From an uncultured virus (IMG/VR IMGVR_UViG_3300037692_000302) (Duplodnaviria; Heunggongvirae; Uroviricota; Caudoviricetes), in IMG/VR virus record IMGVR_UViG_3300037692_000302: a stretch of DNA of 64,000 nt; one strand, given 5' to 3'. The translations under genes were made by a program, and so were the position numbers. Shown in pieces: positions 1 through 64,000 of the stretch. Each line of letters starts with the position of its first letter. Position 1 is the stretch's first letter. The notes beneath the pieces are model-generated. The model was not told the DNA's origin and did not search any database. It saw only the letters and a program-made list of their open reading frames with translations.

Positions 1-134
1 GTTGCGGCGGGACTGGCGGCCGTACAGCGCAGTGCGGTCCCCGAGGTGGAGTCCGGGGCGCAGGACGCCGCACACGCACGCACAGACACACACGCCCCGA
101 CATGGGCGCTCCCTCAACCGATCAAGGAGACCTG

Positions 135-329
135 ATGGACCAGAACCAACGCCGCGCCCGCCAGATCAACATGCGGAAGACCCCGCCCCTCCCGCGCATC
201 CGCACCGCCCCAGTCCCCGACTCCGTCCACGCCGACCTCAACGCCATCGACGCAGCCACAGACGACCCCGCAATCCGCGCCGCGACCGCCCGCATCCGCG
301 CCGCCCTCGGCGGGACCACCACCACCTGA
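135..329 (+). CDS. hypothetical phage protein
   Basis: AAGGAGA RBS before ATG at 135 (MDQNQRR...). Confidence 0.6.
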   Translation: MDQNQRRARQINMRKTPPLPRIRTAPVPDSVHADLNAIDAATDDPAIRAATARIRAALGGTTTT

Positions 330-402
330 CCCCCGCGCCGGGCCTTCACCGGCCCGGCGCCCGCACAGCGCCTCGATGGGCGCACAACCCGAAAGGCACC
401 CT

Positions 403-693
403 GTGACTACACCCACCGACGAACGCGATCGTCTCGCCGAGCAGCGGTCCATCGCCCTCGACTACCTCGACTCCCTCGACGGCCAGAAGATCACCGAAAC
501 AGACCGGCAGCGACTCCTGCGGATCCTCGACGACGGCCGCCTCAACGGACCCGTCTGCGGCAAAACCCAGGCCGTCGACGGCACCACCTACCCGCCCTGC
601 GCCCGCCCCGCCGCACACCACGAGGCCTACTGCCGCGACGCCACGCGCAACGCCTACTTCATCGCCGCTGGGCAGACCGACGCCCCTGCCTGA
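403..693 (+). CDS. hypothetical protein, Cys/His-rich C-terminus
   Basis: GAAAGG RBS then GTG; C..C..H..C pattern. Confidence 0.6.
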   Translation: MTTPTDERDRLAEQRSIALDYLDSLDGQKITETDRQRLLRILDDGRLNGPVCGKTQAVDGTTYPPCARPAAHHEAYCRDATRNAYFIAAGQTDAPA

Positions 694-708
694 CCTCCGG
701 AGGAACCC

Positions 709-969
709 ATGACCCACACCCGAGTCCACGTCTACGTCGAGTTCGCGAACCCCTACCTGCAATGCGGCCTCTGCCACGCATGGATCACCGGCTGGCACAA
801 CCCCGACAAGTGCGGCTGCAACGGCCACCTCTGGAACCAGCCCTGCGGCCACGAAGCCGAACTCAAGGACGCCTGCCCGTCGTGGTCTCCGGTCGACGGC
901 TGCACCTGCCTGCAAGTCCTCGGCTCCGTCGACCACGCCGAGCCGCCCGCGAAGGAGGCGCAGCGATGA
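709..969 (+). CDS. Cys-rich hypothetical protein
   Basis: GGAGGA RBS; multiple CxxC/CxC motifs. Confidence 0.7.
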   Translation: MTHTRVHVYVEFANPYLQCGLCHAWITGWHNPDKCGCNGHLWNQPCGHEAELKDACPSWSPVDGCTCLQVLGSVDHAEPPAKEAQR

Positions 970-1033
970 CCGACCGCCACGACCCCGAACCCGACGACGA
1001 AGACAACGAGCCCTGGTGCGCCGTACCGCGCCC

Positions 1034-1210
1034 ATGACCGGGCAGCTCGCCCTCGACGACTGCACGCCCGACTGGACTGCGGCCGAACCGCAACCGCAGC
1101 GGCAGTCCGCCGGCACCCGCTACTACCCCAGCGTCCTGAGCGACCTCCGAGGCCAACGCCTCCGCACCAGACGCATCGTCACGATCCCGACCATCGGGGA
1201 GTACCTATGA
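1034..1210 (+). CDS. hypothetical protein
   Basis: ATGA overlaps at both ends. Confidence 0.5.
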   Translation: MTGQLALDDCTPDWTAAEPQPQRQSAGTRYYPSVLSDLRGQRLRTRRIVTIPTIGEYL

Positions 1211-2334
1211 CCCGCGAGCACACGCCGAAACCCGGCGCCACCTGGGACCGCCCCCGCACCGAGGTCGTCATCCCCGACGACGCACCCGACCCCCGACCCG
1301 GCCGCGCCGAACGACGCGCCCTCGCCCGCGCAGCACGAAGGGATCAACCGGTGACCAAGCAGCCGCTCCCGTCGATCAACGCCCGCGACATCCGCGGCCA
1401 CTGCCCGGCCTGCGGGCATCCCACCCTGCAAGTCGGCGAGGGTGGACACCTCGTGTGCGTGCTGATGGACTGCCCGAAACCCGAGGCCGCAGACGAACTA
1501 CTGCACGGCGTACCCGCGTGCAACGCGCCCGGCCCATGGGGCGACGCACACACCTGCCAGCTCCCGGCTGGGCACCGCGACGACCACAAGGCACACGACG
1601 GCTGCGGCTGGGTTGACGAGCAAGCCGCGGCACAGCATCCCGAGCCGGTCACCACCGAGCCCGCCTCGAACGACTGGCCGTCCCGCCGTGCCGGACTCCG
1701 CGACGACATCGCCGCCGCCCTCGAAGCCGCCGACTACAGCGGCAACATGCGACGCGGCGACCTCGCCGACGCGATCATGCCCGTCTTCTACCGGGCATGG
1801 CCGTGGCTCCAAGCCGAAGCCGAAGACGCCGTTGACATCGCCCGACTCCGCGCAGACAAGACCGCACTCCAAGCCGCACTCACCGACACCTTGACCGTCC
1901 GCCGCCAGCACATCGGCCGAATCACCCGACGTGCCGCAGAACTCGAAGCCGAACGCGACCGCCTGGCCACCGAACTCCGCTGGTACGCCGAAGCCGAGAG
2001 TGCCGACGCGGCGGCCGGCTCCTACGCACTGCGCGCCGAACACGCCGAGCAGCAACGCGACCAACTGGCCGACACCCTCCGCCAGGTCCTCGCCAAGTTC
2101 CATCCCGTCCACACCGCAGACCGGCGCACCGTCAAAGGACACACGGCCCGGGTCACACCCGCCGACCACGAGCGGTGGACCGCCATGCTCGGCCAGCAGC
2201 CCGAGCCGAGCCCGGCCGCCGCCATCGAAGTCCGCGACCCACGCCCCCGCTGCGAGGGATCGCCGACACTCATTCCACGCCAACTGATGGCCGACCACAT
2301 GCGCGACACCCACCCCGAGGAGCAGCAGCCGTGA
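1207..2334 (+). CDS. mosaic hypothetical protein with Zn-ribbon-like and coiled-coil segments
   Basis: CPACG...C...C motif; long ORF; coupled to neighbours. Confidence 0.65.
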   Translation: MTREHTPKPGATWDRPRTEVVIPDDAPDPRPGRAERRALARAARRDQPVTKQPLPSINARDIRGHCPACGHPTLQVGEGGHLVCVLMDCPKPEAADELLHGVPACNAPGPWGDAHTCQLPAGHRDDHKAHDGCGWVDEQAAAQHPEPVTTEPASNDWPSRRAGLRDDIAAALEAADYSGNMRRGDLADAIMPVFYRAWPWLQAEAEDAVDIARLRADKTALQAALTDTLTVRRQHIGRITRRAAELEAERDRLATELRWYAEAESADAAAGSYALRAEHAEQQRDQLADTLRQVLAKFHPVHTADRRTVKGHTARVTPADHERWTAMLGQQPEPSPAAAIEVRDPRPRCEGSPTLIPRQLMADHMRDTHPEEQQP

Positions 2335-2594
2335 CCGCCTGGACACCGCCCCCGCCCGGCAGCGACCGCGACAAACTCCCCGACCACCTGCTCGCCCTGA
2401 TCGCCGACCGCATGCGGCCCTACCTGTCCACCGCATGCGAAACCGCGGCAGCCCTCGAAGCCGCCGGCCCTGCGAACCCCGGGCACGGTGACGAACTCCG
2501 GCAGTGGGCCGAACGCGAACACGCCTCCTGCCGCCTCACCCGCAAACAGGACATGGCGCCGTGCAGCTGCCCGCATCACCGGGAGCAGCCGTGA
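2331..2594 (+). CDS. hypothetical protein
   Basis: GTGA overlap; C-terminal CSCPHH. Confidence 0.6.
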   Translation: MTAWTPPPPGSDRDKLPDHLLALIADRMRPYLSTACETAAALEAAGPANPGHGDELRQWAEREHASCRLTRKQDMAPCSCPHHREQP

Positions 2595-2779
2595 CCATCG
2601 AAGGCTGGGACGAAGACGACGACTGCACCGGGGACTGCTGCACCGAACCCGCGCGTCGGCCGCCGGACAGACCGAGGCTGCTCGCCCGCATCCGGGCCGT
2701 ACTGCGCGAGCGGCCGTCGTTCCGTCGTCAGACCCGGCCGCTACCCTCGGCGGCCCGAGGCGTCAACTCACCGCCCTGA
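2591..2779 (+). CDS. hypothetical protein
   Basis: GTGA overlap; ends just before a terminator-like hairpin. Confidence 0.5.
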   Translation: MTIEGWDEDDDCTGDCCTEPARRPPDRPRLLARIRAVLRERPSFRRQTRPLPSAARGVNSPP

Positions 2780-2794
2780 GTGCTCGGACCGTCT

Positions 2795-2821
2795 GAAGCC
2801 CCGACATCCCGTCGGGGCTTC
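2795..2821 (+). terminator. intrinsic terminator-like hairpin
   Basis: GAAGCCCCGAC-ATCCC-GTCGGGGCTTC perfect stem. Confidence 0.7.
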
Positions 2822-3064
2822 GGTCATGTCGCAGGGCGGAAACGCTGAAGGCCGGGCCCGTACGAGGGAGCCACCCTCTAGGCCCGGCCGTGCGAGGTTT
2901 CCCAACCCGTGTCCAGCACGCACAGTCCAGCACGGGCGCGCGGTCTCCGCCAGAAACCCCTACGGGCAGGGGATCCTGCCGTTGTCGGACCTGCGGCGTA
3001 CGATCGTCCCGCGTCCCCGGTTCGTCTGGCTGGCCTCCGGGACGCGCTACTCCGCACAACGCGA

Positions 3065-3093
3065 AGACCCCCGTCATCCATCGACGGGGGTCT
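3065..3093 (-). terminator. intrinsic terminator-like hairpin
   Basis: AGACCCCCGTC...GACGGGGGTCT just after the minus-strand operon. Confidence 0.7.
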
Positions 3094-3109
3094 CGCTGTA
3101 TTCCGGCGA

Positions 3110-3526
3110 CTACGGGCGCCACGCCTCCTGGTAACCGGGCCGGTCCGCGTACGGGAGCGCAAGCATGGGCAGCAGGAAGTCTTGGTACTCCTCGGTCACA
3201 TCGCCGATCAGGTCAGCCTCCTTCGAGGCGGCGCGTAGCTCCTCGTACCGCGCAAGGATCTCCCGTTTCGCGTCGATCTCCCGCAGCACCCGAGCCGGAT
3301 CATGCTCCGCGACGTGCGGGCCCACGCCGTCAGCGTCGGCGTTCTCCGGGGTCACCGCCACGACGCCATCGCCCAGGTAATCCACGACGGTGTACCGCTC
3401 GTAACTCGCCCGGGGTGGGCGGGCGGTCCATACAGCTGACTGGTCGTCCCAGCATGCGGCGTGCGCGATCCGCTCGTCGGTGTTCAGCTGCTCGCCGAGC
3501 CACTGCACCAGATCCACACCGCTCAC
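3110..3526 (-). CDS. DUF6221-family protein
   Basis: HDPARVLREIDAKR...LALPYADRPGYQEAWRP signature. Confidence 0.8.
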   Translation of the reverse strand: MSGVDLVQWLGEQLNTDERIAHAACWDDQSAVWTARPPRASYERYTVVDYLGDGVVAVTPENADADGVGPHVAEHDPARVLREIDAKREILARYEELRAASKEADLIGDVTEEYQDFLLPMLALPYADRPGYQEAWRP

Positions 3527-3885
3527 CGCTCCCACCCCGCTCCCTCGTCGCCGTCCATCCAGACGTAGTACTCGCTGCCCCCACCGCTCGTATGCCGCCC
3601 GTGATAGCCGCGCTCCTGGCAGTACACGCGGTCCGCCATCGGGTCCTCCCGGAACGTCGCCGCACACGGGGCGTCGGCCGGATACTCCTCGGCCTCCTGC
3701 CAGCCCGGCTCCTCGACCGTCCCACTCTGCGTCGGCGGCATGCCCTCGCGGCGCGCGGCCAGGTACGCCTTGAAGTCGTCGATGGCCTGCCGGTCGCCGG
3801 GGGTGAGGCGGACGTTCGGGTTGTTGCCGCAGCGCGGGCCCACCGTCGCCGCCTCGTCTTGCGTCAGATCGTCCACGCCGCTCAC
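3523..3885 (-). CDS. hypothetical protein
   Basis: GTGA overlaps with neighbours. Confidence 0.6.
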   Translation of the reverse strand: MSGVDDLTQDEAATVGPRCGNNPNVRLTPGDRQAIDDFKAYLAARREGMPPTQSGTVEEPGWQEAEEYPADAPCAATFREDPMADRVYCQERGYHGRHTSGGGSEYYVWMDGDEGAGWER

Positions 3886-4148
3886 TCCTCCGCCTCGGCG
3901 GCACGGTGGGCTGCCGTCTTCCAGTCCGGATCATCCCGGGGCGCCTCCATGAGTCCGGCAGCGACAGCCGCACGCACCCACTCCCGCGCCTCCCGGATCA
4001 GCGCCTCCGGGTTGTCCTTGCCGAGCGTCAGCCAATCGGCGCGGGTGCCGCCCGTACGCATCCGCCACGCGGCCTCGGCGAGATGCCGGACACGCGGATC
4101 GGAGGCGTAGTGGACGTTCAGCGCGGGCCTGGCGTCGAGATGTGCCAT
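3882..4148 (-). CDS. hypothetical protein
   Basis: AAGGAGA RBS; coupled to downstream gene. Confidence 0.65.
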   Translation of the reverse strand: MAHLDARPALNVHYASDPRVRHLAEAAWRMRTGGTRADWLTLGKDNPEALIREAREWVRAAVAAGLMEAPRDDPDWKTAAHRAAEAEE

Positions 4149-4213
4149 GCGGGTTCTCCTTCGTTGCGGCGCCCGGCAACGCTACCGAGCGGCAGGGTGG
4201 TGGTCGGCCAGAG

Positions 4214-4768
4214 TCAGTCGCCGCTGCGGGGAGCCCGACGGTTCTCTCGCTTGCGGAAGTAGTCTGCGACCGGGGCCCACGGGAAGAGCCACATGTGCGC
4301 GAGGAAGCGCCACTCGCTACGAGGCACAGGCCACGCCGGGTCCCGCTCGGCCAGCTGCATGACGCGCTGACGACTCATGCGCTCCTCGATCCCCTCCGCG
4401 ACCAAGCGCCGAGCGATCTGGGAGACGTTGAGCCATTCCTCTTCGTGCGCCTCCTCCACCCCGAGGTGCCTGGCTCCGCTCGCCGACACGAGCATGGGGG
4501 AAGCGGTGCGGGAGAGGTTGTGTAGCGGGCCCTCGCCCTCGATGGCCTTGACCTCTGCGTCCGCAGCCTCGGGGCGGCTGTCGAACCACTCAAGGGTGTG
4601 GCGGTCCACCTCGGGCCACCAGGTGAGTGTCTTGTCTCGGGAGTGGTCGCCGAAGCGGGTCTTCGGGTTCTTCGTGATGCCGACGTACAGCAGGCGGTCG
4701 CTGGCGTCGTAGAACCGGTAGAGCACTGTGCGCTGCGCGGTCTGGTCGGTCTCGTTCGGTACAGTCAC
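4214..4768 (-). CDS. GIY-YIG nuclease-family protein with C-terminal HTH-like region
   Basis: LYRFYD..DRLLYVGIT...RF..H..K..WW; AE..AI...P.HN. Confidence 0.8.
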   Translation of the reverse strand: MTVPNETDQTAQRTVLYRFYDASDRLLYVGITKNPKTRFGDHSRDKTLTWWPEVDRHTLEWFDSRPEAADAEVKAIEGEGPLHNLSRTASPMLVSASGARHLGVEEAHEEEWLNVSQIARRLVAEGIEERMSRQRVMQLAERDPAWPVPRSEWRFLAHMWLFPWAPVADYFRKRENRRAPRSGD

Positions 4769-4838
4769 CGAAGCGCCTCTCTCTTGCTTGGGTCGGGTTG
4801 CTCACGGCCGGACGGTCTTACTCACCGTCCGGCCGTTC

Positions 4839-5165
4839 TCATTCCTCGGCGGGCGTACCACGCCCGTCCGTGTTCTCGCCGCGCTTCCGGCGGACGCTGC
4901 CGCTCAGCCCTACGGCGATCGCCTGAGCCCGTTGGGCGCTGACGCCTAGCAGCGCGCCGATCTGCGGCCACGTCTTGCCCTGCGCCCGCAGCGCCTGCAC
5001 GCGCTTCTGCCGAACCTCACGAAGCCACTTCTGGTACTGCGGCCACTCGTCGAGCGTTTCCGCCACGGCCTTGGCGCACTCGACGTCGTCCTCGATGGCC
5101 TCGATGGCTCGGATGGCTTCCACTAGGCGGTTCACCTCCTTGTTCCGTTCGGGCCCATCTGTCAC
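4839..5165 (-). CDS. small HTH DNA-binding protein (probable repressor of the divergent operon)
   Basis: GKTWPQIGALLGVSAQRAQAI helix-turn-helix; AGAGAGGAG RBS. Confidence 0.75.
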   Translation of the reverse strand: MTDGPERNKEVNRLVEAIRAIEAIEDDVECAKAVAETLDEWPQYQKWLREVRQKRVQALRAQGKTWPQIGALLGVSAQRAQAIAVGLSGSVRRKRGENTDGRGTPAEE

Positions 5166-5203
5166 GCCGCGCTCCTCTCTGCGGTGCGACACGCACAGTC
5201 TCT

Positions 5204-5237
5204 CATCCCCGGGGTTGCGAACTCAACCCCGGGGATG
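5204..5237. promoter_or_regulatory. 14-bp perfect inverted repeat, putative operator
   Basis: CATCCCCGGGGTTG-N6-CAACCCCGGGGATG between divergent genes. Confidence 0.65.
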
Positions 5238-5360
5238 CGACAGTGGGTACCGCGAGGCCGCTCCCTCGGTCTTGTGCTCAACAACGAAGGCCCCGGTCGG
5301 AGCTCTCACACTGCCGACCGGGGCCGGACCCACCCACACCGTGACGAGGAGCAGGCCCTG

Positions 5361-5438
5361 ATGGGACACGCTACCGACCAGCCCCCTGAGCAGCACAGCC
5401 CCGCGCCGTGGCCCGGCGACTCGGCGGGTGCCCGATGA
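5361..5438 (+). CDS. 25-aa micro-ORF
   Basis: GAGGAG RBS; ATGA overlap with next ORF. Confidence 0.45.
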   Translation: MGHATDQPPEQHSPAPWPGDSAGAR

Positions 5439-5548
5439 GCGATCACTCCCGCCCCGCCGAGGGCACCCCGCAACCCCTCCCCGCGCCCGCGCCCCGCCCG
5501 CCCGCGCAGGACACCCTCCCGCGACGCACCCCTGGAGGCTCCCTGTGA
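5435..5548 (+). CDS. 37-aa Pro-rich micro-ORF
   Basis: ATGA and GTGA overlaps at its two ends. Confidence 0.5.
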   Translation: MSDHSRPAEGTPQPLPAPAPRPPAQDTLPRRTPGGSL

Positions 5549-5679
5549 GCTACGAAGGCCCCACCTGCACCGGATGCGGCGGCCAAGGCGGCTACCCCGA
5601 AACAACCCCTCTCCCCGACGGCGGCCACAACACCATCTTCCGCACCTGCACCACCTGCGGCGGAAGGGGCACCCAGTGA
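5545..5679 (+). CDS. 44-aa CxxCxGxG zinc-finger micro-protein
   Basis: CTGCGGQG...CTTCGGRG; GGAGG RBS. Confidence 0.65.
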   Translation: MSYEGPTCTGCGGQGGYPETTPLPDGGHNTIFRTCTTCGGRGTQ

Positions 5680-5777
5680 CCTGCTGCGGCCAACCCATGC
5701 AACCCCAAGGCCAGCAACTCGTCTGCGGGAAATGCGGCGCCTGGTACGACCCCGGCACCAGCGGAAGCACCCGATGA
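5676..5777 (+). CDS. 33-aa Zn-ribbon micro-protein
   Basis: CCGQPM...CGKCG; coupled to neighbours. Confidence 0.6.
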   Translation: MTCCGQPMQPQGQQLVCGKCGAWYDPGTSGSTR

Positions 5778-5875
5778 ACCAGTGCGCCCGCTGCGGCGGA
5801 TGGTTCGGCCTCACCTCCTGGATGTGCGACGCCTGCCAACAACTCACCCACCACCTGTACGGAGGCGGCCACTGA
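5774..5875 (+). CDS. 33-aa CxxC..CxxC micro-protein
   Basis: MNQCARCGGWFGLTSWMCDACQQLTHHLYGGGH; ATGA and TGATG overlaps. Confidence 0.6.
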   Translation: MNQCARCGGWFGLTSWMCDACQQLTHHLYGGGH

Positions 5876-6072
5876 TGGCCTGGTTCCGCCGCACCGAGCA
5901 GTCCACCCGCAACTACCCCGCCGCCGGAACCAGCATCACCGGAGACACCGGACGCTTCCGCCGGGCCAAAACCAGCGGAGCCCGACAAGCCGGCGCCGAA
6001 GCCGAAGCCTGGGAACAAGCCGACCGCGCCCGCGACCGACGCGGCACCGGCTGGCGCATCACCCGCTGGTAA
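5875..6072 (+). CDS. hypothetical protein
   Basis: GGAGG RBS; TGATG coupling. Confidence 0.6.
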   Translation: MAWFRRTEQSTRNYPAAGTSITGDTGRFRRAKTSGARQAGAEAEAWEQADRARDRRGTGWRITRW

Positions 6073-6115
6073 CCACCCGACCAATGCAGCCGACCACAAC
6101 CAGAACCGAGGCCCC

Positions 6116-6301
6116 GTGGACAAGAACACCAACATCCAAAACGCCGTCAACGCGGTAGCCGTAGCCACCCAAGCCATCAACGACTACGGCCACAACTCAC
6201 CCCAAGCCCAAGGCGCACTCCAAGCCGCCCACGACACCGTCACCACCGCCCGCAACCACGGCGCCACCGACGACGACATCCGGGCAGCACGCCCCCAGTA
6301 A
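6116..6301 (+). CDS. hypothetical protein
   Basis: GAGG RBS; coding-like codon usage. Confidence 0.55.
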   Translation: MDKNTNIQNAVNAVAVATQAINDYGHNSPQAQGALQAAHDTVTTARNHGATDDDIRAARPQ

Positions 6302-6372
6302 CGCAGCCCCCAAGCCCCCGCCGCCGCGCACATCCCCCAGCGCGGCGGCGGGCCCACACCCCGGAGAACTGC

Positions 6373-6612
6373 ATGCACACCGCCATCGCCACCCTCGCCT
6401 GGATCGCCGGCCTCATCGCCTTCGCCCTCACCGCCGCGCCCGCCATCCGGGCGCGCACCCGCCGCGCCTACAACCAGGCCGCCGACACCCTCGGCCGATA
6501 CACCCGCCTCGCCTGCCCCCACTGCCCGCTGATCTTCCGCTACCGCGGCGTCGGTCCGGCAGAGGACCGCCGGTTCCGCCAGTACATGGACGACCACACC
6601 GCCAGCCACTGA
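6373..6612 (+). CDS. small membrane protein with C2H2-like C-terminus
   Basis: N-terminal TM segment; CPHC...H...H. Confidence 0.65.
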   Translation: MHTAIATLAWIAGLIAFALTAAPAIRARTRRAYNQAADTLGRYTRLACPHCPLIFRYRGVGPAEDRRFRQYMDDHTASH

Positions 6613-6651
6613 CCCGCCCGACCCGACCAGCCGCACCCGGAGGAGCAGCAC

Positions 6652-7731
6652 GTGAAGACCCTGACCTGGGGACAGAAGACCGTTCTCGCCCTGGCCACCC
6701 TCCCCATGATCGGTGCGGGTGGACTCGGCGCATGGGGCACCTACGCCAACATCACCAGCGTCTTCCACCGCTCCGCCACCGCCCTCGGAGTCGTCGCTGC
6801 CGGCGAAGGCGCCACCCTCGTCCTCGCCCTCGTCCTCGTCGGCCTGACCATGCTCGGCCAGCCGTCACCCCTCGCCGTCCGCGCCGGCCTATGGATGCTG
6901 CCCGCAGCGGCCTCCGTCGTCGGCGTCCTCGTCGCGCCCGGGGTGAAGGACGCGGTCGTGTTCGCGATCACCCCCATGGCCATGACCGTGTCCGCCGAAG
7001 GCCTCGGCCTCCTCGCGCGCCGGATCGTCGTACACACCACGGGCGTCGACGTCGAGGCGCAGCGCCGAAACGCGGCCACCCTGCGACGGATCGCTTACCA
7101 CCGGGCGCGGGCCGAACGGCACCCGGACAAGAAGGTGCGCAAGGCGTCGGCTCTCAAGGCGTGGAAGCTCATGAGCCACGTCGGCGCCGGCGATGCGGCT
7201 CTCGGCTCAGGGCTCGTCGGCGTACAGCGGGAACGGATCACCGAGGGCGCAGACGCGGCTCTCGTCGACATGCTCACCGGCCGTCCGGCTCTGCCTGAGC
7301 TGCCCCCGGCTCAGCCCGACGTGAGCCCTGAGCCCGAGCCGGTTGAGCCTGAGCCGGTCGACTACGAGACGACGGTCAACACCGCGCTTCCCGTCATCGG
7401 CAGCGAGCCGCGCCCCATGTTCGCTGACCCCGCGCAACTCCGCATGCAGCTCCCTGACCAGGCAGTCTCACGTGAGCCCGTCTTGAGCCCGGCTGAGCCG
7501 ATGACCGTGAGCCGCGCTGAGCCGAGCCCTGAGCCCGCCCGTGAGCCCGACGAGCCGGAGGCCGACGAGATCGAGCAACAGATCTCCCAACTCGCCTCCC
7601 GGCTCAGGGGCGGCGAACGGCTCACCAAGACCACCGCGGCTCAGCTTCTCGGCGTGAGCCAAGCCACCGCCGGCCGACGGCTCAAGGAAGCCAAGGGCCG
7701 CATCGGAGACGGAACGGGGCAGTACCTGTGA
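6652..7731 (+). CDS. multi-TM membrane protein with Pro/Glu linker and C-terminal HTH (SpdB/DUF2637-like)
   Basis: About four N-terminal TM segments; LTKTTAAQLLGVSQATAGRRL HTH; architecture resembles Streptomyces plasmid spread proteins. Confidence 0.7.
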   Translation: MKTLTWGQKTVLALATLPMIGAGGLGAWGTYANITSVFHRSATALGVVAAGEGATLVLALVLVGLTMLGQPSPLAVRAGLWMLPAAASVVGVLVAPGVKDAVVFAITPMAMTVSAEGLGLLARRIVVHTTGVDVEAQRRNAATLRRIAYHRARAERHPDKKVRKASALKAWKLMSHVGAGDAALGSGLVGVQRERITEGADAALVDMLTGRPALPELPPAQPDVSPEPEPVEPEPVDYETTVNTALPVIGSEPRPMFADPAQLRMQLPDQAVSREPVLSPAEPMTVSRAEPSPEPAREPDEPEADEIEQQISQLASRLRGGERLTKTTAAQLLGVSQATAGRRLKEAKGRIGDGTGQYL

Positions 7732-7734
7732 GCC
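7172..7734. repeat. cluster of 20 TGAGCC/GGCTCA hexamers
   Basis: Counted by eye; both orientations and several codon phases. Confidence 0.8.
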
Positions 7735-7898
7735 TCTTCGCCGCCGCCTGCCCGATAGCCGCGCTCCTCGCCGCAGTCGGCCTCCACCACTACGCACCCC
7801 GCCGCGCCCCGTTGCTGTACCTCGGGCCGGCCGCCTGCACCACCGCCCTCATCGCCATCGCAGCCGCCTACGTCGCGGCCCTCTGGAGCCACACGTGA
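7728..7898 (+). CDS. small two-TM membrane protein
   Basis: Hydrophobic; GTGA overlaps at both ends. Confidence 0.6.
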   Translation: MSLFAAACPIAALLAAVGLHHYAPRRAPLLYLGPAACTTALIAIAAAYVAALWSHT

Positions 7899-8392
7899 AC
7901 ACCTACAGCGTCGTCTCGCTCGGCGCCGTCGTCGTCGGCCTGTCCATCACTGCCTGGTACGTCACGACCTGGTGGGTCGGCAGCAAGAAGCACAGCGCGA
8001 AGGAGCTGCTTCCGTTCATCGCGTTCTCCCTGTACGGGATGCTCCTGATCCTGACTGCTGGGGGCATTCTCGGCGGCCTCGCCGGATGGGCCCTGTGGGG
8101 ATCGTCGCAGGTCGGAGACGCAGCGCTCCGGTACGGGGTGGGTGCGGGAACGCCGGACGTCACCCGGCATTCGAGCCTGGTTCTGACCGACGGGGGAGCA
8201 GCCACAGTGATCGTGATGACGGTGGTCCTGTGCGCCGTCTGGTACAAGCGGCGGCGCCTGCACGTCGAGTACGCGCTCGGTGTCGTCAACGGGATCACCC
8301 TCGGTCTCGCGTCGGGTGTCGCCGGGGTCGCAGCCACAGTGCTCGGGCCCGTGGTGAACACGGGCGGCGACTGGATTGTGGGGCTGATGTGA
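7895..8392 (+). CDS. multi-TM membrane protein
   Basis: About four hydrophobic segments; coupled. Confidence 0.75.
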   Translation: MNTYSVVSLGAVVVGLSITAWYVTTWWVGSKKHSAKELLPFIAFSLYGMLLILTAGGILGGLAGWALWGSSQVGDAALRYGVGAGTPDVTRHSSLVLTDGGAATVIVMTVVLCAVWYKRRRLHVEYALGVVNGITLGLASGVAGVAATVLGPVVNTGGDWIVGLM

Positions 8393-9144
8393 GGGCGCTC
8401 CGCCGCTTCTTGCGGCTCGTCAGTCGGGGGATCGCGGCCCAGCGCAAGAACTGGTCCAAGTGGGTCCTGTGCGGACGATTCGTGCCCGCCGTACGGCGCC
8501 TGGCCGGAACGGGCATCGGCCTGTGGTTCCTGGGCTCGCTGGTGATGAACGCGCCGGGCATGATGTGGCCGGCCGTCGGTCTCTGGCTCGCCGCGGCGTG
8601 GCGGGCCGGCCGGAACATCGAGGAGGAGACGCGCAACGAGGAGCGGTTCGTGCAGTGGCTGCGCGACGTGATCGGCGACCGCAACGGCGTGCTGCTGTCC
8701 GAGCTGCTCGCGGCCTGGCACGAGGCGGGCGTGAATCTCGACTGGGAGGTGGCTCAGGTCCGGTCGATCTGCGAGCGGCTGGCCATCCCGGTGCGGGACA
8801 AGCTGAAGGTCGGCGGGGTGGTGTCGGTCGGTGTGCACGTGGATGACTTCACGCGTGTGTGGGATGTGGAGGTGACACCCCCTCCCCCGGCCCAGGAGGC
8901 CGCCCCTTCTGAGGCGGTGACCAGCGATAACTACTTGTCAACCGTGGAGGCCACGCCGATCGCGGTCGGGGCCGCGTGGTCACTACACGCGTCCCGCAAA
9001 CCGGCCCCCGAGGGAGCCGACGCGGATGCCGAAGAGGCCGAGCGGCTGCGCATCCAGGCCGTGATGAACCGGGTCGATGAGCTCAAAGAGGCGGCCTTCG
9101 AGGACCACCTCACGGACGCCCTCGGCATCCTCCACACCGACTGA
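8389..9144 (+). CDS. membrane-anchored hypothetical protein
   Basis: Two TM segments then a soluble domain; GTGA overlap. Confidence 0.7.
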   Translation: MRALRRFLRLVSRGIAAQRKNWSKWVLCGRFVPAVRRLAGTGIGLWFLGSLVMNAPGMMWPAVGLWLAAAWRAGRNIEEETRNEERFVQWLRDVIGDRNGVLLSELLAAWHEAGVNLDWEVAQVRSICERLAIPVRDKLKVGGVVSVGVHVDDFTRVWDVEVTPPPPAQEAAPSEAVTSDNYLSTVEATPIAVGAAWSLHASRKPAPEGADADAEEAERLRIQAVMNRVDELKEAAFEDHLTDALGILHTD

Positions 9145-9208
9145 ACGAACGCGCCCGGCCCCGCTCGCGGACTCCCGCGGCGGGGCCTTCGTGCGTCACC
9201 ATGGGCCC

Positions 9209-9391
9209 ATGCCTGCCGCGCTGAAGTTCACCGGGGAAGAGAAAGACCTGACGCTCGATGAGCTGACCGCGTTCGTCGAGGCAGCCAGGAAGGCCGGCGT
9301 CCCCGGCGCCAACCCGGTCCGTGCCGAGCTGTCGACGTCCGGGAAGATCAAAGAGGTTGAGATCGCGCTCACCGAGGACGACGACCGGTAG
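9209..9391 (+). CDS. small hypothetical protein (probably leaderless)
   Basis: CACCAT -10-like hexamer 6 nt upstream of ATG. Confidence 0.6.
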   Translation: MPAALKFTGEEKDLTLDELTAFVEAARKAGVPGANPVRAELSTSGKIKEVEIALTEDDDR

Positions 9392-9493
9392 CGCCTGTCA
9401 CACTGGGTCTCGCGCCGGGTAACTCCCGGCCCCCTGACGGCCCCGCCCCGCACCCCCCAGCGGAGCGGGGTCGGCCCGCATCCGGAGGACCCC

Positions 9494-9634
9494 GTGAATC
9501 CCAGCGCCCTGCGTCAGCCGGTCCGGCCGCCCGCCAGGTCTACCCCGCTCGGCCAGACTGATCCGCGCACCCTCGACCGCCTCCCGGGTGCGGCACCCCG
9601 GACGAGGAAGGCGACGTTCAACTCGGCGGTGTAG
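9494..9634 (+). CDS. FxSxx-COOH-type RiPP precursor-like peptide, 46 aa, orphan
   Basis: GGAGG RBS then GTG; MNPSALRQPVRPPARSTPLGQTDPRTLDRLPGAAPRTRKATFNSAV*; C-terminal F-N-S-A-V-stop. Confidence 0.75.
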   Translation: MNPSALRQPVRPPARSTPLGQTDPRTLDRLPGAAPRTRKATFNSAV

Positions 9635-9692
9635 CCGCCTGCTGTCGGTTCCGGCCGCTACGATCCGGCGCACCAACGTCCTTGGGGGGACC

Positions 9693-10028
9693 ATGCGCCG
9701 TACCGCCGTTCTGCTCGCCTGCCTGCTGCCGCTGACTGCCTGCTCGGCCGGTTCCGATCCGGCCCCGGCGGTGACGGTCACCGCGACGAAGTCCCCGTCT
9801 CTGTCGGCCGCCGACGCGCGGGCCGCCTGCGTGGACGCGTGGCTGGCGGTATTGGAAAACACGCCGGACGATGCGCCAGATGTGGCGGACAAGCCTGCCG
9901 TATGTGAGGGGCAGGCGGGGCAGGCGACGATGTATGCGGAGGCGTTGCAGACGCGGAACCAGGCGAACCGGGATGAGCTGGATGCATGCCTGGAGGATCC
10001 GGAGTGCACGGGTTGGCCAGTGCCGTAG
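9693..10028 (+). CDS. lipoprotein
   Basis: Signal peptide with lipobox LTAC; GGGGGA RBS. Confidence 0.8.
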   Translation: MRRTAVLLACLLPLTACSAGSDPAPAVTVTATKSPSLSAADARAACVDAWLAVLENTPDDAPDVADKPAVCEGQAGQATMYAEALQTRNQANRDELDACLEDPECTGWPVP

Positions 10029-10040
10029 GGCGTACGCGAG

Positions 10041-10072
10041 AGGCCCCGTCCGGGATGGTCCGGGCGGGGCCT
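10041..10072. terminator. bidirectional terminator-like hairpin
   Basis: AGGCCCCGTCCGG...CCGGGCGGGGCCT between convergent genes. Confidence 0.65.
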
Positions 10073-10087
10073 TCGTCGTGCGGTGGG

Positions 10088-10384
10088 CTACTCGCCCGGA
10101 TGTGCGGGGCCCAAGCCGGTCGGCGCCTTCAACGGCCACGTGCCGCCCTGCGCCTCGACCTTGCCGCGCACGGAAGCGAAGACGTCGTCCAGCGACAGCC
10201 GCTCGCCCGTGTCGAGAGTGCCGCGCTCAACACCGAGGGCGTCCTCGATCTGGTCTCGGTAGTAGTACCAGGCGACTTCCCTGCCGCCGCCCTCGTCGGT
10301 CTCCTGCTGGGTGCGGTCCATGTCCTGGAGCAGTTCGACGAGGCGGCCGATCTGCTGGTCTGGGGTGGGTTCCGTCCCGCTCAT
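10088..10384 (-). CDS. hypothetical protein
   Basis: Last gene of a coupled minus-strand operon. Confidence 0.6.
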   Translation of the reverse strand: MSGTEPTPDQQIGRLVELLQDMDRTQQETDEGGGREVAWYYYRDQIEDALGVERGTLDTGERLSLDDVFASVRGKVEAQGGTWPLKAPTGLGPAHPGE

Positions 10385-10818
10385 GTGGTGGGTCCTCCGA
10401 CGATCGTCTCGACGAGAACCTTCTGCACCTGGTCCGACCAGCGCTCCACCTCGACGCCGTCATCGCAGCGCACAAGCCCAACCCTGAACGGGCTGTCCAC
10501 ATCATCAGAGAGACGGCGACTGTCCACCAACTGCACAACGCAGTCGAAGCCTTCCCCGTGCAGCCACGCTCGGACCGTGTCGCCGCGCTTGATGGGTGTC
10601 CCGCGATAGTCGAACGCGATCACGTGCCCGTTGCCGGCGTAGGCGTCGGCCAACGCTTCACGGCGGGCAGTCGTCTCGGTTTTAGCAAGTACGCGGTCGC
10701 GCATCAAAGCGAAGTACGTCCATGCGGCCAGTTGGTATGCCTCCTCGGTGGGGAAGTCGCTCCGCTTTGGGCATTCGCGCATGCTTGAGAGTTCGTCGAC
10801 CGTGTAGACGTCGTTCAC
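10381..10818 (-). CDS. hypothetical protein
   Basis: GAGGAG RBS; GTGA overlap. Confidence 0.6.
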   Translation of the reverse strand: MNDVYTVDELSSMRECPKRSDFPTEEAYQLAAWTYFALMRDRVLAKTETTARREALADAYAGNGHVIAFDYRGTPIKRGDTVRAWLHGEGFDCVVQLVDSRRLSDDVDSPFRVGLVRCDDGVEVERWSDQVQKVLVETIVGGPTT

Positions 10819-11135
10819 GTGGTCGGCTCCTCGCCACGCGCGCTCGCGTCCAGTCGTGCCCGATGCTTGCGCACACCGTCCTCGTCGTACGGCGCATCCA
10901 CCCAGATCTCTGCATGGATCCGCTGGTACACGCCATCCTCGACCAGCTGGATGTCCAGCTCGGTCCACGGGGTAGGCCCGACGAGCGGGGTGATCGCCTT
11001 GATGCGCTCCTCGAACCAGTCACAGTGCATCGACCACTGGCCGTTGATGGCGGCGCGGCGTGCGGTCTGGAGGTCGGTCCAGAGGCAGGCGAGTTCGTTA
11101 CGCAGGGCGCTGCGCAGGGTCTCGATGTCGCTCAT
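10815..11135 (-). CDS. hypothetical protein
   Basis: AAGGAGA RBS; ATGA overlap. Confidence 0.6.
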   Translation of the reverse strand: MSDIETLRSALRNELACLWTDLQTARRAAINGQWSMHCDWFEERIKAITPLVGPTPWTELDIQLVEDGVYQRIHAEIWVDAPYDEDGVRKHRARLDASARGEEPTT

Positions 11136-11380
11136 CCGCTCGTCTCCTTGCTGGCGGCCGGAAGCACCGGCCACGTGATCTCCACGCCGTCGTCGCCGTA
11201 ATAGAACCTGCGCGGACCCGCCCACCCCGCCGCGAAGTCGTTGGTGATCCTCTTCACTGCCGCCTCGATCATCGACCTGACGAGGTCGGCGCCCACCTCC
11301 GGGGCGTGCCATTGTGCGACGTCGGCGACCTCAACCGTCACGGTGATCTGCACGCGGCCTGGCTTCGGGTTGGGACTCAC
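11132..11380 (-). CDS. hypothetical protein
   Basis: Coupled ORF with RBS. Confidence 0.55.
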   Translation of the reverse strand: MSPNPKPGRVQITVTVEVADVAQWHAPEVGADLVRSMIEAAVKRITNDFAAGWAGPRRFYYGDDGVEITWPVLPAASKETSG

Positions 11381-11601
11381 GGGGTCGGCTCCTCGCTGCT
11401 CACCGGGTGCTCGCTGATCTGCTCGGCTGCGCGCCTCAACTCCGCGTTGTTCCGGTCGAACACCTCATCCATCTTGCGTTGCGTCCAGCCCAGCGCCTCG
11501 GCAGGGGTTGGCCCACTCCAGTCGGCGAGGAGCAGCAGGCGTTCCATGGCTTTCCCGGAGAGGGGCCGCGGCTCGGGCTCGGGGGTGGCGTTGTCGCTCA
11601 T
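11377..11601 (-). CDS. hypothetical protein
   Basis: Coupled ORF with GAGGAG RBS. Confidence 0.55.
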   Translation of the reverse strand: MSDNATPEPEPRPLSGKAMERLLLLADWSGPTPAEALGWTQRKMDEVFDRNNAELRRAAEQISEHPVSSEEPTP

Positions 11602-12107
11602 GCGTTGTTCTCCTCGCTGTCGGCCGGGCGCTCCGGGCGCTCCGGGAGTGCGTTGCGTAGTTGCTCGATCAGCATGCGCGTCACGTGCCCACGCCGAGCC
11701 TGATCGGCACGCGACCTTGGCGCCGAGCCCATCCTCGCCTCACGCTCCTCGGTGAGGCTACGACCCCACAGACGACGCGCCATCGAGTCGACATGGCCCG
11801 GCGAGCAGCCCAGCCGCCGTGCCGCCTTCGCTGCCGCTTCGCACGGCCCATTCGCCGCCGGGGAGGGATTCGGTAGGCCATCGACGAGATGCGCCAGCGT
11901 GATGCCGAAGATCTGAGCCGCGACCGTCAACGCGTAGGCGCTGACCCCGTGCTTCCCCTGCTCGATCTGGCCGACGGTGGTCCGGTGCCAAGGGAGTCCC
12001 AGCGCTTTTGCCTGCTGGGCGATGCCTTCCCTGGTTTGGCCACTCTGCTCTCTGGCTTGAGCCAGGCGTTCGCCGAGTGCGGCGTCGAACTCCCGTTGCG
12101 CCGTCAC
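11598..12107 (-). CDS. XRE-family HTH transcriptional regulator
   Basis: LGERLAQAREQSGQTREGIA...WHRTTVGQIEQG. Confidence 0.8.
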   Translation of the reverse strand: MTAQREFDAALGERLAQAREQSGQTREGIAQQAKALGLPWHRTTVGQIEQGKHGVSAYALTVAAQIFGITLAHLVDGLPNPSPAANGPCEAAAKAARRLGCSPGHVDSMARRLWGRSLTEEREARMGSAPRSRADQARRGHVTRMLIEQLRNALPERPERPADSEENNA

Positions 12108-12895
12108 GCGCCTTCCTCCTCGCCGACCGTCGGGCGCTCCCCGTACACCTCGTCGTGCTTCAACAGCTCCATGTCCAGGGCGGTGTGCATAACCGCGAAG
12201 CCCTTGGACCCGTCGGCCGCCGCCTCCTCGACCTGGTCCAGCTTCTTCAACTGCATCTCGCTGGCCAAGGACCGGGCGCGCGCGGCGAAGGTTGCCGCTT
12301 CCTCGTCGGTCACCGGGCGGCCGGTGGCATTGGTCACCGGCGGCTCGTCCAGCTCCGGAATCTTGAAGCCCTTCTGGTGCCCCAAGTCCACGATCAGATA
12401 GTCCAGGTCGGGCCCTTGCAGGTGCGGGTACTCCTGCCGGATTCCCTCGACCCACTCGGGTGATGTGGTCTCGGCCTTGTCGACCAGCCACGTGATGCGG
12501 TCGAGCGGGAGCGCCAAGACCTTCCAGGAGATGGACGGCACAGGCTTCCGCAGGGTCTCGGTGACCTGCTGGCGGGGCGTGGCGGCGGCGGGGCTCGGCT
12601 CCTTCGACTTGGTTGTGGCTTCGAGTGAGGCGGCGGCCAGGAGGCGTGCGCGCGCCGTCTCGGTCCGCGCCTTGTAGGACGGATCGGCATGGATGTCGTT
12701 GTCACGGGCGAGCTTGCGGACGTATGCGGCAGTCCACTCGGCGCGGCGGGCGATGTCGGTTGGGGCCGCGTCTGGCTGCCGAAGTGCTTCGAGGACGAGT
12801 TCGGTGAGTCCTTGGCGGGACTGCTTGGCCTTGGCCTCGTCGCGTTTGTATCGGGCTGCGGCGGCGGCGATGGGGTCGGGGTCGTCGGTGGTCAT
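12104..12895 (-). CDS. N-terminal HTH DNA-binding protein
   Basis: PTDIARRAEWTAAYVRKLAR HTH; divergent from the 13035 operon. Confidence 0.7.
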   Translation of the reverse strand: MTTDDPDPIAAAAARYKRDEAKAKQSRQGLTELVLEALRQPDAAPTDIARRAEWTAAYVRKLARDNDIHADPSYKARTETARARLLAAASLEATTKSKEPSPAAATPRQQVTETLRKPVPSISWKVLALPLDRITWLVDKAETTSPEWVEGIRQEYPHLQGPDLDYLIVDLGHQKGFKIPELDEPPVTNATGRPVTDEEAATFAARARSLASEMQLKKLDQVEEAAADGSKGFAVMHTALDMELLKHDEVYGERPTVGEEEGA

Positions 12896-12905
12896 GGGTT
12901 CAGGG

Positions 12906-13016
12906 TAGCGCTGCGTGGGTCCGCTGAAAAGAAGCGCACGGAAAGAGCGCAATGCTATTGCGCTCAACCCTAGCGCTCCCTATGCTGATGCCAGACAGCG
13001 CAACGAAGTAGCGCTG
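12906..13016. promoter_or_regulatory. divergent promoter region with repeated AGCGC(T/A) sites
   Basis: Palindrome GAGCGCAAT-GCT-ATTGCGCTC and three TAGCGCT copies. Confidence 0.6.
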
Positions 13017-13034
13017 AACGTCGAGGGGGACCCG

Positions 13035-13376
13035 ATGAACGCACGCACCCGCACCGCCCGCCGCATCCTCGCCCAGCGCACCCGCACCAACCGCGCCGCC
13101 GCGAAGATCCGCCGCACCGGACACGGCACCCTCGCCACCCACTGCATCGCCGCCGGACTCGGCATCCGAGAGGCGCGCACCGTCGCCGGGTCCCTCCGCA
13201 AGAACGCCGCCAAGGCCGACGTCACCGGACAGGCCGGGACCAGCTACGCCAAGAACATCAAGTCCCATGCCTGCACCCGCTACACCCCGGCCGAGGTCGC
13301 CCGCATCGCGGTCATCTACCGCCCCCGCAAGGCCGCCTACAAGGTTGCCGCTGCCAAGCTCGCCCTCGCCGCCTGA
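13035..13376 (+). CDS. basic hypothetical protein
   Basis: GAGGGGG RBS; Arg/Lys/Ala-rich. Confidence 0.7.
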   Translation: MNARTRTARRILAQRTRTNRAAAKIRRTGHGTLATHCIAAGLGIREARTVAGSLRKNAAKADVTGQAGTSYAKNIKSHACTRYTPAEVARIAVIYRPRKAAYKVAAAKLALAA

Positions 13377-13389
13377 AGAGAGAGAAGAG

Positions 13390-13902
13390 TTGAAGTCGTT
13401 GAGCAAGCGTCGCTGGCCTTCGGTCCGAGAGAGATTGCTGAGTCGCGTAGTGATCGACGCGAACGAATGCTGGATCTACACCGGAACGATCACGGATCAG
13501 GGGTACGGACAGATCGGCGTAGAGGGAAGGGTTCGGCAGGCTTACAAAGTTGCCTACGAACTGTTCATCGGAGAAGTGCCGCCCGGGCTGGAACTCGACC
13601 ACCTCTGCCACACGCGCGATCTGGCGTGCATCAGCAATACCGAATGCCGACACCGGCGTTGCGTGAATCCGTGGCACCTCGAACCGGTGACGCCGGAAGA
13701 GAACACGCGACGATCGAACAACCCCAGCGCAATCAACGGCCGCAAGACTCACTGCATCCACGGCCACGAGTTCACGTCGGCGAACACCTACGTCAAGCCG
13801 AACGGTCATCGGCAGTGTCGCCAGTGCGGCCGTGAAACGTCGGCTCGCTACTTCGCCACCAAGGGGCGAGCGAGGGACCGCCGCCGCCGCCGATCCGACT
13901 GA
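13390..13902 (+). CDS. HNH endonuclease
   Basis: CWIYTG..YG...LDHLC..CVNPWHLEPVT..EN; KTHCIHGH; start approximate. Confidence 0.85.
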   Translation: MKSLSKRRWPSVRERLLSRVVIDANECWIYTGTITDQGYGQIGVEGRVRQAYKVAYELFIGEVPPGLELDHLCHTRDLACISNTECRHRRCVNPWHLEPVTPEENTRRSNNPSAINGRKTHCIHGHEFTSANTYVKPNGHRQCRQCGRETSARYFATKGRARDRRRRRSD

Positions 13903-13981
13903 TGCCTTGACCTCGCCGCCTGAGACCAACTCCACGACGCAGCAGACGAACCAGACCCGCAGCCCGGCCCCGGAGGCCGCC

Positions 13982-14167
13982 ATGCAGATCGGCCCGCGCA
14001 CCGTCATCTTCCACTCGCCCGACTCACACACCCTGTGGGACCGCCACATCGACGGCACCACCTACCGCTTCATGGTCGTCCACGACAGCAAAGGGCAGCT
14101 CCAAGCGGCAGCCTGGCGGGTCGATCGGCGGAACTCGCTGACCGTGGCCCACCAGTGGCGTCACTGA
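13982..14167 (+). CDS. hypothetical protein
   Basis: GGAGG RBS. Confidence 0.55.
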   Translation: MQIGPRTVIFHSPDSHTLWDRHIDGTTYRFMVVHDSKGQLQAAAWRVDRRNSLTVAHQWRH

Positions 14168-14229
14168 CCTCCCCACCACCGCCCGCGTCCAACTCCTCGC
14201 CGACGCGCTCGCCGTTTAAGGAACCCGCC

Positions 14230-14958
14230 ATGCGCACCCATGCCACAGCACAACTCATCGGCGACCGCAGTCACCAATGCGATGCCACCGCGACCGCCGC
14301 CGGCCCCAACGGCACCCGCGCCCACGTCCTCCTCGACGGCATCGGCAGCTCCGACGAGACCCGCGACTGGACCCGTACCGCGGCCCGAAAGCTGGCCCGC
14401 TCCGCCGCCTACCACGCCGACGCGGAAACCGGCCTGCGCACCCAGTACGAGAAGTACGCCGCCGACCCCGACCGGCAAGGCCCCTGGGGCTTCGGACCGA
14501 ATGCCTGCGCGATCGTCGCCGTCACCACCCCACGCTGGCTCACCATCGCCTGGTGCGGCGACACCCGCGCCTACCTGATGGTCCGCGGTACAGTCCTGCG
14601 GCTCACCGCCGATCACAACCTGCGGCGCGTCTATCCGCCGGACGACGTCTACCCGACCGGCGGGAGCCGCAACACGGTGACCAGCTGCCTCGGCTCTCCG
14701 CACACCGACGACGAGGTGAAAGCCGAGTACGGGCACCCCGCGATCGAAGCGGTCACCCGCCCCGCCGAGGACTGCCGACTGTTGCTCGCCTCTGACGGCG
14801 CGTACGAGCCGTTGGAGGACTCGCTGCGCAACCTCGCCGACTACCTCACCGGCGCGCCCGGCTATGCGGCCCGTGACTTCGTCACCGCCGCCGTCGAGCA
14901 CGCCACCCTGCACGCCGACAACGCCACCGTCCTCATCGCAGACCTTGCCGCCCGCTGA
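14230..14958 (+). CDS. PP2C/PPM-family protein phosphatase-like protein
   Basis: RSHQCD, LLDGIG, AWCGDTRAY, LTADH, LLLASDG, DNATV motifs. Confidence 0.8.
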   Translation: MRTHATAQLIGDRSHQCDATATAAGPNGTRAHVLLDGIGSSDETRDWTRTAARKLARSAAYHADAETGLRTQYEKYAADPDRQGPWGFGPNACAIVAVTTPRWLTIAWCGDTRAYLMVRGTVLRLTADHNLRRVYPPDDVYPTGGSRNTVTSCLGSPHTDDEVKAEYGHPAIEAVTRPAEDCRLLLASDGAYEPLEDSLRNLADYLTGAPGYAARDFVTAAVEHATLHADNATVLIADLAAR

Positions 14959-14969
14959 AGGAGACCCCC

Positions 14970-15236
14970 ATGGACAAGCTCAACCCCGACGCCCTCGCCG
15001 AGTGGGGCGAAGAGGAAAGCGCACCCGATGAGGACGTACGGCCCGGCGTGCAGCGCGACGTCACCGCCCAGATGATCGCGGACTACGTCACCGACGAGGG
15101 CGACCTGCCCCGCGAGTCCGCCGAACCCTTCGGCCAGTACCTGCACCAGGCGTGGAACGACTACGTGGAGAGCGAGACGCTCACGCAACGGGACCTGATC
15201 GCCGGGGCCCTCGCGTTCTGGCGCGGCACCGCCTGA
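14970..15236 (+). CDS. acidic hypothetical protein
   Basis: AAGGAGA RBS. Confidence 0.7.
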   Translation: MDKLNPDALAEWGEEESAPDEDVRPGVQRDVTAQMIADYVTDEGDLPRESAEPFGQYLHQAWNDYVESETLTQRDLIAGALAFWRGTA

Positions 15237-15282
15237 ACCGCAGTCACCCGCCCCGCCGTCACCTTCACCCAAGGAGCACCCC

Positions 15283-15753
15283 ATGGACTTCCGCCAGGCC
15301 TTCAACATCGTCACCGCCGAACTCACCCCGCAGCCCTGGGACTACACCATGGCTTCCGGCACCCGTCTCCGCGTCATCCCCGCCGGCCTGCACGCAGACA
15401 AGGGCGACGCCGAGGTACTCATCCGCATCACCCGCCCCGACGCCACCGGCCTCTACGACTACGGAGTCACCGGACCCGACAGCCGCGGCGTCGCCGAAGT
15501 CGGCGTACCCACCGCCGTCCTGCCCGGCCTGATCCAGGCGCTCACCGATCAGGAAACCTGGGAGGACAACACTCTGATCGCCGGTGCTCTCTTCGTGCGC
15601 CCGGACGTCTCCGGTGTGGCCGTGACCGTGACCGAGATTCACTCCGCGGACCGGCAGGAGAAGGCGTTCGCCAGTCTGCCGGAGGCGCAGCGTCTGCCGC
15701 TCGCGTCCGCACTCCGCCGCGCCCTCGACGTGGCGCGCGGGTGGGAGCAGTAG
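15283..15753 (+). CDS. hypothetical protein
   Basis: AAGGAG RBS. Confidence 0.7.
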   Translation: MDFRQAFNIVTAELTPQPWDYTMASGTRLRVIPAGLHADKGDAEVLIRITRPDATGLYDYGVTGPDSRGVAEVGVPTAVLPGLIQALTDQETWEDNTLIAGALFVRPDVSGVAVTVTEIHSADRQEKAFASLPEAQRLPLASALRRALDVARGWEQ

Positions 15754-15842
15754 CCGCCCCGGGCGCCGTCGAACGACGGCGCCACCGCCTGACTGGCCGA
15801 CACGGCAGACTGAGCCACGCCGCCGCCGCAAGGAGAACCCGC

Positions 15843-16754
15843 ATGGGACGCGAGATCCGCCGAGTGCCAGCCGACTTCGACTGGCCCCTCAGCAAGGTCT
15901 GGGAAGGCTTCCTCAGCCCCGACAAGTTCGACGAAACCCCCTGCCCCGACTGCAAGAACGGCTACTCGGCGCAGGCACAGAACCTGTACGACCTCTGGTA
16001 CGGCTACCTGCCCTTCGATCCGGCCAGCACCGGATCGACGCCGTGGCGCCACGACAGCCCGGCCGTCCGGGCGTTCGCCGAGCGCAACATCGCCAACGCG
16101 CCCGACTACTACGGCACCGGCGAGAACGCCACCGTCCGCGAGGGACAGCGGCTCGCGAACCTGTGGAACGGCATGTGGTCCCACCACCTCACCCAAGACG
16201 ACGTCGACGCGCTCGTCGCCGCCGGCCGCCTCCGCAACTTCACCCACACCTGGACCCGCGAGACTCGCTGGCAGAAGATCGAACCGCCCGTAGTGCCGAC
16301 TGCCGCACAGGTCAACGAGTGGTCGCCGAGCGACCTTGGCCACGACGCGATCAACGCGGGCGTCGTCATCCGCGCCCGCTGCGAACGTGAAGGCATCGAC
16401 GACACCTGCCCGACCTGCAAGGGCCACGGCTCGATCGAGAAGTACGAGGGCCAGCGCGCCGAGGCCGAAGCGTGGGAGCCGACCGACCCGCCGCAGGGCG
16501 ACGGCTGGCAGCTGTGGGAGACCGTATCCGAGGGCTCCCCGATCAGCCCCGTGTTTGCTGCCCCCGAAGAGCTGGCTCACTGGATGGCCTCCCCGGCCTA
16601 CACGTGGGGGGCGGTCAAGTCGGATGCCGATCGGCCGACCTACGAATCAGCCCTTCGCTTCGTCGGGGAAGGCTGGGCACCCTCGTTCGTCTTCAGCCCG
16701 CAGACCGGTGTCGTGTCCGGTGTTGAGTGGGTCGGCACCCAAGACGACGCCTGA
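15843..16754 (+). CDS. phage hypothetical protein with a split CxxC zinc motif
   Basis: MGREIRRVP..FDWP; CPDC/CPTCKGHG; GWQLWETVSEGSPISPVF. Confidence 0.8.
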   Translation: MGREIRRVPADFDWPLSKVWEGFLSPDKFDETPCPDCKNGYSAQAQNLYDLWYGYLPFDPASTGSTPWRHDSPAVRAFAERNIANAPDYYGTGENATVREGQRLANLWNGMWSHHLTQDDVDALVAAGRLRNFTHTWTRETRWQKIEPPVVPTAAQVNEWSPSDLGHDAINAGVVIRARCEREGIDDTCPTCKGHGSIEKYEGQRAEAEAWEPTDPPQGDGWQLWETVSEGSPISPVFAAPEELAHWMASPAYTWGAVKSDADRPTYESALRFVGEGWAPSFVFSPQTGVVSGVEWVGTQDDA

Positions 16755-16914
16755 CCCCGCGCACACCGAAGGCCCGCACCCGACGCCATCGGGAGCGGGC
16801 CCGCTCGCGTGCACCATTCCCACAGATCGGTAACAGAACCGGCCGACTCCCTCTCACCCCACCTACATCGGATAGCGTCCCCCATTCCGCGAAACACCAT
16901 CCCAGGGGGGACTC

Positions 16915-17436
16915 ATGCGCACCCGCGCCCACACCATCGCCACGCTTACCGCCGCCGCACTGCTCGCACTCACCGCATGTGGCACCGACAGCAGCGACTC
17001 CAGCACCAACGGAGCCGACGCGCCGGCCAACAGCAGCAGCGACAACAAGAGCGCCACCCCCGACGCCGAACAGGTCGTCAAAGCCCTCGTCGACGCCATC
17101 ACCGAAGCCGAGGGCGCCACCGTCTACACCGCCAAGACCGACAAGAACAATCTCCTCGGGCGTCCGGGCGGCTACACCTCCAAAGCCGACTTCACCGACG
17201 TCCGCGCCCAGCCCGACCTCGACGACGCCGTACAGAAAGGCGGAAGCGTCGAGGTGTACGACGACCCCGCAGACGCCAAGGAGCGTGTCGAGTTCATCGC
17301 CGCCACGTTGAAGAAGATGAAGATCTTTGGTACTGAGTACCACTACCTCAACGACGGCGTCCTCCTGCGCGTGTCCGGCGAGCTCACTCCCGACGAGGCT
17401 GCCGGATACGAGGGGGCACTGAACGAGCTGGACTGA
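16915..17436 (+). CDS. lipoprotein
   Basis: Signal peptide with lipobox LTAC, then a Ser-rich linker. Confidence 0.8.
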   Translation: MRTRAHTIATLTAAALLALTACGTDSSDSSTNGADAPANSSSDNKSATPDAEQVVKALVDAITEAEGATVYTAKTDKNNLLGRPGGYTSKADFTDVRAQPDLDDAVQKGGSVEVYDDPADAKERVEFIAATLKKMKIFGTEYHYLNDGVLLRVSGELTPDEAAGYEGALNELD

Positions 17437-17440
17437 TCCG

Positions 17441-17473
17441 CCGGAAGATCACCGCAGCGTGCCGGGCCACAAT
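17441..17473 (+). promoter_or_regulatory. putative late promoter, leaderless to terS
   Basis: CCGGAA, CACAAT at +27, ATG 7 nt later. Confidence 0.65.
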
Positions 17474-17480
17474 CCACCCC

Positions 17481-18038
17481 ATGACCGCCTACCCGGCGCG
17501 CTGCCCAGCACGCAACCTCAACGGCCGCATGTGCAGCGCCCCCGCAGGCCAAGGCACCAACCACCCCGGATACGGCACCTGCATCTGGCACCTAGGCGCC
17601 ACCCGCCCCGTCGAGGAGGCATGGACCATGGCCCAAGAACTCGCCGCAGAGCACAACATCACCCCCCACGAAGCGCTCCTCGGCCTCGTACGCACCGCAT
17701 CCGCACGCGCCGCATGGACCGACCTCATCGTCGCCAACACCATGCGCGAACACGTCGAGGGCGGCGGTGACCCGCTGAAGCCGCCGTCGGGGGTGCTGCC
17801 GTGGCTTGCTCAGTCCCGCCTCGAACGGAAGATCGCCGCAGGCACCGCGAAGCAGGCCGTAGACGCAGGGGTGATGGTCGCCTTGGAACGACGCCTCGAC
17901 ATGGAGGGCGAGCTGGTGGCATCCGCGCTCGCCGCCGCACTGGATTCGCTGGAGCTGGACCACGAGCAGCGAGTGAAGGCGTTGGGCGCCGCGCAGCAGC
18001 ACCTCCTCGGCGCCGGCGGAACAGCCATCGCAAGCTGA
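17481..18038 (+). CDS. probable terminase small subunit
   Basis: N-terminal C..C..GTNH.G.G.C..HLG zinc motif; first gene of the packaging region. Confidence 0.6.
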   Translation: MTAYPARCPARNLNGRMCSAPAGQGTNHPGYGTCIWHLGATRPVEEAWTMAQELAAEHNITPHEALLGLVRTASARAAWTDLIVANTMREHVEGGGDPLKPPSGVLPWLAQSRLERKIAAGTAKQAVDAGVMVALERRLDMEGELVASALAAALDSLELDHEQRVKALGAAQQHLLGAGGTAIAS

Positions 18039-18049
18039 GGCCGCCCGGT

Positions 18050-18082
18050 CCGGAACGGGCGCACGGATTCCGCTGGCATCCT
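18050..18082 (+). promoter_or_regulatory. putative late promoter, leaderless to the nucleotidyltransferase
   Basis: CCGGAA, CATCCT at +27, ATG 7 nt later. Confidence 0.55.
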
Positions 18083-18089
18083 GCCGCGC

Positions 18090-18752
18090 ATGAGAGGCGT
18101 CATCCTTGCCGGCGGCCGGGGCACCCGGCTCGGCGACACCACCCGCGTCGTCAACAAGCATCTGCTGCCCGTGTACGACCAGCCGATGATCTACCACCCC
18201 ATCCGTACCCTCCGGGCGATGGGATGCGACGACATCCTCATCGTCACCGGCGGGGAGAACGTCGGCGGGTTCGCCCAGCTGTTGGGGTCCGGGTTCACGT
18301 ACCGGGTGCAGGAGCAGCCGGACGGGATCGCCGGGGCTCTCGCCAAGGCGGAGGGCTACATCGACGGCCTGTTCCCCGTAGTCCTGGGGGACAACTACTT
18401 CGCGGCCGACTTCGTCATGCCGGACCGGCCGTCGATCTACACGGCGCGTACGGAGCGCCCGTCGGCGTTCGGGATCTACGAGCCGGGCAGCGGGCGGATC
18501 GTGGAGAAACCGAAGGACCCCGTGTCGGATCTCGCGGTGACCGGGCTGTACGTGTACGACGACCGGGTCTTCGACACCATCCGCGGCCTGGTCCCGTCAG
18601 GCCGCGGCGAGTTGGAGATCACGGATGTCAACAACTGGTACCTCCAGCACGGCCTGATGGACGTGCACCCGGTGCCGGGGGTGTGGTCGGACATGGGGAC
18701 CCCCGACTCCTTGCTCCGTGCCGCACTGCACGCACAGGCGGCTGCCGGATGA
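18090..18752 (+). CDS. sugar-1-phosphate nucleotidyltransferase (RmlA-like)
   Basis: GVILAGGRGTRL..T..NKHLLPVYD.PMI; LGDN; EKP; RGELEITD; WSDMGT. Confidence 0.92.
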   Translation: MRGVILAGGRGTRLGDTTRVVNKHLLPVYDQPMIYHPIRTLRAMGCDDILIVTGGENVGGFAQLLGSGFTYRVQEQPDGIAGALAKAEGYIDGLFPVVLGDNYFAADFVMPDRPSIYTARTERPSAFGIYEPGSGRIVEKPKDPVSDLAVTGLYVYDDRVFDTIRGLVPSGRGELEITDVNNWYLQHGLMDVHPVPGVWSDMGTPDSLLRAALHAQAAAG

Positions 18753-18976
18753 GCGCGCCGGAGGCTGGCCGTGGCGCCTCGGCACAGAACACGCAACGGG
18801 CCCTCGACGCCGCGGAGCGGGAAGTCTCATCGATCCCCGTCGGACAGATCAAGACAGATGTGCTGCTGGCGCACTCAGCCAAAGCGCAGGTCTTCACGAA
18901 CGCCGCCATCGCTCACGCCCTCCTGGAGATCGGCGACGTGCTGCGCGCGGCCTTGGGGGAGCAGCCCGATGCGTGA
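18749..18976 (+). CDS. hypothetical protein
   Basis: ATGA overlap within the operon. Confidence 0.5.
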   Translation: MSAPEAGRGASAQNTQRALDAAEREVSSIPVGQIKTDVLLAHSAKAQVFTNAAIAHALLEIGDVLRAALGEQPDA

Positions 18977-19637
18977 CCTCTTCCGGGCGGCCGTCATCCC
19001 CACCCGGGACCGGCACGACATGCTCGACGACTGCATCAACTCCGTCATCGACCAAGTCGACCGCATCATCGTCCTCGACAACCTGTCGAACCCGCCCATC
19101 GACCCCGAGCCGTGGCACGGCAAAGTCGGCGTCGTATCCCTCCCCATCGACCCGCCGAACATCAGCATCCTGTGGAACGTCGGCATCGCCCTCGCGGACG
19201 CCAGCTCGCCCACAGACGCGTGGGACATCGCCGTCCTCAACTCCGACGTAGTCGTACCGCCCGGCTGGATCGACGCCCTGTCCACCGCCATGCGCTCCAC
19301 CACCGCGGTCCTCGCCTACCCGGACCAGCACGGCGGCCAGCAGCAGATCCTCCACACCCGAGCCGAGCCCATAGACCTGCGGCAGCGCATCACCGGCTAC
19401 GCGTTCATGCTCCGCGGCGAGGCAGGGCTACGGCTCGACGAGTCGATGGCGTGGTGGTTTTCGGACGACGATTTGTGCTGGCGCGCCCGGGAAGCGGGGG
19501 GTGGCCTCCTTGTCCCCGGTATCCCCGTCGAACACCGCGCCCCCAACGTGTCCACCCACGAACGCCCCGAACTGCTGGAACAAACCGGCCGCGACCGCGC
19601 CACCTTCCAACAGAAATGGGGCCGCACCCCATGGTGA
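18969..19637 (+). CDS. glycosyltransferase, GT2-like
   Basis: VIPT.DR...L..CI.S...IIVLDN.S; LNSD; DDDLC.RA. Confidence 0.85.
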   Translation: MRDLFRAAVIPTRDRHDMLDDCINSVIDQVDRIIVLDNLSNPPIDPEPWHGKVGVVSLPIDPPNISILWNVGIALADASSPTDAWDIAVLNSDVVVPPGWIDALSTAMRSTTAVLAYPDQHGGQQQILHTRAEPIDLRQRITGYAFMLRGEAGLRLDESMAWWFSDDDLCWRAREAGGGLLVPGIPVEHRAPNVSTHERPELLEQTGRDRATFQQKWGRTPW

Positions 19638-19654
19638 AAGAGAGCAGGAGCAGC

Positions 19655-20473
19655 ATGCGCCGCATCGCAGTCACCGGAGGCTCCGGCTTCCTCGGCCAAG
19701 CCACCATCCGAGCCGCCGAAACCGCCGGCCACACCGCCTGGTCGTTCGACCGTGCGCACGGCAACGACATCCTCGGCAGCCTCGAAGCCTTGGGTGGCGC
19801 GGACACCGTCATCCACCTGGCGGGCATGCTCGGTACGTCGGAGCTGTTCGACGACGTCGAGGCCGCGATCGAAGCCAACGTGGTCGGCGCATACCGCGTG
19901 CTGCGCTGGTGCGAGGAGAACGGCGCGGCGTACGTCGGCATCACGATGCCGCCCGTGTTCCCGTCGGTGTACACGGCGACGAAGGTGTGCGCGGACAGGT
20001 TGGCCACCGCGTGGCATGAGGCGCACGGTGTGCCTGTCGCCCACGTGCGGGCATTCAACGCGTACGGTCCGGGCCAGAAGTGGGGGCCTGGTCATCCGCA
20101 GAAGATCGTGCCGACGTTTGCGCGCGCCGCATGGGAGGGGAAGCCGTTGCCGGTGTGGGGGGACGGCGAGCAGACCATGGACCTGGTGCACGCGGACGAC
20201 GTCGGCCGGATGCTCGTCGAAGCCTGCTCTCACGGCGACGATGTGACGTTCGATGCGGGCAGTGGGCTGGCGGTCACCGTCAACGAGCTGGCCGCGTTCG
20301 TCCTCGATCAGACGGGGTCGACGGCGGGTGTGGAGCATCTGCCGATGCGGACTGGGGAGACGCCGACGCGGATCGTCGCTGAGGGTGAGGGTTGGGAGCG
20401 GCTGGATTGGAAGCCGTCGCATGAGTGGTCGCGTGTGGCGGCGGCTGTGGAGTGGTATCGGTCGACGGTATGA
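19655..20473 (+). CDS. NAD-dependent epimerase/dehydratase
   Basis: VTGGSGFLG, HLAG, YTATK, FNAYGPGQ, GDGEQTMD. Confidence 0.92.
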   Translation: MRRIAVTGGSGFLGQATIRAAETAGHTAWSFDRAHGNDILGSLEALGGADTVIHLAGMLGTSELFDDVEAAIEANVVGAYRVLRWCEENGAAYVGITMPPVFPSVYTATKVCADRLATAWHEAHGVPVAHVRAFNAYGPGQKWGPGHPQKIVPTFARAAWEGKPLPVWGDGEQTMDLVHADDVGRMLVEACSHGDDVTFDAGSGLAVTVNELAAFVLDQTGSTAGVEHLPMRTGETPTRIVAEGEGWERLDWKPSHEWSRVAAAVEWYRSTV

Positions 20474-21141
20474 GCGATGTAGCGATCCTGTCTGCGGTGT
20501 ACGACCAGTACGACGAGCTGAAGGAAGCGGTGCCCCAAGACGGCGTCCAGGTGGACTGGGTGTTCGTCACCGACGATCCGGTGCTCGGGGGGAAGGAGTC
20601 GTTCCAGGGCTGGCGGGTGGTGTACGAGCCGCGCCCGGACGTGCATCCGAACAGAGCGGCGAAGCATCCGAAGTACGAGCCGTGGCGGTACACGGATGCG
20701 TACGCCTCTATCTGGGTGGACGCCTCATTCCGCATCGTCTCCGACCGGTTCGCGGTCGAGGCGACGGCCGGGCTGACGGACGAGGAGCCGATCGCGCAGT
20801 TCGCCCACCCCTGGCGGGGGTGCTTGTTCGACGAGGCCCGAGAGTCGGCGGGGCTGGCGAAGTACACGGGCGAGCCTGTGCTGGAGCAGGCCGAGTCGTA
20901 CCGGGCGGCCGGGCACCCGGAGGGCTGGGGACTGTGGGCGACCGGGGTGATCGCCCGCCGTCACACTGAGGCGGTGCGGCGGATGGGTTGGCTGTGGCTG
21001 GCGGAGACGTACCGGTGGTCGTTTCAGGATCAGATCTCGCAGCCGTTCGCGTTGCGGGAGAAGGGGCTGCGCCCGACGGCGTTCCCCGGGTCGCATCTGG
21101 CCACGCCGTGGCTGGCTTACGAAGGAAGCGGAAGGCACTGA
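20470..21141 (+). CDS. glycosyltransferase-like protein (DUF616/TOD1-MUCI70-like)
   Basis: SAVYDQYD.L; FVTD; IWVDAS; HP.R.C..DEA; DQIS. Confidence 0.75.
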   Translation: MSDVAILSAVYDQYDELKEAVPQDGVQVDWVFVTDDPVLGGKESFQGWRVVYEPRPDVHPNRAAKHPKYEPWRYTDAYASIWVDASFRIVSDRFAVEATAGLTDEEPIAQFAHPWRGCLFDEARESAGLAKYTGEPVLEQAESYRAAGHPEGWGLWATGVIARRHTEAVRRMGWLWLAETYRWSFQDQISQPFALREKGLRPTAFPGSHLATPWLAYEGSGRH

Positions 21142-21404
21142 TGAACGAGCAGACACCGAGCGTGGGTAGGATCGTCCACTACGTCTCGCATGGGACCCCG
21201 GTCCGGGAGGACGGCACGCAGGCGTACGCGGCGAAGTGCCGGGCCGCGATCGTCACCGAGGTCGACGGGGTCAAGCCGTTCTGGGTGGGCCTCGCTGTCC
21301 TCAACCCGACGGGCCAGTTCTTCCACTCCCTGGACAGCGGCGGCTGCATGGCCGACTTCACCGAGAACCAGGGCGGCTCCTGGCACTGGCCGGAGCGTGT
21401 GTGA
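21141..21404 (+). CDS. phage hypothetical protein
   Basis: PSVGRIVHYV...RAAIVT...WHWPERV. Confidence 0.7.
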   Translation: MNEQTPSVGRIVHYVSHGTPVREDGTQAYAAKCRAAIVTEVDGVKPFWVGLAVLNPTGQFFHSLDSGGCMADFTENQGGSWHWPERV

Positions 21405-21841
21405 TGGCGAGCATCGAGATCGGCGGCGGCCACCTGGTCCAGCCCGGCTGGATCAACCTGGACCCCCGGCACGGATCCGGCGAGTGGAAGCGGGAAGCCC
21501 AGGACACACCCTGGCCGACCGGAGACCACACCGTGGACGCGATGCGGGCCAGCCACGTCATGGAGCACATCCCCGCCGGTCAGCCGCGCATTGACGTGAT
21601 GAACGAGGCGCACCGCGTCCTCAAGCCCGGCGGCGTGTTCGAGATCCGGGTACCCAACGCGTCGCAGGGCTGGCACGCGTACGCCGACCCCACCCACGTC
21701 AGCTTCTGGATCATCGAGTCGTTCCACTACTTCGACGGAACGAAGGCCGCGCATGCGGACTACGGCATCCGCCTATGGACCACGCGCGAGCTGCTGATCC
21801 AAGGCGACAACGAGATCCTCTGGAAGGGGACGCCACGGTGA
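21404..21841 (+). CDS. class I SAM-dependent methyltransferase
   Basis: IEIGGG, W.NLD, SHVMEH, RVLKPGG, DPTH. Confidence 0.85.
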   Translation: MASIEIGGGHLVQPGWINLDPRHGSGEWKREAQDTPWPTGDHTVDAMRASHVMEHIPAGQPRIDVMNEAHRVLKPGGVFEIRVPNASQGWHAYADPTHVSFWIIESFHYFDGTKAAHADYGIRLWTTRELLIQGDNEILWKGTPR

Positions 21842-22074
21842 GCGCTCGTGACGCTCTCGTGTCTGCGCTGTGGGACAACTACACCGCAGCCCAGAAGAAC
21901 GCGTTCATCGACGCCTTCGCGCACGAACTCGCGGAGAAGCAGCGGGCGGAGCAGGCGCGGCGCGAGACGGAGCAGCGGAGCAGCTTTGGCCACCTGGACC
22001 ACGAGTGCGAAATGCAGGGCGGAGCTGTGCGTCATATGGCCGACTTCATCGATCCACTGAAGGGCGCGACGTGA
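21838..22074 (+). CDS. hypothetical protein
   Basis: GTGA overlaps at both ends. Confidence 0.5.
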   Translation: MSARDALVSALWDNYTAAQKNAFIDAFAHELAEKQRAEQARRETEQRSSFGHLDHECEMQGGAVRHMADFIDPLKGAT

Positions 22075-22655
22075 AGCCGGGGGTGACGGTGGTGACCCCT
22101 TTCCACGACCAGCGGCGCACCAACGGCATGCTCGAACGCGCCGCCGCCTCCGTCCGCGCACAGACCGTCCCCGTCGAACACATCCTCGCCGAAGACATCC
22201 ACCACATGGGTGCCGCCATCACCCGCGCCCACGGCCTCGCCCTCGTGGAGACGGAGTGGGTTGCGTTCCTCGACAGCGACGACGAGATGGACCCCGACCA
22301 CATCGAGCAACTCCTCGCCTGCGCCGAGCAGACGGGCGCTGACTACGTGTACCCGTGGTTCCGGGTGCGCGGCGGCACCGACCCGTTCCCCATGTTCTTC
22401 GGGAAGCCCTTCGACCCCGCCTGCCCGAACTCCACCACCATCACGATCCTCGTCCGCACCGAGCTGGCCAAGACGGTCGGGTTCGTCCGCGACCCGGCGA
22501 CACAGGCAAGCGGCGAAGACTTCCTGTTCACCAAGGGCTGCATCGCCACCGGGGCGAAGATCGTGCACCTGCCGCGCCGGAGCTGGACCTGGCATCACCA
22601 TGGCGGGGGCAACACCAGCGGCCTCCCCACCCGAGGCGACGCCCGCCGCCGCTGA
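22071..22655 (+). CDS. glycosyltransferase, GT2-like
   Basis: VTVVTP; SV.AQT; WVAFLDSDD; GED. Confidence 0.88.
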   Translation: MKPGVTVVTPFHDQRRTNGMLERAAASVRAQTVPVEHILAEDIHHMGAAITRAHGLALVETEWVAFLDSDDEMDPDHIEQLLACAEQTGADYVYPWFRVRGGTDPFPMFFGKPFDPACPNSTTITILVRTELAKTVGFVRDPATQASGEDFLFTKGCIATGAKIVHLPRRSWTWHHHGGGNTSGLPTRGDARRR

Positions 22656-22658
22656 CTT

Positions 22659-22691
22659 CCGGAACCCGCCAGCCGCAACACGCCCGACAAT
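22659..22691 (+). promoter_or_regulatory. putative late promoter, leaderless to terL
   Basis: CCGGAA, GACAAT at +27, ATG 6 nt later. Confidence 0.6.
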
Positions 22692-22697
22692 CCGGCC

Positions 22698-24092
22698 ATG
22701 ACCACCGAGGACAGGGCCCACGTCGCACAGCGCGCAGCCGCCGCGCTCGACGCCCTCCTCGCACCACGCTGGACACCGTTGCCCCACCAGATCCCACCAC
22801 CAGGCAACTGGGGAGGCTGGGTACTTTTGGGAGGCCGAGGCAGCGGCAAGACGGACGCCTGCGCCGCCTACATCGACGCCCACATCAACGGCCCACCCTG
22901 CATCCCCGGCCCCGTCCCACACTGGATCGGCATCATCGCCCCCACCCTCGGCGACGCCGCCACCTCCTGCTACGCCGGCCCATCCGGGATCCGCGCACAC
23001 AGCCCCGGCGCGAAACTCGTCAACGGCCCCGGCGGCCTCACCGTCCGCTGGCCCAACGGCTCCGAAGCGAAACTCTTCGGCGCCCACAGCCCCGAAGACG
23101 TCGAACGCCTCCGCTCCGGCGGTAACCGATGCGCCGTCTGGGGAGAGGAACTGGCAGCGTGGCGGCATCTAGACGACGCATGGGACCACATGCGCTTCGG
23201 CCTGCGGACCGGGCCGCGCCCGCACTGGATCGCGTCCACCACACCGAAGCCGAAGCCGCTCATCAAGCGCCTGGCGGCCGGTGAGGAGCGCAACGTCGTG
23301 CTGACCACGGCCACGACGTACGACAACCCGCACCTTGAACAGCACATCCGCGACCAGCTGGAGGAGACGTACGGCGGCACGCAGCTCGGCCAGCAGGAGC
23401 TTCTCGGCCTCATCATGGACCAGGACGAGAACGCCCTCTGGACTCGGGCAATGCTCGACGCTTCCCGGGTGCGGCCGGCGGACGTGCCCGACTTGGCGCG
23501 GATCGCGGTCGGCGTCGACCCGTCCGGTGGTGCCGGCGAGCAGGGCATCGTTGTGGTGGGTAAGTCGGGGCTCATCACGCCGCTGCGCCTGGTGTCGGAC
23601 GACGGTACGGTGCCGGGCCCGGTGCGGCCGGAGCATCACGGGTATGTCCTCGATGACCGGACGTGCAAGCTTCCGCCGGATGGCTGGGGGCGGCGGGCGG
23701 TGCAGGCGGCGATCGACTGGGGCGCCGATGAAATCGTGTGTGAGGTCAACTTCGGAGGGGCCATGGCCGTGGCCACGATTCGTACGGCGGCCGATGCGTT
23801 GGGCGTGAACATCCCCATCCGTACCGTCACCGCTACCCGGGGCAAGGCGGTGCGTGCGCAGCCGGTTGCCGCACTCACCGCGCAGGGGCGTTGGCATATG
23901 GCCGGCGTGTTCCCCGAGTTGGAGGAGCAGCTCGTCACTTGGTATCCGGAGATCGGCTGGTCACCGGATCGACTCGACGGGATGGTATGGCCGGCGTGGC
24001 ACTTGAAGTTGGTGCGTACGACGGCGGGTGGTCTGGGTTCGTTGGGTGGGGATCTGGCCAGAAAGCAGATTGTTGGCGGGCGGCTACGGTGA
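22698..24092 (+). CDS. terL: terminase large subunit
   Basis: GGRGSGKT Walker A; WGEE Walker B-like; STTP; GVDP nuclease motif; SPDRLD. Confidence 0.93.
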   Translation: MTTEDRAHVAQRAAAALDALLAPRWTPLPHQIPPPGNWGGWVLLGGRGSGKTDACAAYIDAHINGPPCIPGPVPHWIGIIAPTLGDAATSCYAGPSGIRAHSPGAKLVNGPGGLTVRWPNGSEAKLFGAHSPEDVERLRSGGNRCAVWGEELAAWRHLDDAWDHMRFGLRTGPRPHWIASTTPKPKPLIKRLAAGEERNVVLTTATTYDNPHLEQHIRDQLEETYGGTQLGQQELLGLIMDQDENALWTRAMLDASRVRPADVPDLARIAVGVDPSGGAGEQGIVVVGKSGLITPLRLVSDDGTVPGPVRPEHHGYVLDDRTCKLPPDGWGRRAVQAAIDWGADEIVCEVNFGGAMAVATIRTAADALGVNIPIRTVTATRGKAVRAQPVAALTAQGRWHMAGVFPELEEQLVTWYPEIGWSPDRLDGMVWPAWHLKLVRTTAGGLGSLGGDLARKQIVGGRLR

Positions 24093-24538
24093 CGGGCATG
24101 AATCCGTGGTTGTTCCTGGTCCTGCTGCCCGCGATGGCGTTGACGACATACCGGTTGACCCGGTTGGTCGTGGCTGACACCTTCCCTCCGGCGTTGTGGC
24201 TGCGGGACCGTCTCGTCGGCGGCTGGCGTCCCCTCGCCTCGAAGGAGTCGGAGAGTCACCCGCTTCCGGTCATGGAGGAGGGGCAGTCGGCCACCGTGGC
24301 ACGGCTCGGCGGTTTGACGGTGATCGACGGTCAGATGAACCGGTATGTGGAGCGGGCTCGTTGGGTGCCGCACTGGTTGGCGGATCTGTTGTCGTGCCCG
24401 TTCTGCGCTTCGGGGTGGATCGGTGCGGGGGTGGTAGCGGGTGCGTGGTTTGCCCCTGCTGGCGCGTCGGTGCCGGTGCTGTGCTGGTTCTCGGCGTGGG
24501 CGATCGGCGGACTGATCGCGGCGCAGGACTGGGCGTAA
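24089..24538 (+). CDS. DUF1360-like membrane protein
   Basis: YRLTRLVVAD..P; L.SCPFCASGW. Confidence 0.75.
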   Translation: MTGMNPWLFLVLLPAMALTTYRLTRLVVADTFPPALWLRDRLVGGWRPLASKESESHPLPVMEEGQSATVARLGGLTVIDGQMNRYVERARWVPHWLADLLSCPFCASGWIGAGVVAGAWFAPAGASVPVLCWFSAWAIGGLIAAQDWA

Positions 24539-24660
24539 GTGGGCGCGTAGCATCGTGGGTGCAGGAGAGCGGGCCCGGTCGCTTTCTCGGAGACCGGGCT
24601 CGGTGGATGGGTGGCTGAGGGCCGTTCGCGGTGGGCATCGCGGGCGGCCCTCACTCATGC

Positions 24661-24693
24661 CCGGAATGATCTTCACTGTGCCGCTCCTACCCT
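24661..24693 (+). promoter_or_regulatory. putative late promoter upstream of portal
   Basis: CCGGAATGATC, TACCCT at +27. Confidence 0.65.
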
Positions 24694-24726
24694 CCCTCGC
24701 AGACGGCGAGCAGGGAGCGAGCGCAC

Positions 24727-26499
24727 ATGGCCTGGTGGCATGCATTCAGTCGACGCGGCACCCCCACGCCCAAACCGCACACGCCCACACAACCCAACGC
24801 ACTCACCTCCGCCGCAGCCCCCGTCACCAGCCCCCGCACCGAACTCATCCGCAACACCGACGGCTGGCAAGAAGAAGCCTGGGGCTACCACGAGACGCTG
24901 GGCGAATTCCGGTACGCCGTCGACTGGGAAGCGAAGATGCTCTCCCGCGTCCGACTCTTCGCCGCCAAACTCGAACCCGGCGCCGACGAACCCGTACGCG
25001 CCGACGCCGGAACCGCCGTCGACCTCCTCACCAACATGGCCGGAGGCGTCGCCGGACAAGCCGTCATCATGGACGGCCTCGGCACCCAGCTGTCCGTACC
25101 CGGCGAGGGCTACGTCATCGTCGAAAACGTGAACGGCGTGGAGCGGTGGTCGGTGCGCTCCATCGACGAAGTCCGCGTCGCACGCGGCCGGTACGAGGTG
25201 ACCGACGAGAACGCCGTCAACGGCGCCAACATCTGGCGCCCCCTCGCACCCGACTCACTGAATCCGCTGCGCGTGTGGCGCCCGAACAAGCGCTACCACC
25301 ACATCGCCGACAGCCCGGCCCGCGCGGCCCGCTCCACCATGCGCGAGCTGGAGCTCGTGAACCGGCACATCATCGCCCAGTACCTGTCGCGGCTCGCGTC
25401 GGCCGGGGTGGTGCTCTTCCCCGAGGAGATCACGTTCCCCGTTCGCGAGGAGTTCGCGGACGCCCCTGACCCGTTCATGGCCGAGTGGATCGAGATCGCA
25501 TCCGAAGCCATCCGGACACCCGGTACAGCGGCAGGGATTGTCCCGCTCCCGATGAAGCTCCCGGGCGAGTGGATCGACAAGGTGAAGCACGTCGACTTCA
25601 CCCTGAAGATCGACGAGAAGATCATCGAGAAGCGCGAGTCCGCCATCAAACGGCTCGCCTCCCAGCTGAACATCCCCGCCGAAATCCTCCTCGGCATGGG
25701 CGACGTTAATCATTGGGGGGCATGGCAACTGGAGGAGGGCGCCCTCAAAACCAACATCGCCCCCGAAGCCGAGCTGATCGCGCAGGCGCTTACCACCGGC
25801 TACCTCCAGCCCCGGCTCCGGGCGTCCGGCGTCGAGGACTGGGCGAGCTGGGTCGTCTGGTACGACATGTCGGAACTCACCCTCCGCCCCGACCGCTCCG
25901 ACGACGCCATCGCCCTCTACGACCGGCTCGAACTCAACGGCACCGCACTGCGCCGCGAGACCGGCTTCGACGAGGCCGACAAGCCGACCAACGAGGAACT
26001 CAAGGAACAAGCCCTCAAGGTCATCATCCACACGCTGCCGTCCGGCGCCGGATCCGCCCTCACCGAACTCATCGGCGAACAGGTCACCATCGCCGCGACC
26101 GCGCCCATCGCCCCGGGCAAACAACCGGCGCCGGAGCCCCCACCGGAAGAGCGCACGCCACCCGATCCCGAAGCCGCCCGCGCAGTGACGGCACAGGCCC
26201 GCGAAGACCGCATGGTCCGACAGTCCCGCGAACTACACGCCGTCAGGTTCACGGTCGGCCGGGCGCCGGATCTGCTGCACCCGGCCGGCTGTACGCAGCA
26301 CGCCTACAGCTGCCCGTTCACGCATGCCGTGGTGAAGCTCGACGCGCTGCCGCGCCCGGGGACGTCCGGGACGTACGAGGTGCGGCTCGACACATTCGGC
26401 CGTCTGGCGATCGGCCGGCTTGCCCCGCATCTGGATACGAGCGGGTTCCTGTCCACCTCTCCTCGGAGTTCCAATGGGTTCGCTCACAGCCGCGGCTGA
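24727..26499 (+). CDS. portal protein
   Basis: Follows terL; WQEEAW..Y...GE; ADSP; SRLASAG; NHW motifs of actinophage portals. Confidence 0.85.
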   Translation: MAWWHAFSRRGTPTPKPHTPTQPNALTSAAAPVTSPRTELIRNTDGWQEEAWGYHETLGEFRYAVDWEAKMLSRVRLFAAKLEPGADEPVRADAGTAVDLLTNMAGGVAGQAVIMDGLGTQLSVPGEGYVIVENVNGVERWSVRSIDEVRVARGRYEVTDENAVNGANIWRPLAPDSLNPLRVWRPNKRYHHIADSPARAARSTMRELELVNRHIIAQYLSRLASAGVVLFPEEITFPVREEFADAPDPFMAEWIEIASEAIRTPGTAAGIVPLPMKLPGEWIDKVKHVDFTLKIDEKIIEKRESAIKRLASQLNIPAEILLGMGDVNHWGAWQLEEGALKTNIAPEAELIAQALTTGYLQPRLRASGVEDWASWVVWYDMSELTLRPDRSDDAIALYDRLELNGTALRRETGFDEADKPTNEELKEQALKVIIHTLPSGAGSALTELIGEQVTIAATAPIAPGKQPAPEPPPEERTPPDPEAARAVTAQAREDRMVRQSRELHAVRFTVGRAPDLLHPAGCTQHAYSCPFTHAVVKLDALPRPGTSGTYEVRLDTFGRLAIGRLAPHLDTSGFLSTSPRSSNGFAHSRG

Positions 26500-29400
26500 T
26501 GGCTCGCACATGTCTGGCGCGATGATCGCGTTGATGCCGACCGTGGAGGATGCGGCCCGGTTGGCGATCGAGGGCGGCGAGGCCGCGGATCAGCTGCACC
26601 TGACGCTGCGGTACCTCGGTGACGGCGCCAACTTCGACGAGGCCGCGCGTACCGCGATCGTCGACTCGGTGCGGATGCTGACGGAGGGCATGCCGCCGAT
26701 CGTGTCGAAGATCTTCGGTGCGGCGCACTGGAACGGGGGCGGTGACGAGCCGTCGTGGGTGTGGTCCGTCGGCGACGATCCGGAGCGCGGCCCGTCGCTG
26801 GAGGCGGCGCACGGTATGGCGGAGGAGGCGCTACTGATGGCGCCCATGGATGTGGAAATTCCGGAGCCGCACACGCCGTTTGCCGCGCATATCTGTGCCG
26901 CGTACTCCGACGAGCTGGACCTCATCATCCCCATGGAGGAGCGGCTCGGCCCGGTCACTTTCGACCGAGTTCGGGTGGCGTTCGCCGGGGACCACACCGA
27001 CACCCCCCTTGGTGGGCCCGTCACGGCCGCAGCCGGGCCGCTGCGCCGTCGGCCCACCGAGTTGGAGCTCGCCTCCCGCGTCGACTTCGCGCAGATGGAC
27101 AAGGCGTGGCATGAGGCCGTTGACGGCACGGTGGAGGCGTGGGCCAGCGTGCAGGAGGCGATGCGCGCCGAGGTCACCGCCAGCATCCAAGCCGCAGCTG
27201 AGGCCGACGACCTGGACCGGCTCGACGGCCTCGCCGTGGACACCGAGGACGGTTCCCGGCTCCTGATCGCCCGCATGATCGCCTACGCGCGGGAGGCAGG
27301 CGACGCACAGCAAGCTGAGGCCGAAGCCCAGGGCGTCACCGTCCCGGAGTGGTCGCTGGACGACGAGGCGCTCACTGCGGCTGCGATCCGTGACCGGCTG
27401 CGGCAGGTCGGCCGTACTGTCGCGCGTGGCCTCGGGGTGGGACTGGTGCAGTCCGCGGTCCGGCAGGCGATGCGCGTGTGGGGCTCCGGTACGGCGCAGC
27501 AGGTGGCCGCGCAGGTGGATGAGCACCTTGCCGGGCTGTCGGGTGCGGCAGCTGAGGAGCAGGTCGGTGGGGCGATGAGCGTCGCGCAGAACGAGGGGCG
27601 CCTCGCGGTGCTCGCGGTCGCGCCGCCCGCCACGTACACAGCTTCGGAAATCTTGGACAAATCATCATGTAAGCCATGTCGTGACATCGACGGCACCGAG
27701 TACGACACCCTCACCGCGGCCCGCACCGCATACCCGTCCGGCGGCTACACGGGCTGCCTCGGCGGCTCGCGCTGCCGGGGCGCGTTGGTCACCGTGTGGC
27801 CGCAGGGCGGTGAGCAAGCCGCCGCCGGAATGATCTTGGCTGCGAGTGCGTCCACAATGCCGCCGACAAACCACGAAGGAGGCGGCGCCGTGCCGTACCG
27901 CATCGAGCAGGAGCACCCGGACTGCGGTGCCGACAAGCCGTACGCCGTGGTGAAAGAAGCCGACGGCGAGCTGATGGGCTGCCACGACAGCGAGGCCGCA
28001 GCCATGGAGCAGCAGGCCGCCCTGTACGCCGAGGAAGGCGACGACAAGCCCGCAGACGACGGCGACGACATGGACTATGCGGGCAAGACCGCCCCCTGGC
28101 GCGGTCCCCTCGCCATCGAAGGGCAAGTCACCGGCGACGGCCGCGAGTTCGCCCCCGACGCGCTCACCTGGGCCGAACTTCCCGTGCCGCTGCGATGGAA
28201 CAAGGAAGACTCCCACGGCGGCGACCCGAAGACCGTAGCCGTCAACGTCGGCCGCATCGACAGCATCTGGCGCGACGGCAGCCTCATCATGGGCGAAGGC
28301 GTCCTCGACCTCTCCGACGACGACGGACGCAAGGTCCACGGCAAGATCCTCGGCAAGTTCCTCCGCGGCGTCAGCATCGACGCCGACTCCATCGCCGACG
28401 CCGACGTCGAATTCGTGTGGCCCGAAGACGCCAACGAGGGCACCGGAGACGGCGACGAGGGCGACCTGCTGGAGATGCTCTTCGCGCAGCCGGAGAAGAT
28501 GATTTTCCACGGCGGACGCATCCGGGCCGCAACTCTCGTCGACATCCCCGCGTTCGCCGAGGCGTACATCGCACTCCTTGATGAGCAGGGGGCGGTGGTG
28601 GCCGGCGGCCAGCCGATCGGCGCCGAAGCGCTCCAGGCGCTGGCAGTGCAGGATCTGGGTGCGGTCGGCACCCACGACACGGCCACCTCCGACGGGCCGT
28701 GGGACGTGGGCGTGAACGAGAAGCGCATCGACGGGCCGCTCACGCTGGCCAAGGCGCGGGCCGCATACGGCTGGTACGACGGCGGCGCGGTCGAGGACGG
28801 CGAACTGGCGAAGTCCGCGGCGAAGTTCCTCCACCACGAGATCAACGCCGACGGCACCGTGGGCCCGGCGAACTTGACCGCCTGCTCCTCTTCGATCGGT
28901 GCCTTGCACGGCGCCCGTGGTGGTACGTCCATTCCGGAGGCGGACCGGCGTGGCGTGTACGACCACGTTGCGGCGCATCTGCGGGACGCCGGGCGTGAGC
29001 CGGAGCCGTTCCGTTCCCTGCGTGCTGTCACCGCTGGCGCACCGGCCTCGCATCCGGCGATGACCGGCCTGTGGAAGCCGCCCGCCGAGTGGTTCAGTAA
29101 CCCGGAGCTGCCGTTCTACTGCGGGATCGTTGTCACCGACCAGGGGCGCCTGTACGGGCATGCGGCACCGTGGGGGGCCTGCCACATCGGGTTCGACGGC
29201 GAGTGCGTCACTGTCCCGCGGGAGAACGAGCACTCGCACTACATGACCGGTGAGACGGTCTGTGACGACGGCTCGCGGGTGGCGGTCGGCCAGGTCACTG
29301 TCGGAACAGGGCATGCTCCGCTGCATTTTGGGGCGCAGCCTGCGGCGGAGCACTACGACAACACGGGCAGTGCGGTCGCTGATGTGGCGGTCGGCAACGA

Positions 29401-29725
29401 CAAGCACGGCATCTGGATCGCGGGTGCGATCCGGCCGAACGCGGATCCGCTGAGCGTGTACGAGCTGCGGGCGTCGGGGCGGGTGTCGGGTGACTGGCGG
29501 CGGATCGGCGGCCAGTTGCGGATGGTGGGGATGCTCGGCGTGAATGTGGCTGGGTTCCTGGAGGAGGCGAAGATGCGGACGCTGGTTTCTGCCGGGCGCC
29601 CGCAGGCGCTTGTGGCGGCTGGTGTTCCGAAGCAGCGGTGGGCGATGTCGAAGGACGAGTCGGAGCGTCAGGCGATGCGGATCGTGATGCGCATGCTGTC
29701 CCGCCGCGTACACCCGGGGAGGTGA
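26474..29725 (+). CDS. fusion of 2H phosphoesterase, MuF-like domain and capsid maturation protease/scaffold region
   Basis: HLTLRY...AHIC (2H); D..SCKPC..DG...C.G..RCRG (MuF); EG..TGDGR.F...VGRID...GVSID (protease-like). Confidence 0.75.
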   Translation: MGSLTAAADGSHMSGAMIALMPTVEDAARLAIEGGEAADQLHLTLRYLGDGANFDEAARTAIVDSVRMLTEGMPPIVSKIFGAAHWNGGGDEPSWVWSVGDDPERGPSLEAAHGMAEEALLMAPMDVEIPEPHTPFAAHICAAYSDELDLIIPMEERLGPVTFDRVRVAFAGDHTDTPLGGPVTAAAGPLRRRPTELELASRVDFAQMDKAWHEAVDGTVEAWASVQEAMRAEVTASIQAAAEADDLDRLDGLAVDTEDGSRLLIARMIAYAREAGDAQQAEAEAQGVTVPEWSLDDEALTAAAIRDRLRQVGRTVARGLGVGLVQSAVRQAMRVWGSGTAQQVAAQVDEHLAGLSGAAAEEQVGGAMSVAQNEGRLAVLAVAPPATYTASEILDKSSCKPCRDIDGTEYDTLTAARTAYPSGGYTGCLGGSRCRGALVTVWPQGGEQAAAGMILAASASTMPPTNHEGGGAVPYRIEQEHPDCGADKPYAVVKEADGELMGCHDSEAAAMEQQAALYAEEGDDKPADDGDDMDYAGKTAPWRGPLAIEGQVTGDGREFAPDALTWAELPVPLRWNKEDSHGGDPKTVAVNVGRIDSIWRDGSLIMGEGVLDLSDDDGRKVHGKILGKFLRGVSIDADSIADADVEFVWPEDANEGTGDGDEGDLLEMLFAQPEKMIFHGGRIRAATLVDIPAFAEAYIALLDEQGAVVAGGQPIGAEALQALAVQDLGAVGTHDTATSDGPWDVGVNEKRIDGPLTLAKARAAYGWYDGGAVEDGELAKSAAKFLHHEINADGTVGPANLTACSSSIGALHGARGGTSIPEADRRGVYDHVAAHLRDAGREPEPFRSLRAVTAGAPASHPAMTGLWKPPAEWFSNPELPFYCGIVVTDQGRLYGHAAPWGACHIGFDGECVTVPRENEHSHYMTGETVCDDGSRVAVGQVTVGTGHAPLHFGAQPAAEHYDNTGSAVADVAVGNDKHGIWIAGAIRPNADPLSVYELRASGRVSGDWRRIGGQLRMVGMLGVNVAGFLEEAKMRTLVSAGRPQALVAAGVPKQRWAMSKDESERQAMRIVMRMLSRRVHPGR
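27825..27892 (+). promoter_or_regulatory. intragenic late promoter, RBS and in-frame GTG
   Basis: CCGGAATGATC, CACAAT at +28; AAGGAGG before in-frame GTG at 27890. Confidence 0.65.
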
Positions 29726-29731
29726 GAGCGA

Positions 29732-29794
29732 ATGTGCAGTTGCAATAAGAGGCGTCGTCCGGCACCCCCGCCGCCGCCCCCTCCAAGTCTCTGA
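29732..29794 (+). CDS. 20-aa micro-ORF (MCSCNKRRRPAPPPPPPPSL)
   Basis: GGAGGTGA RBS; between protease and capsid genes. Confidence 0.45.
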   Translation: MCSCNKRRRPAPPPPPPPSL

Positions 29795-29808
29795 CCTTTA
29801 GTTATGCG

Positions 29809-29840
29809 GTCCGGCCAACCTAATTGGACGTTGGCCGGAC
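29809..29840. promoter_or_regulatory. 11-bp inverted repeat upstream of the capsid gene
   Basis: GTCCGGCCAAC-N10-GTTGGCCGGAC. Confidence 0.5.
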
Positions 29841-29917
29841 TGTGTGCTATGCGCTAGCCTTCGCAAACAAAGGGCGCCAAACCGCAAGGCGCACACCCCT
29901 TCACAGCGGAGGACTCA

Positions 29918-31669
29918 GTGCCCGAGGAACTCTTCAGCGCCCCGTCCGACCTCACCCTCGTCAGCGACAGCGACCTCGCCGAACTCGAAACACGCGGCGC
30001 AGCAGAGTTCGCCCGCATCGAACAGAACGACGTCGACCCCCAGTCCCTCGCCTACGCGACGACTCTCGCCGACGACCTCGACGCCATCCGCGCCGAACTC
30101 AAGGTCCGCGAAGTCCGCGCCCAGGCGAACTCCGACCTCCAGCGCACCCGCGTCGGCGAGAAGCTCGCCGCACTCAGGGAACGCGTCAACGGCACCGACG
30201 GCCAGGGTGCGGCCAGCACCCAGACCGCAGCCCCCGTCGACACAGACGCCATCGCCGCCGCCGCCGCACAGGGCGTCGCCGCCGAGTTCGTCAAGATCTT
30301 CACCAGCGGGCGAGGCGGCAACGGCCTCGGCGCCGTCGCCAAGCGCGCCACCGCCTCCCTCGCCGAGACCGCGCAGCACGCGCCCGCGCCGAAGGTCCCC
30401 AACGCCAAGCTCGCCGTCACCGCCTCCGTGGACATCCCCGGCGTCGCCCACGGCGGGGAACTCCCCACCCTGCGCGCCCTCGCCGACGTCGTGTCCCGCA
30501 AGGCGAAGTCCATGCCGGTCACGCAGAACAACCCCAACCACCAGCTCGTCGCCAGCATTCGCAACGACTTCGGGCACACCATCGACGACCGCACCAGCCC
30601 GGCGCAGGTCCGCGACCTCATCGACTTCCTCACCGGCCCCGACAAGCAGCAGGCGCTGGTGGCCGGCGGCGGATGGTGCGCCCCCTCCGAGATCCGCTAC
30701 GACTTCTTCAACATCGCCTGCGAAGACGGCATGATCGACCTCCCCACGTTCGGCGTGAGCAGGGGCGGCATCCAGTTCCCCGTCTCCCCGAGCCTCGCCG
30801 ACGCCCTCGGCGGCGGCACCGCCTTCGCCGAATTCGCCGCCACCCTCTCCAACACCTCAACGCCGTTCCTGTGGACCGAAGCCGACGACATCGCCGCCGC
30901 CACCGGCTCCCCGACGAAGCCGTGCATCCGCGTGCCCTGCCCGGACTTCGACGAAGAGCGCCTGGAGTGCTACGGCTACTGCCTCACCGCGGGCAACTTG
31001 ACCGACGACGCCTACCCCGAGGCCACGCAGCACATGCTGCAACTCCTCATGTCGGCGCACTCGCACGTCATCAACGCCCGCCTCATCGCGCTGATGCTGC
31101 TTGGCTCCAGCGCCACCACCACCATCGGCGGCCAGACCGACGACTCCGCCGCACCCCGCATCTACAACGCGGTCGGCATGGCGGCCACCGACTACCGCGC
31201 CAGGTTCGGTATGTGCATCGACGACGTCCTCGAAGTCGTCCTGCCGTACTGGGTCCGCGAAGTCATCCGCGCCGACCTCGCATGGAAGGCGGGCGTCGAA
31301 CTGCCTGCCGTCTCCAACGCGGAGGTCGACTCGTACTTCGTGGCCCGCAACGTGCGCGTCCAGTGGGTCAACGACTGGCAGGTCCGCGGAGCGAGCCAGT
31401 TCGGCAACGCCACCCCCATGACCGCATGGCCGACCACCGTGGACTTCCTCATCTACGCGGCCGGCACGTTCATCCACGGCAACGGCCTCTCTCTCGACCT
31501 CGGCGTGATCCGCGACTCGGTTCTCAACGAGACCAACGACCACACCGCCGCCTGGTCCGAGGAATGCCACCTTGTCGCCCGCGTCGGCCACGAGTCCCGC
31601 CGCTACACCGTGCCGTTCAACGTCAAGGGCAGCACCGGCGCGATCCTCGGCGACGAAGCCCGCGTCTGA
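29918..31669 (+). CDS. major capsid protein (hexamer-type, N-terminal coiled-coil extension)
   Basis: GGWCAPSE..YD; RGGI.F; KPC..VPC; GGAGG RBS; position. Confidence 0.85.
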   Translation: MPEELFSAPSDLTLVSDSDLAELETRGAAEFARIEQNDVDPQSLAYATTLADDLDAIRAELKVREVRAQANSDLQRTRVGEKLAALRERVNGTDGQGAASTQTAAPVDTDAIAAAAAQGVAAEFVKIFTSGRGGNGLGAVAKRATASLAETAQHAPAPKVPNAKLAVTASVDIPGVAHGGELPTLRALADVVSRKAKSMPVTQNNPNHQLVASIRNDFGHTIDDRTSPAQVRDLIDFLTGPDKQQALVAGGGWCAPSEIRYDFFNIACEDGMIDLPTFGVSRGGIQFPVSPSLADALGGGTAFAEFAATLSNTSTPFLWTEADDIAAATGSPTKPCIRVPCPDFDEERLECYGYCLTAGNLTDDAYPEATQHMLQLLMSAHSHVINARLIALMLLGSSATTTIGGQTDDSAAPRIYNAVGMAATDYRARFGMCIDDVLEVVLPYWVREVIRADLAWKAGVELPAVSNAEVDSYFVARNVRVQWVNDWQVRGASQFGNATPMTAWPTTVDFLIYAAGTFIHGNGLSLDLGVIRDSVLNETNDHTAAWSEECHLVARVGHESRRYTVPFNVKGSTGAILGDEARV

Positions 31670-31711
31670 TCCCGACCGGTGTACGAGCGAGCAGGAAAGA
31701 GGTGAGCGACG

Positions 31712-32593
31712 ATGGCCGGAGCACGCCAGATCATCGCACCGCCGACGTTCACCGCCCTGCCGTACGGGCTGTGGGACTCGATTCAGCACCCGGCGCCTCC
31801 GCCGCACTGGCAGCAGGGTGTCACCTGGATCGAGCACTGCCCCACCGCGGACACGACGTACGACGAATGCCTCGCCGTCACCGGCACCGGCGGCGCACCG
31901 CCCGAACCGCCGGCCAAGACCGGCAACGTCGAGCAGACGTTCCGGGGCGCTACCCCGTTCACGGTGTACGCCGAGTTCGAATGCTCCCCGGTGGGCGTGG
32001 CCGAGGCAGGTTCGGTTGCCGGGGATGCGCTGGCCCGGGTGGAGCAGCAGCAGGTGGAGACGGCGTTCTGGACGGGCACCGCCGGCGGCCAGCCGGTGGT
32101 GTTCCCGCACCTGGCGGCGGACACCGAGGTGCTGGACTCGCAGGACATTGTGCTTCAGCCCGTCGCGTCCCCGGCGGTGACGGGCGCCGATGTGGCGCAC
32201 GCGCTCGGCGAACTGGAGCAGGACCTCGCCGCCTGCTACGCCGGACAGGGCCTCATCCACGTACCCCGCATCGCTTTGCCGACTCTCGCCGCGGCCTACC
32301 TGGTTGTCGAGCGGGATGGGCGGCTGTACACCCCGGCCGGTAATCAGATCGTGGTCGGCGGCGGCTACACCGGCAGCGGCCCCGACGGTGCTGCCCCGGC
32401 CGCCGGAACGACGTGGATTTACGCGACCGGTGCCGCGTTCGGCTACCGCGGTGACGTGTTCCTCACGGAGCTCCGTGACTCGCTGGACCGGTCCGCGAAC
32501 ACCATCCGCATGATCGCCGAGCGCACCTACGTGCTCGGCCACGAGTGCTGCCTGCTGGCTGCGCACATCGTCCTGGGCGTGCCCACCGAGTAG
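31712..32593 (+). CDS. second capsid protein (probable pentamer protein)
   Basis: LPYGL, W..GV.W...C, PF.VY...C; directly after the major capsid gene. Confidence 0.6.
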   Translation: MAGARQIIAPPTFTALPYGLWDSIQHPAPPPHWQQGVTWIEHCPTADTTYDECLAVTGTGGAPPEPPAKTGNVEQTFRGATPFTVYAEFECSPVGVAEAGSVAGDALARVEQQQVETAFWTGTAGGQPVVFPHLAADTEVLDSQDIVLQPVASPAVTGADVAHALGELEQDLAACYAGQGLIHVPRIALPTLAAAYLVVERDGRLYTPAGNQIVVGGGYTGSGPDGAAPAAGTTWIYATGAAFGYRGDVFLTELRDSLDRSANTIRMIAERTYVLGHECCLLAAHIVLGVPTE

Positions 32594-32605
32594 GAGAAGA
32601 ACACC

Positions 32606-33283
32606 ATGGCTGCTACTTCTACGTGCGCAACCCCCATCAAGGGCACGCACCTGCGGATCATCGCTCTTGACGCCTGCGGCGTACCGGTCACCGGCGATTC
32701 TGGGCTGGTCGCCGTAACGTCCGGGTTCGTACAGGTCGAGATGGAACCCGACTACGAGGACGGTGAGGAGTTCTTCGAGCGCACCGCCAGCGGCGCGGCA
32801 TGCGTGAACCAGAAAGACGACCCCACCCTCAAGCGCATGGGCCTGACCGTGCAGATGTGTGAGGTCAACGTCTCCGCGATCTCCTACATCATCAGCGCAC
32901 GCGAACTGACGACCGGTACGCCGACGACAGGCACCGGCTTCGCGGTCGCCGAGGGCAACCCGACGAACCGGTTCAGCATGGAGGTGTGGCAGGAGGTCGC
33001 CGGGTCCGGGGCGTGCGACGCGTCGGGGAATCAGCGGTACATCTACCACGCGTGGCCGAACGTGGGTGCCACCCAGATCGGCTCGTACACCATCGAGAAC
33101 GGCCGCTCCACGTTCGAGTTCACCTCGGAAACCCGCGGCGCTTCGGCAACGTGGGACACGCTCGTCGGCGAGGACTTCCTCCCGGCCGGGGAGAGCGTCG
33201 ACATCGACGAGCATTGGGTGTGGAACGTGACCACGGCCACGCCGCCCACAGTGGCGTGTGACCCGACCACGCTCGCCGCATAA
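32606..33283 (+). CDS. major tail protein
   Basis: LD.CG..; YEDGEE..ERTA.G..C; Thr/Gly-rich; position. Confidence 0.75.
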   Translation: MAATSTCATPIKGTHLRIIALDACGVPVTGDSGLVAVTSGFVQVEMEPDYEDGEEFFERTASGAACVNQKDDPTLKRMGLTVQMCEVNVSAISYIISARELTTGTPTTGTGFAVAEGNPTNRFSMEVWQEVAGSGACDASGNQRYIYHAWPNVGATQIGSYTIENGRSTFEFTSETRGASATWDTLVGEDFLPAGESVDIDEHWVWNVTTATPPTVACDPTTLAA

Positions 33284-33301
33284 CCCAGCAGCGGAGCACT
33301 G

Positions 33302-34939
33302 ATGGCGCTCGCCCAGTACACGGACACGTTCTGGTTCCCCACGGGCGCCCTCGCCGCGAACATCGCGGCAAGGGTGTTCCCGAAGGCCTCCAGCGCCCTG
33401 GCCACCCTGTGGGCGGACGCGGCCGGAACCATCCCGCTGGCCAACCCGACCACCACCACCGGCGCCGGGGTGCTGTCGTTCTGGGCGGAGTCCGGCGAGT
33501 ACTGGGTCCACCTGGACTCTGAAACCTTCGGCGTCACCGTGGGCATGTCGCAGGAGCAAGCCGACCTGTCCACCGGGATTGCGTCCGGCGGCGAGATTAG
33601 CGCCAGCGCAGTGCCGTCCTCCGTGGACATCACCGCCGTGGACGGCTACATCGTCAACTACCTCGCCGGCACTCAGACCGAGCCGGTCATCACCCGCGTG
33701 AAGACCGCCGCGCAGACCGTCGCTCTGGACGCTGCGGCGCTGCTGCGGGCGACGACGTGGTGGCTGCTGGACTCCACCGGGGCTGTGATCCAACAGGCGG
33801 CCAAACCCGATGCGGTGCAACAGCGTACGCACATCATGCTGGGTGTGACCGCGCAGGCCGGCGGAGTCGTCATCGTTGACCAGTCTCTCCCCGTGATCCT
33901 CCCCGGGCAGGCGAACCAGCTCGTCGACCTGATGGAGTCTCTGGGAGCGTTCAACATTTCCGGGAACCTGATCGCCGCCAGCGGCGCCAACCTGATGATC
34001 GACCACAGTTCCGGGACCGTATTCAGCCGCGCCTTCGGTCATTTCATCTCCGGCGTCCTGACGAACAGCCCCCACATCGTCACCACACAGGCCCAGTCCC
34101 CAGCCGATTTCATCCGCATCACCCGGTCCACCACCACGGCGCCTGCCCTGACGAACCTCATCGATGTCGCCAACTATGACGTCGGAGGCGTCGTCACGGC
34201 CATCGGGGGCAGCACCAACCGGTCGAGCGTCCACCGCGTGTACCTATTTCCCAACAACGATCCGCAGCGACAGCTGATCGTCCAGTACGGGCAGACGGCA
34301 TACGCCACCCTCGACGAGGCCGTCGCCGCAATCGGCACTGAAGCCTTCGTCGAAAACCCGTCGTTCATCCAGGGCGGCGGCGCCCTCCTTGCATTCATCG
34401 CGGCCAGGCATACTGCGACCAACCTGTCGGACACGACCCAGGCGGTGATCGTGCAGGCGGGAAAGTTCGGGTTGGGCCCGTCTGGGCAGGCGTCGCTGGT
34501 CGGGTTCGCGATGCTGTCGGGCGCCGCATTCACGGGCGCCGTGTCGGTCAACGACGCCAACCTGTCGGTCCTCGACACCGGAGTGAAGGGGTACAGGTTC
34601 CGCCAGGACGGATCCGCCCTGGACCTGGAAGGGTCGGGAGCTGACCTCCTGCTGTCGAACTGGTCCGGCACCAGCTTCAACGGCACGCAGTACTCGCACA
34701 GCCGGTATTCCTCCGGGGCCCTGGCCCAGCAGCAGGCCGGACTGGTGGAGTTCGTCGACGCCCTGTACGGCACTGTCCGGCACACCCTCAACGGGGGCGC
34801 CAACACGGCCGGGTTCTTTGGAGCGGCGCCGGTCTCCCGTCCGGTCGTGACCGGTTCGCGGGGCGCCAATGCGGCGCTCACGTCGCTGCTCACCGGCCTC
34901 GATTCGCTCGGTCTGGTCGACGACCAGACCACCGCCTAG
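33302..34939 (+). CDS. fibre-like virion protein
   Basis: Thr/Ala/Gly-rich; C-terminal GFFGAAPV.RP.VTGSRG.NAAL.SLL..L..LGL. Confidence 0.6.
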   Translation: MALAQYTDTFWFPTGALAANIAARVFPKASSALATLWADAAGTIPLANPTTTTGAGVLSFWAESGEYWVHLDSETFGVTVGMSQEQADLSTGIASGGEISASAVPSSVDITAVDGYIVNYLAGTQTEPVITRVKTAAQTVALDAAALLRATTWWLLDSTGAVIQQAAKPDAVQQRTHIMLGVTAQAGGVVIVDQSLPVILPGQANQLVDLMESLGAFNISGNLIAASGANLMIDHSSGTVFSRAFGHFISGVLTNSPHIVTTQAQSPADFIRITRSTTTAPALTNLIDVANYDVGGVVTAIGGSTNRSSVHRVYLFPNNDPQRQLIVQYGQTAYATLDEAVAAIGTEAFVENPSFIQGGGALLAFIAARHTATNLSDTTQAVIVQAGKFGLGPSGQASLVGFAMLSGAAFTGAVSVNDANLSVLDTGVKGYRFRQDGSALDLEGSGADLLLSNWSGTSFNGTQYSHSRYSSGALAQQQAGLVEFVDALYGTVRHTLNGGANTAGFFGAAPVSRPVVTGSRGANAALTSLLTGLDSLGLVDDQTTA

Positions 34940-34950
34940 GGGACCCCACC

Positions 34951-35787
34951 ATGCCGGTCATCAACCCAACTCCTCAGACCACGCCGGGCGGTGCCGGCGA
35001 TATCACCGGGCCGTGCGCGGACTGGCCTGTCACCTGGACCTGTGACCTCGACACACTGAACCCGGCGGTGACCGGGATCGCCGTCTCTATGGCCACGGAG
35101 ACGCTGTGGGCTTTGACGGGGATGCGGTTCGGGGTGTGCCAGGTGACGCTCCGCCCGTGCGCCCGCGACTGCCAGACCGGTTCGTTCTACGACGACTTCG
35201 GGCCCCCGTGGGCGTCGGGCTCCTATCCGCAGCCCGCACTGATCGGGGGGCTTTGGTACAACCTGACGTGCGGTTCCTGCGCGGGTGACTGTTCGTGTAC
35301 CGAAGTGTCTGAGGTGCGGCTGCCGGCCCCGGTGAACACGATCGTCGAGGTGCTGATCGACGGCACGCCGATGGTGTCGGGCGCGTACCGGGTCGACAAC
35401 AACCGGCTGTTGGTGCGCACAGACGGGCAGCGCTGGCCGCGCTGCAATGACTTGAACCTGGACGACACCGAAGTGGGTACCTGGTCGGTGACGGCGACGT
35501 ACGGGGAGTCGCTGCCGGAGGGCGCGTCGCTGGCGGTGGGCCAGTTGGCGTGCGAGATCGCGAAGGCTGCGGATGGCGGGGACTGCAAGTTGCCGGCCGG
35601 ATTGCAGCAGCTCGTACGCCAGGGGGTGACGATCTCGTATCCGGATGTGGGTGAGCTGTTCCGGCAGGGGCGGACGGGCCTGTATCTGGTGGACATGTTC
35701 GTGGCGACGTGGAATCCGTACGGGCTGAGACAACGCTCGCGGGTGTACAGCGTGGACCGGCCGACGGTACGTAGAGCGGGGACCTGA
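34951..35787 (+). CDS. head-to-tail adaptor
   Basis: Cys-rich; LWALTG.RFG.C; LACE; RQGV; position. Confidence 0.7.
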   Translation: MPVINPTPQTTPGGAGDITGPCADWPVTWTCDLDTLNPAVTGIAVSMATETLWALTGMRFGVCQVTLRPCARDCQTGSFYDDFGPPWASGSYPQPALIGGLWYNLTCGSCAGDCSCTEVSEVRLPAPVNTIVEVLIDGTPMVSGAYRVDNNRLLVRTDGQRWPRCNDLNLDDTEVGTWSVTATYGESLPEGASLAVGQLACEIAKAADGGDCKLPAGLQQLVRQGVTISYPDVGELFRQGRTGLYLVDMFVATWNPYGLRQRSRVYSVDRPTVRRAGT

Positions 35788-35788
35788 C

Positions 35789-36295
35789 ATGCCGATGATC
35801 TCTGGCGAGCTGAAGTGGTACACCGTTGCCTCACGCCTGGAGCAGGCGATCTACGCCGAACTCACCGTCGCCCCCGACCGGCACGGTGTCGTCCCCGGGG
35901 CGATCGCCTGGGACGCCTGCGACTGCGGTCTCCTCGCCGTGTCCGTCGGCCAGATCTACCCGACCGAGCAGTTCCCCAACCCGGCGCAAGCCCGCGTCGG
36001 CAACGGCTGCGACGCGCCATGGGAAGCCGCCGAGATCATCATGCAGGTGGTGCGGTGCACCCCCACCCACGACGACCAAGGCAACCCGCCCACCACAGCC
36101 GCACTCGACACGTCCGCCCGCGAGATCCTGACCGACGCGCATCAGATGATGCGCGCCGTCTCCACCACCCTGTGCCAGATGAACAGGGACCGCGAGATCT
36201 CCGACTTCGTCATGCGCGCCAACGCCCCGCAGGGCCCGTCCGGTGCGTGCGGCGGCAACGAACTGCGCGCCGTCGTCTCCCTCCCACGGAACTGA
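35789..36295 (+). CDS. head-tail connector or tail completion protein
   Basis: WDACDCG; GPSG.CGG; position. Confidence 0.55.
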   Translation: MPMISGELKWYTVASRLEQAIYAELTVAPDRHGVVPGAIAWDACDCGLLAVSVGQIYPTEQFPNPAQARVGNGCDAPWEAAEIIMQVVRCTPTHDDQGNPPTTAALDTSAREILTDAHQMMRAVSTTLCQMNRDREISDFVMRANAPQGPSGACGGNELRAVVSLPRN

Positions 36296-36303
36296 GGACG
36301 CTC

Positions 36304-36696
36304 ATGTTCACGGTGTCGACTAGCTTCAACCTCGACCGGACTCGCATCGAACGCATGCTGCGCCTGCCCGGCGGCCTGGTCTACCGCAACATGGAACGCC
36401 GCGTCCGCCGCGTCGAAGCCGAAGCCATCCGCCGAGCGCCCGGCCGCATGGGACGTGACATCCGCGCACAGATCCAGCGCGGCCCCGGCGGCGACTTCCG
36501 AGGAGTCATCAACGTCCGTCACCCCGCAGCCATCTATGTCACCGGGGGAACGCGCCCGCATCAGATCCGTCCGCGCAGGCCAGGCGGCGTTTTGCGGTTC
36601 ACGGTGAACGGACAGGTCGTGTACGCGCGGCTCGTCAACCATCCCGGTACGAAACCCAACGACTTCCTACGGCAGGCGTTGCGCGCTGCCCTGTAA
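36304..36696 (+). CDS. neck protein (HK97 gp10-like)
   Basis: GTRPH.IRP...LRF...V.HPGT.PN.FL. Confidence 0.65.
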   Translation: MFTVSTSFNLDRTRIERMLRLPGGLVYRNMERRVRRVEAEAIRRAPGRMGRDIRAQIQRGPGGDFRGVINVRHPAAIYVTGGTRPHQIRPRRPGGVLRFTVNGQVVYARLVNHPGTKPNDFLRQALRAAL

Positions 36697-36700
36697 CGCT

Positions 36701-36733
36701 CCGGAATGATCATGCGCGGGCGGTACCTACCGT
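36701..36733 (+). promoter_or_regulatory. putative late promoter, leaderless to the tail chaperone
   Basis: CCGGAATGATC, TACCGT at +27, ATG 7 nt later. Confidence 0.7.
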
Positions 36734-36740
36734 CCACCCC

Positions 36741-37190
36741 ATGACCGACATCGCCGCCACCCCAACACCCATCATGGACTTCACCGAGGAACACCAGCGC
36801 GTCCTCTTCCGCATCGACGACGACGTCTTCGAAGCCGCACGCGCCCTCCCCGGGAAAACCCTCGCCCGCTTCGCATCCCGCTTCGCCAACGTGGAGAAAG
36901 CCGGCCACGAGGAGCAGATCAACGCGATTGGCGACGCCCTCGGCCTAGTCCTCCTGCCCGACTCCAACGCCCGCTTCCAGAAACGGCTGGAAGACCTCGA
37001 AAACCCCATCGGCCTGGAGCAGGCCGGACGCATCATCGAGTGGCTTATGGAGCAGTACGGCCACCGCCCTACCGAGCCGTCCTCGGACTCGTCCACTGGG
37101 CCAGCCAGCCCGGTATCTGGCACGAGCTCGACGGACGCGCAGCCGCAGCCGGTATCGATCCCGGCGACCTTCCAGCCGACCGCTTCCTGA
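36741..37190 (+). CDS. tail assembly chaperone
   Basis: Precedes tape measure; overlapped by a -1 frame ORF. Confidence 0.75.
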   Translation: MTDIAATPTPIMDFTEEHQRVLFRIDDDVFEAARALPGKTLARFASRFANVEKAGHEEQINAIGDALGLVLLPDSNARFQKRLEDLENPIGLEQAGRIIEWLMEQYGHRPTEPSSDSSTGPASPVSGTSSTDAQPQPVSIPATFQPTAS

Positions 37191-37423
37191 ACCTCATCTA
37201 CGCCGAAATGCTTCAGCGCCTGCATGTCCGCGAGGGACAGACACCGGATGCCGCCCGCAAGCGGTTCGACGGGCAGCTCGACGTGCGCGCGTGGGCGACA
37301 CCCGGCACCGAGGCCAAGGAAACCGTGGCCCGGGACCCGAAGGCCCCGTGGTGGTGGGACAACGCTGAAGACGCCAGCCAGCCCTTCATGGCTATGGCCC
37401 GCGCGAGGGGAATGATCGAATGA
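37065..37423 (+). CDS. tail assembly chaperone C-terminal extension (-1 frameshift product)
   Basis: -1 frame open up to the tape-measure start; no clear RBS; boundary approximate. Confidence 0.55.
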
Positions 37424-40400
37424 GCAGCCCCGCCGGAGACGGCCTCGTCGGTGACGCCAGCATTCGCGTCGACGCCAACACCGACCCGGCGGTCCTCGCC
37501 CTGGCCCGTTTCTCACGCGACGCCCAAGGCCGCATCCGTGACGTCCGCGGCCGGTTCGTGGCCGACGGCACGATCATCAACCGGTCGCTCATCAGCGCAG
37601 CCGGAGGAGGCGACCGCTTCGGCGGATCACTGCGTTCCCTGGCATCCGTCGCGGGCAGCGTAGGCGGGATCCTCGGCAAAGTCGGCCTGACCCTCGGCAA
37701 AGTTGGTGCCGCCGCCGGTACCGCGGCCCCGCTCCTCGCGGGCATCGTGACCACGTTGCAGAACGTCGCCCCCGCCGGCGCGGTCGCGGTTACCGGAATG
37801 CTCGCCGTCACCCAGGCATCGGCTGCTATCAAGCTCGGCATGGTCGGCGTGGAGGAAGCCGTCAGCTCGGCCTTCGACACCAGCGAGGAAGGCGCGAAAA
37901 AGTTCGACGAGGCGCTGAAGAAGCTCGCACCGAACGCCCGCGCCTTCGCCCTCCAGGTCCGCACTCTGGCTCCGGCGTTCCGCGAATTTCAGCAGGGCGT
38001 ACAGAACAAGCTGTTCACCGGACTCAGCCAGGAACTCGGACGGCTCTCCACGTCCGTGCTCCCCGTCCTGCGCAAGAACATCAACGACACGGCCACCACC
38101 CTCAACCGCATGGCGCTCGGCGCCACCGGAGCGGCCCGCTCACTCGCCACCAGCGGCACCCTCGGCAAGGCGATGGCCGGCGCGAACCAGGGTCTGGCGA
38201 ACCTACAGAAGACCCCTGGGCAGGTCGTCACGGCACTGGGGCAGCTCGCGGCTGCGGGTGCGCCGGCGTTCGACCGCTTGACGGGTGCGGTAGCCGACGT
38301 TGCGACGAAGATCAGTGACCGGCTCAGCGGGGCGTTCAAATCCGGCGCGTTGGAGGACGCCGTCAATACGGCGGTCGATCTGCTGAAGGATCTCGGCACG
38401 GTCGTCAGCAATGTGTTCGGGGCGCTCGGCAATATCCTGGCCCCGGTCCAGGCGGCTGGAGGCGGTCTCGTCGGCACCCTCGTGGAGATCACTGGGGCGT
38501 TGAAGGACGCGACGGGGACGCAAGCATTCCAGTCCGCGATCGGATCCCTCGCGGGCGTCATGGGCACCCTCGCGCGCACCGTCGGCCCGCTGCTGGGGCA
38601 GGTCCTGTCTACGATCGCCCCGATCTTCATCGAACTCGGCCCTCCCGTCGAGCGGCTCATCACGGCCCTCGGCGCGGGACTGTCCCCGATCATCACCGGA
38701 CTGCGCCCAGTCCTGGCCGCGGCCGCTGACGCGCTCGGTGTTCTCATCGACGCCGTCTCCCCCCTCCTGCCCATCGTCGGCAACCTCATCGCGTCGCTGC
38801 TGCCGCCACTGGTGCCGCTACTGCTGTCCATTGGCGACGTGTTCGCGCAGGCCGCCCCGATCGTGAAGCTGGTAGCCGACGTCCTGGCCAGGGCACTCGC
38901 GCCGATCTTCGCCCAGCTCCCGGCGATCATCACACCGGTGGCGAACCTGTTGACCATGCTCGCCGGGACCCTCTTCCCGGTCCTCGCCCAAGTTGTCCTC
39001 GCGATCGCCCCGTCACTCACACGCATCGGCCAGTCATTCGGGCAGCTCCTCGCCGCCGTCGCACCGTTGCTGACGATCCTGGGCGAACTCATTGGCGGCG
39101 TTCTCGTGGCCCTGTTGCCGCTCCTCACGCCGATCATCGACATGGTGGCGCAGCTCGCCGCCGTGTTCGCCGACCAGCTCGCGAATGCCCTCAACAACGT
39201 GGTCATCCCTGCGGTGCAGTTGGTGACAGCACTGTTGCAGGGTGACGCGTCGGCTGCATGGCAGGCCTTCAAGGACCTCCTCGGTGGAATCGTCCGCTAC
39301 CTGATCGATTCGTTCAAGAACTTCGGCCGCGTCATCGGGATCGTCCTCAGCACCCTCCTCGACGTGGTGAAGCAGCTACCCGGCAAGATTTTTGCCGCAC
39401 TCAGTGTTCTCTTCGGTGGCCTCTTCCAGATCGGCAAGGTCGCCTGGGACCGCTTCAAGCAGGTTGCCATCGCGGGCGGCCTCGCAGTGATCACCTTCGC
39501 CCGATCCCTGCCCGGACGTGTACGCAGCGCACTCACCAGCCTCGGCGGCCTCCTCGCCACCTTGGCAAGCGGCGCCCTGAACCGCTTCAACTCCGCCGTA
39601 CGCACCGGCGCAGACAAAGCCATCGCCTTCGCCCGCGGCATCCCCGGCAAGATCCGCAGCGGCTTCGGCGCCGTCGGCGGTTTCCTGGCCAGCGCAGGCC
39701 GCGACCTCATCCGAGGAATGATCAACGGCGTCAAGGACATGGCCGGAAGCCTCATCTCCGCAGCCAAGGACGTAGTCGGCGGAGCCATCGACGGAGCCAA
39801 GAGCCTGCTGGGGATCAGCTCTCCGTCGAAGGTATTCGCCGAGATCGGACGCGACACCGGGCGCGGCTTCATCAACGGCCTCACCGGAACCCGCGACCAG
39901 ATCAACCGCACCGCCACCACGATCGCGGCCAGCATCACCAAAGCATTCCGCGGACAAGCCACCCGCACCGACGACCGCCTCGTCACCCTCGTCCAGCAGG
40001 GCAACCGGCGCTTGCAGACCCTGGCCCGCGAACGCGACCGGATCGCCCAGCAGATCGCCGCCGCCCAAAAGTTCGCGGGCGACCTCGCGCAGCGCGCCAG
40101 CGCATCCTTCTCCCTGTCGTCCCTGGCCGGACAGGAAGGCCTCAGCGCGGGCACGATCGAGGCCGGCCTGCGGCGCGGGAACAAGGCGATCCAGGACTTC
40201 GCGAAAAATATCCGCGCACTCCAGGCCAAGGGACTGTCCAAGGGACTGCTGCGGCAGTTGCTGGAGTTGGGCCCGGAGCAGGGCGGGGCGCTCGCACAGA
40301 CCCTCGCCGATCAGGGCAAGGACTACATCAAGCGGATCAACTCGTTGCAGGGCAGCGTCACGCGGTCCAGTACGGCGCTCGGCAAGCTCGGCGCGGATGC

Positions 40401-40893
40401 CCTGTTCGATGCGGGCAAGGAGGCCGGCCGGGGTTTCCTGACGGGGTTGCGGGCGCAGCAGAAGCAGATCGAGCAGCTGATGCTGTCGATCGCGAAGGGC
40501 ATGCAGAAGGCGATCCGGAAAGCTTTGGGTATCAAGTCCCCGAGCACGGTGATGGCCGAGGTGGGCCGACAGTCGACGCTCGGTCTCGCGCTCGGCCTGA
40601 AGGACCGCCTGCCGCAGGTGCAGCAAGCGGTGGCCGCACTGTCGAGCAGCGTCGCCGGGACGACAGGGAACCTGCGCGCGGGTGTACCTGCGCTCGCCGG
40701 GGTCGGGGCGCTCCCGGTCGGCACCTCGCGTACGGGCACCGGAGGAGCGACGGTGGTCAACTACAACTACAACCTGAACCTGACCAACCGCGGCGTGATC
40801 AGCAGCAAGCAGGAATTCCGCGACTACCTCATTCGCGAACTCGACACCCTGCGCCGCCTCAACAAACTTCCCACCGCCAAAAGGGGAGGCTGA
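37420..40893 (+). CDS. tape measure protein
   Basis: 1157 aa, Ala/Gly/Leu helical repeats; LGISSPSKV and LGIKSPSTV motifs. Confidence 0.92.
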   Translation: MSSPAGDGLVGDASIRVDANTDPAVLALARFSRDAQGRIRDVRGRFVADGTIINRSLISAAGGGDRFGGSLRSLASVAGSVGGILGKVGLTLGKVGAAAGTAAPLLAGIVTTLQNVAPAGAVAVTGMLAVTQASAAIKLGMVGVEEAVSSAFDTSEEGAKKFDEALKKLAPNARAFALQVRTLAPAFREFQQGVQNKLFTGLSQELGRLSTSVLPVLRKNINDTATTLNRMALGATGAARSLATSGTLGKAMAGANQGLANLQKTPGQVVTALGQLAAAGAPAFDRLTGAVADVATKISDRLSGAFKSGALEDAVNTAVDLLKDLGTVVSNVFGALGNILAPVQAAGGGLVGTLVEITGALKDATGTQAFQSAIGSLAGVMGTLARTVGPLLGQVLSTIAPIFIELGPPVERLITALGAGLSPIITGLRPVLAAAADALGVLIDAVSPLLPIVGNLIASLLPPLVPLLLSIGDVFAQAAPIVKLVADVLARALAPIFAQLPAIITPVANLLTMLAGTLFPVLAQVVLAIAPSLTRIGQSFGQLLAAVAPLLTILGELIGGVLVALLPLLTPIIDMVAQLAAVFADQLANALNNVVIPAVQLVTALLQGDASAAWQAFKDLLGGIVRYLIDSFKNFGRVIGIVLSTLLDVVKQLPGKIFAALSVLFGGLFQIGKVAWDRFKQVAIAGGLAVITFARSLPGRVRSALTSLGGLLATLASGALNRFNSAVRTGADKAIAFARGIPGKIRSGFGAVGGFLASAGRDLIRGMINGVKDMAGSLISAAKDVVGGAIDGAKSLLGISSPSKVFAEIGRDTGRGFINGLTGTRDQINRTATTIAASITKAFRGQATRTDDRLVTLVQQGNRRLQTLARERDRIAQQIAAAQKFAGDLAQRASASFSLSSLAGQEGLSAGTIEAGLRRGNKAIQDFAKNIRALQAKGLSKGLLRQLLELGPEQGGALAQTLADQGKDYIKRINSLQGSVTRSSTALGKLGADALFDAGKEAGRGFLTGLRAQQKQIEQLMLSIAKGMQKAIRKALGIKSPSTVMAEVGRQSTLGLALGLKDRLPQVQQAVAALSSSVAGTTGNLRAGVPALAGVGALPVGTSRTGTGGATVVNYNYNLNLTNRGVISSKQEFRDYLIRELDTLRRLNKLPTAKRGG

Positions 40894-40896
40894 CCC

Positions 40897-41664
40897 GTGC
40901 CCTGCTCCACCACCACCACCTACGAGATGGCCGTCGACTGGCAGAACGACGGCACCTTCACCGGCCCGCACGACGACGTCACCGACGATGTCCTCGACAG
41001 CGGCGTCACCGTCACCTACGGCCGCGAGCAGGGACGCCAACTGTCCCCGGGCGCCGTGGGCGGCACGGAGATGATCCTGTGCAACGCGAGTCGCCTCTAC
41101 TCCCCGGAAAGCCCCGACAGTCCTATCGCGGCAGACATCGGGCCTGCCCGCCCTGTCCGCTTCCAGGTCACCCAGGACAGCACCACCTACCCGCTCTTCA
41201 CCGGCCGCGTCGACGACTTCACCCTCCGCGCTGACTACACCAACCGCTCCGCGGACATCAGCGCCCTCGACGGACTCGCCCTCCTCCAAGGCCTCGACAT
41301 CACCACCGAAATCCTCACCGCACCTCGCACCGGGCAGATCATCGACCGTATCCTCGACGCCGTCGGCTGGACCGCCGCCCGCGACCTCGACCCCGGCGCC
41401 ACCCACCCCCGCTACTGGTGGGCCGACAGCGAAGACGCCTTCGACGCATTGCAGGCCGTGGTGCGGTCGGAGGGCCCGCCGGCCATCGCCTATGTGGCAC
41501 CGGACGGCACGTTCACGTACCGGGACCGGCACCACCGGCTGCTGCATGCGGCTTCAGTGACATCGCAGGCCACGTACTCGTCAGGCGCTTTGGGCGAGTG
41601 CTGTACGACGTTCGGATATGGCACGGGCGGCTACGGTGAGTGTGGCTATGGAGGTGGCACCTGA
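40897..41664 (+). CDS. minor tail protein, N-terminal part
   Basis: VDW..DG.F; YGR; LFTG.VDD; SEG....Y...DG.F.YRDR; follows tape measure. Confidence 0.7.
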   Translation: MPCSTTTTYEMAVDWQNDGTFTGPHDDVTDDVLDSGVTVTYGREQGRQLSPGAVGGTEMILCNASRLYSPESPDSPIAADIGPARPVRFQVTQDSTTYPLFTGRVDDFTLRADYTNRSADISALDGLALLQGLDITTEILTAPRTGQIIDRILDAVGWTAARDLDPGATHPRYWWADSEDAFDALQAVVRSEGPPAIAYVAPDGTFTYRDRHHRLLHAASVTSQATYSSGALGECCTTFGYGTGGYGECGYGGGT

Positions 41665-43376
41665 TGACGTTCACGCCGATCGCATTCGGAACGCAGAGCT
41701 GGCATACGCCGCTCAATGCCGCGTTGCAGGACTTGCAGGACCAGATCAATGACTGGCAGATCATCAATGTCGTCGAGTTCGGAGCGGCCGGGGATGGTAC
41801 GACGGATGACACGACGGCTATCCAGGCGGCACTTGACGCCGCGTACACAGACTCCGCTACCGTCCCGCAGGGCCGTACGGTGTACCTTCCCGCAGGCACG
41901 TTCCGCATATCGGCGCCACTGACCATTCCGCCGTACGTGACCCTGCGGGGCCCATACGCCATGCGCGGGACCAACATCCAGAAGAGCATCATCAAACCGA
42001 TGTCCACGTTCAGCGGCACAGCGGTTCTCACCATGGTCAGCGCCGCGTCGGGCGGCTACCTCACCCGGTCTGAAGGACAGCGGTTCGTCGATATCACCAT
42101 TGACGGTGACGTACTGCCGGGTACAACCACAGGCATCCTGGCCACGGGCGACGTACACGGTGTGGTCATGCACAATGTCAGCATTGACGCGGTGACCGAC
42201 CGGGGCGTTCAGACTGTCACTGACGGCTCGGGCAATCCGTTCTCCTGGTATCTGAACAACGTCCAGGTTTCCACCGCAACCCTAGACGGATTCCGCCTCG
42301 CGAGCGCAACCGACAGTACCCTCATCGACTGCCGCGCCATCGGATGCGGCCGGCACGGATATTACGTCAGTGCTATGGCCAACTCCATCTTCACCGACTG
42401 CCGGTCCGAATTCTCTGGTCAGCAGGGCTGGAATATCGCCGACAGTTGGGGTACCGGCACCGGGTCCGGCGGAGCCGTATGGAATGGCTGCACCACCGAC
42501 CGCAGCGAACGCAACGGCTTCCTGATCACCGCGACCGGCTCCGCCACCCTCCAGTTCAACGGCATCGTCTGCCGCCGTGATGGCCGCAACGCCAATGGCG
42601 GTGGTGGCGGATACGCTGGATTCGCCGCCAGTTCTGCTACCGCCCCAGTCCAGGTTGACGGCCTCGTCGTCTACCCCGGCGTGGACGATGACGGAACCGG
42701 AACCAACTCGCCGCAGATCGGATTTATCTCCACCGGTTCCACCTGGGTCAGCCTGGGATCCGGATATCTCCACGCTCAGACCACGGCGTTCACCGACGGT
42801 GGCACCAACACCTTCCTGCAGCGCGGCCCCGGCGTGGGCCTGGCCACCGGTTCAACGACGGCACCCACCCGGTCCGCCACAGAGCCCTGGAACTTCGCGG
42901 GACCTGTCACCGTGACCCAGGGGGGTTATCTGGCGAGCCGTGGCGCTTCCACCAACGCAGCCCTGGAAGCTCAAGTCACTGGTGACTCTGTGACGCGGTG
43001 GAATGTTCAAGCCAGCGGTGACACATCCTGGGGTTCCGGCTCAGCGACCCGGGACATCACGCTGGGTCGGAGCGCCGCGAACACGCTGTCCCTGACTACC
43101 GCCAATCTTCGCATCGCCACAGCGGGCCGGGGACTCCAGGTCGCCGAGGGTGCCAACGCGAAGATGGGGACAGCCGTCCTGGTGGCAGGCACAGTCACGG
43201 TCGCCACGACTGCGGTGACGGCCAACTCCCGCATCTACCTCACCTCCCAGGTGGACGGCGGCACGCCAGGCTTCCAGCGCGTGTCCGCGCGCGTGGCCGC
43301 AACCTCGTTCACCATCACCAGCTCCAACGCCGCCGACACATCGACGGTGGCATGGATGATTGTGGAGCCCGCTTGA
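41664..43376 (+). CDS. tail spike or fibre with pectin-lyase-like beta-helix
   Basis: NVVEFGAAGDGTTDDTTAIQAALD; VYLPAGTFRI; Gly/Asn/Thr repeats. Confidence 0.85.
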   Translation: MTFTPIAFGTQSWHTPLNAALQDLQDQINDWQIINVVEFGAAGDGTTDDTTAIQAALDAAYTDSATVPQGRTVYLPAGTFRISAPLTIPPYVTLRGPYAMRGTNIQKSIIKPMSTFSGTAVLTMVSAASGGYLTRSEGQRFVDITIDGDVLPGTTTGILATGDVHGVVMHNVSIDAVTDRGVQTVTDGSGNPFSWYLNNVQVSTATLDGFRLASATDSTLIDCRAIGCGRHGYYVSAMANSIFTDCRSEFSGQQGWNIADSWGTGTGSGGAVWNGCTTDRSERNGFLITATGSATLQFNGIVCRRDGRNANGGGGGYAGFAASSATAPVQVDGLVVYPGVDDDGTGTNSPQIGFISTGSTWVSLGSGYLHAQTTAFTDGGTNTFLQRGPGVGLATGSTTAPTRSATEPWNFAGPVTVTQGGYLASRGASTNAALEAQVTGDSVTRWNVQASGDTSWGSGSATRDITLGRSAANTLSLTTANLRIATAGRGLQVAEGANAKMGTAVLVAGTVTVATTAVTANSRIYLTSQVDGGTPGFQRVSARVAATSFTITSSNAADTSTVAWMIVEPA

Positions 43377-44242
43377 TGGACTTCGACTACACGGCGCCGT
43401 TCGAGTACGAGCACGGCTGGCGCGACATCATCAACTCTGTCGAGCTCGACATCGCCGACCGGATACCGGAATCGGCGCCGTCGGTGGTGTGGGAATACGG
43501 CTCCCCGCTAACCCTCACCTCGGGAGAAACCCGTGAGGTGGAGGCCGCGGCTTCGGACCCGTTCATCAACGCCATCGTCCCGGTCGCCGACACCGACTAC
43601 ACCACCGCCGGCGGCACCCTCACGGTGACGCTGACGCGTACGTCGGGGCAGTCCACCGGAGTACGGCTGACAGCGGTGGGGGCGGTCACAGTGAACGGCC
43701 TCCAACTGCGCGCCACCTCCCTGCCGGAAGCCAGCACCACGAAGATTTCACAGATGGACCCGGCGTCCGTGTCCACGCACGGACAGCGCACCTACCAGCA
43801 GGGCGTCCCCTGGGTGGCGTCCGCCGACGCGCTCGCGGTCGCGCAGCTCGTCATCGCGCACTACTCCACCCGGCGCCCCATCGTCCGTATCCGGGTCGTC
43901 TCCTGCGACGACGCGCATTTCGTGCAGGTCGTCACCCGCACGATCTCCGACCGGGTCAGGATCGCCAACGGCGAGCTGGGTCTCGATGAGGATTTCTTCA
44001 TCGAGCAGGTCACCCACACCGTCGACCGAATGAACCCGGAACGGCCGCCCGTGCACGCGGTGGTCCTCGGTTGTGAGCGCGTCCTGGTGGCGGCCACGAC
44101 GACGCCGTTCACGTTCGACCTTGCCGCGCACGGTTTCGACGACGGGTTCTTCGGCGGCATCGGAGTGGATGACCCGGACACGGTGTTCATCTTCGACGAC
44201 CCGGTTCGGGGCCAGTTCGATCTCGGAGTGTTCGGCACCTGA
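43376..44242 (+). CDS. minor tail protein, C-terminal part
   Basis: YEHGWRDIINSV; D..S...HG.R; ISDRV.I; FFIEQ..H. Confidence 0.65.
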   Translation: MDFDYTAPFEYEHGWRDIINSVELDIADRIPESAPSVVWEYGSPLTLTSGETREVEAAASDPFINAIVPVADTDYTTAGGTLTVTLTRTSGQSTGVRLTAVGAVTVNGLQLRATSLPEASTTKISQMDPASVSTHGQRTYQQGVPWVASADALAVAQLVIAHYSTRRPIVRIRVVSCDDAHFVQVVTRTISDRVRIANGELGLDEDFFIEQVTHTVDRMNPERPPVHAVVLGCERVLVAATTTPFTFDLAAHGFDDGFFGGIGVDDPDTVFIFDDPVRGQFDLGVFGT

Positions 44243-44244
44243 CT

Positions 44245-44277
44245 CCGGAACGATCATGTCCGGGGGGTGCCTACCGT
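44245..44277 (+). promoter_or_regulatory. putative late promoter, leaderless
   Basis: CCGGAACGATC, TACCGT at +27, ATG at 44285. Confidence 0.7.
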
Positions 44278-44284
44278 CCCCTCC

Positions 44285-44638
44285 ATGGCCCAACTCCTGA
44301 CAGCCGCAGCCCGCGCACGGGCCAGAGTCAACCACGGCAGGTGGATCGCCGACTGCCCGCGCCCCTACTGCGCCAACGCCGTCAAACTCGGCCCCCGCCA
44401 GGGCACATTCCACTGCGCGGGCGAAGGCGGCTGCCAGATGATCGCCGAGATTGAATGGCCCGGCGACGCCGACGGCATCTGGCAGGCACTGCTGGAGCGC
44501 CCGGTGCCCACCACCAGGAACTGGTACCCGCCCGAGCATGACGAGGCGGTGCGCCTCGGAATCCCCCACGGGCAGACACCGGCCGACCTGCGCGCGGAAC
44601 ACCGCGAGCACGATGAAGCCGCCGGGCTGGTGGGGTAG
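44285..44638 (+). CDS. hypothetical protein with four Cys
   Basis: VNHGRWIADCP..C; RP...RNW.P. Confidence 0.7.
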   Translation: MAQLLTAAARARARVNHGRWIADCPRPYCANAVKLGPRQGTFHCAGEGGCQMIAEIEWPGDADGIWQALLERPVPTTRNWYPPEHDEAVRLGIPHGQTPADLRAEHREHDEAAGLVG

Positions 44639-44640
44639 CC

Positions 44641-45186
44641 GTGGCCTGGACCGCACCCATGACAGCCGTCGCAAATAGCATTTTCACCGCTGCGCAGTTC
44701 AATCAGCACGTCCGCGACAACCTGAACGAAACCGCGCCCGCCAAAGCCGTCAACGCAGGCGGCTACTTCGTCACCACCGGCGTCAACGCCATCGCCGAAC
44801 GCACCGTCGCCTTCGACTTCGTCAACGCGAGCGAGTCGACCGGATCAACATCGTTCACCGACCTCGCCACCCCCGGACCAGCAGTCACCGCAACGACCGG
44901 ACCGATGGCACTCGTCATCGTGTACGGCCTCGTCTCCATCGACACCGCAGGCGTCAGCGCAGTAATGAGCTACGACGTCACCGGCGCCACCTCCGTCGCC
45001 GCATCCGACACCAGGTCCGTCAGCTACCAGCCGCCCAGCGTGGCCGCCGCCCGCTCCCTGCGCGCCTCCGCCATGACCGTGCAGGACGCCCTCACTCCGG
45101 GCTCGAACACATTCACCGCGAAATACCGGGTGACTGGCGGAGCAGGCAACTTCAACAACCGCCGCATCGCGGTCCTCCCCCTCTAG
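44641..45186 (+). CDS. minor tail or fibre protein, paralog 1
   Basis: MAWTAPMTA...FTAAQFN..VRDNL. Confidence 0.7.
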   Translation: MAWTAPMTAVANSIFTAAQFNQHVRDNLNETAPAKAVNAGGYFVTTGVNAIAERTVAFDFVNASESTGSTSFTDLATPGPAVTATTGPMALVIVYGLVSIDTAGVSAVMSYDVTGATSVAASDTRSVSYQPPSVAAARSLRASAMTVQDALTPGSNTFTAKYRVTGGAGNFNNRRIAVLPL

Positions 45187-45197
45187 GAGCAGCAGCG

Positions 45198-45740
45198 ATG
45201 GCGTGGACCGCACCCATGACGGCCATCAGCGGCAGCGTGTTCACCGCCGCCCAGTTCAACACTTTCGTGCGCGACAACCTCAACGAGACGGCACCCGCGA
45301 AGGCCACGACCGAGGGCCGGTACTTCGTCGCCGGCGGCCCGAACAGCATCAGCGAACGCGCCTGGGACACGGACATCATCAACACCATCGAGTCCACCAA
45401 CTCGACCTCGTACACGGACCTGACCACTACCGGACCGTCTGTCACCCTCACCACCGGCACCAGCGCCTTCGTGTTCGTCACCGCCCAACTCGTGTGCGAC
45501 ACCTCCGGCCAGACCGCCCGCACCACCTTCGCTGTCTCCGGGGCGACGACCCGTGCGGAGCTGGACTCCGAGGCCCTGCTGAATCTGCGGGTAGCCACCG
45601 GCAACGACCAGCGGTCCAGCGTCCTGTCCGGCGTCGGCGGCCTCACTCCGGGCAGCAACACGTTCACGATGAAGTACCGCACTTCCGGCGCATCCATCAG
45701 CACCTTCGGCAACCGGCGCATCCTCGTCATGGCGTTCTGA
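45198..45740 (+). CDS. minor tail or fibre protein, paralog 2
   Basis: Same N-terminus as 44641; LTPGSNTFT.KYR. Confidence 0.7.
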   Translation: MAWTAPMTAISGSVFTAAQFNTFVRDNLNETAPAKATTEGRYFVAGGPNSISERAWDTDIINTIESTNSTSYTDLTTTGPSVTLTTGTSAFVFVTAQLVCDTSGQTARTTFAVSGATTRAELDSEALLNLRVATGNDQRSSVLSGVGGLTPGSNTFTMKYRTSGASISTFGNRRILVMAF

Positions 45741-45755
45741 AAGGCAGCCCCACCC

Positions 45756-46826
45756 ATGTCCGTCCCCTACCTCGCGAACACCGGCGGCTACACCGCCTAC
45801 CGCATCCCCGTCCTCACGGTGGCACCGGACGGCTCGCTGCTGGCGTTCGCCGAGGGACGCAAGAACAGCACGAGCGACTTCGGCGAGATCGACATCGTGT
45901 GCCGCCGCTCCACCGACGGCGGTGCGACGTGGGGACCGCAGTCGGTCGTCACCAGCCACGGAGCGAACACGGCAGGCAACCCGGCTGTGGTCACCGACCC
46001 GGTATCCGGGGACCTCATCCTCCTGTCGTGCGGCAACGTCGGCGACACCGACGAGGTCGAGGTCATGAAGGGCCTGGCGACCCGGCAGGTGTACGTGCAG
46101 CGCAGCACGGACAGCGGCGCCACCTGGACGACGCCCGTCGACATCACCACGCAGGTGAAGGCGTCGTGGATGCGCTGGTACGCCACCGGTCCGGGCCGCG
46201 GCGTCGCCGTCACTGGGGGCGCGCACGTCGGACGCCTGGTGATCCCTGCGAACCACTCCCGCACGCCAGCCGCAGGCAGCCCCGATACGGGTGCGGAGTC
46301 CAAGTATCTGGGCGCGCACGGCCTGGTGAGCGATGACGGCGGCCACACCTGGAGCATCACGTGGACGAGCTCTAACCCGACAGGCGGCCTCAACGAGAAC
46401 GAGACCGCCGTCGCCGAACTCGCGGACGGCCGCCTGTACTTCAACGCCCGGGACCAGAACGGCACCGTTGCGGGCACCCGCGCCGACACCTGGTCGGCGG
46501 ACGGCGGCACGACGGTACAGTCCGCATTCCTGGTGCAGGGGACGATCACCACACCGGTCGTCCACGGCAGCCTGTTGCAGGTGCCGGGCGGGCCGCTGCT
46601 GTATGCGGGGCCGGAGCATCCTGACGGCCGGGTCGCGATGGCGATCCGCCGATCCGACGACGGCGGCCGTACCTGGTGGACGTGCCGCCGGATCTCGGGG
46701 CTGCATGCCGCGTACTCGTCGATGGCGATGCTCGACGCCAGCACGGTGGGCCTGCTGTACGAGACCGGGGACTGGACGCCTTACGACCGCATCGAGTTCG
46801 TTGCGGTGCCGGTCGCCGAACTCTGA
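45756..46826 (+). CDS. sialidase/neuraminidase-like protein (GH33)
   Basis: YRIP motif; Asp-boxes STDGGATW, STDSGATW, SDDGGHTW, SDDGGRTW; AYS; LYE. Confidence 0.9.
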   Translation: MSVPYLANTGGYTAYRIPVLTVAPDGSLLAFAEGRKNSTSDFGEIDIVCRRSTDGGATWGPQSVVTSHGANTAGNPAVVTDPVSGDLILLSCGNVGDTDEVEVMKGLATRQVYVQRSTDSGATWTTPVDITTQVKASWMRWYATGPGRGVAVTGGAHVGRLVIPANHSRTPAAGSPDTGAESKYLGAHGLVSDDGGHTWSITWTSSNPTGGLNENETAVAELADGRLYFNARDQNGTVAGTRADTWSADGGTTVQSAFLVQGTITTPVVHGSLLQVPGGPLLYAGPEHPDGRVAMAIRRSDDGGRTWWTCRRISGLHAAYSSMAMLDASTVGLLYETGDWTPYDRIEFVAVPVAEL

Positions 46827-46887
46827 CGGCTGCAGCCCCGCCGCCTCGCGCCATCCGGCCGGGGCATCTCACGCCCTGGAGGAACTC

Positions 46888-47157
46888 ATGGATTTCGGTG
46901 AAGCGCTCAGCGCACTCAAGGACGGAGCCCGCGTGACCCGGGCCGGATGGAACGGTCAGGGCATGTTCGTGGTGCACCAGAAGGGCTATCCGGACGGCAT
47001 CCCGATCAACGCCAACACGGCCGAAGCGACGGGCATCCCGCAGGGAACGGTGTGCCGGTTCCGGCCGTACCTGATGATGAAGACGGTGGACGACGAGTTC
47101 GTCCCCTGGGTCATCAGTCAGACCGACGCGCTCGCCGAGGACTGGGAGCGCGTCTGA
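46888..47157 (+). CDS. DUF2829 protein (Tad2-like anti-defence sponge)
   Basis: MDFGEAL.ALK.G.RV.R.GWNG.GMF...PW..SQTD.LAEDW. Confidence 0.85.
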   Translation: MDFGEALSALKDGARVTRAGWNGQGMFVVHQKGYPDGIPINANTAEATGIPQGTVCRFRPYLMMKTVDDEFVPWVISQTDALAEDWERV

Positions 47158-48071
47158 TGGCCACACCGCTGTCCGCTGACCGGATGCTCGCCGCCCTGCG
47201 CGCCGAGGGCCTGACGGTGCGCGAGCACGCCGGGTGGAGAACGCATAGCCGGGACGACGAGACGGGCAAAACGTTCGGCCCCGTGATCGGCGTACTCATC
47301 CACCACACGGCCGGGCACGACGACCGCGAGCTGTGCTTCAACGGCCGCCCAGATCTGCCGGGCCCGCTGAGCCACGGCTGGCTGGGGAAGACGGACGGGC
47401 TGTGGCTGCTCGGCAACGGGCGCACCAACCACGCCGGGTCCGTCGATCTGGACGTACTGAACGCGCTGCTCGCGGAGACATCCCCGCTGCCGGTGGACGA
47501 CGAGACCAACGCGGACGGCAACGACTGCCTGTACGGGCTGGAGATCGAGAACCGCGGCAACGGTGCGGACCCATATCCGGCCGGGCAGTACGACGAGGCG
47601 GTGCGGTGGGCGGCGGCATTGTGCCGGGTGCACCGCTGGTCGGAGCGGTCGGTGGCCGGGCACAAGGAGGTCCAGCCCGGGAAGGTCGACCCGAGCTTCG
47701 ACATGAACGGGTTCCGGGCCGCGGTCGCCGCGCGGCTCGCGCACGCCCCCGACTGGAATCCGAACGAGGAGGACGACGTGACTCTGACCGCCGACGAGTT
47801 GAAGGACATCGCCAAGGCCGTCTGGGCTCACCGCCTGACGAGCCCGACCGCAGCCGCAGGAACGGACCCCACCCGCGAAGCAGGGACGTTCCTCCGCTGG
47901 AGCGACGCCCGGCAGGCCCAGCTCCTCGCCGAGCTGGGCGCCCTGCGCGGCACGGTGCTGGCCCTCGCGGAAGCGGGCGGCCTGGACGCGACAGAAGTAC
48001 TGGCCGCGGCGGAGGCCGGCGCACGGACCGTGCTGGCCGAACTCGGCGACGCACTCACCGGAGGGAACTGA
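47157..48071 (+). CDS. endolysin, N-acetylmuramoyl-L-alanine amidase
   Basis: GVLIHHTAG; LPGPL; NHAG; GLEIEN; GHKE...K.DP. Confidence 0.9.
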   Translation: MATPLSADRMLAALRAEGLTVREHAGWRTHSRDDETGKTFGPVIGVLIHHTAGHDDRELCFNGRPDLPGPLSHGWLGKTDGLWLLGNGRTNHAGSVDLDVLNALLAETSPLPVDDETNADGNDCLYGLEIENRGNGADPYPAGQYDEAVRWAAALCRVHRWSERSVAGHKEVQPGKVDPSFDMNGFRAAVAARLAHAPDWNPNEEDDVTLTADELKDIAKAVWAHRLTSPTAAAGTDPTREAGTFLRWSDARQAQLLAELGALRGTVLALAEAGGLDATEVLAAAEAGARTVLAELGDALTGGN

Positions 48072-48074
48072 CCC

Positions 48075-48269
48075 ATGAAGATCTCGAAGTACTGGAAGGC
48101 CGTCGTCGCCGCGCTCGCGGCCGGGGCCGGAGCTGTGACCACGGCAGCGCAGGACGGCCAGATCACCGGCGAGGAGTGGTGGACCGTCGGCATGGCCGTC
48201 CTCGTCGCCCTCGGCTTCACGTGGGCCGTACCGAACAAGCCGTCGGCCGGAGAGGACCCGCAGGCATGA
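48075..48269 (+). CDS. putative holin
   Basis: 64 aa, two TM segments, directly after endolysin. Confidence 0.7.
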   Translation: MKISKYWKAVVAALAAGAGAVTTAAQDGQITGEEWWTVGMAVLVALGFTWAVPNKPSAGEDPQA

Positions 48270-48562
48270 GCAGTCCCTTGGACGGACGGATCCGCTCCAT
48301 CGCCCGCGAGGAAGCCACCGCTCTCCTCGGCGTCCCCGGCGGGGTGCAGTCGGTGGCCGGTTCGGCGCCGACTGCGGAGCAGCTGCAAGAGCAGATCACC
48401 TACCTGCACGAACACCTGCACCTGGCGGCTACCAAGCTCAGCAACGCGGAGGAGCGCATCCGTGCGCTGGAGAAGGCGGCCGGGCATGCGGAGTCGGAGG
48501 AGCGGCCGACGGCACGGCGGACGCCCCGCAAGACGGATAGGGGTGCACCCGCTCCGGAATGA
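48266..48562 (+). CDS. coiled-coil hypothetical protein
   Basis: ATGA overlap; heptad pattern. Confidence 0.6.
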   Translation: MSSPLDGRIRSIAREEATALLGVPGGVQSVAGSAPTAEQLQEQITYLHEHLHLAATKLSNAEERIRALEKAAGHAESEERPTARRTPRKTDRGAPAPE

Positions 48563-48586
48563 TCTACGCCGGGCGGCTCTTACCGT
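48554..48586 (+). promoter_or_regulatory. putative late promoter, leaderless to the glycosyltransferase
   Basis: CCGGAATGATC, TACCGT at +27, GTG 7 nt later. Confidence 0.7.
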
Positions 48587-48593
48587 CCGGCCC

Positions 48594-49640
48594 GTGAAGA
48601 CCCTCGTGTACCCGTCAGATTCCTTCGGCTGCGGCTCGTTCAGGGCGATCTGGCCTGGCGGACTCCTCGCTGCCGCCGGGCATGACGTGGAGGTGGTGCG
48701 CCAGAAGGACCGGCGCGTCCGCCTCGTGATGGAAGGCAACGCGGTCAAGGACGTCCTCGTCGACGCCGACGTCGTCGTACTCCAGCGGGTCACGCACGCC
48801 TATATGGCGCAGGCTGTCGGTGTGATGCGGGCGAAGGGCGTCACGGTGGTTGTCGACGTGGATGATGATCTGTCGTCGATTCATCCGTCGAATCCGGCGT
48901 GGGCTGTGCACCGGCCGGGCGCCGGGCTGCATTCGTGGCACAACCTGGCGCTCGCCTGCCGGGAGGCGTCGCTGGTGACGGTGTCGACCCCGGCGCTGCT
49001 GGACGTGTACGCCCGTCACGGGCGCGGGCATGTGCTGCCGAACTATCTGCCGGACCAGTACTACGGGCTGCCGCGTACGGACTCCGACGTGATCGGCTGG
49101 CCGGGCTCAATCCACTCGCATCCGAATGATCCGGAGGTGGTGGGCGGGGCGGTCGCCCGGCTCGTAGATGAGGGCGCCGAATTCGTGATGCGCGGTGACT
49201 CGACGGGCGCCGGGCGGGCGTTCGGGCTGGCTGCGGATCCGGCGGGTGGCGGGGTGCCGATCGAGGAGTGGCCGCAGTCGGTGGCCTCGTTGGGGATCGG
49301 GATTGCCCCGCTTGCGGACACGAAGTTCAACAGGTCGAAATCGCATTTGAAGCCGCTGGAGATGTCAGCCTGCGGTGTGCCGTGGGTGGCGTCGCCGCGT
49401 GCGGAGTACCGGCGGCTGCATGTGATGGGTGCGGGTGTTCTCGCTGACCGGCCGCGTACGTGGTATCGGGAGTTGAAGCGGCTGCGGGAGTCGGCTGCGC
49501 TGCGGGCGGAGTTGTCGGAGGCGGGGCGTGCGGTGGCCGAGCAGCTCCGGCTACGGGATCACGCCTGGCGTTGGGCCGATGCCTGGCAGCGGGCGTACGA
49601 GATGCAGCAGGCTACGCCGCGCACGGCGGTCCCGGCGTAG
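48594..49640 (+). CDS. glycosyltransferase, GT-B fold (GT4-like)
   Basis: VVVLQR; VVVDVDDD; VTVST; IGW.GS; IGIAPL..T.FN..KS.LK.LE.SA.G.P. Confidence 0.85.
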   Translation: MKTLVYPSDSFGCGSFRAIWPGGLLAAAGHDVEVVRQKDRRVRLVMEGNAVKDVLVDADVVVLQRVTHAYMAQAVGVMRAKGVTVVVDVDDDLSSIHPSNPAWAVHRPGAGLHSWHNLALACREASLVTVSTPALLDVYARHGRGHVLPNYLPDQYYGLPRTDSDVIGWPGSIHSHPNDPEVVGGAVARLVDEGAEFVMRGDSTGAGRAFGLAADPAGGGVPIEEWPQSVASLGIGIAPLADTKFNRSKSHLKPLEMSACGVPWVASPRAEYRRLHVMGAGVLADRPRTWYRELKRLRESAALRAELSEAGRAVAEQLRLRDHAWRWADAWQRAYEMQQATPRTAVPA

Positions 49641-49654
49641 CCAACGCAGGGCTA

Positions 49655-49897
49655 CTACTGGTCGGCGATCGACACGCCAGAGAGGAAGTTGCCCTGCGGG
49701 ATGACGCCGTCCGGGACCTCCAGGGTGAGGCGGACTTCGGAGCCGTCCGGAGAAACCTCAGCGTCTACGATCTTGCAGTTGTCGATCCGCTGCCCGTCTG
49801 CCTTCAGCGGGACCGTCTTGCCGATCTGACTGTCGAAGCAGCCGGGCGCGAACTGGCTGTGGGCCGGGGCCTGCTGAGCGATCTGCACAGTTTCCAT
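49655..49897 (-). CDS. hypothetical protein
   Basis: GGGAG RBS. Confidence 0.55.
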   Translation of the reverse strand: METVQIAQQAPAHSQFAPGCFDSQIGKTVPLKADGQRIDNCKIVDAEVSPDGSEVRLTLEVPDGVIPQGNFLSGVSIADQ

Positions 49898-49936
49898 TGC
49901 TGACTCTCCCGTTGATGAATGGCCTGTCGGGTACGA

Positions 49937-50335
49937 CTATGCCGCACTCGCCGGTAGCGGTGTGGCCGCAATCGGTTCCTCGCGCACGTCACGGATCCAC
50001 GAGATTCCACACGCGATGCACAGTTCGTGCGGGTCGTCGTACACGAGGGACGTGGCCAGACACAGCGGGCACTTCGCCCGCGTCCGCACCCGCTTCAACT
50101 GCCCCCGCTGATACGTGGTCGTGCCACCCCAGTAGCCCTCCGCACCGTGGAGCATCGCCCACGCCAGGCACTTCGTACGGACCGGGCAGGTGCGGCACCA
50201 CTGCTGCGCGATGTTGACGCCTTCGTCGGTCTCCTTGTCGGGCACGAAGTCGAAGCCGCTACTGACGCAGGGAGCGCCCGCCTGCCACTCGGTTCCTTCG
50301 GCGCTGACCGGGGTGAGGATCTTCTTCTCGATCAC
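49937..50335 (-). CDS. WhiB-family regulator with C-terminal Zn ribbon
   Basis: W....C...CRTCPVR..CL.WA...GYWGG; CPLC...CIACG. Confidence 0.85.
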   Translation of the reverse strand: MIEKKILTPVSAEGTEWQAGAPCVSSGFDFVPDKETDEGVNIAQQWCRTCPVRTKCLAWAMLHGAEGYWGGTTTYQRGQLKRVRTRAKCPLCLATSLVYDDPHELCIACGISWIRDVREEPIAATPLPASAA

Positions 50336-50565
50336 AGCTTCCCCGTCCATGCGGGATCTCCGCGCCCGGACCGTGTGCAGGCTGGGCAGATGCCGCGCCA
50401 AAGACCCGGCCTGTCTGGGTCGGGAATCGCGGAAGGCTTCCCGTCACGGTCCTTCCACTCATGGCCGCCGGTGAATCTGCCGCACAACGTGCACGGCAGC
50501 CAGAAGTATCCGAACGCGCCTGCGTACCAGCGGTGCAGGAACCGGGGCAGCACACTGATCTTCAC
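50332..50565 (-). CDS. hypothetical protein with CxxC pairs
   Basis: CTLCG...CPAC; coupled. Confidence 0.55.
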   Translation of the reverse strand: MKISVLPRFLHRWYAGAFGYFWLPCTLCGRFTGGHEWKDRDGKPSAIPDPDRPGLWRGICPACTRSGRGDPAWTGKL

Positions 50566-50575
50566 GGCTCGCTCC

Positions 50576-50827
50576 TCAGGGGCACGGGGTGCCGTCGTTG
50601 ACGGACCACACGATCACGCCGCGCTCCTCGTCGAGGCACCGCTCGACCCGGCCAGCCCGGCGCAGGCGTCCGAGGGCGAGGGCGACGAGGTCGGTGGTGA
50701 GGCCGGTCTGCTCGGCGAGCTGGCCGCGCGAGCGTGAGCCCTGGGCGAGGAGTTCGTAAAGCTGTTCGTCGCGGGCGATGGTTTCTGGGGAGCGGGGGCG
50801 TCCTCTACGGGGTGCGGTCTGCTGCAT
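50576..50827 (-). CDS. winged-HTH protein with AT-hook-like RRGRPR
   Basis: RSRGQLAEQTGL......AL.RL...GRV. Confidence 0.65.
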   Translation of the reverse strand: MQQTAPRRGRPRSPETIARDEQLYELLAQGSRSRGQLAEQTGLTTDLVALALGRLRRAGRVERCLDEERGVIVWSVNDGTPCP

Positions 50828-50895
50828 GATCTGCTCACATTCATTTCGGCGAGCGACTGAATACCATTATGCAGAAGGGTGCAAGTCAGCCGTGG

Positions 50896-50928
50896 CCGGA
50901 ATGTGCCAGACAGCCCGCATGTGACACT
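50896..50928 (+). promoter_or_regulatory. putative late promoter
   Basis: CCGGAATG, GACACT at +27. Confidence 0.5.
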
Positions 50929-50975
50929 CCCGTTCGAACGGCCCGCACAACGGGGCCTGCACGACGGAGGACCCC

Positions 50976-51224
50976 ATGGACCTGATCATCTACCTCGGCG
51001 GAGGCTCAGCCGCACTCCTCGCCATCGGCGCACTCGCCCGCGGTGTGTGGCGCGTCAACCGGCGCCTCGTCGTCATCGTGAACGCGGTGCGGGAACTGGC
51101 GCCGAACGGTGGCCACTCCATCAAGGACACCGTGACGCGCACGGAACGCAAGGTCGATGACACGGCGCGCGAGTTGTGTGAGCTGAAAGAACGGTTCAAC
51201 GAGCACCTGTCGAGCGAGGCTTGA
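50976..51224 (+). CDS. single-TM membrane protein, possibly lysis-associated
   Basis: N-terminal TM; PNGG.S.KD; coiled coil; GGAGG RBS. Confidence 0.65.
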   Translation: MDLIIYLGGGSAALLAIGALARGVWRVNRRLVVIVNAVRELAPNGGHSIKDTVTRTERKVDDTARELCELKERFNEHLSSEA

Positions 51225-51283
51225 GCGTCGCCCCTGGCTGTGGTGTTGGATCCGCGCCGCCTCACGTACGCGTGAAGCGAGTT

Positions 51284-51311
51284 GGCCCGCTCCCCTTCGG
51301 GAGGGCGGGCC
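51284..51311. terminator. terminator-like hairpin
   Basis: GGCCCGCTC...TTCG...GGGCGGGCC between convergent genes. Confidence 0.6.
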
Positions 51312-51329
51312 TCTTCGCTGTATCCGAGC

Positions 51330-51518
51330 TCATGCCGCGTCGGCGACCGCACTCTCCACCCGTACCGCTGTCGCCCACTCCACCACCAGCCGCTCGTACT
51401 CCCGCCGCTCCCCGGGGGACGTCGGCCGGCCGTCGAGCCGCAGCCACAGGGCACGGATCTCGGCATTCACCACGGCAGCAGACCGCACGGAACCACGGGA
51501 CGGGAAGTCGGGGAGCAT
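51330..51518 (-). CDS. small hypothetical protein
   Basis: RSAA.VN.EIRALW...EY.RL..EW..A. Confidence 0.6.
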   Translation of the reverse strand: MLPDFPSRGSVRSAAVVNAEIRALWLRLDGRPTSPGERREYERLVVEWATAVRVESAVADAA

Positions 51519-51537
51519 GCAGACAACCCTACGACGA

Positions 51538-52431
51538 TCAAAGATCACCCAGATTCAGCCCCCGCGCCTCATCCGCGGCACGCTTCGCTGCTGTCGCCCG
51601 CGTATACCGATCGATCATGTCCCGGCGCGACCAGCCCGCGACCGCCATCAGGCCACCCTCCGACCCCCCACGTTGAAGCCACCTCCCGGCCGCCGTGTGC
51701 CTCAGAACATGAGGATGGAAACCCTCAAGCCCCGCGATGCCCGCGCGACGCACAAGGCTGTCATAGAGCCCGGAGTAGGCGATGCTCTTCCCCCTGGTCC
51801 CGAGCCACAGGTTCGGCGTGGACGCGAGCCTGTGGGGGCGCCTCAAACGCAGGTACCGGTCGACGGCCCGGCAGGTCTGCGGACCGACGGGGACGGTGCG
51901 GCCCTTGCCTCCCTTGCCGCGGCGGACGATGGCCACGCCGGCGGCGAGGTCGATGTCGTCGGTGGTCATGGCGACGACTTCGCCGATGCGGGCGCCGGTC
52001 TCAATCATGAGGCGGATGATGGCCTCGTCGCGGCGCTCCCAGAAGTCCTTGCCTGCGCAGGCCTTGATGAGGGCCTTGAGCTGATCGTCGGATAGCTCAG
52101 GAACAATTTTGCTATCGAGCTTGGGTGGTCTCAGGCCGACGAGCGGGTCTTCGTCGAGTTCGCCTTCTTCTTTGAGCCACGCGGAGAAGCGGCGCATGGA
52201 CAACTGCCGGGAGCGGGCCGTGGCGGCTTCGGCTCCCTCGTCGAGGAGGTCGGCGATGAAGGCGTTGACGGCGCCTCGGGTGAGGTCAGGCTCTCTTTCG
52301 GTGCGGTCGCACCAGGTGATGAACCGTTTGACTCCGTCGGTGTAGGTCTTGATGGTCTGGCCGCTCTTGCGTTCGGCGCGTAGGTGCAGTGCCCAGGATT
52401 CGAGCAGGCCGTGCATCTCGGCAGCGTTCAC
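51538..52431 (-). CDS. int: tyrosine integrase/recombinase
   Basis: TGARIGE, KGGKGR, HPHVLRH, GW, RY catalytic set. Confidence 0.93.
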   Translation of the reverse strand: MNAAEMHGLLESWALHLRAERKSGQTIKTYTDGVKRFITWCDRTEREPDLTRGAVNAFIADLLDEGAEAATARSRQLSMRRFSAWLKEEGELDEDPLVGLRPPKLDSKIVPELSDDQLKALIKACAGKDFWERRDEAIIRLMIETGARIGEVVAMTTDDIDLAAGVAIVRRGKGGKGRTVPVGPQTCRAVDRYLRLRRPHRLASTPNLWLGTRGKSIAYSGLYDSLVRRAGIAGLEGFHPHVLRHTAAGRWLQRGGSEGGLMAVAGWSRRDMIDRYTRATAAKRAADEARGLNLGDL

Positions 52432-52495
52432 CAGGTCCCCCCTTGATGATCTTTCGAAGTGATATCTCCACTGGATCCGCCATGCTTGGCACAGC

Positions 52496-52536
52496 AAAGC
52501 GCCCCCGACCGAGAATGTAAAGGTCAGGGGCGCTTT
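52496..52536. terminator. hairpin within the candidate attP region
   Basis: AAAGCGCCCCCGACC...GGTCAGGGGCGCTTT. Confidence 0.55.
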
Positions 52537-52628
52537 CTAGGGGGAAGGTCAGTCAAGATAGTCGCGCACTACGCCCCCTTGAACGCCATGCTTGGGCTGG
52601 TGTTTCCTGCTCACCCCGAAAGGCCATG

Positions 52629-52868
52629 CTATGCAATACCCTCGGTTGAGGAATCCTTCCGCCTACGGGTGGCGGACGCGAGGCCCGTGTCCCTGGGGAC
52701 AAGAAGTGTGATCGCTTCCAGCGCCGACTCCCTGTCGATCTGCTCGGGGTCGTACGCCGCGTAGAGGCCGCTGCGCCCCGGCCACACGACCACGGGGCGC
52801 CCGGCTTCCAAGGCCTGCCGCTCAAGACGAATCTTTCCTCTGGTCACACGTCCCCCTTCTCCCGTCAC
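52629..52868 (-). CDS. hypothetical protein
   Basis: ORF between integrase and repressor. Confidence 0.4.
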   Translation of the reverse strand: MTGEGGRVTRGKIRLERQALEAGRPVVVWPGRSGLYAAYDPEQIDRESALEAITLLVPRDTGLASATRRRKDSSTEGIA

Positions 52869-52979
52869 TGCGAGGCGCCCGCGAGGGGTGCGGCAGGCCT
52901 GCGGTGGCGTAAGTGTCCATGAGGTGTGGTGACTTTACGCCGACCGATCAGGGACGGAAAGCGGTTCACCCAGGTGTGT

Positions 52980-53357
52980 TCAGTCTCCATCTGCCGCCTC
53001 GCGCGCACGCTGTTCCTGCACCGCTCTCTCTGAGGCCGCCGTGTCACCTCCTACCGCCGGGGCGTGGATCACGTAGCCGCCGGCTACTTCCGTGGCGACC
53101 AGGCCGGTGTACTGGTAGGCGGCAGCGGCTTGGACTCGCTCTTCCGGGAGGCCGATTCCTGCGGCGACGGCGCGGACGAGCTCGGGGTCGATGATGACGC
53201 GCTCGCCTTTCGCGACCTTCCATAGCACGCCGAGGCTGGGTTTGTGTCCGCTCACGGGGTCGATCGCTCGCTCTTCGAACTTGCGGTACGTCATGGCGGT
53301 GCCGGGGCCAACCCGTGCGGCGACCAGATCGGTGAGGGTTTCGGGCTCGCGTGCCAT
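52980..53357 (-). CDS. probable immunity repressor
   Basis: Divergent from the cro-like gene; HTH-like TYRKF...S.GVLWK..KG; GGAG RBS. Confidence 0.6.
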   Translation of the reverse strand: MAREPETLTDLVAARVGPGTAMTYRKFEERAIDPVSGHKPSLGVLWKVAKGERVIIDPELVRAVAAGIGLPEERVQAAAAYQYTGLVATEVAGGYVIHAPAVGGDTAASERAVQEQRAREAADGD

Positions 53358-53434
53358 CGGTGCTCCGTGTCCTGGCGCGTCGGGTCAGGTGGTCGGCGTC
53401 ACCTGGTGGAGGCCCACTCGCGCTCGCGCGTCAT

Positions 53435-53582
53435 TGTCCACGTTCCGGAACGGCGTCGGGGGCTGGCCTGCGATTCCTGTAGAAGATTGCGCGAAAACGG
53501 GGACACGAAAGGTTATGTACGCCGCGCACTGGACATCACGGCAACGCCGTGCTTAGCTGTACATGTTCACGAACGTGGACAG
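53435..53582. promoter_or_regulatory. immunity-switch operators
   Basis: GTTC-N2-GAAC-centred imperfect palindromes at 53435 and 53557; third copy at 53844. Confidence 0.65.
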
Positions 53583-53597
53583 CGGAGGTAGCCACAC

Positions 53598-53891
53598 GTG
53601 CCGGACCCGGCTCAAGAACCCATCTACCGCCTCATCGACAGCGACCTCCTCGGACGCCTCATGAGGTACCCGAACAAGGGAGGCACGCGCCACACGGTGC
53701 GCAGCCTCGCCGACGCGACCGGCATCAGCAAAAGCAAGATCAGCAACATGCTCAACGGCCGGCAGACCAAGCTCCCCGAGAGCAAAGCAACCGCCACCGC
53801 AGTAGCAGTCGGCGTCAACCGCAAGGCCCTTTTCACACCCATCGTGTTCACGTTCACGAACTTGAACACTTCTGAAGAGAGGACGAAATGA
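53598..53891 (+). CDS. Cro-like XRE HTH protein
   Basis: TVRSLADATGISKSKISNMLNG. Confidence 0.8.
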   Translation: MPDPAQEPIYRLIDSDLLGRLMRYPNKGGTRHTVRSLADATGISKSKISNMLNGRQTKLPESKATATAVAVGVNRKALFTPIVFTFTNLNTSEERTK

Positions 53892-54160
53892 ACGAGGAAG
53901 AGCGAAAGCTCCGGGCCCAGCTCGGCGCCGAAATCAGCTGGGCCAACACCGCAGACCGCACCGCCCGCACCGCCCCCGGCAGTCGCGCCGCCGAGGCCCG
54001 CTTCGAGAAGGAAGCACGCGAGCGCCACCCCGACGCCTCCGAGGAGCAGATCGCCCAGGTTGCGGAGCACCTCCGCAAGGCGCACTTCCGCCGCATGGGT
54101 CTCGCCTCGGCGACGAAGCGGCGCAGGGCCCGCGAACAGCAGGCCGACACGGCCGCCTGA
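53888..54160 (+). CDS. prophage hypothetical protein
   Basis: SWANT.DRTARTAP...RFE...RKAHF.RM. Confidence 0.7.
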   Translation: MNEEERKLRAQLGAEISWANTADRTARTAPGSRAAEARFEKEARERHPDASEEQIAQVAEHLRKAHFRRMGLASATKRRRAREQQADTAA

Positions 54161-54242
54161 CCAACGAAGCGGGCCCGCCCCGGACGCGCATCCGGAACAG
54201 GCCCTGGAACCCACTGCACCACAAACGAAAGAAGTGGATCCC

Positions 54243-55055
54243 TTGAACGACAGTCTTCCATCCCGGAACACCCTCGCGGTGTTCGACGTATCCGGAGCGG
54301 ACATCCGCTTCGGCCTGACAGAGGACGGCGCCCCGTACGCCGTGGCCTCCGACTACGCGAAGGCCATGGGCTACGCCAGGACCCAGAGCGCCACCGACCT
54401 CTTGGACGAGGGCGAGAAGGGTTACGCCCAGACCGTAACCCCCGGCGGCACCCAGCGCCTGGCCGTCATCTTCGAGGACGGCATGTGGGAGCTCATCTTC
54501 CGCAGCACCCTCCCTGGCGCGAAGGCCATCAAGTCTCAGGTGAAGGCCATCCTCCGGGAGATCCGTGAGACCGGCTCGTACTCGGTGGCACCACCGGCGC
54601 CGGCGCTTCCGGACATGGCGACGCCGCAGGGCCGGATGGCTGTGGCCCGGATGCTGCTGGAGTCGACGGAACGCGAGCTCGAACTGACCACGCGAGTCGC
54701 GGACCTGGAGCCGAAGGCGCTGGCTCACGACACGCTGATGGCTGCGGCCAAGGGCGACGTGCTGGTGCGGCAGGCGGCGAAGGTGCTCGGCTGGAAGGAG
54801 CGGGACCTTCGCGGGTTCCTCCTCGACGAGAAGCTGATCTATCGGCGGCAGCAGACGTGCGGGGGCTGGGAGTACGACTTCTACGCCGCGCACGCCGAGC
54901 AGTTCAACGCGGTGAAGACCGTGGTGGAGCACACGTGGGGTTCGTGTGCGCACTACACGCTGCACCTGACTCCGCGCGGTCTGGCGTTCGTGCAGATGCG
55001 GATCGGCAAGCGTCAGTCGGAGATGCACGCCGCGATCCAGGGCGGTGCCCGATGA
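54243..55055 (+). CDS. antirepressor (BRO-N plus KilA-C/ANT-like)
   Basis: P.AVASD.AKAMGY; TPGG.Q....I.EDG..ELI.RS; IRETGSY; LEPKA; TPRG. Confidence 0.85.
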   Translation: MNDSLPSRNTLAVFDVSGADIRFGLTEDGAPYAVASDYAKAMGYARTQSATDLLDEGEKGYAQTVTPGGTQRLAVIFEDGMWELIFRSTLPGAKAIKSQVKAILREIRETGSYSVAPPAPALPDMATPQGRMAVARMLLESTERELELTTRVADLEPKALAHDTLMAAAKGDVLVRQAAKVLGWKERDLRGFLLDEKLIYRRQQTCGGWEYDFYAAHAEQFNAVKTVVEHTWGSCAHYTLHLTPRGLAFVQMRIGKRQSEMHAAIQGGAR

Positions 55056-55375
55056 CCGCTTCCCCGATCGAGTTGCCGGGCCGCTCCGTCCCGGTGCTGT
55101 CGCTGCCTGAGGCTCCGCTGCCGGACGTGAAGCCGGCGGATGCGCTGTATCAGCCGCTGCCGTCTGACGCGTACGCGCCGCCGCTGAACATCGCGGTGCG
55201 CCTTGCGCGGCAGGACTTGGCGGTGCAGCAGAACGCCAACATCCACGACCACACGGCCATGATCGCGGCTGCCACGGTGCTGGAGATCCGCCTGAGGCAG
55301 GTGCTGGACGCACTGGATGCGGACTCCGCGAGGACCGTTCGCCCGCTGGCCGCACGCCAGGGCGGTGCGGCATGA
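55052..55375 (+). CDS. hypothetical protein
   Basis: ATGA coupling. Confidence 0.6.
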   Translation: MTASPIELPGRSVPVLSLPEAPLPDVKPADALYQPLPSDAYAPPLNIAVRLARQDLAVQQNANIHDHTAMIAAATVLEIRLRQVLDALDADSARTVRPLAARQGGAA

Positions 55376-56043
55376 GCGCCCCGCTGTCGATGAACACGAA
55401 GGACGGTACGTGCTGGACGCGTCGTGCGGCGACGCGTGGCGGGCTGGCCTTGTACGCGCCGGAGGGCGTGTGCTCCTGCCCGGAGTTTGTGATGGCGACC
55501 GAGGCCGAGTTGGCCGAGCTGGGGATTGCCGGGTCGGCGGATGTCCTGCCGATGCCGGTGGGCCCGAAGCCGTCGCCCGCAGCTGGTTCCTACTCGCCTG
55601 CTCTGCCGTGGGCCGCGCTCATGGACGGCGAGGACCTGGCGGACTTCCTAGACGAGCTGGCCGACTCCGCCACCGTGAACGCCAGTAGCGAGGTGCGGCT
55701 GGCGGAGGTTGAGCGGACGTGTGCGACGTGGCGGCTGATTGCTGAGGCGCAGCACGGGCACAACACGGCGCCGGGCCCGGACGCGGTGACGCAGGTGTTC
55801 GCGCCGGTGGCGTCGCTGCGCGAGGACGCGCCGTTGAAGGGCCGGGCCCGGCTTGATGCTTCTGCGGCGGTCGCTGCTGAGGCGACTCACTGGAAGCGGC
55901 TCGGCATTGAGGACCCGCACGATTCGCCGCTGCACCAGTCGCACCGGGTTCCGCATGACCTGCCGGTTCCGGATGGCTGCCGTCTGGGTGCGGACGACCT
56001 TGACGAGATCAGCCGCGACGTGTGGTTCGGCGGTGGCGCGTGA
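55372..56043 (+). CDS. hypothetical protein
   Basis: ATGA coupling; DPHDSPLH motif. Confidence 0.65.
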   Translation: MSAPLSMNTKDGTCWTRRAATRGGLALYAPEGVCSCPEFVMATEAELAELGIAGSADVLPMPVGPKPSPAAGSYSPALPWAALMDGEDLADFLDELADSATVNASSEVRLAEVERTCATWRLIAEAQHGHNTAPGPDAVTQVFAPVASLREDAPLKGRARLDASAAVAAEATHWKRLGIEDPHDSPLHQSHRVPHDLPVPDGCRLGADDLDEISRDVWFGGGA

Positions 56044-56597
56044 TGACGACCACCGACTCTACGAAGCACCTCCTCGGCTACGGCCGCCGTGACACGGCGA
56101 CGGGCATGCTGCACGGTCACATCCGCTGGCCTGAGGGGACCGCGCCCACCCCGTTCGGCTGCCGCTGGTGCGGCACCGAGGAGGGCGGGCACGGCCGTCG
56201 GTGGATTCCCGGGAAGGGCCTGCACGCCTGGGAGCAGCCGACCGAGCGGCAGATCAAGGCCCGCATGCTGGCCCGTCGCAACGCCCGTAAGGACGCGTGC
56301 CGGTGCCCGCTGGACGACGAGTGGCGCCCGTTCGCCCCGGTCTTCGACCCGTACATGTGTGAGGCGTCCGACTGTCACGGCTACCGCTCGGAGGAAGACC
56401 CGTTCGGCGGGGGCTCGTACTCGCGGTCGGTGCACACGCCGAGCGCCGAAGTCTTCCGCGTGTGCACGTGCGGCTGGCGGACGACCGTGTGGCACGTGGA
56501 CGACGGGTCGGCGGAGGAAGAGCTCCACGGCCACGTGACCCGCGAGCACGGCGGCGTCTATCCGGGCCTCGCTGTTGAGGCGGGTGCGTCCCGATGA
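56043..56597 (+). CDS. Cys/His-rich hypothetical protein
   Basis: PFGCRWCG; CTCGW...H. Confidence 0.65.
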   Translation: MTTTDSTKHLLGYGRRDTATGMLHGHIRWPEGTAPTPFGCRWCGTEEGGHGRRWIPGKGLHAWEQPTERQIKARMLARRNARKDACRCPLDDEWRPFAPVFDPYMCEASDCHGYRSEEDPFGGGSYSRSVHTPSAEVFRVCTCGWRTTVWHVDDGSAEEELHGHVTREHGGVYPGLAVEAGASR

Positions 56598-56896
56598 CCG
56601 TCCTCGTCTTCTTCTTCGCCGACCTGTCCGCACCCGCCGCCGTCCTCCTGGCGGTTGGTGCGACGGCGACCGTGTCCATTCCGGCGCTGCTCCTCGCGGA
56701 CGCGCACCGCTCGGATTTCCCCCGCTTGTGGCAGGCGGCCGTGGATGCGCGCCACACCTTCGACCGGGCGCTCATGTCCGGTCTGCGGTGGGCGGATGCC
56801 GTGGTCGTGGATGTCCGGCTTGCTCTGCGTGATGCCGCCTTGTCGGGCGCCGCGCTCCTCGCTCTTCTCTTCCCTGCCGCTGGAGGCACCCGATGA
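56594..56896 (+). CDS. membrane protein
   Basis: Hydrophobic termini; coupled. Confidence 0.55.
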   Translation: MTVLVFFFADLSAPAAVLLAVGATATVSIPALLLADAHRSDFPRLWQAAVDARHTFDRALMSGLRWADAVVVDVRLALRDAALSGAALLALLFPAAGGTR

Positions 56897-57324
56897 TCCA
56901 CTCGAACAAGCCGGACCTGTCCTACGAGATCGGCGCCAACCACCTCCACGGCGTACTCCGCGCCGACCAGATCCGGACGGACACCCTCGTCCAGCTGGTC
57001 CACCACTGGCGTGAGCCGAAGGACCGGGACGCGATCCTCGCCGCTCTCGATGAGCTGGCCGACGTCGTCCACTCCGTCCGCCGGGAAGGCGAGCTGGACG
57101 CGGCGCTGGAGAACATCGAGGACGTTGCCGGGATGGAGACGGCGCACATCGAGGTCGGCTCGCACGATGTCCGCCGTCTCCTCGCGGAGCTGACGGAGGT
57201 GGCGCGGGTTGTCGGCCGGTTCTCGAAGAGTGCGTCGGACATCAAGTACCCGGCGATGCGCGCGACCCGCAAGCACTTCGCCGAGCACCCGCTGCCCGGC
57301 CAGCGTCAGGCAGGTGCGGCATGA
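56893..57324 (+). CDS. hypothetical protein
   Basis: GGAGG RBS; coupled. Confidence 0.65.
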   Translation: MIHSNKPDLSYEIGANHLHGVLRADQIRTDTLVQLVHHWREPKDRDAILAALDELADVVHSVRREGELDAALENIEDVAGMETAHIEVGSHDVRRLLAELTEVARVVGRFSKSASDIKYPAMRATRKHFAEHPLPGQRQAGAA

Positions 57325-57863
57325 CCGACGCCCGCGCCCGTATCCACGCGATGTTCCCCCTCGACAGGGCTTCCGAGCGGGAACTCGACATCCGGCTCGA
57401 CGCCTACCGCGCTGAGGTGCTTGTCACTGACGGGCAGGCGTACGACGGGGAACTGGCCATGCTGCGCGGCTTGGTCCGTACCCTCCGCGTCGTCGTGCGC
57501 CCCGACGACCCGGATGTGGCTGAGGTGCAACGCCTCCTGATCGAGCACGCCCGCGACGAGACGGCCGCCCGCGCCGAGGAGAAGGCCACCGCTTCGGCGG
57601 CGACGGCCACTCCCGACTTCTTCCAGGCGGGCCACACCTACCGCCGCGACGAGGACGGCACTCTCACCCACCCCTTCGTATGGGTCTTCGAAGTCCGCTC
57701 CATCGAGACCCACCCCGACGGCGCCCGGTACGCCTTCGGATTCCTCACCAGCAAGGGCGGCGGGAACTCGCTGGTGCCGCACTCCGAGTGGGAGAAGTCA
57801 TGGCCTGACGGCTGGGCTTCGTCCGGCTGGACCGACATCACCGAGGGCGGCACCCATGACTGA
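57321..57863 (+). CDS. hypothetical protein
   Basis: LDAYRAEVL; ATPDFFQ.G.TY; coupled. Confidence 0.65.
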   Translation: MTDARARIHAMFPLDRASERELDIRLDAYRAEVLVTDGQAYDGELAMLRGLVRTLRVVVRPDDPDVAEVQRLLIEHARDETAARAEEKATASAATATPDFFQAGHTYRRDEDGTLTHPFVWVFEVRSIETHPDGARYAFGFLTSKGGGNSLVPHSEWEKSWPDGWASSGWTDITEGGTHD

Positions 57864-58092
57864 CGTCGAGCGCACCCGCCGCCGTGAACTCCTCGCCGAG
57901 ATCCGACGCATCGGCGGCCACATCACCACCGGTGAGGCGCACCGCTTCTACCGCGCCACCGGCTACGGCCCGTGCCGCACCACCGCCCGCCGAGACCTCG
58001 CCTACTGGGCCCGGCGCGGACTCCTCACCCAGCGCGGCCCGGACGAGAAGCGCGCCTTCACCATCAACTACGCGAAGGACAACGCCCGATGA
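57856..58092 (+). CDS. small winged-helix-like protein
   Basis: RTTARRDL......GLL. Confidence 0.55.
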   Translation: MTDVERTRRRELLAEIRRIGGHITTGEAHRFYRATGYGPCRTTARRDLAYWARRGLLTQRGPDEKRAFTINYAKDNAR

Positions 58093-58976
58093 CCGAGGCC
58101 ACCAACCCCACCAGCAGGCTCACCGACCAGCAGCTGAAGGTGCTGTTCTCCGAGCTGCACAACTCCCGCGTAGGGCAGAACCAGAAGGGTTTCTCCCACG
58201 TCCAGCAGTGGGACGTACGCCGCTTCCTGATCCGCGTGTTCGGGTTCGGCGGCTACGACACCGAGCTGCTCTCGATCGACTGCGTCAAGGAAATCGAGAT
58301 CAAGAACGGCGACCGCTCGCGGTGGACAGTGGTCTACCGCGTCCACCAGCGGCTCACCGTGAAGGACATCGCGGGCCGGCCGATCGCCACCTTCGACGGT
58401 GTCGCCACCGGCGACTCGCAGAATCAGCCCTCCCTCGGCGACGCCCACGACGGTGCCGTGAAGGAGGCCGACTCGCAGTCGCTGAAGCGCGCGGCCGTGA
58501 ACCTCGGTGATGCCTTCGGGCTCAGCCTCTACAACGGCGGCAAGACCAGCCCGGTCGTCCTGTGGTCGGTCGCGCACCCACACCTCACCATCAGGGGCCC
58601 GGTCGCCGGGCAGGACGAGGCCAAGCCGGAGGACCCGCCCGTCGAGGGCGAGCCAGACGCCAAGCCGGATACCCCCGCGCCGGACCCGACGCCCCCGGCT
58701 GCCGCGTCCGCCCCGCCGCAGGAGCAGAAGCCGCCCGCGCCGGCCGCCGTGCCGGACCCGCCGCAGCAGCAGCGCCCCGGCGCCATGCCCGCCGCCGTCA
58801 CCGACGCCGAGCGACAGTCCGCCCTCGAATCCATGTGGGCCGCCGCGCGCGACGCGCAGTTCGAGGCTGGTCTGCCCGCGCAGTTCGTCGGCTCCTTCGG
58901 CCACCCCATCGAGGAGGGGACCGCCTCCGAGTTCCGCCAGGCCGCCTCGCTCATGCGCGGCTCGGCCGCCGCCTGA
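58089..58976 (+). CDS. Rad52/Rad22-like single-strand annealing protein
   Basis: LIRVFGFGG; AVKEA.S.SLKRAA..LG..FGL.LY; Pro-rich tail. Confidence 0.85.
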   Translation: MTEATNPTSRLTDQQLKVLFSELHNSRVGQNQKGFSHVQQWDVRRFLIRVFGFGGYDTELLSIDCVKEIEIKNGDRSRWTVVYRVHQRLTVKDIAGRPIATFDGVATGDSQNQPSLGDAHDGAVKEADSQSLKRAAVNLGDAFGLSLYNGGKTSPVVLWSVAHPHLTIRGPVAGQDEAKPEDPPVEGEPDAKPDTPAPDPTPPAAASAPPQEQKPPAPAAVPDPPQQQRPGAMPAAVTDAERQSALESMWAAARDAQFEAGLPAQFVGSFGHPIEEGTASEFRQAASLMRGSAAA

Positions 58977-59033
58977 CCGCCGCACGACTTGGGCCGCCCC
59001 GCAGTCGGGGCGGCCCGCCCCAAGGAGTAGCAC

Positions 59034-59561
59034 ATGAGCCTCAAGGACGCCGCGGAACGAGCCGCGGTCCTCGACACCCTGCACAAGGCCATCGGCGAGG
59101 AGCTGAAGGCCGCCAAGCGGGATCTGGAAGCCGGGCTGCGCGCCGCGAAGGCGGAGACCGGCACCCAGAAGGTCGCCATCAGTCTCGACGGCCGGCAGGA
59201 CATCGGCACCGCCAGCCTTGTCCAGCCCGCCGCCGTCGCGACCGTCACTGAGCCGGAGAAGTTCAAGGCGTGGGTGCTGGAGCACTTCGCCGGCGAGATC
59301 AAGCGGGAGTTCGTCACGTCGGTGCAGCCCGCGTTCCAGAAGAAGCTTCTCGATCAGGTTGGTGCGGCCGGGGTGGCGCAGTGGGCTGATCCGGAGACCG
59401 GCGAGATCCACGCTGTGCCTGGTGTTGAGATGCAGGGCCGGGCGGCGTATACGCGGATGACGGTGCCGGATGCCGGGAAGCAGGCGATCGCGGCAGCGTG
59501 GCAGTCGGGCGCTCTCTCGCACGTGGTGCTCCCGCAGCTCGGCGGGGGTGGTGCCGAATGA
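59034..59561 (+). CDS. recombination-associated hypothetical protein
   Basis: AAGGAG RBS; N-terminal coiled coil; TGEI..VPGV. Confidence 0.65.
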   Translation: MSLKDAAERAAVLDTLHKAIGEELKAAKRDLEAGLRAAKAETGTQKVAISLDGRQDIGTASLVQPAAVATVTEPEKFKAWVLEHFAGEIKREFVTSVQPAFQKKLLDQVGAAGVAQWADPETGEIHAVPGVEMQGRAAYTRMTVPDAGKQAIAAAWQSGALSHVVLPQLGGGGAE

Positions 59562-60040
59562 CCCCGCGCATCGTCCCCGCTGGCGAGCGATACGGCCGCC
59601 TCGTCGTCACCGTCCAGCGCAACCCCTGCGAGCCCCGCGTGCAGTGCCGCTGCGACTGCGGCAAGGAGCACTCCCTCCTGCTCGGGCAGTGGGGCAAGTC
59701 GAAGTCTTGCGGATGTCTGAGGTCCGAGATCCTCCTCGCCCGCCACACCCGGCACGGCATGGCCGGCACCCGCATCTACGACATCTGGACGCAGATGGTC
59801 CAGCGCTGCCACAACTCCCGGAACGCGCGCTACGCCGACTACGGCGGCCGCGGCATCCGGGTGTGCGATCAGTGGCGGGACTTCGCGAACTTCTACGCCG
59901 ATATGGGCGAGCGCCCGGCGGGACGCTCGCTGGACCGCATCAACAACGATCTCGGCTACTCGCCGGACAACTGCCGCTGGGCCACCACCACTGAACAGCG
60001 GCACAACCGCCGCGACACCGCAAAGGCGGCGACCAAGTGA
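59558..60040 (+). CDS. HNH-type homing endonuclease-like protein
   Basis: YGRL.V; CRCDCG; SCGC; YGGRGI.VC; SLDRINN..GY.P.NCRWAT. Confidence 0.85.
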   Translation: MTPRIVPAGERYGRLVVTVQRNPCEPRVQCRCDCGKEHSLLLGQWGKSKSCGCLRSEILLARHTRHGMAGTRIYDIWTQMVQRCHNSRNARYADYGGRGIRVCDQWRDFANFYADMGERPAGRSLDRINNDLGYSPDNCRWATTTEQRHNRRDTAKAATK

Positions 60041-60759
60041 AGTACCTGGACTCCCGGCGCCTTGCGTGGGACTTCGAGACCACCTCGACGGACCCGACCG
60101 AGGCGCGCATTGTCACCGCCGCCCTCGTCGGCCGCGGCGGCGCATCCCCGGAAAACGTGCAGACGTGGACCATCAACCCCGGCGTACCGATCCCGCCGGA
60201 GACCACAGCTATCCATGGCATTGACGACGCGAAGGCGCAGGCTGAGGGCGTCGAGCCGAAGGCCGCGCTGGAAGAACTCGCCGAGACGATGGCCCGTGCC
60301 ATCCGGTACGGCATGCCGCTTGTCGCGTTCAACACCGCCTACGACTGGAGCGTCCTGCACTACGAGCTGGTGCGGCACGGGCTGCCGACGATGCTGGACC
60401 GGCTCGGCTGCCAGCCGTACTCGCTGATCGACCCGCTGGTTTTGGACAAGCAGGCCGACAAGTACCGCAAGGGCTCTCGCAAGTTGCAGGCGGTCGCCGC
60501 GCACTACGGCGTGCACTTGGAGAACTGGCACGAGGCGAAGGCCGACGCGATCGCCGCGCTCGGTATCGCTGATGCGCTGTTCGAGCAGCACCCGCGGCTC
60601 GCCGCGTACGACGCGCAGCGGCTGTTCCTGGCTCAGCAGACGTGGCGTGAGGAGCAGCAGGCGGGGTTGCAGGCGCACTTCCGGAAGAGGGACCCGGAGG
60701 CGTACTGCGCGCCGGAGTGGCCGCTGGTCCCGGCGAAGCGCGCGGGCGGTGCGTCATGA
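60037..60759 (+). CDS. DEDDh 3'-5' exonuclease (DnaQ-like)
   Basis: DFETT; HGI; FN..YD; H.A.AD. Confidence 0.88.
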   Translation: MKYLDSRRLAWDFETTSTDPTEARIVTAALVGRGGASPENVQTWTINPGVPIPPETTAIHGIDDAKAQAEGVEPKAALEELAETMARAIRYGMPLVAFNTAYDWSVLHYELVRHGLPTMLDRLGCQPYSLIDPLVLDKQADKYRKGSRKLQAVAAHYGVHLENWHEAKADAIAALGIADALFEQHPRLAAYDAQRLFLAQQTWREEQQAGLQAHFRKRDPEAYCAPEWPLVPAKRAGGAS

Positions 60760-61061
60760 GGCCTTCCCGCCGACGTCTCACCGAGCAGGGCACCGACCTT
60801 GCCGCCCGCAACGAACGCCTCCGCACCGAACGTGACGACGCACGCAGGAACGCGCACGCCTGCGCCAGCCAACTGGAGCGCGTCGCAGCCGAACTGTCCA
60901 CGGCGAAGGACGTGATCGCGTCGCACATCGTGGCGGCCGGCCATCCCTCGACGGTGTTGCAGTCCCCGCAGGAGTTCGCGGGGTCGCTGTGCCAGTCGCT
61001 GGCTGACGCGGGTGTGGACCTGCGGATCGAGCTGGCCCGGCTGGAAGGGGTCGAGCTGTGA
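60756..61061 (+). CDS. coiled-coil hypothetical protein
   Basis: ATGA coupling. Confidence 0.55.
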   Translation: MRPSRRRLTEQGTDLAARNERLRTERDDARRNAHACASQLERVAAELSTAKDVIASHIVAAGHPSTVLQSPQEFAGSLCQSLADAGVDLRIELARLEGVEL

Positions 61062-61270
61062 ACGACAGCGTCCGTGCCGGGATCGCCGTCCTCACCGCGG
61101 TGTCCGTCGGCATCGTCCTGACCGCCCGCTGGTGGAACACCCCGGTCCGCGAGACCGGCCCGTACGCCGACGGTCACCCCACCGTCGAAACGCCCCTCGT
61201 CGACCTGATGGGCGAGTGGGAGCCCGTGTACGGGATCGCGCTGGAGCAGGCGCGGAGGGCTGCGCCATGA
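61058..61270 (+). CDS. small membrane protein
   Basis: N-terminal TM; coupled. Confidence 0.55.
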   Translation: MNDSVRAGIAVLTAVSVGIVLTARWWNTPVRETGPYADGHPTVETPLVDLMGEWEPVYGIALEQARRAAP

Positions 61271-61635
61271 GCACCCTGACTGCGTTCCTCACCGTCGCCG
61301 CGGTGCTCGCCGTGTCGCTGCCTGCCGCGTACTGGCAGATCCGGCGGGCTCAGCGGGCCGAGTCGGAGCGGGACCGGTTCATCCGCGAGGCATGCACTCC
61401 GGGCCTGGACGTGTGGGACGACAACCTCCGCCGGTGGATCACCCTGCCGCCCGGCGTGAAGCCGAGCTTGGGCCAGTACACGGACCGCGAGGTCACCTCG
61501 CTCGACCGGCTCGAACTCGCCTGGGATGCGCCCGCGTACGGCGAGACCGCCGTCGACCCGGCATGGGCCGCCGGCCTGGAACGCCTGCGGGACGCCGTCC
61601 GCGACCACCACACCAACACACCCGAGGGGGACTGA
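61267..61635 (+). CDS. membrane-anchored hypothetical protein
   Basis: N-terminal TM; GGAGG RBS. Confidence 0.6.
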   Translation: MSTLTAFLTVAAVLAVSLPAAYWQIRRAQRAESERDRFIREACTPGLDVWDDNLRRWITLPPGVKPSLGQYTDREVTSLDRLELAWDAPAYGETAVDPAWAAGLERLRDAVRDHHTNTPEGD

Positions 61636-61638
61636 CTC

Positions 61639-62046
61639 ATGGGCTACACCACCTGCGTCGACGGCGAGTTCGCCATCGAACCGCCGCTCACCTGGAACGA
61701 AATCAAGGCCAGCCCGTTCGAGCCCGTCGGCCGCGGCAAGTACGGCGCCGTCGGCATCGACCTCGATCTACGCGTCGAGGAAGCCTCCGTTGACACCGAC
61801 GAGGGCACCCTCGTCCGCCGCACCGGAACCGCCCTGGCGATGCGGGAGATCGACGAGTACCGCGCCCGCAACCTCGTCGAGCAGGTACAGAGCTGTATCG
61901 ACCTCTTCCCCGGACACGCGTTCACCGGCCGCCTCGACTGTGAGGGCGAGGAGAACACGGACATGTGGCGGGTCGTCGTCCGCGACGGCCGCGCTGTGAA
62001 GGTCACCCCGCGCATCGTCTGGCCTGACGAGGACGGTGCAGCGTGA
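61639..62046 (+). CDS. DUF6205-like protein
   Basis: MGY.T...GE..IEPPLTW.E; F.G...C.GEE..D.WR. Confidence 0.65.
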   Translation: MGYTTCVDGEFAIEPPLTWNEIKASPFEPVGRGKYGAVGIDLDLRVEEASVDTDEGTLVRRTGTALAMREIDEYRARNLVEQVQSCIDLFPGHAFTGRLDCEGEENTDMWRVVVRDGRAVKVTPRIVWPDEDGAA

Positions 62047-62594
62047 CCGCCTCCCTGCTCGGCTGCGACATCCCGGCCACCATCATCTGCGCCGACGTCG
62101 CAACAGGCCCAGCCCAACCCGCCATCACCATCACCGTCCACGGACTCCCTGCACCCCAGGGCTCGAAGCGTCACCTCGGCAACGGCGTCATGGTCGAGTC
62201 GTCGAAGAAGGTCAAGCCGTGGCGGACCGACGTCAAGCACGCCGCCCTCGCCATCGTCGAAGCCCTGCCCGACTGGACGGTCCTCGACGGGCCGCTCGCC
62301 GTCGCCATGACGTTCACCTTCGACCGACCCAAGGGGCACTACCGGACCGGCCGCAACGCCCACCTGCTGCGCGATGCGGCGCCCACCCGGCCGGCCGGGA
62401 CGCCGGATCTTTCCAAGCTTGTCCGGTCTACGGAGGACGCGTTGACCGGCGTCATCTGGAAGGACGACGCCCGGGTCGTTGAATACGTGCGGCTCGGGAA
62501 GTGGTACGCGGGGACCGACGCCGACGACGTGCTGACGGTGCCGGGTTGTGTCGTCCACGTCTGGCCGCTCAACGAGGCGGTGAACGTGCGATGA
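62043..62594 (+). CDS. rusA: RusA-like Holliday junction resolvase
   Basis: PAPQGSK; PDLSKL.RSTEDALT...W.DD..VV. Confidence 0.85.
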   Translation: MTASLLGCDIPATIICADVATGPAQPAITITVHGLPAPQGSKRHLGNGVMVESSKKVKPWRTDVKHAALAIVEALPDWTVLDGPLAVAMTFTFDRPKGHYRTGRNAHLLRDAAPTRPAGTPDLSKLVRSTEDALTGVIWKDDARVVEYVRLGKWYAGTDADDVLTVPGCVVHVWPLNEAVNVR

Positions 62595-63283
62595 CCATCG
62601 GATCCGCGCACGGCCTCACCACCCCACGAGCCGCCGACTGGCGAGACGCATCCAACTGTCGCGGCGAGGACCCGGCCCTGTTCTTCCCTCAGGGCGACTC
62701 CGGGCCCTGGCTCCTGCGCATCGAGCAGGCCAAAGCCATCTGCCGGGCCTGCCCCGTCGCCGAAGCCTGCGCCCAGTGGGCCCTCAACAGCCGCGAGAAC
62801 TACGGCATCTTCGGCGGCTTCACCGAACAGGAACGGGCCAGCATCCGGCGCGCGAAGACACGCCGCCGCATCAGCCCCGAAGAAGCCGCCAAGAAAGCCG
62901 AGCAGGCCAGGCAGGCCCAGCCCCGCACCATGCAGTCCATCCACGACGCCAGCACCGTCCGCCTCTACGGCGGACACCTCGCCTGGGTCGGGCCGAAGAG
63001 AGTCCATTTCAAAGGGCAGCAGTTCACGCCGAAGCAGTTCTGCTTCGCCCTCGACCGCGGCCGCAGCCCCGACGGCCCCGTCCGCTCCGAGTGCGGCATC
63101 GACGAATGCGTGCTCGCCGCGCATCTCGCGGACACGGCGGAGCGGTCTCGGTGCGGCACAAGGTACGGCTACGACCTGCATCTGAAAGCCGGTGAGCCGA
63201 CGTGTGATCGGTGCCGTCGCGCGAACGCGGACGCGGACAACCGGCTCCGCTGGACCGGCACCACGAAGGCGGTGGCGGCATGA
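62591..63283 (+). CDS. WhiB-family regulator with C-terminal extension
   Basis: W...S.C...DP.LFFP; CRACPV...C..WAL; GIFGG. Confidence 0.88.
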   Translation: MTIGSAHGLTTPRAADWRDASNCRGEDPALFFPQGDSGPWLLRIEQAKAICRACPVAEACAQWALNSRENYGIFGGFTEQERASIRRAKTRRRISPEEAAKKAEQARQAQPRTMQSIHDASTVRLYGGHLAWVGPKRVHFKGQQFTPKQFCFALDRGRSPDGPVRSECGIDECVLAAHLADTAERSRCGTRYGYDLHLKAGEPTCDRCRRANADADNRLRWTGTTKAVAA

Positions 63284-63873
63284 CCCGTATCCCCGCAGCC
63301 TTCCCGAAAAACCTCGAACCCGCCGGCCAGTGGGTGCACCAGGCCGCTTGCCTCGGCCGCCGGGACGACATGTTCCCTGACAACAGTGAAACCGGAATCG
63401 CGAACGCGAAGCGGATCTGTAAGCCGTGTCCGGTCTGGCGCGAATGCCTGGCCGACGCGATCCGGACCGGCGACAACGAGCACGGCATCCGCGGCGGACT
63501 GAAGCCGTGCGAACGCCGCGACCTGGCCCGGAAGATGGCGCTCGACGCCGGGGAGCCGGCCGTCGAGGAACCGTCGGCCGCGCGGACTCTCGAAACCCTG
63601 TGGGGTGAGAACACGGCTGCCGGTGACGGGCATCTCGCCTGGACGGGCGGCAACCCCGTCTACCTGAACAACCGTGTGTACACGCCGAAGCGGGTTGCTT
63701 TCTGGGTGGACCGGGGGCGGGTTCCGATCGGTTCGGTGCGTGCAACATGCCGGGTCGACGGGTGTGTGCTGCCCGCGCATCTCACTGATCGGCGGGAACG
63801 GGAGCAGCAGCGGGAGGCCGAGCGCCTCGCCGCTGAGCGGGCGGAAGCGCAGCGGATGGCGGCCGCCTCGTGA
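63280..63873 (+). CDS. WhiB-family regulator with C-terminal extension
   Basis: W..QAAC; CKPCPV..ECL..A; GIRGGL. Confidence 0.85.
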   Translation: MTRIPAAFPKNLEPAGQWVHQAACLGRRDDMFPDNSETGIANAKRICKPCPVWRECLADAIRTGDNEHGIRGGLKPCERRDLARKMALDAGEPAVEEPSAARTLETLWGENTAAGDGHLAWTGGNPVYLNNRVYTPKRVAFWVDRGRVPIGSVRATCRVDGCVLPAHLTDRREREQQREAERLAAERAEAQRMAAAS

Positions 63874-64000
63874 CCGGGGAGGACGCGGGCCCGGACCCGC
63901 CGCCGCTCTTGGACTGGCGGGACGCCAAGCACTGGTCGTGGACGGCGAAGCAGTGCCGTTACTGTCCCGGGCTCACCAATCTTCGCGACAGCAAAGGAAA
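63870..64000 (+). CDS. partial hypothetical protein, runs off the window
   Basis: GTGA overlap; LLDWRD..HW....CRYC. Confidence 0.5.
   Translation, partial: MTGEDAGPDPPPLLDWRDAKHWSWTAKQCRYCPGLTNLRDSKG

Follow-up and report, generated by a model that had tools for sequence, protein, structure and literature searches.

A phage cassette encodes a small conserved peptide with an FxsA-like C-terminal tail, a candidate decoy for host Fxs systems

A temperate, Streptomyces-type actinophage carries, in a short cassette that most related phages lack, a conserved gene for a 46-residue peptide whose C-terminal hexapeptide, TFNSAV, matches the core of one subtype of genuine FxsA peptides at five of six positions. 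This match suggests, without proving it, that the peptide may be a phage decoy for host Fxs systems. The available portions of two sources (PMC7159879; 2026 preprint) place FxsAB with TIR, ParA and TPR partners in multicellular actinomycetes, describe these systems as functionally uncharacterised, and treat Fxs as immune-linked, proposing a toxic, antiviral or alarm-signalling role for the peptide. Here we analyse the phage gene in its window, a 64-kb stretch whose genome has a relative in a 70.9-kb record rated only 79% complete, and weigh its likeness to FxsA against chance and against other explanations.

Results

The peptide gene is a conserved member of a small family

The gene lies on the + strand at 9494-9634, from a GTG at 9494 to a TAG at 9632-9634, and its 46 codons specify MNPSALRQPVRPPARSTPLGQTDPRTLDRLPGAAPRTRKATFNSAV, in exact agreement with the translation given by an earlier sequence-only reading; the assignment draws on the sequence, the ORF list and a family alignment. 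A Shine-Dalgarno GGAGG at 9484-9488 (+) stands 5 nt before the GTG and is conserved in the L044 copy of the gene; across the window, the complete motif stands ahead of 15 of the 98 called genes versus 5 of the 225 spurious ORFs. The product is rich in Pro and Arg, carries a net charge of +6 without a hydrophobic segment, and is predicted by AlphaFold2 to be mostly coil (pLDDT 66). Codon usage was ambiguous: the ORF scored -0.015 bits per codon versus +0.41 for real genes, a level reached by 22% of spurious ORFs, and its GC content at codon positions 1, 2 and 3 was 0.68, 0.66 and 0.85, high at position 2. Relative to L044, substitutions fell 4, 3 and 6 at the three codon positions (P 0.24), with five synonymous and seven non-synonymous codon changes; the ORF had no indels over 141 nt versus three in the roughly 110 nt upstream. 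The antisense frame is likewise open in both the window and L044 copies. Contigs aligned to the region held no variants within the ORF, and among public sequencing runs no RNA run was listed as holding the region.

A phmmer search of 1.84 billion representative proteins recovered P0001, P0003 and P0004 (40-44 aa; E 7e-8 to 5e-5), which align with the window peptide through to their C-termini, and a profile search added P0005. Together with L044 and the window peptide these form a family of six (alignment A2). Real pairs scored 39-48 bits, whereas full shuffles reached at most 12 bits and shuffles that kept the tail at most 19; none of 300 shuffles attained the real score for any member, so the similarity extends beyond composition and tail. 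Start, stop and reading frame are preserved across the family despite in-frame indels. Its members are unannotated, basic (net charge +4 to +6) and 40-46 residues long, with a variable, Pro/Arg-rich N-terminus, a conserved middle, LG.T.PR.LDR[LI]P, and, as their most conserved part, the tail TFNSAV. All six lack a hydrophobic segment (maximum Kyte-Doolittle value at most 0.57, versus 2.45 for the neighbouring lipoprotein). By this comparative evidence the ORF is a real gene, small yet conserved, and the conservation that the sequence-only reading presupposed is beyond chance, as the family of six and the failure of shuffles to reach the real similarity attest.

Other searches placed the family nowhere else. 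The family had no matches in NCBIfam, PHROGs or PADLOC, and the window peptide had none in Pfam. No copy turned up in either of two sets of 401 genomes, one at genus and one at class level, sequenced phages gave no DNA or tblastn match, and an 80-residue frame found nothing in the genome collection. Viral contigs returned nothing by the family pattern or by the exact 5' end of the ORF, the single peptide, as query in a word-based protein search, matched nothing at near or longer lengths, and a protein-language atlas gave no usable match. A longer L063-type protein is at most a possible relative of the family; its similarity outside the pattern-selected tail is not significant, as 54 of 500 shuffles scored as high.

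The gene is a present-or-absent cassette in a shared intergenic region

We aligned the locus to its relatives and identified a lineage-specific indel of about 150 bp (9484-9634) comprising the Shine-Dalgarno site, the ORF and its stop codon. The deletions that best restored the alignment were 9484-9632 for G001, 9488-9639 for L016, 9477-9630 for L046 and 9484-9634 for L047, the last being the single best solution, and the indel boundaries match the Shine-Dalgarno site and the stop codon. Both the window and L044/L012 carry the cassette, which is absent from seven other lineages and at least three further junction variants. This present-or-absent pattern among related phages bears out the accessory location proposed by the sequence-only reading. 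Neither the window nor G001 contains a second copy of the insert. A host-gene origin of the insert was considered and rejected: matches in 82 of 401 genomes were short, gapped, GC-rich and inside unrelated genes.

The cassette sits between a terminator-like hairpin and a promoter-like segment that belongs to an exported-protein gene. On the upstream side, the gene that ends the + strand operon (9209-9391), found in the ORF list and called by the codon model with a summed score of 31.8, encodes a 60-aa product with a weak match to PHROG 9864 (E 2.2e-5), whose function is unknown. The shared intergenic cassette then opens with a conserved 12-mer box, CTGTCACACTGG (CTGYCACACTGG), at 9395-9406 (+), which follows unrelated upstream genes in L016, L044, L046, L047 and G001/L013. 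The box contains CACACT, which the sequence-only reading had taken for a -10-like element of the ORF: the hexamer is present at 9399-9404, but it is not an ORF-specific promoter, because the 12-mer is kept in phages without the ORF, CTGYCACACTGG occurs at chance level (one copy in the window versus 1.02 expected) and the promoter scan predicted no sigma-70-type promoter near it.

The leader described as hairpin-rich likewise stood in part. Two hairpins are real, but the 312-nt intergenic stretch as a whole is no more stable than its shuffled versions (z 0.21). Hairpin 1 (9414-9430, +; -12.7 kcal/mol), with the 6-bp stem GCCGGG/CCCGGC, was equalled by 3 of 200 shuffles and is kept in L016, L044, L046 and L047. 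Hairpin 2 (9438-9473, +; -28.5 kcal/mol) is GC-rich and terminator-like without a U-tract; no shuffle among 200 folded equally well, a simple terminator scan did not call it, and G001, L016, L046 and L047 have an equivalent hairpin of other sequence at this site.

Downstream of the cassette, positions 9641-9692 (+) are 96% identical to G001 and form the 5'-UTR of the next gene, including GCTACGATCC at 9657-9666 and a G-run ribosome-binding site at 9684-9690; exact 21-25-mers of this segment recur in three viral loci, one genome locus and nine relevant metagenome loci. We regard the segment as promoter-like, a putative role that the promoter scan did not predict; CACACTGG and GCTACGATCC recur in the window no more often than by chance. 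A hairpin at 9666-9700 (+; -18.0 kcal/mol) spans the ribosome-binding site and AUG of the downstream gene; its stability was equalled by 13 of 200 shuffles, and a similar hairpin is predicted in 11 of 11 lineages, with or without the insert. The downstream gene (9693-10028, +; in the ORF list and gene call), the last + strand gene ahead of convergent genes, encodes a 111-aa protein with a match (LTAC) to a lipobox pattern, which we take to mark a lipoprotein signal peptide, and with weak lipoprotein-family matches; its relatives in three viral contigs are 40-46% identical. In L044 the ORF is joined to the same 5' UTR but to another downstream gene. Simple scans called no promoter or terminator in the region, and Rfam gave nothing relevant across 8800-10300.

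The C-terminal hexapeptide matches one FxsA subtype beyond chance

The codons for the hexapeptide TFNSAV, an FxsA-type core, occupy 9614-9631 (+) and are followed directly by the stop; the residues are invariant in six of six members. The F-x-S-x-x-stop ending that drew the sequence-only reading to the peptide is present, and the full tail matches that of a genuine FxsA subtype. ORF 9494-9634 was picked for this ending, and the bare motif is worthless as evidence because about 2.3 occurrences are expected per window: FxSxx stands before one of the window's 1,869 stop codons, and at least one such stop arose in 96 of 100 simulated windows. The full hexapeptide behaves differently. Six genuine FxsA peptides (L077, L079, L081, L083, L086 and L090), here termed subtype 2, end in [TI]FNS[AS]L, which TFNSAV matches except for V in place of L at the last position. 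Under a profile of subtype 2, the tail ranked first among 634 window ORF tails at 12.9 bits, with the next at 5.4 and the others averaging -0.4 bits (s.d. 1.4). By this sequence-based measure, the hexapeptide match to one FxsA subtype exceeds chance and the bare FxSxx motif does not. Otherwise, tail-pattern scans yielded chance matches that were AT-rich or read through TGG.

Similarity to FxsA fades outside the tail. The FxSxx-COOH model TIGR04268, against which the sequence-only reading proposed to score the peptide, gave no match at E <=10 for any of the six members, whereas the genuine peptides L077 and L081 scored 44.6 and 40 bits (cut-off 28); a six-frame search of G783, a viral record with a copy, with the same model gave no candidate. 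An hhalign comparison of the phage family with subtype 2 gave E 3.7e-5 at 68% identity over 22 columns, and a local run scored 25.7, above the 18.4 between the two genuine FxsA subtypes. Removal of the six tail columns reduced the score to 10.0 (E 0.11), a value reached by 45 of 300 column-shuffled nulls, so the further HMM similarity beyond the tail that the earlier reading called for is not significant. Between the N-terminal halves of the two groups there was no similarity (mean z 0.25; p <=0.05 in 3 of 36 pairs), and in hmmsearch tail-kept shuffles equalled or exceeded the real score in 1-36 of 300 cases in one direction and 11-87 of 300 in the other, a weak trend. Six columns are invariant in all 12 sequences (P12, R29, R36, F42, N43 and S44). 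A resemblance between TPLGQTDPR and VPLAQIDVR, matched by eye, was not significant across the family. Because no significant similarity exists outside the tail, the claimed link to FxsA rests mainly on six residues.

Fxs machinery is absent from the window and common in the putative host clade

As the sequence-only reading had noted, radical SAM, HExxH, TIR and TPR genes are absent from the window (98 called genes, E <=1e-4). A cognate fxsB is likewise lacking from those genes and from G001, which gave no match to FxsB (TIGR04269), and the 2.4-kb flanks of L044 hold other genes, with no fxsB visible. The Tad2-like gene reported in the same phage is there, at 46888-47157 (PF11195, E 1.8e-25). 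On the host side, FxsA scores above the cut-off in 30 of the 81 genomes sampled from the genus, and at least 6 of the 81 hold subtype 2. In the two subtype-2 loci annotated, those of L077 and L081, genes for FxsBH (a radical SAM/SPASM maturase of the cyclophane type; 588 and 594 bits), TIR-like FxsC and the AAA-TPR (TPR/NTPase) protein FxSxx_TPR adjoin fxsA. Complex prediction between a Streptomyces FxsB, taken from a subtype-1 locus and not from the phage's host, and the peptide family scored 0.02 against a mark of 0.32, an outcome that bears on binding in neither direction. The Phe-Ser crosslink that the earlier reading ascribed to FxsB was not found in the literature searched. Such a crosslink would be consistent with the name 'cyclophane-forming' that NCBIfam gives to FxsB and, by analogy, with triceptide chemistry, which the available portion of one source describes as an aromatic-to-C-beta link on aromatic-X-X motifs (PMC11499958).

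Discussion

Our preferred explanation, held tentatively and at somewhat less than even confidence, is that this orphan phage peptide mimics the FxsA core and engages host Fxs machinery. Under this model the peptide would be expressed by read-through from the upstream operon and, in the infected cell, would present an FxsA-type core with a free C-terminus to the host Fxs machinery. There it might occupy FxsBH as a competing decoy, serve as a hijacked substrate of that enzyme or antagonise the TPR protein, and any of these actions would blunt or subvert an Fxs-linked TIR response. We infer both the contact with Fxs proteins and the direction of the effect, and we count the Tad2-like domain in the same phage as context for this model. 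In an unlikely, more specific version, host FxsBH matures the peptide to a cyclophane and the product serves as an antagonist or false signal at the Fxs TPR/TIR module.

Other explanations account for parts of the data. It is a serious possibility, if on the whole a doubtful one, that the gene encodes a small, disordered and basic phage accessory protein unrelated to Fxs, whose invariant hexapeptide is a short linear motif for docking to another host or phage protein and resembles FxsA by coincidence. The family is genuine and most conserved in its tail, the ORF was chosen for its ending, the predicted structure is largely coil (pLDDT 66), TIGR04268 fails, and with the tail removed no significant similarity to FxsA is left, all of which would fit such a protein. 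Coincidence, however, must then explain why, given FxSxx, the tail also matches at T, N, A and an aliphatic last residue, which is improbable, and why no other of the 634 window tails comes near it (12.9 versus 5.4 bits); Fxs loci are moreover common in the host clade, and no library suggests another target (0 matches in NCBIfam, PHROGs and PADLOC). Quite improbable is a genuine new FxsA subtype with its own maturase, its fxsB lying beyond the window or beside metagenomic members. Genuine subtypes are barely alike outside the tail (hhalign 18.4), the window spans 64 kb and the related 70.9-kb record is rated only 79% complete, and the gene context seen covers two of the six members, the window and L044. 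Yet no radical SAM or HExxH family occurs among the 98 called genes, G001 has no FxsB match, other genes fill the L044 flanks, and the cassette amounts to a bare ribosome-binding site and ORF.

Little credence attaches to a cis-acting leader peptide whose translation or stalling tunes the exported-protein gene 58 nt downstream. Its stop codon precedes the next AUG by those 58 nt on the same strand, the downstream ribosome-binding site and AUG lie within a hairpin, the L044 ORF keeps the same 5' UTR ahead of a different gene, and the conserved part of the peptide, its C-terminal 28 or so residues, is about as long as the ribosomal exit tunnel. However, the hairpin and UTR also occur in lineages without the ORF, a long-range pairing between the 3' end of the ORF and the downstream gene cannot form in L044, and a conserved promoter-like segment separates the two; leader-peptide coupling through RNA structure was rejected, as it is not conserved with the ORF. 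That the ORF arose by chance in non-coding, very GC-rich spacer DNA is the reading we hold least probable of all. The high GC at codon position 2, a codon score in the spurious range, the Pro/Arg-rich composition, an antisense frame open in both copies and the absence of any copy from the 401 and 401 genomes would all fit a spurious frame. They are set against six collinear members with conserved start, stop and motifs and with indels kept in frame, a similarity that 0 of 300 shuffles reach, a conserved Shine-Dalgarno site and an indel that spans from that site to the stop codon.

If the mimic model is true, a phage cassette bearing a peptide look-alike would be the first phage-side hint that Fxs matters in infection. 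Should the FxsBH-matured antagonist prove true, a phage would for the first time be seen to encode a RiPP-type mimic of a bacterial peptide with an immune or alarm role, and this would be direct evidence of Fxs as an anti-phage system. A 46-residue peptide with an invariant six-residue tail also offers a small, concrete reagent for probing Fxs. If the tail match is coincidental, the gene simply belongs to a new but ordinary family of small phage proteins that share a conserved motif at the C-terminus.

Comparison with known systems

The mimic model invites comparison first with FxsA itself. Like FxsA subtype 2, the phage family places its hexapeptide at the exact C-terminus and keeps it invariant within the group, is basic (L077 has a charge of +7, the phage family +4 to +6), has a roughly collinear spacing (R..LP....R....TFNSA[VL]) and belongs with the same putative host clade. 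Unlike subtype 2, the phage peptide does not have the invariant leader block RVPL..I, is 40-46 aa long where the genuine peptides lie in open frames of 59-85 codons, is phage-borne with no adjoining maturase, TIR or TPR gene, and does not score on TIGR04268, on which genuine members reach 40-45 bits. FxsA subtype 1, the commoner, has the leader PDLxxLDLxxLRxxxHPVL and the tail ...EMLWGFNNAF. Like the phage peptide, it is short and has an aromatic-x-[SN] triad close to its C-terminal end. The two are opposite in charge (-2 to -8 for subtype-1 members versus +6) and show no sequence similarity: on the subtype-1 profile the peptide reaches 1.7 bits, as do 62 of 200 shuffles, versus 63-93 for members. 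Of 24 tails that this profile recovered, just 2 end exactly in FxSxx.

Beyond FxsA, the F-N-S of the tail fits the aromatic-X-X motif of triceptide precursors, the substrates of radical SAM enzymes of the XyeB and YhhB type that form three-residue cyclophanes, as that motif is given in the available portion of PMC11499958. Unlike these precursors, the phage peptide comes without a co-encoded maturase and bears one motif, at its extreme C-terminus. Arbitrium AimP and other phage or RRNPP signalling pro-peptides offer a further parallel: like AimP, a pro-peptide of about 43 aa whose last six residues are functional, the phage peptide is a small product of a temperate phage for which a C-terminal hexapeptide would be the functional part. 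Unlike AimP, it has no hydrophobic signal sequence in any of the six members and no TPR receptor gene in the window, and its hexapeptide is invariant among divergent members rather than diversified. Tad2 is a phage protein that blunts TIR-based immunity by means of a folded sponge domain that captures a nucleotide signal. The phage peptide, with no Pfam match, does not belong to that family, is not a folded sponge and would act instead by mimicry of a host peptide; like Tad2, it is a small accessory phage product that may target a TIR-linked host system.

A short open reading frame defines a new phage peptide family

The candidate open reading frame (ORF) runs on the plus strand from GTG 9494 to TAG 9632-9634 and translates as MNPSALRQPVRPPARSTPLGQTDPRTLDRLPGAAPRTRKATFNSAV. 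A Shine-Dalgarno GGAGG (9484-9488, +) lies 5 bases upstream of the start and CACACT occupies 9399-9404 (+), all as the sequence-only reading had described. The ORF is in frame with an upstream gene of 60 aa (9209-9391), the frame being open from TAG 9389-9391 through 9634. Early evidence for a gene was ambiguous: a codon score of -0.015 bits per codon, against +0.41 for real genes and a mean of -0.48 for 63 spurious ORFs (22% of which equal or exceed the candidate); GC of 0.68/0.66/0.85 at codon positions 1/2/3; 13 substitutions in 141 nt relative to the copy in L044, a related locus, of which codon positions 1, 2 and 3 take 4, 3 and 6 (P 0.24), altering 5 codons synonymously and 7 non-synonymously; and word-based protein searches that returned no match. 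No indel relative to L044 falls within the ORF and three fall within the ~110 nt upstream, and GGAGG precedes 15 of 98 called genes as against 5 of 225 spurious ORFs, which counts as coding support.

An exhaustive phmmer search of 1.84 billion representatives (E <= 0.001) established the gene, and our interim reading of a possibly spurious, non-Fxs ORF was dropped. Four proteins passed the cut-off, three of which align with the candidate to their C-termini: P0001 (43 aa, E 7.2e-8), P0003 (44 aa, E 1.5e-5) and P0004 (40 aa, E 4.6e-5). The fourth, P0002, a 321-aa repeat protein, was set aside as composition noise, and P0005 came in through a profile search. The members all lie on metagenome contigs 1.8-9.4 kb long and share a variable, Pro/Arg-rich N-terminus, a conserved middle (LG.T.PR.LDR[LI]P) and an invariant TFNSAV ending, with in-frame indels only. 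Pairwise scores of 39-48 bits exceed the maxima of full shuffles (12 bits) and tail-kept shuffles (19 bits), and for every member 0 of 300 shuffles reached the real score. The concern that the ORF or its C-terminus might be unconserved in relatives is thus removed by a collinear family with an invariant tail, and the candidate very probably is a genuine gene belonging to a new, small family. The family had no matches in NCBIfam (E <= 10), PHROGs (E <= 0.01) or PADLOC (E <= 1), and searches of 401 genus genomes and 401 class genomes, whose positive control, a truncated viral copy, scored 59 bits, did not recover it. AlphaFold2 predicted mostly coil for the candidate (pLDDT 66, pTM 0.17).

The gene lies on an optional insert in a temperate phage

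The window (68.8% G+C) encodes a temperate phage with large terminase, portal, integrase, three WhiB proteins, an amidase and a Tad2-like domain, and its sugar-nucleotide and glycosyltransferase genes are clustered. The Tad2-like (Thoeris anti-defence 2) gene proposed from sequence is borne out by a PF11195 match (46888-47157, E 1.8e-25) directly ahead of the amidase gene. Upstream of the terminase, the glycan run (18090-22655) comprises a nucleotidyl transferase, an NAD-dependent epimerase/dehydratase, two family-2 glycosyltransferases, a TOD1/MUCI70-like protein and a methyltransferase. This one phage encodes a PP2C-like phosphatase domain alongside three genes of the WhiB family (14230-14958; 49937-50350; 62591-63873). 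Public runs containing the stretch are labelled sediment metagenomes.

The nearest record found, G001 (70.9 kb), is ~99% identical across 18971-64000 and mosaic relative to the window across 3700-17650, which includes the candidate. The window is circularly permuted with respect to this record (17652 onward corresponds to G001 from base 1, and 322-14404 to G001 58596-70945), so the ends of G001 are probably assembly ends rather than genome ends.

Anchoring on the invariant segment ahead of the downstream gene recovered related lineages with a shared order: the stop of a variable upstream gene, a box CTGYCACACTGG, hairpin 1, a terminator-like hairpin 2, a spacer of ~20-25 nt, a promoter-like segment with GCTACGATCC, a G-run ribosome-binding site and the ATG of a small exported protein. 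The window and L044, which represents one lineage with the truncated viral contig L012/L014, are longer by ~150 bases in the interval from hairpin 2 to the promoter-like segment. A scan for the window deletion after which each no-insert lineage aligned best placed the insert at 9484-9632 (G001), 9488-9639 (L016), 9477-9630 (L046) and 9484-9634 (L047, a single best solution); the insert therefore equals the Shine-Dalgarno sequence, ORF and stop to within a few bases. It is missing from seven promoter-segment lineages (G001/L013, L016, L038, L039, L045, L046 and L047), in keeping with the accessory placement first proposed, and from three or more additional junction variants, which appear as loose ends on contigs aligned to the region; no copy occurs anywhere in the G001 record.

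The box, which occurs once in the window, and the two hairpins (9395-9473) follow unrelated upstream genes in L016, L044, L046, L047 and G001; the box may have a regulatory role or mark the edge of recombination. The gene directly upstream in L044 (1506-2039, - strand) appears GIY-YIG-like by eye (..VYALIDP..IRYIGKT..), had no match in PHROGs, and has a C-terminal end in common with the upstream gene of L047. Downstream, the promoter-like segment, 5' UTR and start (..AACGTCCTTGGGGGGACCATGCG..; 9641-9700) recur almost unchanged in L013-L016, L038, L039 and L041-L047 ahead of very different lipoproteins or N-terminally anchored proteins (97-190 aa, 12 distinct sequences besides the window's), and appear to form a common expression unit whose exported 'moron' gene is exchanged for diverse others. 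For the exported-protein gene, both the AUG and the ribosome-binding site are predicted to fall within a local hairpin, in the window (9666-9700) and at the same place in 10 other loci; the hairpin is predicted in every lineage with a differing pairing partner, and may provide translational control.

The conserved tail matches one FxsA subtype

The bare FxSxx ending carries no evidential weight: it directly precedes 1 of 1,869 stop codons in six frames of the window, 2.3 are expected from composition, and 96 of 100 simulated windows contain at least one. Nor did the candidate match TIGR04268, the curated FxsA model (cut-off 28 bits), at E <= 10, and a later search of the phage copy was again negative; scoring against the FxSxx-COOH model, the check first suggested, thus gave nothing. 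Of 81 genomes sampled from the genus, 30 have an FxsA above cut-off with the same model. A profile built from the 12 best FxsA loci, all of one subtype (leader PDLxxLDLxxLRxxxHPVL, tail ...EMLWGFNNAF), gave the candidate 1.7 bits against 63-93 for members, a score equalled by 62 of 200 tail-kept shuffles, and ranked its tail only 6th. Among 24 genuine tails recovered with this subtype-1 profile, two were exactly FxSxx, nine were FxNxx and none contained FNS; 8 of 20 additional FxsA loci gave no match.

Run over all retrieved DNA (92 sources, 406 kb), the phage-family profile scored a frame in L077 at 14.7 bits, a genuine FxsA locus missed by the subtype-1 profile. Six of the eight missed loci (L077, L079, L081, L083, L086 and L090) encode a second subtype, ...RVPLAQIDVRSTDTARKLARVLPAAAGRTLRASTFNSAL, with an invariant [TI]FNS[AS]L tail. 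The annotated subtype-2 loci L077 and L081 score 44.6 and 40 bits with TIGR04268 and are complete, running from FxsA through the maturase FxsBH (588 and 594 bits) and TIR-like FxsC to an AAA and FxSxx_TPR protein. The phage family aligned with subtype 2 by hhalign (probability 71%, E 3.7e-5, 68% identity across 22 columns), pairing RTLDR-LPGAAPRT-RKATFNSAV with RKLARVLPAAAGRTLRASTFNSAL; P12, R29, R36, F42, N43 and S44 are invariant in the joint alignment of 12 sequences. Five genomes (G010, G057, G061, G066 and G067, which include L077, L081, L083, L086 and L090 among other loci) carry a TFNSAL-type FxsA plus a second FxsA match elsewhere, of another type among those examined; fused FxsBH accompanies the TFNSAL type, and a separate FxsB plus HExxH hydroxylase the EMLWGF type.

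This signal is mostly tail, as three controls indicate. Once both alignments were stripped of the six tail columns, the hhalign score fell to 10.0 (E 0.11), a value reached by 45 of 300 column-shuffled nulls, so similarity beyond the final residues, on which the sequence-only reading had staked its proposal, is not significant by this measure. The N-terminal halves of the phage family and subtype 2 gave a mean z of 0.25, with p <= 0.05 in 3 of 36 pairs. Tail-kept shuffles in hmmsearch were mixed: 1, 10, 18, 35 and 36 of 300 matched the real score for FxsA peptides against the phage profile, and 11, 11, 15, 29, 83 and 87 of 300 for phage peptides against the subtype-2 profile. The tail match itself is specific. 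Scored on the last 20 residues with the subtype-2 profile, the candidate ranks 1st of 634 window ORF tails at 12.9 bits, the runner-up reaching 5.4 and the remainder averaging -0.4 (sd 1.4); among 6,125 frame tails from retrieved non-fxs DNA, the only ones near it were family copies and the L063-type ORF. This last is a plausible 57-aa ORF ending ..KLTPLGAINTREAALRSGWVAEAAAQRRGGTTTFNSAV (L063 4001-4177, - strand) in another phage lineage (GC 0.64), identical in L058, L064 and L066, and a few genes from a 503-aa ORF resembling large terminase by eye. It has LTPLG and a TTFNSAV tail in common with the candidate family, to which its similarity beyond the pattern-selected tail is not significant.

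Interpretation and comparison with known Fxs systems

By the curated test and by leader similarity, the candidate is outside FxsA. It bears, without partners, the hexapeptide core found in one genuine FxsA subtype, on an optional phage cassette in a clade rich in Fxs loci. The original idea of an FxsA-like orphan peptide accordingly survives in its core and its isolation (none of the 98 window genes called with a codon model matches radical SAM, HExxH, TIR or TPR families at E <= 1e-4, as that idea had assumed) and fails on the curated model and the leader. Our best reading, held tentatively and at somewhat less than an even chance, is that the phage carries a mimic of the FxsA core, which would engage host Fxs machinery. 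In G002, the proxy host genome, a related prophage cassette lacks the insert, and neither FxsA nor FxsB is present; this single case is compatible with a mimic.

An unrelated short-motif protein whose likeness to FxsA is coincidental is somewhat less probable, yet a serious competitor: the loss of signal with the tail favours it, and the specificity of the tail match speaks against it. Improbable by comparison is a self-contained new FxsA subtype with a maturase beyond the DNA in view. A cis-acting leader peptide, suggested by the position ahead of the exported-protein gene, is a shade more improbable again, given an insert that can be absent while the rest of the cassette persists. Least probable of all is non-coding DNA, to which the near-neutral codon score points and against which the collinear protein family weighs.

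The favoured reading, a mimic of the FxsA core, can be set beside what is published. The available text of PMC7159879 describes Fxs as a peptide-processing system that pairs a radical SAM/SPASM enzyme with a small, fast-diverging precursor; it is coupled to genes of the TIR and AP-ATPase/TPR kinds, and its processed peptide is predicted to be a toxin or signal. The available text of a 2026 preprint (10.64898/2026.10.19.760177) terms FxsAB functionally uncharacterised and proposes an antiviral molecule or diffusible alarm. NCBIfam names FxsB 'cyclophane-forming' and its HExxH partner a peptide beta-hydroxylase, and triceptides are defined, in the available text of PMC11499958, by an aromatic-to-C-beta link on aromatic-X-X motifs. 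Our literature search, which covered article passages, found no paper demonstrating the FxsB reaction and none with a phage-borne FxSxx peptide. In hhalign, subtypes 1 and 2 reach no more than 18.4 (E 0.0015) when compared with one another, below the 25.7 of the phage family with subtype 2, which agrees with the account, in the same available text of PMC7159879, of a highly variable precursor with a more conserved C-terminal peptide. The phage family, in which no member has a hydrophobic segment, differs from subtype-1 FxsA in charge: its net charge is +4 to +6, whereas the subtype-1 peptides are acidic, at -2 to -8.
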